A stretch of 38,814 nucleotides of DNA from Blastocatellia bacterium (lineage in GTDB: Bacteria; Acidobacteriota; Blastocatellia; UBA7656): contig JADGNW010000121.1 in NCBI GenBank assembly GCA_017883315.1, positions 1 to 38,814 of the forward strand, read 5' to 3'. The position numbers and the translations under genes are program-made. Shown here in pieces: positions 1-38,814 of this stretch (position 1 is the stretch's first letter; every line of letters begins with the position of its first letter). The notes under the pieces are model-generated. The model worked only from the letters and a program-made list of their open reading frames with translations, made no database searches and had not been told where the DNA came from.

Positions 1-648
1 CTATTCATCTTCCTCGCGCGCAAAGAATTCCTTTTCTTCTTCGATGACTCTTCTTTCGAAGCGGCTGATGATGTAGACCGTTGCGATAATGATTACAACG
101 ACGAGCAGAATGATCTGTATTCGTTTGAGGTCGCCGACCAACTTTTCAATGCCGGTAGCGAATGTGAAGCCGAGGCCCGCAAGCACGCCAACCCAAACGC
201 CGCAGCTTGCCAGCGTCAGCAGCGCGAACCTCAAGAAGCCGAAGTGAACAAGTCCGTAGAATATCGCGCTCGTGGTGCGAAGTCCGTAGACGTATTTCAC
301 GATGAACACCGATAGCACTCCGAATCTGTGCATGAGCTTTTCAACGCGAGGGCGCGCGCGAGTGAAGAAGTGCCAGCTCCTCGCCCGCCCGCGAAACCGC
401 GCGCCCACCATGTAGCTGAGCGAATCACCGACGAAGCCGCCCGCCGTGCCTACGATCAAGGCCTCCTCGAATGTAAACAGCCCGGCCCGCGCAAGAACGC
501 CGGAAAAGAGCAGCGTCAGATCGCCCTCGATCATCGTCCCGAAGAACACCGCCCAGAGCCCGTATGTTTTCAGCAAGTCGTAAATCAATAGCCTGGTTTC
601 CCGGTTTGTAGTTTCGGTTTGCCGTTTCTGGGGCGAAGCGCAACTCAA
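1..648 (-). CDS. DedA / VTT-domain family inner-membrane protein
   Basis: 215-aa ORF with its stop codon at 1-3. Several hydrophobic helices and a DedA-type core (FFGTMIEGDLTLLFSGVLA ... GGFVGDSLSYMVGARF). Divergent from the ROK gene. Confidence 0.8.
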   Translation of the reverse strand: MSCASPQKRQTETTNRETRLLIYDLLKTYGLWAVFFGTMIEGDLTLLFSGVLARAGLFTFEEALIVGTAGGFVGDSLSYMVGARFRGRARSWHFFTRARPRVEKLMHRFGVLSVFIVKYVYGLRTTSAIFYGLVHFGFLRFALLTLASCGVWVGVLAGLGFTFATGIEKLVGDLKRIQIILLVVVIIIATVYIISRFERRVIEEEKEFFAREEDE

Positions 649-688
649 ACCAGAAACTAGAAACTACTGAGCTATTTAAGCCGTGGGA

Positions 689-739
689 TTTTAGCGCACT
701 TTGCTAAAATTGACATCCCTTCAGAGCCTTTGATATCCT
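689..739 (+). promoter_or_regulatory. Candidate sigma70-type promoter for the ROK gene, with an abutting palindromic operator-like site
   Basis: Perfect palindrome TTTTAGC-N7-GCTAAAA at 689-709, directly followed by TTGACA (710-715), an 18-nt spacer, then TGaTATCCT (extended -10, 731-739). This places the transcript start after the TTG at 730 and favours the ATG at 787 as the ROK start. Confidence 0.4.
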
Positions 740-786
740 CAGAAACTAAGCTTGATGCCGCGTCCGCAACAGTGCGGTTACCCTCT

Positions 787-1764
787 ATGACAACGAGCCA
801 GACCAGCGAATCAGTCTTCATCGGCATCGACCTCGGGGGAACCACCCTCAAGGCAGCGCTGGTCAGTCCCACGGGCGAAATCATTTGCGAGACGCGGATC
901 GAGACCGAACTGCGAAACCCTGAAGCTCTGTTCAAACAAGTAATCGAGACCGCGCTGAGCTTGCGTGATGACAAGAACGCCGGTGGGCGAGTCGCCGGTA
1001 TCGGAATTGGCATTCCGGGTCTGGTCAATCGCAAGACCAATAGAATTGAAGTCATGCCAAATCTGCCGGCGCTTTCTGAAATCGACATCACTTCGGAACT
1101 CTCCAGCCAGACCGGACTGCCGGTGATATTGGATAACGACGCGAACGCTGCGGCATACGGCGAGCTTCAAGTCGGAGCGGCGCGCGGACAAAAAGAAGTC
1201 TTCTTCATCACACTCGGAACCGGCATCGGCGCGGGTTTGATCATCAACGGGCAGATTTATCGCGGCGCGGCCGGGTTCGCCGGAGAGTTCGGGCACATGA
1301 CGATCGACCCTGAAGGCATCGAGTGCGCTTGCGGCAATATCGGATGCCTCGAGACGATAGCTTCAGGTCCCAATATAGTGCGCCGCACACGAGAGAGATT
1401 ATATCGTGACCGGACGTCGTCGCTTTCACGCCTTGCGATCCCGCGCGACCGCGAGTTCACCGCGGAAGACATCGCTCACGCTGCGCGCGAGGGCGATGAG
1501 ATGGCTCAAGTGATGATGGAACGCACCGGCATGTTCCTGGGCATCGCGCTTGCGGCGGTGATCAATTTGCTCAACGTCGAGATGGTGGTCATGGGCGGAG
1601 GAGTGATGGACGCCGGTGACTTGATACTGAAGCCCACGATCAAAGAGACTCGCCGCCGCGCCTTCCCGCCTTCATTCAATAGCTGCGAGATCGTGATCGC
1701 CAACCTCGGCGCTACCGCCGGAATGATCGGCGCCGCTTTGATGGCCCGTGATCAAGCAAACTGA
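787..1764 (+). CDS. ROK family sugar kinase (glucokinase-like), no N-terminal HTH
   Basis: N-terminal ATP-binding motif IGIDLGGTTLKAALV. ROK signature with the Cys cluster HMTIDPEGIECACGNIGCLE. The ORF track extends to a TTG at 730; the ATG at 787 lies just before the conserved core. Confidence 0.85.
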   Translation: MTTSQTSESVFIGIDLGGTTLKAALVSPTGEIICETRIETELRNPEALFKQVIETALSLRDDKNAGGRVAGIGIGIPGLVNRKTNRIEVMPNLPALSEIDITSELSSQTGLPVILDNDANAAAYGELQVGAARGQKEVFFITLGTGIGAGLIINGQIYRGAAGFAGEFGHMTIDPEGIECACGNIGCLETIASGPNIVRRTRERLYRDRTSSLSRLAIPRDREFTAEDIAHAAREGDEMAQVMMERTGMFLGIALAAVINLLNVEMVVMGGGVMDAGDLILKPTIKETRRRAFPPSFNSCEIVIANLGATAGMIGAALMARDQAN

Positions 1765-1862
1765 TTCTACCGAATTGGAATTCAAGGCGTTTTCCTCAAC
1801 GCCTCAACCCATCTTGAGATGGTAAAGAGCGGCTTGTAAGATTCAAGTACCTGGAGGGCGAT

Positions 1863-2135
1863 ATGAGCTTCCCGATTTTTGTAGAAGCGGTCAACGGTCA
1901 ATTCGAGGCATCACTCATCGGCGCGCCGAATGTCCGCGTAGTGAAACCAAACCGGGCCCAAGCCATCGCCGGACTAAAAGCCGAGATTCAACAACGAGTG
2001 GCACTCGGCGAGTTGCTGTCGCTTGAGATCGACGCAGTCAGCGTTTCCGACCTGGCTGGAAAGTATAGCTCCGATCCCACACTTCGTCAGATCAGCGATG
2101 AGGCATATCAGCTTCGCGATGCCGAGCGCAATTAA
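1863..2135 (+). CDS. Small hypothetical protein, possibly HicB-like antitoxin fold; first gene of a 3-gene coupled operon
   Basis: 90-aa ORF. Its stop overlaps the next start (TAATG at 2133-2137). The pattern FVEAVNGQFEASLIGAPNV...AQAIAGLKAEIQQRV resembles UPF0150/HicB-type folds, but the similarity is weak. Confidence 0.5.
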   Translation: MSFPIFVEAVNGQFEASLIGAPNVRVVKPNRAQAIAGLKAEIQQRVALGELLSLEIDAVSVSDLAGKYSSDPTLRQISDEAYQLRDAERN

Positions 2136-2386
2136 TGCACTATGAATTAACGCAGCACACTCGCGATGTGATTGAGGAACGCCAGATTTCGATAGACTGG
2201 CTTGAGAGAGTGCTCGCGAGCCCCACGCTTATCGAGGCAAGCATCACCGATCGTGAATTGGAAAGCCGGTTCGCGAAAATCCCAGAGTTTGACGGCCGCG
2301 TGCTACGCGTCGTCGTGAACACGCAGGTTGTTCCCGAACGCGTCGTTAGCGTATATTTCGATCGAAGGATGAAAGGGAAGTTATGA
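2135..2386 (+). CDS. DUF4258-like toxin-type small protein
   Basis: 83-aa ORF coupled to both neighbours. Size and sequence style match DUF4258 proteins, which typically pair with DUF2283. Confidence 0.65.
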   Translation: MHYELTQHTRDVIEERQISIDWLERVLASPTLIEASITDRELESRFAKIPEFDGRVLRVVVNTQVVPERVVSVYFDRRMKGKL

Positions 2387-2583
2387 AGCTGAAAGTTGAT
2401 CCCGAGGCTGATGCACTTTACTTGCGTTTAGACGATTCTCGAATTATCGACTCCGAGGAAGTCGCTCCCGGCATCGTGCTGGACTACAACGAGCAGAACC
2501 AGGTAGTAGGCATTGAGATTCTCGGCATTTCGAAGCGAGCCCCAAGTCTTAACCCACGCGAGCTGCAGTTCCAGACGATCTGA
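2383..2583 (+). CDS. DUF2283-like small protein (putative antitoxin partner)
   Basis: 66-aa ORF with an ATGA overlap at 2383-2386. The motif KVDPEADALYLRLDD...VLDYNEQNQVVGIEILGISKR is typical of the DUF2283 family. Confidence 0.7.
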   Translation: MKLKVDPEADALYLRLDDSRIIDSEEVAPGIVLDYNEQNQVVGIEILGISKRAPSLNPRELQFQTI

Positions 2584-2699
2584 TAACCAGATTTGCAATA
2601 GGAACAAGTTCCCGTTTGAACCGAGATGAGCTGCGACGAGTAACCACTGGTTCTCGGGGATGAATCGCGCGCCGCTTAGCACTCGTCATTACTAGGGAT

Positions 2700-3056
2700 A
2701 TGGGAGAAGATATGAAACATGAATCTCTTCAAAGCAACGATCCGCTCTCGTTGCTCGAATGCGTTCAGGACGGGGGAGAGATAGATGACTACCCGTATGA
2801 TCGATCTCATGAATATGTGAGAGGAATGGTTTACTGCAACCGACAAGACGGTACATTGGCGAACTACGTTCCGTTTGAGATCCTTGATGCGGTTGTATTG
2901 GCAGGTCTACTCAAGCCGGAAACAATATCGCCACCATTAGGGCCGGAAGGATTGACTACCGAACAAATGGAACGAACACCTGACTGGGAAGTGATGGGGT
3001 ATTCATTAACTGAGCAGGGCGCAGAGTTCCTGCAATCTGGACAAAGGCAACATTAA
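2700..3056 (+). CDS. Acidic hypothetical protein
   Basis: 118-aa ORF in an AT-richer segment, coupled by TAATG to the next gene. I recognise no family. Confidence 0.5.
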   Translation: MGEDMKHESLQSNDPLSLLECVQDGGEIDDYPYDRSHEYVRGMVYCNRQDGTLANYVPFEILDAVVLAGLLKPETISPPLGPEGLTTEQMERTPDWEVMGYSLTEQGAEFLQSGQRQH

Positions 3057-3781
3057 TGAACCCGAAAACGCGAAGCGATCGACTCTTCGAGCAGTGTTTG
3101 CAGGAGCACGGCTATACAGATTTCGAGTACGAAAAAACACCCGCCGGTCCCGACTACGTCGTGCATCTGGACGATACTGATTACTTATTTGAGGTGAAGG
3201 AATTTCTGCCCCCGAGCGCACAGTTTGATATGCACGAGTACTTCGCATGGTACGGAGAGAAGCAATCTATAGAACCTATTAGAGACAAGATCGGCAAAGC
3301 GAGGCCACAATTCAAGCAATTCAAGGACAAGCCATGCTGTTTGGTTCTTTACAACCATGGGAGCCGGTACATTCACCTCGAAAGGTGGTGGGATGTAGCG
3401 GCCGCCATGTACGGTCAGCCGGCTTGGACATTTAGCTTTGATCCGGCAAGAGGTCGAGTAATGGAGGACTCCACCCAGTTGGCATTCACCGAAGGCGGGA
3501 AAATGATCAGGCCACACACGGCTGAGCCTCTGAACACGACGTTCAGTGCTGTTCTGGTAATGCGCTATGTTGATCTCGATCCTGCTCGTCCCCACGCATT
3601 GCCCAACTCATCAAGCGGCCCTGAAGACAAGCATATGCCCATTGGTGTCCCGGAGCGGAAGCTCGGCATCGTGGTACACGAGAACAAGGATGCGAGGATC
3701 CCTTTTCCGCAACACATCTTTAGCGGCCCGTTCGATGAAAGGTATGGACCCGTCGGCGACGCGATCACCCGCATCTACTAG
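3056..3781 (+). CDS. Hypothetical protein with an N-terminal PD-(D/E)xK nuclease-like motif set
   Basis: 241-aa ORF. The N-terminus LFEQCLQEHGY...GPDYVVHLDDTDYLFEVKEF fits the E...PD...(D/E)xK arrangement of restriction-endonuclease-like folds. I recognise nothing in the rest of the protein. Confidence 0.55.
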   Translation: MNPKTRSDRLFEQCLQEHGYTDFEYEKTPAGPDYVVHLDDTDYLFEVKEFLPPSAQFDMHEYFAWYGEKQSIEPIRDKIGKARPQFKQFKDKPCCLVLYNHGSRYIHLERWWDVAAAMYGQPAWTFSFDPARGRVMEDSTQLAFTEGGKMIRPHTAEPLNTTFSAVLVMRYVDLDPARPHALPNSSSGPEDKHMPIGVPERKLGIVVHENKDARIPFPQHIFSGPFDERYGPVGDAITRIY

Positions 3782-3846
3782 AGTCGGCACATTCCGCCCA
3801 CTGCTGATATACTTCCCTATCAAAGATTCCAATCTGCTGACTTACC

Positions 3847-5649
<1,803 letters not shown>

Positions 5650-5678
5650 GGGTTCAGAGCTTAGGCGTCAGAATGCAG

Positions 5679-5764
5679 GCGTTCAGAGTACCGACTCTAG
5701 TCGGCTCTTTGAATTCCTGAATATTCAAATCCGAAGAGCCGACTAAAGTCGGTACTCTGAACGC
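5679..5764. repeat. Compound palindromic element, probably a bidirectional terminator or REP-like element between convergent genes
   Basis: The 31-nt arms 5679-5709 and 5734-5764 are reverse complements at 30/31 positions. Each arm contains its own small palindrome (CCGACTctAGTCGG and CCGACTaaAGTCGG). The loop holds TTTGAAT...ATTCAAA. Confidence 0.75.
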
Positions 5765-5796
5765 CCGCTACCCCGACTTCCGCCACATTCAAACTG

Positions 5797-6066
5797 TCAA
5801 CTTTCGCGCGAGCCGGTCAACGAGGAGCCAGCGGCGTTTCTACTTCTTCCCCACCAGAGCTTCACGGCCGCCAATGAAAGCGAACCAGAAATCAACATCA
5901 TCACCCCACCGGCGTAGAGCCACTTGTCGCCCACCGATTGTTCCCAAAGCATCTGATCCTGTTGCTGAGCTTCGAGGTTCAGCTCTGAGCCGTAGTGGTA
6001 AAGGAGCAAGCCGGCGCCCAACAACATGAGCGCCGACATCAAGAGTATTCTCACAGTTCTACTCAT
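5797..6066 (-). CDS. Small two-helix membrane protein, hypothetical
   Basis: 89-aa ORF 33 nt downstream of the TonB-like gene on the same strand, with two hydrophobic segments. Confidence 0.5.
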   Translation of the reverse strand: MSRTVRILLMSALMLLGAGLLLYHYGSELNLEAQQQDQMLWEQSVGDKWLYAGGVMMLISGSLSLAAVKLWWGRSRNAAGSSLTGSRES

Positions 6067-6099
6067 CTCGCCTCCATAGTCACCCCGTTCAGACCAACT

Positions 6100-6873
6100 C
6101 TATTCAGTAAGCTTGAACACGAAAGTAATAACTCCCGTCACACGCACCGGCACGCCGTTGAGAATCGTTGGTCCGAATCGCCATGAAAGCGCGGCTTCTC
6201 TCGCGTACTGCGCGAACATAGGATGACCGTTGACGACCCGTGCGGATTCCACCCGGCCTTCAGGAGAAATGATCACTTCAACCGACACGTCGCCTTGCAA
6301 ATGGATCTGCCGCGCGAGCGGTGGATAGATCGGTTTCGTCCGCTCAATCGCTTTTCCTTGAAGCACAGTTGACGATATGAGCAGCGGCTTTTTGTCGGCC
6401 GTTGTTCGAGGCTGCGGCTTTGGTGGATCGACAGGTCGCGGCGGCGGTTCACTTCCTTTCGTGCTGGAACCCGGAATGTCAATCGCACCGAGTACGCCAT
6501 CGCGGGCTCCGCCGACCACGCCATCGTTTGCGTTGAAGTCCGTCGCCGTCGGCAGAGACAACCGCGGCGGGCCGCTCTGTTTGTGATTGGCGATGTCGTC
6601 ATACTTGAGCAGGTTGCTTAGATCTGGTCGCGGCGTTCCACCCGAGTCCCGATGAGGTGTAACTACCTGTTGCCCGCGCCGCGGCGGCGGGAGCGGCGTC
6701 GCTATGCGGATTGTGCGGTCGCTTGTGTCCGCGAGCTTGGGGTCTGCGAGCAAGACCGAAAGGGCGAATGCAAGGGCAACCGCCGACAGATAGATTATTG
6801 ATGTGAAGACGAAGAACGTTGCCGTTCTTCCCTTTTGCTTCTGAGCGGTGGACACAACTAGCTTTTCAAACAT
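6100..6873 (-). CDS. Energy transducer TonB family protein
   Basis: N-terminal TM anchor, Pro-rich linker (PLPPPRRGQQ, PPPRPVDPPKPQP) and a C-terminal TonB domain (KPIYPPLARQIHLQGDVSVEVIISPEGRVESARVV...A...WRF.P...NG.PV). Confidence 0.85.
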   Translation of the reverse strand: MFEKLVVSTAQKQKGRTATFFVFTSIIYLSAVALAFALSVLLADPKLADTSDRTIRIATPLPPPRRGQQVVTPHRDSGGTPRPDLSNLLKYDDIANHKQSGPPRLSLPTATDFNANDGVVGGARDGVLGAIDIPGSSTKGSEPPPRPVDPPKPQPRTTADKKPLLISSTVLQGKAIERTKPIYPPLARQIHLQGDVSVEVIISPEGRVESARVVNGHPMFAQYAREAALSWRFGPTILNGVPVRVTGVITFVFKLTE

Positions 6874-7039
6874 GGGTTCTCCTTTGCGGAGTCGGTGCTC
6901 CGCCAGGCGCTCTGGTTGTTTTCTGAATTGGCGCTCGGAGAATTAGAACGAAAGGCGCTCTTCGGAAGGGAATCTCATTAACGATCGTCGCAGCAAAAGA
7001 TACGAAAGGTGCGACAAACTACTGACTACTGACTGCTAT

Positions 7040-7813
7040 TCATCCGCTCACATCAACCTTCTCAACCAGAAGTATTATTCGAGTAGGCACAGGCCGCCCC
7101 GAAACGGTCGCCGGTTGAAAAGTGCGGTCGCGTAATGACCACCACAATTGTTCGATCAAGTAAGGGTCTTGCGGCGCGTTAAGCACATCGACCAGTCTTC
7201 CGCGCCCGTCCGGATCAATCTCAACAAGCGCGGACATGCCCTGATTGCCCGGCTTCTGATACGCGATGTGGCTGAAGCTGACAAGCGCGCTGTTGTCGAG
7301 CACGCGCGGAAGCTGATAGTAGTGCTCGCTATCTTTCGAGCCTGCATCAAGCGAGCCTGCGTCAGGTGGCAGATTGTTGTAGCTCTGATACTCGCGACCG
7401 GATCCGCTGATGACCGGGGAAATTGAAGCCTCCTGGCTTTCGACGGCGCCGAGCGGAATCGGCTTAAAACTAGAAAACAGAGTCGCGAAAGAAAGCAGCG
7501 AGACCAGTACCCCCGCAGCGAAGCCGATCGGGCGCGGGTTAAGCTTGAGCAGCCACTCGAACATTTGCTGAGTAAGACTTATTTCTTTTCGAGCGCGCCT
7601 CGCAGCTTCGGTCATTATGTAGCTCCGAAGCTCGCGTGGCACTTCCGGCTGTTCGGCGTTTCTCAGGGCCAACGACGCGGCCTCGGTCTGGGCAAGGTGC
7701 AAGCGGCACCCATCACATGCAAAAAGGTGCTCGCGATACCGGGTCGCTTCGTTCTCGCTAAGCTGCCGGTCTATGTAAGCCGAAGCTGTCAGTTCAAACT
7801 TCTTGCATTCCAT
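7040..7813 (-). CDS. Anti-sigma factor (zf-HC2 type) with a TM segment and a TonB-C-like periplasmic C-terminus
   Basis: N-terminus MECKKF...YREHLFACDGCRLHL is the zf-HC2 anti-sigma motif, and there is a central hydrophobic helix. The C-terminus GMSALVEIDPDGRGRLVDV...RTFQPATVSGRPVPTRIIL resembles TonB_C. I prefer the ATG at 7813 over the ORF-track start at 7888, because a structured repeat fills 7831-7898. Confidence 0.75.
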   Translation of the reverse strand: MECKKFELTASAYIDRQLSENEATRYREHLFACDGCRLHLAQTEAASLALRNAEQPEVPRELRSYIMTEAARRARKEISLTQQMFEWLLKLNPRPIGFAAGVLVSLLSFATLFSSFKPIPLGAVESQEASISPVISGSGREYQSYNNLPPDAGSLDAGSKDSEHYYQLPRVLDNSALVSFSHIAYQKPGNQGMSALVEIDPDGRGRLVDVLNAPQDPYLIEQLWWSLRDRTFQPATVSGRPVPTRIILLVEKVDVSG

Positions 7814-7830
7814 AAAACACTTCCGATCTC

Positions 7831-7898
7831 GGATTGCGGAATTCGGATTGAACATCAAGTTGCGTCTGTTGAAATCGGCAATCCGCAATCCGCAATTC
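7831..7898. repeat. Imperfect inverted repeat built from CGGATTG/CAATCCG heptamers, between the sigma and anti-sigma genes
   Basis: GGATTGCGGAATTCGGATTG (7831-7850) matches the reverse complement of CAATCCGCAATCCGCAATTC (7879-7898) at about 16 of 20 positions. Confidence 0.5.
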
Positions 7899-8548
7899 TA
7901 CAAAAGATCCTTCACGCGGCGGCGGAGTTCTTCGCGTCCGCGCGCAATGCGTGACTTAACGGTTCCGATCGAGATGCCGAGCGTTTCAGCGATCTCCTCG
8001 TATGAAAGCTCTTCAATCTCGCGAAGTATCAGCGCGATGCGATACTCCTGTTTGATCTCGTCCAGCGCGCGCATAACCTGGCGCTCGCGCTCGCTCGATA
8101 TCGCCTGCGCTTCAGGCGATATCCCACGACCTGGGAGCGAGTTGCCAATCGTAGTGTCCGAATGCTCTCGCGTTATGTCGAGCGATATAGTCTCGTCGCG
8201 ATGACGCCGCCGCCACCAGCGCTGCTGATTCATCGCCTGATTGACAGCGATGCGATAAATCCAGGTCCTCAATCCTGCTTCGCCCCGAAAGCCACCTAGT
8301 CCGCGATAGACCTTCAGGAAAGTTTCCTGCGCCGCATCGCGCGCCTCTTCGGCATCGCCCAGCAACCGGAAGCAGAGCGCGTAAACCGGCCGCTCGAAGT
8401 GGGCGACCAATTCTTCAAACGCATCCAGATCGCGAGCGCGCAATCTGGAGATCAGCCCCGCTTCGGGCAGGCGCTCGATCGCCCTGGCATCGACTTCGAG
8501 CCCGGCGAGAGAGCTTTGCTCCAGTGCGGCCATGTCTCGGGCTGACAT
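7898..8548 (-). CDS. ECF-type RNA polymerase sigma-70 family factor
   Basis: Region 2 (FEELVAHFERPVYALCFRLLGDAEEARDAAQETFLKVYR) and region 4 HTH (LREIEELSYEEIAETLGISIGTVKSRIARGREEL). Confidence 0.9.
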   Translation of the reverse strand: MSARDMAALEQSSLAGLEVDARAIERLPEAGLISRLRARDLDAFEELVAHFERPVYALCFRLLGDAEEARDAAQETFLKVYRGLGGFRGEAGLRTWIYRIAVNQAMNQQRWWRRRHRDETISLDITREHSDTTIGNSLPGRGISPEAQAISSERERQVMRALDEIKQEYRIALILREIEELSYEEIAETLGISIGTVKSRIARGREELRRRVKDLL

Positions 8549-8669
8549 TGAGTGGCACTCCTTCGGTTAACGGCTGACCGGAGTGGGCCACCGCCCGACC
8601 TGATGAAGCCGAGCGCCGAATAGCTCCAAGCGGAACGGGCAGCAGCCCTTCACCTCACTTGTCGCTAGG

Positions 8670-8698
8670 TTAGACACCCTGTCCGGTCAGAATGTTCC
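8670..8698 (-). promoter_or_regulatory. Candidate autoregulated ECF-type promoter (GGAAC ... GTCTAA)
   Basis: On the minus strand: GGAAC (8698-8694) followed by GTCTAA (8675-8670). The spacing is 1-2 nt longer than typical ECF promoters. It lies about 120-150 nt upstream of the sigma start. Confidence 0.4.
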
Positions 8699-8944
8699 GA
8701 CTCGTAAGACTCTAGCACAATCGAGTCGGGCGATCACTCCTAATAGTCAGAACGAGTGGGACCCGGTCTTTTGCCGGCAAGTATCACGCGGGCGTTTCTT
8801 GACAGTGCCCGACCGAGGCCGCTATGGTTTTCCTTTCCTTATCAGACGGCGCAGGCGTCCTTCAGCTTTGCTCCAGTCACATATTCAAGGAGGCACTCGG
8901 TTTTGGCGACAAGAAGCAAAAGGAAGAAGGTCTCGGTCAAGGAG

Positions 8945-9682
8945 ATGAAGTTCAAGCACGACCCCATGATCCGCTTCTTTGAGAAGACGCAGGATTGGCT
9001 ACAGGAGAAGGGCCGACCGTTGGTGATTGCCGTGGGAATCGTAGTGGGAATCATCGTGCTCTATGCCGCAGTCAGTTACTACCTTGATTCCCGAAAAGCA
9101 AACGCTGAAGCCGCGTTCGCAGATGCCGTAGAGAAGTTCAACGCGCCGGTTATGGACGCTACGACGCCAACTACAACGCCGCCCACCGGCAAGACCTACA
9201 GCGACGAGCAAACAAAGTGGCAAGAGTCAGCGGAAGCGTTTGAGCGCCTCGCCACTAGCTACTCGGGGTACTACGGATCAATCGGCCGCTACTATGCCGG
9301 AGTGTGTTATCTGCACATCAACCGCGACAAGGGGATAAGCTTGCTCGAGCAGGTTGCAGCTAAGAAGGATCCGCCGACGTCGGATCTGGCGCGGCTTGCG
9401 CTTGCCGAGAACTACGCCGTCAACGGCGATAACGAGAAAGCCATCTCGTTCTACGAGCAACTATTGAACTCTTCGACGAATCTGAAACCTGCGATTGAAG
9501 TCGGTCTGGCCAAGGTCTACGAAAAGACTGGTGACACAGAAAAGGCTGTGGAAGCCTATTTGGAGGCGGCAAAGCCCGACCGCTCCACCGATGCGGGCTC
9601 GGAAGCAGAGAAGCGGCTTCAAGCGCTCGCGCCGGACCGGCTCAAGGAACTGCCCCCCGCTACGCCAATCGTCCACCCGTGA
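8945..9682 (+). CDS. Membrane-anchored tetratricopeptide-repeat protein
   Basis: ATG at 8945 preceded by AAGGAG. N-terminal TM helix LVIAVGIVVGIIVLYAAVSYY. TPR-like helical repeats (YYAGVCYLH, LALAENYAVNGDNEKAISFYEQLL, GLAKVYEKTGDTEKAVEAYLEA). The ORF-track extension back to 8756 has no supporting features. Confidence 0.75.
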   Translation: MKFKHDPMIRFFEKTQDWLQEKGRPLVIAVGIVVGIIVLYAAVSYYLDSRKANAEAAFADAVEKFNAPVMDATTPTTTPPTGKTYSDEQTKWQESAEAFERLATSYSGYYGSIGRYYAGVCYLHINRDKGISLLEQVAAKKDPPTSDLARLALAENYAVNGDNEKAISFYEQLLNSSTNLKPAIEVGLAKVYEKTGDTEKAVEAYLEAAKPDRSTDAGSEAEKRLQALAPDRLKELPPATPIVHP

Positions 9683-10132
9683 ATCGATGGTTGCCGCTCT
9701 GCCTGGTTGCTGGATTGTCGGAATAGGCCCGCCTCTTTAACGAGAGATCTTTTGATGATCTCTCCTTCGCTTCGTCTATCATCTCGTGAACAATTTCCCT
9801 CGCTGGCTTGATCTCTTCTTGTTAGCCCGGCGTTCTCGACGGCCACCAGGCACATCTCGTCGAAATCGCTGAAGCACGGCCGCGCCGCGCGTGGTGACAT
9901 CGGGATTGAGCTGCGAAGGATACGGTCAGAGCTGTACAGAATGCCCCCAAACGTGAATACTTTTTGCAGTGAACGCTAGTTCGGTTGTGATTTAAGCGAC
10001 AGCGAGAAGAGCGATCAAGAACATCGTGAACGACGCAGAATACCGAAGCTGACGCTTAATCGCGCGCTCGGGATCGGATTTGTCTCGATAGGGTACAACC
10101 AACCCGCGCAAACTTCGAAGTCTGGAGGACCT

Positions 10133-10705
10133 ATGAGAATCAAACTTACGACTGCTCTGTTCCTGCTACTTTGCCTGGCTATGGCGATGCCGGCGTCTGA
10201 AGCGAAGAACGGCAAAGAAGAAACGTTCTCCGCTCTGGCACAGCTTCCAGTAGCGGGGACCACGATGAATGTGAAGATCTACATAGACGCTTATTCGAGC
10301 ACGCAGGAAGCTCAGCAGCTCCATGGGATTTTGATGGACGGCGGACCTGGCGCACTGCTGAAGACGCTTCAGAAGATGAAACCGATAGGTCGCATCGAAA
10401 GAGAAGACACCGTCGGCTTCTACGACTTTAAGCTCATACTTTCAAAGTCTACGCCGGAGGGGCGCCACATCTACGCGGTGACTGATCGGCCGATAGGATT
10501 TCTCGAGGCCTACGCCGGTTCGCGCTCGGTCGACTATCCCTTCGGCATTCTTGAACTGGATTTGAAGGCAGACAAAAAGGGGAAAGAGAAAGGCGAAGGC
10601 TCGCTCATCTACGCGGCTCAAATTAAGGTCCTGGACGGAGAGAAGGTGGATATCGAGAACTTCACCTTTGCACCGATACGTCTTCTGGCCGTCCAGCAAC
10701 TATGA
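10133..10705 (+). CDS. Secreted hypothetical protein
   Basis: 190-aa ORF preceded by a GGAGGA SD. Clear signal peptide MRIKLTTALFLLLCLAMAMPASEA. Confidence 0.65.
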   Translation: MRIKLTTALFLLLCLAMAMPASEAKNGKEETFSALAQLPVAGTTMNVKIYIDAYSSTQEAQQLHGILMDGGPGALLKTLQKMKPIGRIEREDTVGFYDFKLILSKSTPEGRHIYAVTDRPIGFLEAYAGSRSVDYPFGILELDLKADKKGKEKGEGSLIYAAQIKVLDGEKVDIENFTFAPIRLLAVQQL

Positions 10706-10738
10706 ACCGCGACCGATGTGAGCTTCTGGAGTCTTTCT

Positions 10739-11404
10739 CTATCTTGAAACATAGAGATTAGGGAATTGCTTGCGAAGACTTGCAACCTTGGGGAGATCGT
10801 TGATCACGATATACGGCTCATTTGGATGATGGACCGCGTAGTCCTGATGATATGCCTCAGCTTCGTAAAAGGAGTTACCGACGGAGATTACCGTTACAAT
10901 CGGGGCACCGAAGACCTTAGCCTGATTGAGTTGATCGATGTAGGCTTTCCCAATACGCTCTTGCCCTTCGTTCGAGCAAAAGATTGCCGAGCGATATTGC
11001 GTCCCGTAGTCGGGTCCCTGCCGGTTCAGTTCGGTGGGATCGTGGGCCACCGAAAAGAAAACTTTTAGAAGCTGTCCGTATGAGATCTGCGACGGATCGT
11101 ATTTGATCCGAACCGATTCGGCGTGCCCCGTTCTGCCCGATGAGACGATTTCATAATGAGCCGTATCGGCAGAGCCTCCCGCATATCCGGCTTTGACGTC
11201 GATGACACCCTTAACGTGCTCGAACACGGCTTGAATACCCCAAAAGCAGCCTCCGGCGACGACGGCAACTCGCTCGCCTTTTGTGGCAGACAGCGGCTCA
11301 TCCAACACGGGATCGGGAATCGCGACCGTAGCGCTCGCTACATTACAAGCCAGCGTGAAGACTAATGGAAAGATGGCAACAATACGGAAAGCAACCGGGT
11401 GCAT
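10739..11404 (-). CDS. msrA: Peptide-methionine (S)-S-oxide reductase MsrA, with an N-terminal export or lipoprotein signal
   Basis: Catalytic motif VAGGCFWGIQAVFEHVKGV, followed by GYAGG and GHAESVRIKYDP. The hydrophobic leader ends in LAC. Confidence 0.9.
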   Translation of the reverse strand: MHPVAFRIVAIFPLVFTLACNVASATVAIPDPVLDEPLSATKGERVAVVAGGCFWGIQAVFEHVKGVIDVKAGYAGGSADTAHYEIVSSGRTGHAESVRIKYDPSQISYGQLLKVFFSVAHDPTELNRQGPDYGTQYRSAIFCSNEGQERIGKAYIDQLNQAKVFGAPIVTVISVGNSFYEAEAYHQDYAVHHPNEPYIVINDLPKVASLRKQFPNLYVSR

Positions 11405-11508
11405 ACATCCTGCCTTTCGTGGAAGCTTATATCATCGCTCACGACTCATAGAGGCACGCCCAAGAGCGATCGACCACACCAATTCGAACCGGCGCGAGAG
11501 TTATTTAG

Positions 11509-11582
11509 TAGCGGCGGGAGGACTTGAACCTCCGACCTTGGGGTTATGAATCCCACGCTCTAACCACCTGAGCTACGCCGCC
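11509..11582 (-). tRNA. tRNA with CAT anticodon (Met, or Ile2 if lysidine-modified); CCA not encoded
   Basis: Manual cloverleaf on the minus strand. Acceptor GGCGGCG/CGCCGCT; D arm GCTC-AGGTGGTTA-GAGC; anticodon arm TGGGA-TTCATAA-CCCCA (one A.C mismatch); variable loop AGGTC; T arm GGAGG-TTCAAGT-CCTCC; discriminator A. Confidence 0.85.
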
Positions 11583-12032
11583 TCCTTTTCTAACTAACTT
11601 ACGGCTACCTACGGGGCTGCCTTCGAGCCATCGTTCTGCAAGGGTGTTGAATTTATCGCAGCTCCCCGCTTTACCACTCCTCGCCGTTGGCGCTCGACGC
11701 TAACCCTCATGCGTCGCATAAAAATAACGCATGGTTGTTCGTTATGTCCATGTGGCCCGCCATTTCCTGTCTCAACAGAAAAAAACGCCACCAGACCCTT
11801 CCTCCCAGACGCTACGTCAGACGCTCCGCAGACGTTGCTGGAGAGCCAAATCTATTATGCTGCCCGACGGAAGAAGATAGTACTTCCAGCAGGCTGTCCA
11901 AAGCGACGACGCATTCCAGTTATTGAATGCGAAGATCGCGAATTTTCATTTGCATGTCGCTGACACTTACCGGGGTGAAGGAGTCCCGGCGCGCAACACT
12001 GTTCGCTGGATTGACAATGATGGGCTATAGCC

Positions 12033-12245
12033 ATGGACTGGCTCGAAATGACGTCTCACTCATTTATTGTCAAGATCTGGCTGGAAGAAACTGCTGTGGA
12101 AGCAGGCCAAGCCAAGTGGCGCGGCCACATCACCCACGTGCCTGACGGAGTACGGCGCTACGTTGAGAGCCTCGATGAGATCTCGACCTTCATAAGCGCC
12201 TATCTTAAAGCAATGGAGCAAACCCCGAACGGTGGCGACCCCTAG
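12033..12245 (+). CDS. Small conserved-looking hypothetical protein upstream of the CIS operon
   Basis: 70-aa ORF. The pattern SFIVKIWLEE...AKWRGHITHVPDGVRRYVESLDEISTFISAYL resembles a small-protein family I recall from other phyla, which I cannot verify here. No strong SD. Confidence 0.4.
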   Translation: MDWLEMTSHSFIVKIWLEETAVEAGQAKWRGHITHVPDGVRRYVESLDEISTFISAYLKAMEQTPNGGDP

Positions 12246-12423
12246 AGAACTCTCCAGGGAACGCGGTGGCCCCGTGCGGCTCCTGTCTCGAGGGTCTTCT
12301 GCCTTGCCTTGCGAGATTGGTGCAGAGGTTAGCCGGGGTTCATCGGCGCGCTTCTGGCAAAGCGATGGTACGCGCAGGAACCAATAGATCACCGGACGAG
12401 TACTGCGGATCGGAGGAAAACGC

Positions 12424-13032
12424 TTGGCTGGCTTTGCGGGAATCGCAGCGGCGGGCAAGAGCATCGAGATGTTGCTTAACGCGTGCTTCGAGGATTTTCA
12501 GCCTCTACAGCCGCCCGACACCGCCAAGAAGACGAAAGCCAAGTTGGTGCACACTGTTGATTTCGAGCGTGGCAAAGTCGCAACCAGCCTCCCGTCGCCG
12601 GCATTGTCGATCTTTCTGTACCGCGTCGATTTCAACAAAGTTATGCGCGCTGCCTGGTCGGGTGCATCGAGCCAGGATGGACGTTCACATCTGGGACTGG
12701 ATCTGCACTATCTGATTACGCCGTGGGCCGAGAACGCCGAAGACGAGCATCTCATCCTCGGCAGAGCGATGCAGTGCATTGAAACGACGCCGATCCTGAG
12801 TGGCCCGTTGTTGCACTCTTCGGGCGAGTGGGATGCCGGCGAATCTATCCAGTTGGTGCTCGAAGAGATTTCAACCGAAGCGGTCATGCGCATGTTCGAT
12901 TCGCTGCCGACCGATTACCGATTGAGCGTGCCTTACATCGCTCGCGTCATGCGATTGGATGGGCGCGTAGCAACGCCTGAAGGTCCGGTGGCCACTGCGA
13001 TCATCGGAGCAGTGCCGACAACAGTGTTATGA
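12424..13032 (+). CDS. DUF4255 protein: Afp16/Pvc16-like tail terminator (cap)
   Basis: TTG start with GGAGGA 7 nt upstream. The motifs LSIFLYRVDFN and LDLHYLITPW are characteristic of DUF4255. First gene of the operon. Confidence 0.85.
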   Translation: MAGFAGIAAAGKSIEMLLNACFEDFQPLQPPDTAKKTKAKLVHTVDFERGKVATSLPSPALSIFLYRVDFNKVMRAAWSGASSQDGRSHLGLDLHYLITPWAENAEDEHLILGRAMQCIETTPILSGPLLHSSGEWDAGESIQLVLEEISTEAVMRMFDSLPTDYRLSVPYIARVMRLDGRVATPEGPVATAIIGAVPTTVL

Positions 13033-13877
13033 ATCAGTTCCTGTCCAGCCGCTACGTCGAAGTGATTCAGCGTCTCGCGCTGGGCATCGAGCCAATTGAC
13101 GCCCAGAGCGCCAGGCGGTTGAGCTATGCTCTTCAGGTCGTGTATGACGTGGCGCCTTTCGGCAAGCGGCGCCCGCCTATCGAGCGGCACGCCTCCAATC
13201 TTTACGCGTTGCGTTATCAGCCCGGCGTGACTGAACAAATTGATGTGCGCTTCTTCGATTTGTCAGAGCGCTCTTACAAGCCTGAGTACGATCGCCGCCG
13301 CGTTGTGCCGCGGCGCCTGAGCATTCCGATCCTTACTCTCGACGATGTCGAAGAGCAGGAACTGCAAGAAGCTGAGGCTGCCGGTAAACAAGCAAAAGAT
13401 TTTCGACGACGCATACGCCGTCCGGTCTTTTTCCCCGGAGCGGCTTATGACTTCATCGCGACGGCTACCGGGCTACGGGGCCGTGTCATGCGCGGCGGCA
13501 AGCCGATGCGTTGGGCGCGCGTGGTCGCGACATTGGGTACAACTGTCGTCGGCCGCGCACACGGTGACGATCGGGGCGAGTTTCTTTTGCTAATCAATGC
13601 GAAGGTGGCGACGGTCACCGCTGTGCCAAAGCCACTCGAAATCACAGTCTCGGTCTTCGCTCCAAAGGATGCGCCAACGCCGGTCCCCGCCAATCTCCCT
13701 GAACTTGATCCCTTGTGGGACTTGCCATTGGAGAAGCTTGCCGAGCCGGGCGAAATCGATCCGGTCGCAGCCGGCGAGCGGCCTCCATGGGAGGAGACAA
13801 AGAGCGTCACTCGAGTTGTGACATTCATTCCGGGAGAGTGTCTTTCCGGAGAAGAGGATTTCGTGATCACCACCTAG
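13029..13877 (+). CDS. CIS-associated protein of unknown function
   Basis: 282-aa ORF with an ATGA overlap onto the cap gene. One segment (LRGRVMRGGKPMRWARVVATLGTTVVGRAHGDDRGEFLLLI) resembles a carboxypeptidase-regulatory-like beta-sandwich motif. Confidence 0.7.
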   Translation: MNQFLSSRYVEVIQRLALGIEPIDAQSARRLSYALQVVYDVAPFGKRRPPIERHASNLYALRYQPGVTEQIDVRFFDLSERSYKPEYDRRRVVPRRLSIPILTLDDVEEQELQEAEAAGKQAKDFRRRIRRPVFFPGAAYDFIATATGLRGRVMRGGKPMRWARVVATLGTTVVGRAHGDDRGEFLLLINAKVATVTAVPKPLEITVSVFAPKDAPTPVPANLPELDPLWDLPLEKLAEPGEIDPVAAGERPPWEETKSVTRVVTFIPGECLSGEEDFVITT

Positions 13878-13907
13878 CGCCTCGCGCGCTGAAAAAGGAG
13901 TGCTTCC

Positions 13908-15758
13908 ATGCCCGAATACTTAGCGCCTGGAGTTTATGTCGAGGAAGTCAGCTTCCGCTCGAAGTCTATCGAAGGCGTGCCAACAAGCACGACCGGTTTT
14001 GCGGGAATGACCCGCTACGGCCCGGTGCAGTATACCGGCGGTCCGAAGACCAGTGAGCCGCGCTTGATTACGAGCTTCACCGAATTCGAGCGCGTATACG
14101 GCGGGCTGGAACCATTGTTGATCGGCACCGACGAACGCCTCTGCTTTCTGGCGCACGCCGCGCGTGCGTTCTTCGACAATGGAGGCAAACGTCTCTACGT
14201 TTCGCGCGTGTTCACACCGAACCCGGCCACGCCAGCCCCGCCCGCGGGCGACCCAGCCCTCGGAGTGGCTGGCCGCATTGTCAATGCAGACGCTACGTGG
14301 CGAGCGCGCTGGCCGGGCCGTGCTGGAAACGTTCTCGTCGAAACGAAGGTCGTTCGCAGCGGAAACATCGCCTATGTGCACCCCGACCCCACCTTCGGCA
14401 TACAGGTGAAACGGGCGAAGGCCGGGGCAGTTGTCGAAATTCTGGCGGCTCCGCCGCCGCCGCTGCCTACGGGCAACGATCCACCGCTAGCCGGTACTCT
14501 TGCGGTAGTGGAAGTGGCAGCCAATGGCAAGCAGACATTCCTGGACAGCGGCGGTGCCCAAGTACCGACGACGGACAACATCCGGTTGGTGGAGATGCAG
14601 GTCATCGTCACGCCCGAGGCGGATAGCCCTGTTGTTTACGATGAGCTCGCCGCCGATCCACGCCAAAAACGTTACATCGGCAAGATTCTACAACGCGACG
14701 ATCCCGAGGATGAGAACGCCATCGTCTGGCTGGACTATAAGCCACCGGTCCCCACGCCTATAGATTTGCTCCTTGCCTTGCGCGGCAATATCTCTGCGGG
14801 CAACCCAATCCGGCTCCAAGGCGGCCACGACGGCTTGGAGGCTTCACCCGATGACCTGGCCGGCAACGAGGCAGATCCGGATGACGCGGCCAAGAAGGCG
14901 ACCGGACTCGCAGCGCTCGGAGAGATTGACGACATCGCCATAGTCGCGTTGCCGGATGGAGGCGGGTACGACACTGCCGTCGCATGCGCGCAAGCCGCTG
15001 ATCGCTTGATCTCTCATGCCGAAAGATCGCGCTATCGAATTGCCGTCGTCGATGCGCCGCAAGGAAGTTCAATGACCGAGATTCGCGCTTTCCGCGGCGG
15101 GTTCGATAGCAAGTACGCCGCGCTCTACCACCCCTGGATCGAGATCTTCGACCCGACGGAACGACCCTCGCAAGGCGCGCCTCCAAAGCGGTTGCTGCTG
15201 CCGCCGTCCGGCTTCGTCACCGGCATCTACGCGCGTTCGGACATCGAACGCGGCGTGCACAAAGCTCCCGCCAACGAAGTCGTGCGCGGGCTGACTCGCT
15301 TTGAAGCCAACATCAACAAAGGCCGGCAGGACGTGCTCAATCCGGAAGGCATCAACGCGCTCCGATTTTTTGAAGGCCGCGGCAATCGCGTCTGGGGCGC
15401 GCGCACCATGAGCTCCGATCCCGAGTGGAAGTACGTCAACGTGCGGAGGCTTTTTATCTACATCGAGCATTCAATCGACAAGGGCACGCAGTGGGCAGTC
15501 TTTGAGCCGAACGGACCGCGTCTCTGGGCCAACATTCGCCAAACGGTTGAAGACTTCCTCCTCGTCTTATGGCGCGACGGCGCGTTGCTCGGCGACAAAC
15601 CCGAACAGGCTTACTTCGTTCGCTGCGACCGCACGACGATGACGCAGAACGATCTCGACAACGGCCGCATGATCTGTCTGGTTGGCGTCGCCCCGGTCAA
15701 ACCGGCCGAGTTCGTCATATTCCGCATCGGCCAGTGGACGGGGGACGCGAAGGTCTAG
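13908..15758 (+). CDS. Contractile tail sheath protein, paralogue 1
   Basis: AAGGAG SD. Classic sheath N-terminus MPEYLAPGVYVEEV. C-terminal sheath core AALYHPW...LPPSG...GIYARSD..GVHKAPAN...INALRFFEGRGNRVWGARTM. Confidence 0.95.
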   Translation: MPEYLAPGVYVEEVSFRSKSIEGVPTSTTGFAGMTRYGPVQYTGGPKTSEPRLITSFTEFERVYGGLEPLLIGTDERLCFLAHAARAFFDNGGKRLYVSRVFTPNPATPAPPAGDPALGVAGRIVNADATWRARWPGRAGNVLVETKVVRSGNIAYVHPDPTFGIQVKRAKAGAVVEILAAPPPPLPTGNDPPLAGTLAVVEVAANGKQTFLDSGGAQVPTTDNIRLVEMQVIVTPEADSPVVYDELAADPRQKRYIGKILQRDDPEDENAIVWLDYKPPVPTPIDLLLALRGNISAGNPIRLQGGHDGLEASPDDLAGNEADPDDAAKKATGLAALGEIDDIAIVALPDGGGYDTAVACAQAADRLISHAERSRYRIAVVDAPQGSSMTEIRAFRGGFDSKYAALYHPWIEIFDPTERPSQGAPPKRLLLPPSGFVTGIYARSDIERGVHKAPANEVVRGLTRFEANINKGRQDVLNPEGINALRFFEGRGNRVWGARTMSSDPEWKYVNVRRLFIYIEHSIDKGTQWAVFEPNGPRLWANIRQTVEDFLLVLWRDGALLGDKPEQAYFVRCDRTTMTQNDLDNGRMICLVGVAPVKPAEFVIFRIGQWTGDAKV

Positions 15759-15782
15759 CTCAAGATTTAGGAGGAACAGGTA

Positions 15783-16238
15783 ATGGCGACTACACGTCAA
15801 AATCCCTTCGGCGCATTCAACTATCTGGTTTCGTTGAACGACAAGAACGACGACGCCACGGATGTTTTCGGCGGTTTTTCGGACGTTAGCGGACTGGGAA
15901 TGGACGTGAGCTATTCCGAGTACCGCAACGGCAACGAGAAGTTCAACACGGTGCGCAAGATCCCGAATACCCACAAGCTCGATGACGTCACGCTCAAACG
16001 CGGCCTCGTCGGCCAGACAAAACTCTTCGAGTGGATCAAAGCGGTTGCCGACGGGGCATACGCGCCGACCAATGTCACGGTCACGCTGCTCGACGAAGCG
16101 CGCCAGACGGTCGCGACCTGGGTGCTGCGCAACGCTCAACCCAAAAAGTGGACCGGCCCGACGCTCGCAGCCAAAGGCGGCGGCGAAGTGGCGATGGAAG
16201 AACTGCACCTGGTGCACGAAGGGATTGATTTCAAGTAA
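15783..16238 (+). CDS. Tail tube protein (T4 gp19-like, Afp1/Pvc1 type), paralogue 1
   Basis: AGGAGG SD. 151 aa with FGAFNYLVSL...FSDVSGLGMDVSYSEYRNG...KLDDVTLKRGL...EELHLVHEGI, typical of CIS inner tube proteins. Confidence 0.9.
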   Translation: MATTRQNPFGAFNYLVSLNDKNDDATDVFGGFSDVSGLGMDVSYSEYRNGNEKFNTVRKIPNTHKLDDVTLKRGLVGQTKLFEWIKAVADGAYAPTNVTVTLLDEARQTVATWVLRNAQPKKWTGPTLAAKGGGEVAMEELHLVHEGIDFK

Positions 16239-16366
16239 GTCGTCAGCTTGTGTGATTGAGACCTCGCTCTGTTGACAAGCGCGCGAGCTACGGCGACGAG
16301 ATGCCGGCTGAGGGATCTCGCCAACACCTTGCTCGCTCGCTGGCTGCTTACCTCACGGCGATAGTT

Positions 16367-18397
16367 ATGGCATTTCCTGTTCGCATACCTCTCGGCGCTC
16401 CGGGCATCTATCAGTACACGGACTCGCCGCTCCGGGCGCTCACCGGCGTTCGGATGGACGTATGCGCGTTTGTCGGCGTCGCGCCTCGCGGGCCTGTGCG
16501 GGTGCCGGTCGTCAACGAGAAATGGCTCGATGATCGGCCCTGCGTGGAAGACGAACGCCCGCGCCGCCGCACTGTTGCCGTTGCGGTCGAGAGTTTCGAC
16601 GAATACCGGCGATTTTTCGGCGGCTTCGAAGGGCCCGGCCTGCTCCCTTATGCGGTCGCGTCGTTCTTCGAGCAAGGCGGGCAGCGAGCATATATCGCGC
16701 GAATAGTGCATGACTATCGCGACGAGCTGGATCCAAGTAAACCCGATCCCTTGACGAATGCGGCAGCCGTCGCCAGTGGCGTGGTCCCGGGCGCGGGAAC
16801 CAATGCCGAACCGCTGAGGCTGCGCGCGCGCAATGAAGGAAGCTGGGGCAATCTCTTGCGCGCTGCGCTCGATTTCACGGCACGGCCAATTGAATTCGAG
16901 GCAAGCGACGTCACATCGTTGAAGGTCGACGTTTCGATCGAGCTTCCTCAGGGCGCCCTGTTGCGGTTAACGCTGAATAATGCGCAGCGCGAGCGCGTCT
17001 TGCGGATCGTTGCCAACATCACGCGGCAAGAACGCGAGAAGAGCGCGGGTTTCGTCAACAGAGCGACCTTCGATCAGCCCGTGCCTTTCGACGTCAAGGC
17101 AGCCGAAGTGGTCGAAGGGATTCTATCGATTGACGACGGAGACGGACGCCGAGAGAGGCACGAGAGGCTCGGCTTCTCGGCGCTGCATCGACGCTGGATC
17201 GCGACCGTGCTCTGCTACGAATCACAGCTCGTTTTCCCGGACCAGAACTGGAGTAACCTCGAAATGATTCCCGGGGATTTCGATCTGCTTCCGGCGGGAT
17301 GGTCGGCCCCATTCGAAGGCGGCGCCGACCGCTATGCCGAGATCACGCCTGATGATTTCTTCGATGACAAATGGACGCTCGGCGACGAAGAGCCGGGCAA
17401 CGGCGTCGACGCGCTTACGCAGCTTTCCGATCTTTCACTGGTAGTCGCGCCCGATCTTTATTCGCCTTACCCGCTTGCGCCGACCTCGCCTGTGATTGAT
17501 CCGGTCTCGCTCGCGGGGCCGGAGTTTGACCTTTGCGTTGATCTGCCGGAGCCACAGAAACAGACTACGGCCGAATTCGATCTCGCCGGCTTGCGGCTCG
17601 ATCCAAAACTGCCGGACGATCGCGATAAGATCATCGCCCTGCAAAAGAGGCTCGTTGATTTAGCCGATGTGCTGCGCTCGTTCATAGCCTTGGTCGATGT
17701 ACCGCCCGGTTTGAACCAGCGGCAGATTTTGAACTGGCGCGCGCAATTCAACTCGGCCTTCGCCGCCGCCTATCACCCGTGGCTGCAAGTTTCGCGACGC
17801 GGGGACAGCCGCGATGCGCTCGTCCGCGTTCCGCCTTCCGCAGTCGCCGCCGGCGTAATCGCTAAGCAGGAACTTGCTTTCGGCGTGCCGCAAGGCCCGG
17901 CCAATGTGCTCGCCGCCGAGATCATCGCCGTAGATGACGTAGTGTCGCCGGCGCGCCACGACGAGCTGCATCCGCAAGGCATCAACGTCTATTTGCGCGA
18001 ACGCGACGGCATTCGGCTGACCGCGGCACGCACGCTCAGCCGCGATCCACAATGGCGGCAACTGAGCGTGCGCCGTCTGATTACGATGATCCTTCGCGCT
18101 CTCCAACAGCAGATGCAGTGGGCGGTCTTCGAGCCGAACACCTCCGCGCTGCGTTCTGAAGTGCGCCTGGCTTTGGAAAGTTACTTGCGCCAGCTCTTCA
18201 GGCTTGGTGCTTTTCGCGGCGCGACCGAGGAGGAGGCGTACTTCGTGCGCTGCGACGAAACGAACAATCCTCCCTACATAGCCGACGCCGGCCGTTTGAT
18301 TGCCGAAGTTGGCGTGGCGCCGGCGGAGCCGCTCGAATTCATCGTGGTACGGCTCATACGCGAGGGCGACGGCACGCTCACACTCAAGGAGAAGTAA
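16367..18397 (+). CDS. Contractile tail sheath protein, paralogue 2
   Basis: N-terminus MAFPVRIPLGAPGIYQ...VCAFVGVAPRGP. C-terminal core AAAYHPWLQV...VPPSAVAAGVIAKQE...GVPQGPAN...GINVYLRERDGIRLTAARTLS. The ORF-track start at 16256 (TTG) adds an implausible basic leader. Confidence 0.9.
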   Translation: MAFPVRIPLGAPGIYQYTDSPLRALTGVRMDVCAFVGVAPRGPVRVPVVNEKWLDDRPCVEDERPRRRTVAVAVESFDEYRRFFGGFEGPGLLPYAVASFFEQGGQRAYIARIVHDYRDELDPSKPDPLTNAAAVASGVVPGAGTNAEPLRLRARNEGSWGNLLRAALDFTARPIEFEASDVTSLKVDVSIELPQGALLRLTLNNAQRERVLRIVANITRQEREKSAGFVNRATFDQPVPFDVKAAEVVEGILSIDDGDGRRERHERLGFSALHRRWIATVLCYESQLVFPDQNWSNLEMIPGDFDLLPAGWSAPFEGGADRYAEITPDDFFDDKWTLGDEEPGNGVDALTQLSDLSLVVAPDLYSPYPLAPTSPVIDPVSLAGPEFDLCVDLPEPQKQTTAEFDLAGLRLDPKLPDDRDKIIALQKRLVDLADVLRSFIALVDVPPGLNQRQILNWRAQFNSAFAAAYHPWLQVSRRGDSRDALVRVPPSAVAAGVIAKQELAFGVPQGPANVLAAEIIAVDDVVSPARHDELHPQGINVYLRERDGIRLTAARTLSRDPQWRQLSVRRLITMILRALQQQMQWAVFEPNTSALRSEVRLALESYLRQLFRLGAFRGATEEEAYFVRCDETNNPPYIADAGRLIAEVGVAPAEPLEFIVVRLIREGDGTLTLKEK

Positions 18398-18401
18398 GGC
18401 G

Positions 18402-18905
18402 ATGGCCGATCAACTACTTCGTTCGTTCAGATTTCACGTCAAGCTGAGCAAAAGCCCGGCGGTGCAATCGGGATCTCAAGTGCCAACCGATAAGCCGACT
18501 GGTACGGCGCTCGGCGATGGAGCGTTTCAGGAATGCAGCGGCCTGGAAGTCGAGATGGACGTGCAGGAATACCTCGAGGGTGGGCGCAACGACGGTGTGA
18601 TCAAGCGCGTCGGCCGCGCAAAGTACAACGCGATCGTGCTCAAGCGCGGGATGTTCTACGGCAGCGGTGGCGCCGCCAATAGCGATCTGTGGCGCTGGAT
18701 TCAAGGCGTCGTTGCCGGCGAGCTTCCCGTCACCCGCTATGACGGCACCATCACCGTGATGAGCTCCGGAGAGAAAGCCGCGGCAACGTGGGTGTTTGAT
18801 CGCGGGCTGCCGATGAAGATTCGCGGCCCGGAGTTGAATGCGAAAACAGGTGAAGTCGCAATTGAAGAGCTGCACATCGCTCACGAGGGATTGCGGCTGG
18901 TGTAA
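18402..18905 (+). CDS. Tail tube protein (gp19-like, Afp5/Pvc5 type), paralogue 2
   Basis: ATG 4 nt after the sheath-2 stop. FRFHVKL...GAFQECSGLEVEMDVQEYLEGGRN...KYNAIVLKRGM...IEELHIAHEGL. Confidence 0.9.
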   Translation: MADQLLRSFRFHVKLSKSPAVQSGSQVPTDKPTGTALGDGAFQECSGLEVEMDVQEYLEGGRNDGVIKRVGRAKYNAIVLKRGMFYGSGGAANSDLWRWIQGVVAGELPVTRYDGTITVMSSGEKAAATWVFDRGLPMKIRGPELNAKTGEVAIEELHIAHEGLRLV

Positions 18906-18999
18906 GAGTAGCAACGCGAACGCAGAAAACAGCGCGCCTGCGCGACCGCATCACGAACCGCGGACACACAGGCATGCGCGAAACTGAATCGATCGAGCC

Positions 19000-20406
19000 A
19001 TGCACCTCGAGAAAGCAAAAATCACGGTACTCGACGGGAAGAAGGAGATAGACCGTTTCTCCGTTCAGTTCAACCCAACGACTCTCCGCTTGTCGCTCAG
19101 CAATAGAGTGGCGGGCGCGGATTCGTCGGGTACCGCCGTAAACCAGCACACCGGAGCCAGTTCTACCACGCTGGCCATCGAGTTGATATTTGACACCGCC
19201 GACCTGGGCACGACCGGAAATCCAGTCTCCGTGCGGGACCAGACGAAAAAGCTCGAGCGCTTCGTCGCACCGAAGGACACGGGCAAAGATCCGAACGCTC
19301 CGCCCAACATGGGTTTCACCTGGGGCGACCTGCACATCGTCGGCACAGTCGACAGCCTGACAATAGACTTCGATCACTTCGCAGCCAATGGCACGCCATT
19401 GCGAGCCAAGGTCTCGCTTTCGATCAGAGAACAAGATCCTGAGAAGGAGTTGAAGGCGAAGAAGGACACACGGGCCGGCGCGCCCAGTCCTGGCAGCGCA
19501 TCGGCCGGCGGTGTGGGATTCAGCGCATCGGCAAGCTTTGGCTTGGGCGCGTCAGCTAGCGTTGGCGTCGCGCTCGAGGGCGAGAGCTCGGCTGAATTCG
19601 CAGCGCGCGTCGGGGTCGATCCGGCGGCATGGCGCGGCTTGGAGATTGGCGGCGAAAGCTCGATCTCGCTCTCGGCAGGTGTCGAAGTTGGCTTCGATGC
19701 GAACTTGAGCGCGAGCGCCGGACTCGGCGTGACTCTTGGTGTCGAGGCGGGCGCGTCGGCGTCGCTCGAAGCATCGTTTGGTCTGGAAACGAGTGCGAGT
19801 CTGAATGCCGTTGCGGGCGTCGGCGTTGGCGCTGAATTGGCTTCGGGTATTGCGCTTTCGTCAGCGGGCGGAGTGGCGGCTGCACTTGAATCGGTACAGT
19901 CAGTCAAGAATCAACTGGCGGAGCAGCAGGCGCGAGCAGCCTTCCAGGCGCCAGCGAAAGCGTTGCCCACCGCGAGCGCGCCAACCAGTCAAGCGACCAT
20001 TCCTTCGCCAAACGCGGCTCGGGCGATAGCCGCGCGACCGAAGCCCCCTGAACAGCCGCGCACGCCGCTCAACGCTACCGGACTGCCTTCGCTATCTGCA
20101 CAGCAGGCCGCTCCGGCGGCGCCGCGCCGTCCACGCGCCGATGCGCGAGCGAGCTCATTTGGTTTCGGCGTGCCGCTGCGCACTACGGTTGGCGAAGCCG
20201 CTGATCTGCGCTACGGCTCGATGCAGGGCGACGTCGTAGTCAAACCGAGGATCGCCAGCGGGGAACCGCCCGCGACAAGTGATCCGACCACGCCGGCCTG
20301 GGTCGCATTGCCGGCGCGCGATCGTGGCCGAAATGTCGCCGACAAATTACAGGGCCAGGTTCGGCCCACTCGTCCGTGCGGCTGCGCTGGCCGCTGCAAG
20401 CATTGA
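19000..20406 (+). CDS. Afp7/Pvc7-like tube-initiator (baseplate hub) protein with a degenerate LysM and long low-complexity extensions
   Basis: The N-terminal 145 aa match CIS tube-initiator style (MHLEKAKITVLDG...FSVQFNPTTLRLSLSN...LAIELIFDT...FTWGDLHIVG). A LysM-like stretch GESSAEFAARVGVDPAAWRGLEIGG sits at aa 194-218. aa 160-300 are G/A/S-rich alternating repeats; aa 315-385 are P/A-rich. Confidence 0.7.
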   Translation: MHLEKAKITVLDGKKEIDRFSVQFNPTTLRLSLSNRVAGADSSGTAVNQHTGASSTTLAIELIFDTADLGTTGNPVSVRDQTKKLERFVAPKDTGKDPNAPPNMGFTWGDLHIVGTVDSLTIDFDHFAANGTPLRAKVSLSIREQDPEKELKAKKDTRAGAPSPGSASAGGVGFSASASFGLGASASVGVALEGESSAEFAARVGVDPAAWRGLEIGGESSISLSAGVEVGFDANLSASAGLGVTLGVEAGASASLEASFGLETSASLNAVAGVGVGAELASGIALSSAGGVAAALESVQSVKNQLAEQQARAAFQAPAKALPTASAPTSQATIPSPNAARAIAARPKPPEQPRTPLNATGLPSLSAQQAAPAAPRRPRADARASSFGFGVPLRTTVGEAADLRYGSMQGDVVVKPRIASGEPPATSDPTTPAWVALPARDRGRNVADKLQGQVRPTRPCGCAGRCKH

Positions 20407-20523
20407 TGTCCGGCGAAGATGATGTCCGACAAACTTCGGCTTGTCGGTTGGTTGTGGAAAAGAACTGTGTATCGAGAAGCTACGACAAACTGAAGTTCGT
20501 CGGACAAGTTGCGAGGAGTTGTC

Positions 20524-20694
20524 ATGGCCGTTCACGTTGACGAAATGGTTTCGGAAGTTACGGCGGAATCCGATTCGCCCGCCGCCGGAACGAGTAAACA
20601 AGCGCAGTGGGAAGAGCAGGCGAGCATCCGCTCAACACAGGCACAGATCGCTCGCGACCGCTTCCGCACCGCCGCCGAGGGCTACGATGACTGA
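20524..20694 (+). CDS. Small acidic CIS-associated protein
   Basis: 56-aa ORF (MAVHVDEMVSEVTAE...) with a GAGGAG SD. Its stop overlaps the start of the gpD-like gene (ATG at 20687). Confidence 0.5.
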   Translation: MAVHVDEMVSEVTAESDSPAAGTSKQAQWEEQASIRSTQAQIARDRFRTAAEGYDD

Positions 20695-21772
20695 CGAGTT
20701 GCTTGTTTACGCGGGGCCCGTCTTCGAGGTCGATGGCGAAGTCAAAGGCGAATTGGCTCGCGACATTCTACGCCTCGAAATCGAAGAGAGCACTGCCGGA
20801 TTGAAGACACTGACAGCGCGGTTGATCGCGCTCGGCCCGCTTAACGGCGCGTCCGAACAACAGCACATCTACCTTGATGGCTCGATCATCGATTTCGGCA
20901 AGAAGCTCTCCGTGGTCCTTGGCGCCGCCCCTGCCGCGCATACCGTCTTTGCGGGCCGGATCAGCGCGATCGAGGCTGGGTTTCAGGAAGGAGAAGCACC
21001 CGATACCGTGATCTTCGCTGAAGACAAGTTGATGGAATTGCGCATGACGCGCCGCATGAAGTCCCACGAAAACATGAGCGACGGCGACATCGCCAGCGCC
21101 ATTGCATCGGAGCACGGACTAACGCCCGCGGTTGACGCCGACGGGCCGACATACGACGTCGTGCAGCAATGGAATGTAAGCGATCTCGCTTTTCTACGCG
21201 AGCGCGCGAGAAGAATTCAAGCCGAGGTTTGGATCGAGGACGAAACCTTACACTTCAAATCGCGCAGCAACCGGACCGCGACTGAGCTGACGCTTGTGCA
21301 GGGTAATCAGTTGATCTCGGTACGCGCGCGCGCCGATCTTGCCCACCAGCGGACGAAGGTAAAAGTAAGCGGCTACGACGCCAGCCAGCGCGAGCGGATC
21401 GAAGAGGAAGCCGGGGAAGACGCAATTCAGGCAGAAGTCTCGGAAGGCTTGACCGGGCCGGCGGTGCTCGAACGAGCTTTCGGCGGCCGCGTTTCTTTTC
21501 GCGTGCGCGAAGCCCCCTTGCAGTCAACCGAAGCGTCCGATTGGGCGCGAGCCGAAATGCTGAGGCGCGCGCGCAGCTTCGTCACGGTGATCGGCACCAC
21601 GCGCGGTTCAGCCGACATGATCGTCGGCAGCAAGCTGACGCTTGAGCGCACTGGGCATCCGTTCGAGGGGCCGGGTTATTACGTCACGCGCGTTTGCCAC
21701 ACATACGATTTACGCGACGGCTTTCGCACGCACTTTGAAGCCGAGCGGGCAACCGTCCAGGAGGGATCTTGA
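20687..21772 (+). CDS. Late control gene D (gpD) / gp27-like baseplate hub: N-terminal VgrG/Afp8 module
   Basis: 361 aa. SDGDIASAIASEHGLTP, QWNVSDLAFLRERARRI and the C-terminal GPGYYVTRVCHTYDLRDGFRTHFEAER are typical of Phage_GPD proteins. The ORF-track start at 20441 is an unsupported extension. Confidence 0.85.
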   Translation: MTDELLVYAGPVFEVDGEVKGELARDILRLEIEESTAGLKTLTARLIALGPLNGASEQQHIYLDGSIIDFGKKLSVVLGAAPAAHTVFAGRISAIEAGFQEGEAPDTVIFAEDKLMELRMTRRMKSHENMSDGDIASAIASEHGLTPAVDADGPTYDVVQQWNVSDLAFLRERARRIQAEVWIEDETLHFKSRSNRTATELTLVQGNQLISVRARADLAHQRTKVKVSGYDASQRERIEEEAGEDAIQAEVSEGLTGPAVLERAFGGRVSFRVREAPLQSTEASDWARAEMLRRARSFVTVIGTTRGSADMIVGSKLTLERTGHPFEGPGYYVTRVCHTYDLRDGFRTHFEAERATVQEGS

Positions 21773-22443
21773 GCCACCCAATCGGGACATTCAGGTCAGA
21801 CGGTGACGCGCCGCGATATTTCGGCGTCTTTCCATCAATCGTCACCGACATCGTCGACCCCGACAGTCTGGGCCGCATCCAGGTGAAGTTTCCGTGGCTG
21901 GGAGCTGATGGCGATACGGTGCGCGCGTGGGCGACGTTGCTTACACCTTACGCCGATGACGATCAGGGCTTTCAAGTCTTGCCCGCGGTTGATACGCAAG
22001 TCGTCGTGGCTTTTGAAGCCGGGGACCTGCGGCGGCCATACATCGTCGGCTCAGCATGGAATGGCCGAGAAGCGATGCCCGAATCACCAGCCGCGCCGAA
22101 CAACAAACGGCTGATCAAATCGCGCGCCGGCAGCTTGCTTGAATTCGATGACACCGACGGCGCAGCAAAGGTGACCGTCTCGATGAAGAGCGGTCACAAA
22201 GTCGTGCTCGATGACAGCGCGCAGGAGGTGACCGTGCAGCATTCAAACGGCTGTGTGATCAAAATGAACATCGCGGGCCAGGTTGAAATTCAAGCCAATG
22301 CAACGGTGGAGATCACGGCGTCGGCAGTCAACGTTCACGCGCCGGTGGCGACTTTTGACGGCATCATCAACTGCACGACTCTAATTGCGAGCTCCGGCGT
22401 GGTTTCGCCTTCCTACACACCGGGCGCCGGGAACATTTGGTGA
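21769..22443 (+). CDS. gpV / gp5-like spike protein (OB-fold plus beta-helix): C-terminal VgrG/Afp8 module
   Basis: TTG start overlapping the gpD stop (TTGA), with a GGAGGG SD. GVFPSIVTDIVDPDSLGRIQVKFPWLG...WATLLTPYA...VVVAFEAGDLRRPYIVGSAWN is the Phage_base_V OB domain. The C-terminus has beta-helix-like repeats (KVTVSMKSGHKVVLDD, EVTVQHSNGCVIKMN, QVEIQANATVEITASAVNVHAP). Confidence 0.85.
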   Translation: MSHPIGTFRSDGDAPRYFGVFPSIVTDIVDPDSLGRIQVKFPWLGADGDTVRAWATLLTPYADDDQGFQVLPAVDTQVVVAFEAGDLRRPYIVGSAWNGREAMPESPAAPNNKRLIKSRAGSLLEFDDTDGAAKVTVSMKSGHKVVLDDSAQEVTVQHSNGCVIKMNIAGQVEIQANATVEITASAVNVHAPVATFDGIINCTTLIASSGVVSPSYTPGAGNIW

Positions 22444-22445
22444 GT

Positions 22446-24104
22446 ATGAATAATCATCCGTGGAAACTTGTTGGGCCCTGGTATCGCTGGCAACGTCCCG
22501 GCTTGCCGAGCGCCGGGCGCTCGTCGCGCCCAGTTTTCCAGAAGTACGACGGGTCGACTCTCGTCGCCGAGTTTCTCAAGGACCCGCAGCGCTCTCTCAA
22601 ATTCACTGCGGAGGACTTCGTCCACGAAATCAAACCGCTTGCTCCGCTGGCTCCGTATCCTCTCCCCAATCCAAAGCCCCGCCGTCTGTCAGAACTTGGC
22701 TACTTTCCCACTGCGACGCGCAAGCTGTTCCTGGATACGCACAAACGTTTCTACCTGGTCGTGTGCGAGCTGCATTGCGACATGCCCGGCTTCCCCTCGG
22801 TCAATCGCGAACAAGTGTGCGACGCAGGCTTCGTTATCCGCCGCAGGATTGTATCTAATCTCACGCGAGTTGCCCTGGCCGAAGCGCAACCGATCTTTCA
22901 GCGGCTCACCACCGCGCGGCAATCCGTGTTGGAACTCGCCGGAGTGCAGCCCGAAGCACAGCTCGGCCTGTTGAAGAAAGGTCTGGCGCCACAGGGCGAA
23001 GCAATGCTCGCGGGTGCTATCGCCGAATCGATCGACATGAACCAGACCGTCGCACTAGCGCAAATTGGCGCTGAGCGAGCGAACCTGGCCGAGTGGGCCG
23101 GGAAGTTTGGCGTGTCTTTGCGATTGCAAGGCTGGAGCCAAGTTCGTGAAGGCGTCGGCGCATGGATTGATGTTGAAGAGAGCTCGCAGACTGCGATCAC
23201 CGAGCAAGTCTTCCGGCTCTATCCGCTGATTCCCGATCCGCGAGAGGTAAAGCACTCAGGCAAAGGCCGCACGATATATTTTGGCGCGGTTCCGACCGGC
23301 AGCGCTGACACCGACGAATTCGGCACAAGCCGTTTCGATGATGTCACGCAGTACGAGATTCGCTGCTTCGTCCGGCGCTACAAACACGAGCCGCCAAACA
23401 ATGGCCGCAATCCCAAATGCTGCGGCGAAGTCGTATGGAGTTTGCCAACCGAAGTTTATCAACTCGCGCCGCACTTCGATCTTGCGGGGACGAACAATCG
23501 CCCGATCTCGATGCAGCTCCCTGACCTCAAAGCGCTCGAAGCACAAGCCGCGTCGTTGCCGCCTAATCAACTTGCGCCGTTTCGCATGGTCTCGCCGCCG
23601 GACTCGAACCTCGAATTCAGCGCCGACGAAGACGGCAAAAATATCATTGCCAAAGGCAGGTCGAGCGAGATCTGCTCATTCTCGATACCGCTGATCACAA
23701 TCGTCGCGACGTTCGTCTTCAAACTCTTTTTGCCGGTGGTGACGCTGCTCTTTGGATTGTTCTTTCTGCTCAAGCTGAAATTCTGCATCCCGCCAAGCAT
23801 CAGCCTCAGCGCAAGCATCGCGGCGGAATTGAACGCGAAACTGCAACTCGGCCTCGATGTGAGTGTGGATGCACAGCTCGCAGTCGGCGCAGTCCCGGGC
23901 CATGAAATCGGCAATGAGGTTGACGCCAAGCTAAGACTCGGTTTCGGTGACAAGATGACCGATGGATTGGAGAGCGAATTCGGGCCGCGCGCCATCGCCG
24001 AGATGACTAACAGCATTTATCAATCGGGTCAGCAGCAGAACGCGCCGTCACTGACCGCGAGACTCCAATACGAAGCGCACGTCGAGGCGGAGCTTGTTGC
24101 ATGA
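22446..24104 (+). CDS. 552-aa protein of unknown function with a C-proximal hydrophobic helical hairpin, encoded between the spike and gp25 genes
   Basis: ATG at 22446 just after the spike stop; its own stop overlaps the gp25 start (ATGA at 24101). A hydrophobic stretch of about 45 residues: ICSFSIPLITIVATFVFKLFLPVVTLLFGLFFLLKLKFCIPPSISL. Conserved-looking motifs WYRWQRP and KRFYLVVCELHCDMPGFP. Confidence 0.75.
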   Translation: MNNHPWKLVGPWYRWQRPGLPSAGRSSRPVFQKYDGSTLVAEFLKDPQRSLKFTAEDFVHEIKPLAPLAPYPLPNPKPRRLSELGYFPTATRKLFLDTHKRFYLVVCELHCDMPGFPSVNREQVCDAGFVIRRRIVSNLTRVALAEAQPIFQRLTTARQSVLELAGVQPEAQLGLLKKGLAPQGEAMLAGAIAESIDMNQTVALAQIGAERANLAEWAGKFGVSLRLQGWSQVREGVGAWIDVEESSQTAITEQVFRLYPLIPDPREVKHSGKGRTIYFGAVPTGSADTDEFGTSRFDDVTQYEIRCFVRRYKHEPPNNGRNPKCCGEVVWSLPTEVYQLAPHFDLAGTNNRPISMQLPDLKALEAQAASLPPNQLAPFRMVSPPDSNLEFSADEDGKNIIAKGRSSEICSFSIPLITIVATFVFKLFLPVVTLLFGLFFLLKLKFCIPPSISLSASIAAELNAKLQLGLDVSVDAQLAVGAVPGHEIGNEVDAKLRLGFGDKMTDGLESEFGPRAIAEMTNSIYQSGQQQNAPSLTARLQYEAHVEAELVA

Positions 24105-24490
24105 CGACACTCAGCTTCTTAGGAAAAGGTTGGAGCGTCCCCCTGCGGCCCGATGACCGCACCGGCAAGCTCGAATACGAGAGCGGCACAGAAAAGGTGC
24201 GCCAATCAATTCAGATCATTCTGGACACCGAGCCGGGCGAGCGGATCATGCGCCCCACCTTCGGCTGCGGACTTCGCCGCTACTTGATGAAGCCGAACAC
24301 CACCGCGACGCGAACGTTGATTCAGCGCGAAGTGACTAGTGCGCTCAAAGCATGGGAGCCGCGCATAGAAGCGCAAAGCGTGCAAGTGTCGCCGGGCGAT
24401 GATCCAGCGCTCGTGTTGATCGAGATTTTCTACATTCACAAACGCGACGGGCGTCAGGGCAATTTCGTCTACCCGTTCTATCTGGAGTAA
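24101..24490 (+). CDS. GPW/gp25-like baseplate wedge protein (Afp9 type)
   Basis: 129 aa. IQIILDTEPGERIMRPTFGCGLRRYLMKPN is the hallmark gp25 motif. Confidence 0.9.
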   Translation: MTTLSFLGKGWSVPLRPDDRTGKLEYESGTEKVRQSIQIILDTEPGERIMRPTFGCGLRRYLMKPNTTATRTLIQREVTSALKAWEPRIEAQSVQVSPGDDPALVLIEIFYIHKRDGRQGNFVYPFYLE

Positions 24491-24496
24491 CCCGGT

Positions 24497-26644
24497 ATGC
24501 CGATACCCAATCCCATCCTCGACGACCGCTCTTACCAGCAACTGCGGGATGAGTTGGTGCGCCGGATTCCGGTCTACACACCGGAATGGACGGATCACAA
24601 CGCGAGTGATCCGGGCATCACGCTGATCGAACTGTTTTCATTTCTCGGCGAGAACCTGCTCTTCCGCTTCAATCAAATTCCCGAAGCTGCGCGGCTCGAG
24701 TTTTTACGTCTGCTGCAAATACCCATGCGTCCGGCAGTGGCGGCTCGCTCGCTCGTGACGATGACGACCGTCAACCCAAAAGGCGTGCTGGTCGCGCTCG
24801 AGGCGGAATTGAAAGCGGGCAATCTGTCGTTCGAGACGAAGACTGAGGTCAAAGTTTGGCCGGTGTCGTTTCTCGCCGTGGGCCGCGTGCAATCGCCCGA
24901 ACCCGATCCCAAGAAGGAACCCGAGGTCCACGAATTTGCCGTTCGCGCAATTGACGCCATCGGCCCTCTGCCCGCGGGTCAGAGTCTGGTCTACTACAAG
25001 AACCAAACCGTCGATCTACAGAATCCGGCGGTTGATTTCAGCGCGACGGTTGACGGAAAGCTATGGGTTGCGGTGCTCAAGGAGAAAGGCGCCGAACCGC
25101 TGGAACTCGGCGGCGCGCTGCTCAATCTCGGCTTTGTGCTCGACCCGGTCTTCGCGTCGATGGATCAAGTGATCGCCTGTCCCGGCGCTGGTTTCACGCC
25201 GGCTGCGCCGGCCGTCGAATGGACGGTTTCGACCGGCGAGGTGAAGAACGGCACTCCGCAATTTCGCAGCATCGCGCAGGAAGGCGACTCCACGCGGGGC
25301 CTGAGTCAGGACGGTGTTGTCAGGTTGAGATTGCCCAACGACATCAAACAGGTCGGCGCCTTTTCAGTTGACGATCCCGACAAACTGGGCACGGGCGATT
25401 TCCCGCCGGTGCTGGATGAAGAGACTGAGAAGAAGATTCTCTGCTGGTTATCCGCGTTTCGCCACGACGGCAGCCGCTTCGGCAAAGTGCTCTTCGTCGG
25501 CGCTAACGCGGCGGAGATCGCGCAGACTAAGAAAGCGCGGCCCGAATTTCTCGGGACCGGCACGGCGCAACCCGATCAAGCGTACCCGCTTGTGAATAAG
25601 CCTGTCATCACCGGCAGTCTGAAGCTCGACGTGGAAGAGGGCGGGAGCTGGGTCGAGTGGAAAGAGGTCGATGGCTTCCATGCGAGCCAGCCGGATGACC
25701 GCCATTTCGTCGTGGACCTCGAAGCGGGCAAAGTACGTTTCGGGAACGGGCTGCAAGGCTTGCCCCCGCAGATCGGACAGAGAATTCGCGCGCGCGAGTA
25801 CCGCTACGGCGGGGGCGTTGAAGGTAATGTACCACCCAAAGCAATTTCGAAGCTCGTCGACTTTCCCGATGTCAAAGTCGTCAATCCGCTGCGTGCGAAC
25901 GGCGGCGCCGCCGCCGAATCCATCAGAGACGCGCTCACCCGCATACCAGGCGAATTGCGGCGCCGCGATCGCGCCGTCACCGCAACGGATTTTCAAGAAC
26001 TCGCGCTCGCCACACCCGGCGCCGATGTCGGGCGCGCCGAGTGCCTGCCGCGCTTTCATCCGCCGACGAAGCGATCGGAAGCCGCCGGCGTCGTGACCGT
26101 TGTCGTCTGGCCGCGCGAAGATCCGGCTCATCCGAACGCGCCGGCGCCTGATCGCAATTTGCTGCGCGCCGTCTGCGGCTGGCTCGATCTGCGACGACTG
26201 GTGACGACCGAACTGTATGTAATTCCGCCCACCTATCGCAAAGTCGCGGTAGCCGTCGGCTTGCAAGTCAAATCGGGCTTCGGCATCGAAGCCGTCCGCC
26301 ATTGGGTCGAGCTGGTGTTGCGGCAGTACCTCGCGCCGCTTCCTCCCTACGGGCCTGAAGGACAGGGCTGGCCGCTCGGCAGGCGTGTGCACGGTCCCGA
26401 ACTCGAGGCCGCCGCCTTGCAGGTCGAGGGTGTGCAGTTCCTAAACGATCTCAAAGTCGCCGGCTGGGACGAGCAACAGAAAGTTTGGCTTCCGGGCACA
26501 GTCAATCTCGAAAAATTTGAAGTGGCGGAGTTGACTGAGATCACTGTTGTTGAAGGGCCCGTCAGTATCGCCCCAGGCCAGACCATCGAGCCTGCGCCTG
26601 CCGGAGTGCCTGTGCCGATTCCCATCATTCGCGAGGAGTGTTAG
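24497..26644 (+). CDS. Baseplate J / gp6-like wedge protein (Afp11 type)
   Basis: 715 aa. The N-terminus LDDRSYQQLRDELVRRIPVYTPEWTDHNASDPGITLIELFSFLGENLLFRFNQIPE is typical of CIS baseplate assembly proteins. Confidence 0.9.
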   Translation: MPIPNPILDDRSYQQLRDELVRRIPVYTPEWTDHNASDPGITLIELFSFLGENLLFRFNQIPEAARLEFLRLLQIPMRPAVAARSLVTMTTVNPKGVLVALEAELKAGNLSFETKTEVKVWPVSFLAVGRVQSPEPDPKKEPEVHEFAVRAIDAIGPLPAGQSLVYYKNQTVDLQNPAVDFSATVDGKLWVAVLKEKGAEPLELGGALLNLGFVLDPVFASMDQVIACPGAGFTPAAPAVEWTVSTGEVKNGTPQFRSIAQEGDSTRGLSQDGVVRLRLPNDIKQVGAFSVDDPDKLGTGDFPPVLDEETEKKILCWLSAFRHDGSRFGKVLFVGANAAEIAQTKKARPEFLGTGTAQPDQAYPLVNKPVITGSLKLDVEEGGSWVEWKEVDGFHASQPDDRHFVVDLEAGKVRFGNGLQGLPPQIGQRIRAREYRYGGGVEGNVPPKAISKLVDFPDVKVVNPLRANGGAAAESIRDALTRIPGELRRRDRAVTATDFQELALATPGADVGRAECLPRFHPPTKRSEAAGVVTVVVWPREDPAHPNAPAPDRNLLRAVCGWLDLRRLVTTELYVIPPTYRKVAVAVGLQVKSGFGIEAVRHWVELVLRQYLAPLPPYGPEGQGWPLGRRVHGPELEAAALQVEGVQFLNDLKVAGWDEQQKVWLPGTVNLEKFEVAELTEITVVEGPVSIAPGQTIEPAPAGVPVPIPIIREEC

Positions 26645-26647
26645 CCG

Positions 26648-28900
26648 ATGCCTACCCTTCGTCCGTTCGCGCTCATTAGAACCCACGACCAGTGGCTGCG
26701 AGCGTCGCACGAGCAGACGGCGCTCGAGGGAGAAGTGGTGCAACTCTACTGGCGCGACGACGCACCGGCGAGCGCGGATCAGACCCCGTTTCTTGAGCGT
26801 GGCGCGGGGCTGGCTTTTGATGAACATTGCCGGCTCTATCACAGCGTGCCCGCCGAAGGCCGCCTCGAGCGTTTGATGTGGGCCGCACAAGATCCGCTGC
26901 AACCGGTAAGCGCGCTGCCCGTGCCCGTAAATCTTTTTGCTTCCGACACGGAAGAACAAGTCGGCGATTTCGCTTTACCAGCCGAAAAGCCAGCGGTCTT
27001 GAGCGGAGCGCACGCCCTGGCGGTTGCTGAAGACGACCGATTGTTCGTCGCTGAATCAGGCGGGAAACGAATTTTGATTTACGACCTTTGGTCCAACCGA
27101 CTGCTGCGCCGCGTGCAGCTTGGCGCGGTACCGGTCGACCTGGTCGCGACGGGCCGCACGGTCTACGCGCTGCTCGCATCACCCCCGGGGCTTATCAAGC
27201 TTGACGCGCGCAGCGATCCGTACGCGCTCGCCTGGCCGAGCGAGATTACCGAGCCGGCGCGTATTGCGTTGTCACCAAACGGCGAGCTGTTCATCCTCGA
27301 GCACGCCGGAACTCTGCAAGCGCGCGTTGTGAAGCATTCCGAGCCGGGCCAAATCATCGACGTCGAGTTTGCGACCGACATCGAGTTTCAAACCGGAGAT
27401 CCGCTGCTGGTCCAGGCTTGCGGGAGCGATAAGCAAGTGCTGGTTGTGGCGCGGCGTCCCGGCGAAGATTTCCTGCGTTATTGTCTCGGCGAAAGCCAAC
27501 CCGCTGTCTTGCCGCCGCTCAAGGCGCGTGGTTATGACGGTCTCGGGATTGTGCTCGCGCCCGATGGGCGCGTCGGATTCTGGACTCACAACGGCTTTCG
27601 TCACACGGTCGCGGCGCGATTGCGTTACTTGCCAACAGGCAGCGTGACCACGTTCAGGCTTGATAGTGGCGAGTTTCACACTGTCTGGGGCCGTCTGTTC
27701 TTAGATGCCTGCATACCGAAAGATACTGCGATAGTGGTGCGCTGCATCACCGCCGACGAGCCGCCGGATGAACCGGTGCTGCCGCGCTCGCGTCCCGCGA
27801 ATACGAACGCCGATCCGCCGTTCGAGAATCTGTCGCCGCCCTTGCCGCCGCGATCGTTCAAGCAGCGGATCGAGAATGCTTTCGCGCAATCGATGCATCG
27901 CCGCGAGACCGGGCGTGAGCTGCCCTGGGTGCGTCCCACGGAAGACGATCCGTTCGAAACCTACGAAGCGCCGGTGCTCGCCGAGCCGGGCCGTTACCTG
28001 TGGGTGCGCATTGAACTGAGCGGCAACACGCGGACGACGCCGAGGGTCAAGGCCTTACGCGCCGAACACCCGACACACGATTATTTGCGCCGCATCCCGC
28101 GGACTTTCTCGCGCGATGAACAAATCGCCTCATTCCTGCGGCGCTACCTGGCACCGTTCGAGGGTGTGCTCGGCGAGCTTGAAGCAAAAGCCGACGCGCG
28201 CGGGGCCCTGCTCGATCCGCACAGCGCGCCGGCTGAGATTCTGCCGTGGCTGGCGAGCTTTCTCGGCTTGACGCTTGACGAACGAATGGCGCGCGCGCCG
28301 CGTCCGGGCGGACAAACCGAAGACGTGCGCCGCACCCTGATTGCCGAGGCGACGTTGCTCTTCCGGTTTCGCGGCACTGTGCCGGGATTGCGACGCTTTC
28401 TCGAAATCTATCTAGGGACGCAGACCGTCGTGATCGAGAAATTTCGCGTGCGTGGACTGGGGGGGGCGATGTTGGGAGATCCGACTGCGCTGACATCCAG
28501 CTCCGTTCTGGGCGCCGGCTTCCGGGTCGGCGGCGCGATTGGTGAAGACGGAACGCAGACGCTGACTGCGTCGGTCGAAGACGCTTTTGAAACGCATGCT
28601 CATCGCTTTGCCCTGATCGTTCCGGCCTCGCTTACGTCAGAGCAACAGGATGTCGTGCGTCAGATTCTGGAGCTGCACCGTCCGGCGCACACGCTTGTGG
28701 AAGTGTGTACGGTCGGGGCCGGTATGCGAGTTGGCCGGGGTTTGCACATTGCGCTGACTTCGATCATTGGGCGCAGCGATGGCTTCACCCAGTTGCAGCT
28801 TGGCAATGCGCTGCTGGGACGCGGCGCGATCCTTGGAAAGCCGGAAGCCGGCACCGTGATCGGCGGCAGCAAGCTCGGCGAAGACAGTCGGGTTGGTTAA
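26648..28900 (+). CDS. P2 gpI / gp7-like baseplate wedge protein (Afp12 type)
   Basis: 750 aa. The central motif PAEILPWLASFLGLTLDERM...LFRFRGTVPGLRRFLEIYLG matches the Tail_P2_I family. Confidence 0.85.
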   Translation: MPTLRPFALIRTHDQWLRASHEQTALEGEVVQLYWRDDAPASADQTPFLERGAGLAFDEHCRLYHSVPAEGRLERLMWAAQDPLQPVSALPVPVNLFASDTEEQVGDFALPAEKPAVLSGAHALAVAEDDRLFVAESGGKRILIYDLWSNRLLRRVQLGAVPVDLVATGRTVYALLASPPGLIKLDARSDPYALAWPSEITEPARIALSPNGELFILEHAGTLQARVVKHSEPGQIIDVEFATDIEFQTGDPLLVQACGSDKQVLVVARRPGEDFLRYCLGESQPAVLPPLKARGYDGLGIVLAPDGRVGFWTHNGFRHTVAARLRYLPTGSVTTFRLDSGEFHTVWGRLFLDACIPKDTAIVVRCITADEPPDEPVLPRSRPANTNADPPFENLSPPLPPRSFKQRIENAFAQSMHRRETGRELPWVRPTEDDPFETYEAPVLAEPGRYLWVRIELSGNTRTTPRVKALRAEHPTHDYLRRIPRTFSRDEQIASFLRRYLAPFEGVLGELEAKADARGALLDPHSAPAEILPWLASFLGLTLDERMARAPRPGGQTEDVRRTLIAEATLLFRFRGTVPGLRRFLEIYLGTQTVVIEKFRVRGLGGAMLGDPTALTSSSVLGAGFRVGGAIGEDGTQTLTASVEDAFETHAHRFALIVPASLTSEQQDVVRQILELHRPAHTLVEVCTVGAGMRVGRGLHIALTSIIGRSDGFTQLQLGNALLGRGAILGKPEAGTVIGGSKLGEDSRVG

Positions 28901-28910
28901 AAGGGCGGCA

Positions 28911-30428
28911 ATGCAGGAAGTGCGGATTCACAAATTTGAGACTCACTATCGGCTGCCAAAGCGCGCGTTGGCCGAGCGTCGGCGGCTGGATCAGGTGAGG
29001 GCGCTGGTGCTCGACACAGCGTTGGAACTCGCGCTGGAGCGCGCTGGCGTGCCGGAAGACGGCGAGTTATGTATTCGAACCCTCGTTGCACCGATCCGCC
29101 TTCGTCTCAGTGGAACGGATGCGTCGCTTGTCCTGGATTGGAGCGTCGCGCTGGCCCACGAGATTTCGCGCGCGCTACGCGATGGCTCAAGTCCGAACAT
29201 GGTCTTCTATTACTCACGCAGGCAAGCGCTGATGGATTTGGTAATTAAAGTCTCTCGCGGCGACGTGAGGCGTATCTGGGCGTGGAGGCAACTGGGACTC
29301 TGGCGCTCCAATGACCAATCTAGTGATAGGGCTAACGAAAGACAGGCGGTCCTCGAGTTGGCGCACGCTCTCTGCGCTGAACCCGCGATGGTCGTTCCTG
29401 CTCTGCGCGTTTTGGCGGTTGAGGGAGGGCTGCAGCACATTGCGAACCGACTAACTGGAAGGGAATGGGAAGCGCTCGCACTCGCGGCTCTGTCGGCAAT
29501 CGGAGCGGCGCACTTACTTTCCGAAGCAGATCACGCGCTGTCGTCGCGTGATCTGCGTGATGCGTTGCGCGTGCTCAACGGCTCGCGCGTGCTACGCGCG
29601 ATTACGTCTTCAAGCGCTTTGCGCGAGGCAAGCATTGAAGCCCGGCGGGCAGTCGCGGCGCTGGCGGTGCTGGATGCTGAGCCGATGTTGCTTCGGACTG
29701 ATAGCGCGCAAATCGTGATCGCCGTCATCGCCGAAGCGACACGTTCGGCGCCCGTTGAAACGATAAATGTCTTACCTGAGCAACTGCCGTCTGGCACCTT
29801 GGCCTTGACTGAACGATCACAACTCCGCGCGCCGGGTTCAATAGAGCGAACGCGGGAAGCTGAGTTTGAAGGGGCCGACGCGATCACTGAACCAGACGAG
29901 GAGGAAGCCAAACCGGTCGATCTGCGCCGGCGAGCCTTTACGCGTTTCGGCGGTTTGCTCTTTCTGCTCGGTCTAATCGAGGACCTTTGCTTGCCCGAAG
30001 AAATCATCGCGCACCCGGCGCTGGGCGCGCGCCCGCTTCTTTGGGTAATTCATCAACTTGCGCTAGCGCTGTTGACGATCGAGCCAAACGATCCGGCGGC
30101 GCTGGCCTTCGCGGGCCGGCCGCCCGATGCCAGGCCGCCGTCAGAGGAGCAAGAAGCGCCAACCGAAATCGAGGCTCGCGCGACCAAGACTTTCGCCGCA
30201 CGCATCGTCAAGCGTTTGGGTGCGCTGCTCGATTTCGAGGATGCGATCCAGACCTGTTTGCTTGAGTTCGTTTGCTGTCGCCGCGCTGAGATCGTTGCCG
30301 ATCCCGGTTGGATTGAAGTGAGGTTTTCGCTTGATGAAGTTTCGACTGAGATTCGACGCGCCGGCGTCGATCTCGATCCCGGCTATCTGTCCTGGCTGGG
30401 AGTAGTCGTGAGATTTGTCTATGAGTGA
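28911..30428 (+). CDS. Helical Ala/Leu/Arg-rich protein in the Afp14 (tape measure) position; function unproven
   Basis: 505 aa. Its last 8 nt overlap the ATPase start. In characterised eCIS loci the tape-measure gene sits immediately upstream of the AAA+ ATPase gene. I see no recognisable enzymatic motif. Confidence 0.65.
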   Translation: MQEVRIHKFETHYRLPKRALAERRRLDQVRALVLDTALELALERAGVPEDGELCIRTLVAPIRLRLSGTDASLVLDWSVALAHEISRALRDGSSPNMVFYYSRRQALMDLVIKVSRGDVRRIWAWRQLGLWRSNDQSSDRANERQAVLELAHALCAEPAMVVPALRVLAVEGGLQHIANRLTGREWEALALAALSAIGAAHLLSEADHALSSRDLRDALRVLNGSRVLRAITSSSALREASIEARRAVAALAVLDAEPMLLRTDSAQIVIAVIAEATRSAPVETINVLPEQLPSGTLALTERSQLRAPGSIERTREAEFEGADAITEPDEEEAKPVDLRRRAFTRFGGLLFLLGLIEDLCLPEEIIAHPALGARPLLWVIHQLALALLTIEPNDPAALAFAGRPPDARPPSEEQEAPTEIEARATKTFAARIVKRLGALLDFEDAIQTCLLEFVCCRRAEIVADPGWIEVRFSLDEVSTEIRRAGVDLDPGYLSWLGVVVRFVYE

Positions 30429-32448
30429 CCAAGTGACGACGAATGGAGACACGGCGGGGACGGTTGATGTGAGTGCGCGGTTGACTCGCGAGGCCGGCAT
30501 TCTGTCCGGCTACCTGGCTCATTTCCTCGCTGCGTCCATACCCAATGCCGAAGGTTTAGCCGGCGAAGGTCAGGCATTCCTGCAAGCTCTGTTCGAATCG
30601 GTCTCCGAAGGCCGTCCGCTCTCCTCGTGGTCGCGCAACCCGCTCGACCGCAGACCGCCTGGCGAGGCGCATCCGATCGACCGTCTGGGGGATTTGCTCG
30701 AGCTCTCATCGACTGAGATGCAACTGCTTGTGCTCGGCGGGTTGAGCGAAGAGCACGAAGGCCTGGCTTCGATTCTGCGCACCCTGCACCCGCGCGGCGA
30801 ACCGCGCGCGACGGTCGGCCTGGCGGCTCAGCTTCTATGCAACGACCAACTCGACCGGCGCGCTTTTCGCGCGCTTATCGAGACAGGCGCCGTGATGAGA
30901 AGCGGCGCCCTCCGCGTGACCGGCGATGGACCTTTCTTCGAGCATTCGTTGCAACCGGCTGAAGCCCTGTGGTCCGCATTACACGGAATCGATGTGTGGC
31001 CGGCGGCGGTGATCAAACTCGATGGGCCGATTGCCAGCGCCGGCCTCGACGAATGGTTCGCTACAGACGGCGCAACGCGCGCTGCCGGCGCCATCCGGCG
31101 TGGTGAGACTTGCACTGTAATGATCACTGCAGATAACGAAGAGGCCGGGTTCGATCGCGCGATCGCGCTGGTGGCTCACGCCGGCGCCGAACCTGCAGGC
31201 ATCCTGTTACCGCCGTCGCCCGAGGCGAGCTTGGAGAAGCTGATCCAGGTTCATGCGCTCGTGAGAGGAACAGTGCCGGTCTTGAAGCTGACGGCGGCTG
31301 ATGGTCCGGGAACGCCGGAGGTCCCGTCTTTCGCCGGCTTCCCGGGCGTGATCGTCGCGTGCGGGCGCTCGGGGGCAGCGTGCGCTCGCGGGGGGCGTCC
31401 GTTGCTGGCTCTGCCGGTGGAGCGCCTTATGTCTCCGGCCAGACGACAGATGTGGCGCGAGACGATTCCTGCGATGGCTTCGCAGGCGTCGTTTCTCGCG
31501 GCGCGCTACCCGGTCGAACCCTCAACGGCAGCGGCTGTCGCCGCCGATCTGCGATTTGTCTCCGAGCTTGAGAATCGCGAGCCGACGGTGGACGACGTGG
31601 CGATGAGCATTCGCGCGCGGGGCAGCATTTCGCTTTCGACAGGAGTGAGGCTCATTCGCCCGCGGGCCACCTGGAAGGACCTGGTCTTGCCAGAGGACCG
31701 GCTCGAGCAATTGCGCGAAGCAATTTCGCGCTTGGAATTGCAGGCGCGCGTCTTCGATGAGTGGGGCTTCCTGCGTGACCGCACCGGTGCGCGAGGTGTC
31801 CGCTTACTCTTTACCGGCCCGCCCGGAACCGGCAAGACGCTGTCTGCCGAAGTGCTCGCGAACTCGCTCAACGTGGACCTGCTCTTTGTCGATCTGTCGC
31901 GCGTGGTGTCGAAATGGATTGGCGAAACAGAAAAGAATCTCTCGGCGGTATTCGACGCGGCGGAGCGCGGGCAGGCGGCGCTCTTTTTTGACGAAGCCGA
32001 CGCGCTATTCGGCAAGCGCACCGAAGTGACAGACGCGCACGACCGCTACGCCAATCTCGAAACAGCGTATCTGCTCACGCGGTTGGAGCAGTTTGAGGGT
32101 CTGGCGATTCTGGCCACCAATCTGCGGCAGAACATTGACGCGGCTTTCTTGCGGCGATTGGAGTTCGTCGTTGATTTCGAGGAGCCCGATCGCGACGAGC
32201 GCTTCGCGCTCTGGCGCTGCCATTTGCCAGCGGACGCGCCGCTCGCCGATGACGTCAATCTTTACGAACTGGCGGCGCTGTATCCAGTCGTAGGCGGGGT
32301 GATTCGTAATGCTGCCGTGGCCGCCGGTTTTCTCGCGGCGACAGATGGCGCGCCCATTGATCGCCGTCACTTCGTCAACGCCATCCGGCGAGAATACTTA
32401 AAAGCGGGCCGGTCGTTCCCGGGCGTACCAGTCGGCATGATTGCTTAG
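30421..32448 (+). CDS. AAA+ ATPase, Afp15/Pvc15 type, with a long N-terminal extension
   Basis: Walker A GPPGTGKT (about 31816-31839), Walker B ALFFDEADALFG, and the second region of homology ILATNLRQNIDAAFLRRL. The AAA module is preceded by a non-AAA N-terminus of about 460 aa, as in CIS ATPases. Confidence 0.9.
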   Translation: MSDQVTTNGDTAGTVDVSARLTREAGILSGYLAHFLAASIPNAEGLAGEGQAFLQALFESVSEGRPLSSWSRNPLDRRPPGEAHPIDRLGDLLELSSTEMQLLVLGGLSEEHEGLASILRTLHPRGEPRATVGLAAQLLCNDQLDRRAFRALIETGAVMRSGALRVTGDGPFFEHSLQPAEALWSALHGIDVWPAAVIKLDGPIASAGLDEWFATDGATRAAGAIRRGETCTVMITADNEEAGFDRAIALVAHAGAEPAGILLPPSPEASLEKLIQVHALVRGTVPVLKLTAADGPGTPEVPSFAGFPGVIVACGRSGAACARGGRPLLALPVERLMSPARRQMWRETIPAMASQASFLAARYPVEPSTAAAVAADLRFVSELENREPTVDDVAMSIRARGSISLSTGVRLIRPRATWKDLVLPEDRLEQLREAISRLELQARVFDEWGFLRDRTGARGVRLLFTGPPGTGKTLSAEVLANSLNVDLLFVDLSRVVSKWIGETEKNLSAVFDAAERGQAALFFDEADALFGKRTEVTDAHDRYANLETAYLLTRLEQFEGLAILATNLRQNIDAAFLRRLEFVVDFEEPDRDERFALWRCHLPADAPLADDVNLYELAALYPVVGGVIRNAAVAAGFLAATDGAPIDRRHFVNAIRREYLKAGRSFPGVPVGMIA

Positions 32449-32552
32449 CAAAGTGAACGCTGATGATTGCCAAGAAACAGAGTGCTCGCAAAGTTCGCAA
32501 GCTTAAGAGAGCTGGTGTTGTGAGCATGAGCAGTTCTATCAAAGGAGAATTT

Positions 32553-33887
32553 ATGGCTGATCCCACAACGACCCTCGAGTACGCAACGCAAAGGAGCGAA
32601 GCCGCGAAACAGGCTGTCACCGACGCGCAAGTGCACCTTGCCGAAGCGCAGGCGGCTATCACCACCAAGCGCGATGAACTCGCCACAGCCACGGCCGCCT
32701 TCGTTGATCTGGAAAAAACCGCCGGCGAGATTCGCAAGAAACTGGGGGTTATCCCGACGCCGGTTGACGGCCCGAAGCTCCTCGACGATCTTGAACAGGT
32801 CATCATCGGCTCGCGCGCCAAGCAGGCGGCGATCTTGAAAGCCGGATCGGACCTGCGTGCCGCACAGGCGGACTCGGATCGAGCGCAAGCCGAACTGGCT
32901 GCGGCATCGGCAGGTCGGGCCAAAGCCAATTCCGATTTGCTTCAAGCCAGCCAGTCCGACAGCCTGCGCAACCTCTGGAAGAACGCCCTCGCCGGTGAGC
33001 CGCTCGTGACGATCAAAGACGACGCGGACCTCGCGCTCACAACCACACCCTTGACCGAAGCCGAAACGCGCGTCAACGATGACCTGCCGAAGAGCCTGCG
33101 CGATCGCGCCATCGAGCGACGCACCGCAGAAGCCGATCGTTTCGCGAATGCCCTGGAGAGCGTGCTAACCGCTGAGGATCGCTTGCTAACAGAGCGCGAG
33201 AAAACCGGCGCGGCCGGCACGGTTGAAAGCACGCGCATCCGACTGCTGCGCACCGAAGCCGCCGCCAGAGATTTCGTCAACAACACCAAGAGCCGCTTCG
33301 ATCAGGCGCAGGCGCTGCTCACACAGGTCGCTGATAAATCGCGCTCCCCGCTCACGCCCGAACAGACCGCAGCGCTCACCGATGCGACCTTGAAGGATGC
33401 GCGTGGCGACGCAGCGGCAGCAGAAAAAGCGCTGGATGACCTGAGGAAGATTGTTGAAGACAAGCAAGCGGTGCTCGATCAAGCGAAGCTCGACGCCATT
33501 GTCACTTCTGATAAAACAGCCGTGGGGCCGGCTGAGAAGGACTTAAAGGATGCGCAAGATAAGCTCACGCCTGCCCTGGCCTCTTACGATCCCAGCGTGT
33601 TGGACGCCTGGGAAGCGGCGGCACCCGATGCGACTTGGCGGCTGCTCGACGACTTTGAAAGGGCAAAGGCCGTGCTCACAATGCTGAGCGCCTCCGATCC
33701 GTCCAAGCTCGCGACGGATCTCACTAACGCCGAGACGAAATACGTCGAAGCCATGCTCGCCGCCGATGCAAGCGCCGCCCTGCTCACTCAGCTTGCCGCT
33801 GAGCAGGCACGCCGCGACGCGCGGCAACAGAGCGCGCTGCAATCTGAGAGCAATAGCCTCTTCAGCGCTTTGCGCGGTGATAACTAA
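32553..33887 (+). CDS. Ala/Asp/Leu/Lys-rich all-helical coiled-coil protein, unknown function
   Basis: 444 aa from the ATG at 32553, which has AAGGAG 7 nt upstream (the ORF track starts at 32463). Heptad-like content throughout (AKQAVTDAQVHLAEAQAAITTKRDELATATAAFVDLEK...). Confidence 0.7.
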   Translation: MADPTTTLEYATQRSEAAKQAVTDAQVHLAEAQAAITTKRDELATATAAFVDLEKTAGEIRKKLGVIPTPVDGPKLLDDLEQVIIGSRAKQAAILKAGSDLRAAQADSDRAQAELAAASAGRAKANSDLLQASQSDSLRNLWKNALAGEPLVTIKDDADLALTTTPLTEAETRVNDDLPKSLRDRAIERRTAEADRFANALESVLTAEDRLLTEREKTGAAGTVESTRIRLLRTEAAARDFVNNTKSRFDQAQALLTQVADKSRSPLTPEQTAALTDATLKDARGDAAAAEKALDDLRKIVEDKQAVLDQAKLDAIVTSDKTAVGPAEKDLKDAQDKLTPALASYDPSVLDAWEAAAPDATWRLLDDFERAKAVLTMLSASDPSKLATDLTNAETKYVEAMLAADASAALLTQLAAEQARRDARQQSALQSESNSLFSALRGDN

Positions 33888-33906
33888 TAGACGAAGGAGA
33901 CGCGTT

Positions 33907-35238
33907 ATGGCTAACACGCCTGATCTGGGTACTTGCCTTGCCACTGACGACGGACTCAGCGAGTTGCTGCCGCTCAGTCCCTTCAAAGCCTTGCACTATC
34001 ACTTCGGCATGCTGCTGGGCGTGGACGATTTTGAAACTGAGCAGGCTTACCACCGCGCCAAGATGCGGCTGCACAACGCCTGGCTGCATCGCGAGGGAGT
34101 CGTTTGGGGCTTCGGCGTAAAGCTCGATACGGACCACGGCGAGATTCGCGTGACGCCAGGACTCGCGCTCGATGCGGCGGGTCACGAGTTGCACCTCGAA
34201 GGTGAGGCTTGTCTCAATCTTGGAGAGTGGTTCGACAAGCACCAGCAAGACCCCGGCTTCACGGTCACAACTACAAATGGCAACACGGCGTTCAACGCGC
34301 ACGTGGTGATTCGCTTCAAGGCTTGTTTGACGCGGCAAGTCCCGGCGCTGATGGAACCGTGCGACAACGCCGGAACAGGCACCGCGTACTCGCGCGTCTG
34401 CGAGACCGTGGAGATTCTATTGCTGCCCAATCAGGCCCCCGCGCGCGTCTATCCCTATCACCGACTGCGTTTGATGTTCGGCCTGGACGAGCCGAGGCTG
34501 AAAGAAAACTCAACCGACAGCACGCCGGAAGATCAAGCGGTGCTCGATGAAGTCAAAAACATTCAAGCGCTGCCCGCCGCACAGCAGCCTGCCGCGTGGC
34601 TCGCAGCCTTTCATCGCTTTGCCGCGCTCGATGAGATCGACCTGCGGCCCGCGATCAGCGAAGACGGCGCGCGGATCCTGTTCTTCCCCGGTAGAGATGA
34701 TGACCCGGTTGTTCTGGCTGACATCACCGGCATCATGCTCACCAGGCAAAACAATGGTTGGGTGGTGAGCGGCGGCGCGGTTGACACTTCAGTCAGACCG
34801 TCGCACGTAGCGACTACGACCATTCAAGACCTTCTCTATCGTCCAATCCTCGCCGCGTCCGAAACGGGAGCAGAAGACATCGGGCCGCGCGTCGTGCCGG
34901 GCTCCGTCCTGCTGCTGACGTCGACGGCCATCGAGTTTCGCGTGGACAGGGAACTACACGACGCCAGCGTCAAGCCTGCTGCCTTCTGCGTCACCTGGTT
35001 CGATCCGGCAACAGGCTGGCATAAGGCCAATATCCGCACCGCCTCATATGGCGGCGGCGAGACGTTGACCGTCAACCTAGAACTGAAGAGTCCCGTCCAT
35101 GGTAGGGTGCGTCTGATCGTCTACGGGACCGGCCCGGAACCGCTGCTCGGACTCAACCTCGTTCCATTCGCGGGCGCTGCGGGTGGGCCTCCGGGGACTC
35201 CACACAACGGGCACGACTTCGCTTACGTTCTAACTTGA
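33907..35238 (+). CDS. Unknown protein, paralogue A of a CIS-linked family (shared N-terminal domain)
   Basis: 443 aa from the ATG at 33907, with an AAGGAG SD. The first ~230 aa or so align with the start of the 1128-aa protein (LHYHFGMLLGVDDFETEQAYH...GVVWGFGVKL...IRVTPGLALDAAGHEL versus LNYFDGKFLRAADLQTEQEYL...GVARGFDLTL...LNIGAGLAIDPGGRVL). The C-terminus looks like a beta-sandwich. Confidence 0.75.
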   Translation: MANTPDLGTCLATDDGLSELLPLSPFKALHYHFGMLLGVDDFETEQAYHRAKMRLHNAWLHREGVVWGFGVKLDTDHGEIRVTPGLALDAAGHELHLEGEACLNLGEWFDKHQQDPGFTVTTTNGNTAFNAHVVIRFKACLTRQVPALMEPCDNAGTGTAYSRVCETVEILLLPNQAPARVYPYHRLRLMFGLDEPRLKENSTDSTPEDQAVLDEVKNIQALPAAQQPAAWLAAFHRFAALDEIDLRPAISEDGARILFFPGRDDDPVVLADITGIMLTRQNNGWVVSGGAVDTSVRPSHVATTTIQDLLYRPILAASETGAEDIGPRVVPGSVLLLTSTAIEFRVDRELHDASVKPAAFCVTWFDPATGWHKANIRTASYGGGETLTVNLELKSPVHGRVRLIVYGTGPEPLLGLNLVPFAGAAGGPPGTPHNGHDFAYVLT

Positions 35239-35254
35239 AGAGGAAGGAACTGAC

Positions 35255-35347
35255 ATGCCGACGAACAGTTCAGAATAGCTCGTGCTGGCAAGCAACGAGG
35301 GCACCGTGATGATTGCGTCGATGTTGCCGCTCAGTGCGCGCAACCTG
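35255..35347 (+). pseudogene. Decayed 5' fragment of a third paralogue, with its own SD and an in-frame TAG
   Basis: GAGGAAGGAAC-N4-ATG mirrors the SD/start of the next gene (GGAGAGGAAC-N6-ATG). Its translation MPTNSSE*LVLASNEGTVMIASMLPLSARN aligns with MPTIDSSETLVLVSQQNGLVIIPSSTPLTRLN of the 1128-aa protein. Stop at 35276-35278; similarity is lost after about 35347. Confidence 0.6.
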
Positions 35348-35427
35348 CCGCCGGCCGCCGGAGCCACTGTCGACGCGCGAGCGCAACGAGGATCCGATTT
35401 CGCTTTGATGAAGGAGAGGAACTAGTT

Positions 35428-38814: not shown

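Follow-up and report, generated by a model that had tools for sequence, protein, structure and literature searches.

The window analyzed here, a 38,814-nt stretch of DNA from a Blastocatellia bacterium, carries the cassette of a contractile injection system (CIS) in which the gene for a 552-aa protein with a hydrophobic hairpin lies between a spike gene and a gp25-like gene. The features around this gene are as follows:

20441 to 21772, + strand: gp27-like hub (Pfam PF05954, Phage_GPD)
21769 to 22443, + strand: gp5-like half of a split VgrG spike (OB fold plus β-helix), the upstream neighbor (Pfam Phage_base_V, E = 6.5e-24)
22446 to 24104, + strand: gene for the 552-aa hairpin protein (open reading frame and translation; stop codon at 24102 to 24104)
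24101 to 24490, + strand: gp25-like sheath initiator, the downstream neighbor (Pfam GPW_gp25, E = 7.6e-25)
24497 to 26644, + strand: gpJ-like baseplate wedge gene (Pfam Baseplate_J)
26648 to 28900, + strand: gpI-like baseplate wedge gene (Pfam Tail_P2_I)

The target gene starts 2 nt past the stop of the Phage_base_V (gpV) gene, and the ATG of gp25 overlaps the target stop as ATGA, which bears out the spike adjacency claimed in an earlier note on this DNA. The 552-aa open reading frame was also as described there: WYRWQRP, KRFYLVVCELHCDMPGFP and, at aa 409–454, ICSFSIPLITIVATFVFKLFLPVVTLLFGLFFLLKLKFCIPPSISL were all found in the translation, and a public record with an identical 552-aa protein supports the ATG at 22446. 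The gp5-like spike protein aligned only to the C-terminal half of the VgrG, Afp8, Pvc8 and All3320 chains, while the true start of the hub is probably downstream of 20441, as judged from the 361-aa orthologues at two other loci (L001 and L003). The cassette also encodes an Afp15-like ATPase and a CIS13-like protein (33766–35238), an eCIS-like fiber candidate whose match to CIS13_fam is weak (E = 1.7e-10, well under the curated cut-off) and which is without a hydrophobic segment (maximum KD19 of 1.09). No lysis or release genes were found in the window, no DUF1795 (Eag-type) chaperone was recognizable among the cassette proteins scanned with Pfam, and no immunity-like partner for the target was apparent.

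Among eCIS, afp10/PAAR is missing only from subtype IIb, which has unexplained subtype-specific genes (Chen et al. 2019, PMC6899500) and is marked by a split afp8, a single afp11, divergent afp12/afp13, a small ORF at the afp6 position and extra conserved domain-less genes (PMC6899500). Judged by gene content rather than phylogeny, the locus matches this subtype, with afp8 split into Phage_GPD (20441–21772) and Phage_base_V (21769–22443) and with one Baseplate_J, one Tail_P2_I and the weak CIS13_fam match corresponding to the single afp11 and the divergent afp12/afp13. No PAAR gene was found in the scanned ORFs of the window or in the Pfam matches of two complete orthologous cassettes (L001 and L003), a result that covers these loci. 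Spikes of the VgrG, Afp8, Pvc8 and All3320 type are PAAR-capped in characterized systems. The spike encoded beside the target is of this PAAR-capped VgrG type, yet the spike-associated product known as PAAR, Afp10 or Cis10 is missing from the lineage. The conserved genes specific to IIb were left without a name, sequence features or an assigned function in the original description (PMC6899500); the hairpin, the acidic β-amphipathic tail, the novelty of the fold and the phylogenetic breadth are newly described here.

The family to which the target belongs comprises at least 1,164 clusters at 50% identity from at least eight phyla, diderm as well as monoderm, and its hairpin is the same in both host types. 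Neither by single sequence nor by profile did the target match Pfam (E ≤ 0.01), NCBIfam, PHROG or PDB sequences, and since the family is without a profile, it is missed by Pfam-based censuses. Literature searches also found no description of the protein. The statement that it is not on the Afp/PVC parts list thus stood, there being in addition no fold match to solved CIS baseplates. As to whether homologues are commonly found outside CIS loci, the gene lay inside the same CIS cassette in all 57 genome loci and all six "viral" contigs, the latter being the only carriers among the 2.9 million contigs of a viral search. By strict count, gpV was upstream in 52 of 53 loci, the 53rd being frameshifted with gpV further upstream, and gp25 was downstream in 52 of 55, with gpJ next in the other three. 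Such a universally present, syntenic gene of structural type, rather than a polymorphic effector, disfavors the word "cargo" that had been used for it.

The protein itself can be divided into a globular N-domain, a linker, the hairpin and a tail, with the following features:

22446 to 23561, + strand: N-terminal globular domain (aa 1–372) with a β-rich core and a novel fold (AlphaFold2 model)
22740 to 22820, + strand: Cys/His cluster 1 (H99, C107, H110, C111, C125; column counts)
22866 to 23108, + strand: long α-helical hairpin arm (aa 141–221) inserted in the β core (helices 141–166, 169–179 and 182–221 in both models)
23364 to 23423, + strand: Cys/His cluster 2 (consensus C307-x4-H312-x3-C316-x8-C325; column counts)
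23562 to 23669, + strand: Gly/Pro/Ser-rich linker (aa 373–408), a Gly-rich tether directly before the hairpin (composition)
23670 to 23795, + strand: hyper-conserved hydrophobic helical hairpin (aa 409–450), made up of arm A (409–425), a polar turn (K426 to P430) and arm B (431–446), flanked by C410 and C447 and ending in CIPP (conservation, hydrophobicity and fixed length)
23796 to 24101, + strand: acidic, sequence-variable C-terminal tail (aa 451–552; composition)
23820 to 23888, + strand: β-type amphipathic stretch (aa 459–481) with strict hydrophobic/polar alternation (hydrophobic moment)
24054 to 24095, + strand: semi-conserved C-terminal motif (..TArLqYEahVE..), a predicted strand (motif conserved in A1)

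AlphaFold2 with a 112-sequence alignment returned a model with a mean pLDDT of 85.8 and a pTM of 0.84, most blocks exceeding 95; an earlier one built on 22 sequences had reached a mediocre pLDDT of 61. The N-domain carries the conserved motifs WYRW, RKLFLDTHKRFYLVVCELHCD and YEIRCFVRR. When the pLDDT-86 model was compared by Foldseek with PDB and BFVD, zero matches were obtained at E ≤ 1e-3, and no viral structural relative was found in BFVD. The best Foldseek matches, to the adaptors AcrA, MexA and MacA, were rejected as kin (E ≥ 0.012, TM-score 0.11–0.23, rmsd 12–28 Å); this likeness reflects a generic "β domain plus α-hairpin" topology, is weak in both models and comes without an HlyD-type Pfam match. 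Nor is the N-domain a diverged copy of a neighbor, as hhalign against gpJ, gpI, a 511-aa unknown protein and a 468-aa tube-domain protein gave a probability of at most 3%. Its helical arm (aa 141–221) varies in length and sequence, has the lowest conservation in the domain and is deleted in P0100 and P0118. In cluster 1, H99 is present in all 112 sequences, C107 in 85, H110 in 90, C111 in 105 and C125 in 87, and the cluster is a possible metal site. In cluster 2, where C307 is found in 104, H312 in 79, C316 in 78 and C325 in 105 of the 112, metal binding may likewise be supposed from the residue pattern; the target's own clade deviates by Y312 and P316 and by an additional C326.

Hydrophobicity set the segment at aa 409–450 apart from everything else in the cassette. 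The Kyte-Doolittle 19-residue mean peaked at 2.45 with 27 windows ≥1.6 in the target, while the other cassette genes had 0–1 such windows each, making this the sole TM-grade segment of the cassette. A rough Hessa-scale estimate gave a dG of ~0 kcal/mol for the best windows, whereas in the rest of the protein the best segment came to +10.4. The segment was TM-grade and free of indels in 112/112 representatives, down to 28% identity, and it is the best-conserved part of the family, with a mean top-residue frequency of 0.725 compared to 0.53 in the β core and 0.28 in the tail. Being TM-grade in every representative and better conserved than any other region, it is not a chance occurrence, which supports the hydrophobic hairpin described in the earlier note. 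Its conservation showed no 100-degree periodicity: all helical faces are conserved, and a search for a lipid-facing variable stripe by the helical periodicity of conservation revealed none. Of the 112 sequences, 109 have C410 and 109 have C447; A421 and L442 do not vary, nor does the length. P430 occurs in 105/115 sequences, and position 426 is always polar but variable in charge (N/R/K/S/Q/E), being K or R in 43/115. Each arm spans only ~17 residues, with Pro present; the C-flank has K/R at 443 and 445, whereas the N-flank is without positive charge (mean −0.7). In a minority clade (L054, P0233 and P0219), arm B is markedly less hydrophobic. AlphaFold drew aa 409–450 as a single long helix at a pLDDT of 58–73, not as a hairpin. 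Nevertheless, a hairpin topology is favored over a single span because the polar, charge-variable position 426 is followed by Pro430, because Cys410 and Cys447 are symmetric and near-invariant, and because the C-terminus is confidently placed.

The linker (G 15.7%, P 12.4%, S 10.2%) has a median length of 36 aa and a pLDDT of 62–81, with columns 402, 405 and 406 mostly Gly. The tail, rich in A/L/D/G, is net negative in 100% of the 112 sequences, with a mean charge of −11. It had been described as amphipathic, and this was upheld, although the periodicity is that of a β-strand and not of a helix: for aa 459–481, muH(180°) was 0.65, a value reached by 0/2000 shuffles, while muH(100°) was 0.12 and not significant. 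An amphipathic helix was therefore dropped in favor of β periodicity. The alternating window was significant in 75% of the 112 sequences, with L/A/V/I/F in the apolar phase and D/E/S/K in the polar phase. At the extreme C-terminus, aa 541–550 had a pLDDT of 92 with a strand at 542 in the AlphaFold model, and this strand may dock onto the N-domain.

As a tentative best explanation, held at rather less than even confidence, we propose that the target is a structural spike- or hub-associated subunit with a shielded, deployable membrane-insertion hairpin, in a PAAR-less "subtype IIb"-like CIS lineage. The N-domain and its helical arm would be built into the baseplate beside the gp5-like spike, and the C-terminal module would loop out as a Gly-rich tether, the Cys-flanked hairpin, the acidic β strands and a C-terminal strand leading back to the N-domain. 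In the resting particle, hairpins would pack together beneath a cover of the acidic amphipathic strands, an arrangement that would keep them soluble and all of their faces conserved. Once the spike penetrates a bilayer, the hairpin would insert there, whichever membrane that may be; the machine would thus bring along its own element for engaging or opening the membrane where it is punctured, and this element would fill the functional role that the PAAR tip and separate anchors have in other lineages.

Several observations argue for this explanation. The gene invariably sits between those for the spike and gp25, its start and stop coupled to its neighbors, in a locus that combines a spike of the PAAR-capped type with the lack of a PAAR gene, and it provides the only TM-grade segment of the cassette. 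That the hairpin is the best-conserved part on all faces and without indels also fits, such conservation being typical of fusion peptides and of toxin or translocator hairpins and unlike that of lipid-facing anchors. Further support comes from the geometry (polar turn with Pro, symmetric cysteines, placed C-terminus), from the occurrence of the hairpin in diderm and monoderm hosts alike and from the tail, whose unfailing acidity and β alternation, kept despite sequence drift, fit a solubilizing lid and would have no obvious role in a passive anchor. In T6SS loci, cargo genes come after vgrG/PAAR, and we liken to this order one divergent locus in which the target gene is immediately followed by an inserted effector gene of the eCIS_core (DUF4157) type. 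Other observations weigh against the proposal. Contact with the spike is our inference, and a Rosetta-stone search, aimed at cases in which the family is naturally fused to a spike or baseplate protein, yielded a single fragment that seems to stem from faulty gene calling. The target does not fold like PAAR, at 60 kDa it would be large for a tip, AlphaFold gives one long helix, and no dedicated Eag/DUF1795-type chaperone is recognizable. The whole-protein identity of the target is 42%, under the 62–73% of the hub and spike proteins, as would be expected of a more peripheral subunit.

We also compared the target with known spike and membrane components. PAAR and the target both have conserved Cys/His positions, but PAAR has ~100 aa and the target 552 aa with a hydrophobic hairpin and an acidic tail; the target was rejected as a PAAR tip since it has no PAAR_motif (PF05488) or DUF4150 match and no PAAR chain was among the Foldseek top 50 of PDB. 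Effectors of the Tse6 class carry TM segments on the spike complex that are inserted into the target membrane after delivery, and they are polymorphic toxins with a PAAR domain that need Eag chaperones. Our protein, which is without PAAR, a toxin domain or a DUF1795 protein in the cassette and is invariant in position, was rejected as an effector of the prePAAR/Eag-dependent kind with transmembrane domains known from T6SS (PMC12881460). It was also set aside as a tape-measure-like Sle1 effector, which is a different concept. Colicin-type pore formers, T3SS translocators and viral fusion peptides combine a ~40-residue hydrophobic hairpin with an amphipathic shield, membrane deployment and unusually high conservation. 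In those systems the shield consists of amphipathic helices, whereas that of the target is apparently β-type and acidic, and there is no kinship in sequence or fold; a colicin-type pore former was rejected for want of a Pfam colicin match or a PDB fold match, the likeness being one of hairpin length and hydrophobicity.

The most substantial competitor, which we regard as possible but doubtful, is a constitutive anchor: the hairpin would enter the producer's cytoplasmic membrane co-translationally with both ends cytoplasmic, and the N-domain would recruit or nucleate the baseplate. A segment so hydrophobic would by default be captured by SRP/YidC and end up in the producer's membrane, which favors an anchor over a deployable hairpin, as do the TM-grade hydrophobicity with its dG of ~0 and the status of the segment as the only membrane-type element in the cassette. 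The module ends appear same-sided, making an even number of crossings possible, K/R at 443 and 445 fit the positive-inside rule, the cytoplasmic membrane is the common denominator of monoderm and diderm hosts, and the window is without lysis or release genes. Precedent in non-canonical CIS for dedicated membrane proteins is strong: tCIS Cis13 has a C-terminal TMH (PMC8894136), Streptomyces CisA is bitopic, with a disordered cytoplasmic N-terminus, one TM and a periplasmic substrate-binding-like C-terminal domain (PMC12237407), haloarchaeal Hbor_38620 is a dedicated CIS membrane protein (PMC11566945), and SalCis19 is a further case. Like the target, these have membrane-type segments in or next to CIS clusters and are thought to join the baseplate to a membrane. 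However, the described anchors (in one case a fiber protein whose C-terminus carries a single TMH, in the others a bitopic protein that has a periplasmic domain, a hydrolase with three TMs and a protein with six) are unlike the target, none is encoded between the spike and gp25, and they are clade-restricted, whereas the hairpin is near-invariant on all helical faces over at least eight phyla. The target showed no sequence or fold similarity to deposited CIS anchors; it was rejected as a Cis13-type anchor for lack of a CIS13_fam match and was set apart from CisA by description, since its 370-aa N-domain is folded and is followed by a hairpin and by an acidic tail of low complexity. The short, Pro-containing arms, the N-flank with a mean charge of −0.7, the K/R at the turn in 43/115 sequences and the presence in the cassette of an eCIS-like fiber candidate (weak CIS13_fam) and an Afp15-like ATPase also fit an anchor poorly, and the always-acidic, β-amphipathic juxtamembrane tail would be left unexplained. 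If the anchor were nonetheless true, the lineage would be a membrane-anchored, T6SS-like or "cytoplasmic" CIS firing through the producer's own envelope.

The conservation of all faces can also be read as protein packing only, with the helices buried at the center of a trimeric or hexameric plug, collar or cage in the baseplate or around the spike. The missing lipid-facing stripe, the invariant A421 and L442, the fixed length and the less hydrophobic arm B of L054, P0233 and P0219 are consistent with such a core, spike cages are known in other CIS, and there is a weak Foldseek likeness, in topology only, to hexameric periplasmic adaptors. We nevertheless consider it improbable, as a stretch of 40 residues that averages a KD of ~2.0 across 112/112 members is far above ordinary protein cores, the stretch hangs on a Gly-rich tether and is modeled, at only moderate confidence, apart from the well-packed N-domain, and a comparable element is absent from all solved baseplates. 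Least credible of all is a polymorphic pore-forming toxin, loaded on the spike as a true cargo effector and delivered as payload. Like such toxins, the target does have a hydrophobic hairpin and amphipathic elements, and its gene adjoins the spike gene; but the position of this gene is fixed in every locus examined and never taken by other genes, no immunity-like partner is apparent, Pfam shows no match to a toxin or colicin family, high conservation and motifs of structural type mark the N-domain, and recognizable cargo (the eCIS_core domain), where present, is a separate gene.

How CIS outside Afp/PVC and the canonical T6SS contact or cross membranes is an open question, and whether a CIS lineage works in an extracellular, anchored or cytoplasmic mode is currently not predictable from sequence (PMC12998442). 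The target family, which is universal in its lineage, unique to CIS and the sole membrane-type element of the cassette, is a concrete candidate for subtype IIb. Carriers in culture include Plasticicumulans lactativorans DSM 25287, Amycolatopsis kentuckyensis NRRL B-24129, Lentzea miocenica BCCO 10_0856 and Streptomyces coerulescens CGMCC 4.1597, and with these four strains the question of function is therefore directly testable. More speculatively, a broad PAAR-less "IIb" CIS lineage of at least eight phyla may have swapped the PAAR tip and membrane complexes for one subunit of novel fold, in which a Cys-stapled hairpin wrapped by acidic β-strands would be deployed into the punctured membrane. 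If the deployable hairpin is true, this would be a CIS with its own translocon- or fusion-peptide-like element and a new mode of membrane engagement, and such a self-contained membrane-insertion module, if real, would also be of interest in the engineering of CIS delivery vehicles.

An intact 552-codon open reading frame was recovered by ORF search at window 22446-24104 (+), and its translation contains every string quoted in the earlier note. The public protein collection holds an identical 552-aa protein, which supports the ATG at 22446 as the start. The spike stop and this ATG are 2 nt apart, and the stop of the gene overlaps the gp25 start (ATGA). Residues 409-452 are strongly hydrophobic, with a Kyte-Doolittle 19-residue mean that peaks at 2.45 and 27 windows at ≥1.6; no other cassette gene has more than one such window. 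On a rough Hessa-type scale the best windows score about 0 kcal/mol, whereas the rest of the protein offers nothing better than +10.4. The hydrophobic segment is thereby confirmed, and the observation strengthened.

Profile searches identified the surrounding genes as a contractile injection system (CIS), whose cassette reads as follows.

Gene order of the CIS cassette
Pvc16_N cap protein
13029-13877, 282-aa protein without Pfam or NCBIfam match
Sheath, tube, second sheath and tube-like protein
468-aa CIS_tube-domain protein, upstream of the hub
gp27-like hub (Phage_GPD)
gp5-like spike (Phage_base_V)
The 552-aa hairpin protein
gp25, gpJ and gpI, in this order
28893-30428, 511-aa protein without Pfam or NCBIfam match
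Afp15-like AAA ATPase
32463-33887, 474-aa protein without Pfam or NCBIfam match
Weak CIS13-like protein, then a long ORF leaving the window

In essentially all related loci gpI is followed by the gene of the 511-aa protein, which evolves fastest among the conserved genes (median identity 36%). The gpI-like wedge protein (26648-28900) is long, at 750 aa, with a faint NHL-repeat match in its N-terminal part, and may add a further propeller-like domain to the periphery of the baseplate. Two tiny ORFs lie between the tube-like genes and the hub gene (18838-18987, 49 aa, Cys-rich; 20376-20540, 54 aa, in the afp6 position); at matching positions Plasticicumulans has ORFs of 31 and 58 aa and Verrucomicrobiae only one, of 56 aa. 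Housekeeping genes lie 5' of the cassette (ROK kinase, lepA, TonB, an ECF sigma/anti-sigma pair, TPR, MsrA). The ECF sigma and zf-HC2 anti-sigma factors (7040-8548, - strand), about 4 kb upstream of the cassette and beside the TonB-like gene, could be CIS regulators. A DUF4258 protein (2135-2386) and the 90-aa ORF abutting it in front (region 1863-2386) look like a small toxin-antitoxin-like pair, apparently unrelated to the CIS. The lepA gene (3847-5649) is broken by an in-frame TAG (4450-4452) at what we take to be the conserved Trp (TGG) of LepA proteins; since TAG ends other genes of the window in the ordinary way, a point mutation or an assembly error seems more likely than recoding.

The hairpin protein had no match in Pfam, NCBIfam, PHROGs or PDB sequences, whether searched as a single sequence or as a profile. 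A word-indexed search returned at least 1,106 relatives; every one is annotated "hypothetical", and no Pfam domain is present in any of them. A profile search run exhaustively over 1.84 billion cluster representatives gave 1,164 matches at E ≤ 1e-3, of which 254 reached E ≤ 1e-30. Scanning species-representative genomes yielded 57 family loci, in Acidobacteriota, Gemmatimonadota, Verrucomicrobiota, Planctomycetota, Chloroflexota, Actinomycetota, Beta- and Gammaproteobacteria and a "delta" lineage; the closest relatives among them are from Acidobacteriota (Pyrinomonadaceae and Blastocatellia), and four belong to cultured organisms (Plasticicumulans lactativorans, Amycolatopsis kentuckyensis, Lentzea miocenica and Streptomyces coerulescens). 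The family is new and unannotated, and it marks a variant within a known kind of system.

When all family loci were searched with the window's own cassette proteins, gpV lay immediately upstream in 52 of the 53 loci having upstream sequence and slightly further upstream in the 53rd, which is frameshifted. Downstream, gp25 came next in 52/55 loci and gpJ in the other three, all frameshifted long-read MAG contigs. Independent gene calls of the Plasticicumulans and Verrucomicrobiae contigs gave an identical gene order. Relatives were found on only six of 2.9 million viral contigs, each time within the same CIS cassette. Homologues were therefore not commonly seen outside CIS loci, which by the earlier note would have spoken against its interpretation, and this confinement together with the constant synteny argues for a fixed component rather than exchangeable cargo. 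In two divergent loci, L063 (IMG/VR UViG_3300047312_000557; 11374-15798) and L066 (11560-18170), a large insertion falls precisely at the junction of the hairpin-protein gene with gp25. In L063 it is an ORF of 1,474 aa in which the effector-marker domain eCIS_core (DUF4157) was recognised (E = 2e-21) and which also has a hydrophobic stretch of its own. Cargo genes may be inserted at this junction.

In alignments the window spike protein corresponds to that half of VgrG, Afp8, Pvc8 and All3320 which comprises the OB fold and the beta-helix; these spikes are blunt-ended and, in characterised systems, PAAR-capped. No PAAR, holin or endolysin was found anywhere within the window, nor any PAAR domain in the independent Plasticicumulans and Verrucomicrobiae gene calls, an absence that covers the window and these orthologous calls and leaves room for PAAR elsewhere in the genomes. 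The eCIS subtype IIb has a split afp8, a single afp11, divergent afp12/13 and an afp6, lacks afp10/PAAR, and carries two or three further conserved genes that have no known domain, for which the question was raised whether they compensate for missing components (Chen et al. 2019, PMC6899500). Our locus agrees with this description point by point, the assignment being made from gene content rather than from a tree, and the hairpin protein is therefore very probably one of the unnamed IIb genes. Core genes were defined by Pfam domains in Geller et al. 2021, to which a family without a Pfam model was invisible.

With 22 sequences AlphaFold reached a pLDDT of 61, and with 112 diverse sequences a pLDDT of 85.8 and a pTM of 0.84.

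Predicted parts of the hairpin protein (AlphaFold)
aa 1-137 and 224-372, beta-rich N-domain, mostly pLDDT >95
aa 141-221, helical hairpin arm of ~60 Å inserted in the N-domain
Gly/Pro/Ser-rich linker between the N-domain and the hydrophobic segment
aa 414-436 and 439-443, hydrophobic segment drawn as helix, pLDDT only 58-73
Partly disordered tail with helices at 488-528, pLDDT 81-86
C-terminal strand, pLDDT 92

The helical arm is the least conserved part of the N-domain and is deleted in some members. Foldseek gave no match at E ≤ 1e-3 in PDB or BFVD, the PDB search covering the Afp, PVC, AlgoCIS, tCIS, CIS-Sc, SalCIS, pyocin, T4 and T6SS baseplates, and hhalign detected no relation to the neighbouring baseplate or unknown proteins, so that the fold appears new relative to PDB and BFVD. 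The weak top Foldseek matches, periplasmic adaptor proteins (TM-score 0.11-0.23), shared generic topology only and were rejected. The N-domain also holds two conserved Cys/His clusters, H99/C107/H110/C111/C125 (window 22740-22820) and a knuckle-like C307-x4-H-x3-C-x8-C (window 23364-23423), the latter rearranged in the clade of our protein (Y312, P316, extra C326); both may be metal sites.

Conservation was measured over 115 representatives, each from a different 50%-identity cluster. The commonest residue had a mean frequency of 0.725 across aa 409-452, versus 0.53 in the beta core and 0.28 in the tail, and the module follows the consensus IC[SF]F[AS]IPLITIVA.FV[LF]-x-LFLP[IV]VV..F[GQN]LW[FW][LM]L.L[KR]FCIPP. 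Between its two cysteines there are no indels, and hydrophobicity is TM-grade in 112/112 members, down to 28% identity. Position 426 is polar in all, with variable charge (N/R/K/S/Q/E), and is followed by a conserved Pro at 430, as is characteristic of an exposed turn. C410 and C447 (109/112 members each) lie ~17 residues either side of this turn, so that an antiparallel hairpin would bring them together at its open end. The confidently placed C-terminus in the AlphaFold model would further imply that both module ends are on the same side. AlphaFold itself drew no hairpin; the polar turn and Pro, the cysteine symmetry and the same-side ends nevertheless favour one over a single span, and the hydrophobic hairpin of the earlier note is supported. 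No 100-degree periodicity of conservation was detected in the module. A passive anchor would usually show a variable stripe facing the lipid, and there is none here. In a minority clade (L054, the Acidobacteria MAG nzgw76, and members P0233 and P0219) the first arm stays hydrophobic and the second is much more polar, e.g. IFTPIIVNILHVYYLLYDNVC, which bears on whether the element has to span a bilayer.

With a mean length of 108 aa, the tail carries a net negative charge in 112/112 members (mean -11). The stretch described earlier as amphipathic is so, with strict two-residue periodicity of beta type (muH at 180 deg = 0.65, reached by 0/2000 shuffles) and not helical (muH at 100 deg = 0.12). 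An alternating window occurs within the first 45 residues after the hairpin in 75% of members despite free sequence drift, with L/A/V/I/F in the apolar phase and D/E/S/K in the polar one, e.g. FDFDVDFELDVDIEL; the pattern is conserved and the sequence is not. Such alternation fits strands with one greasy and one acidic face.

Together, these results show a protein that is confined to CIS cassettes, always retained there, encoded next to the spike and of a fold that appears new. Constraint is strongest on its tethered hydrophobic hairpin, after which come the acidic beta-amphipathic strands, and the lineage lacks PAAR. Its place in the particle, its copy number, the shielding, any disulfide or bound metal and the identity of the membrane are inferred. 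We tentatively prefer a structural spike- or hub-associated subunit. In the resting particle its hairpins would form a bundle under a cover of acidic strands, and they would insert into the bilayer that the spike enters. This would explain why conservation extends to all faces, why the alternation is kept, why the tail is always acidic and why the two cysteines are paired; fusion peptides, colicin-type hairpins, T3SS translocators and TMD-bearing T6SS effectors offer analogies. The main rival, a constitutive anchor in the producer's cytoplasmic membrane, has precedents in Cis13, CisA, SalCis19 and Hbor_38620, and so hydrophobic a segment is expected to be captured by insertion machinery, but it leaves the conservation pattern and the tail unexplained and we consider it somewhat less likely. 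It does not exclude the membrane-inserting subunit, since a spike-tip anchor would travel along on firing.

A buried, non-membrane oligomerisation core would be compatible with the all-face conservation and with the more polar second arm of the minority clade, yet fits the hydrophobicity and the Gly-rich tether more poorly and seems improbable. Fixed synteny and structural-type conservation make a polymorphic toxin very unlikely indeed. The earlier interpretation thus stands in part, in its hairpin and its CIS specificity, and the family provides a concrete, testable handle on membrane engagement by a widespread, uncharacterised CIS lineage.
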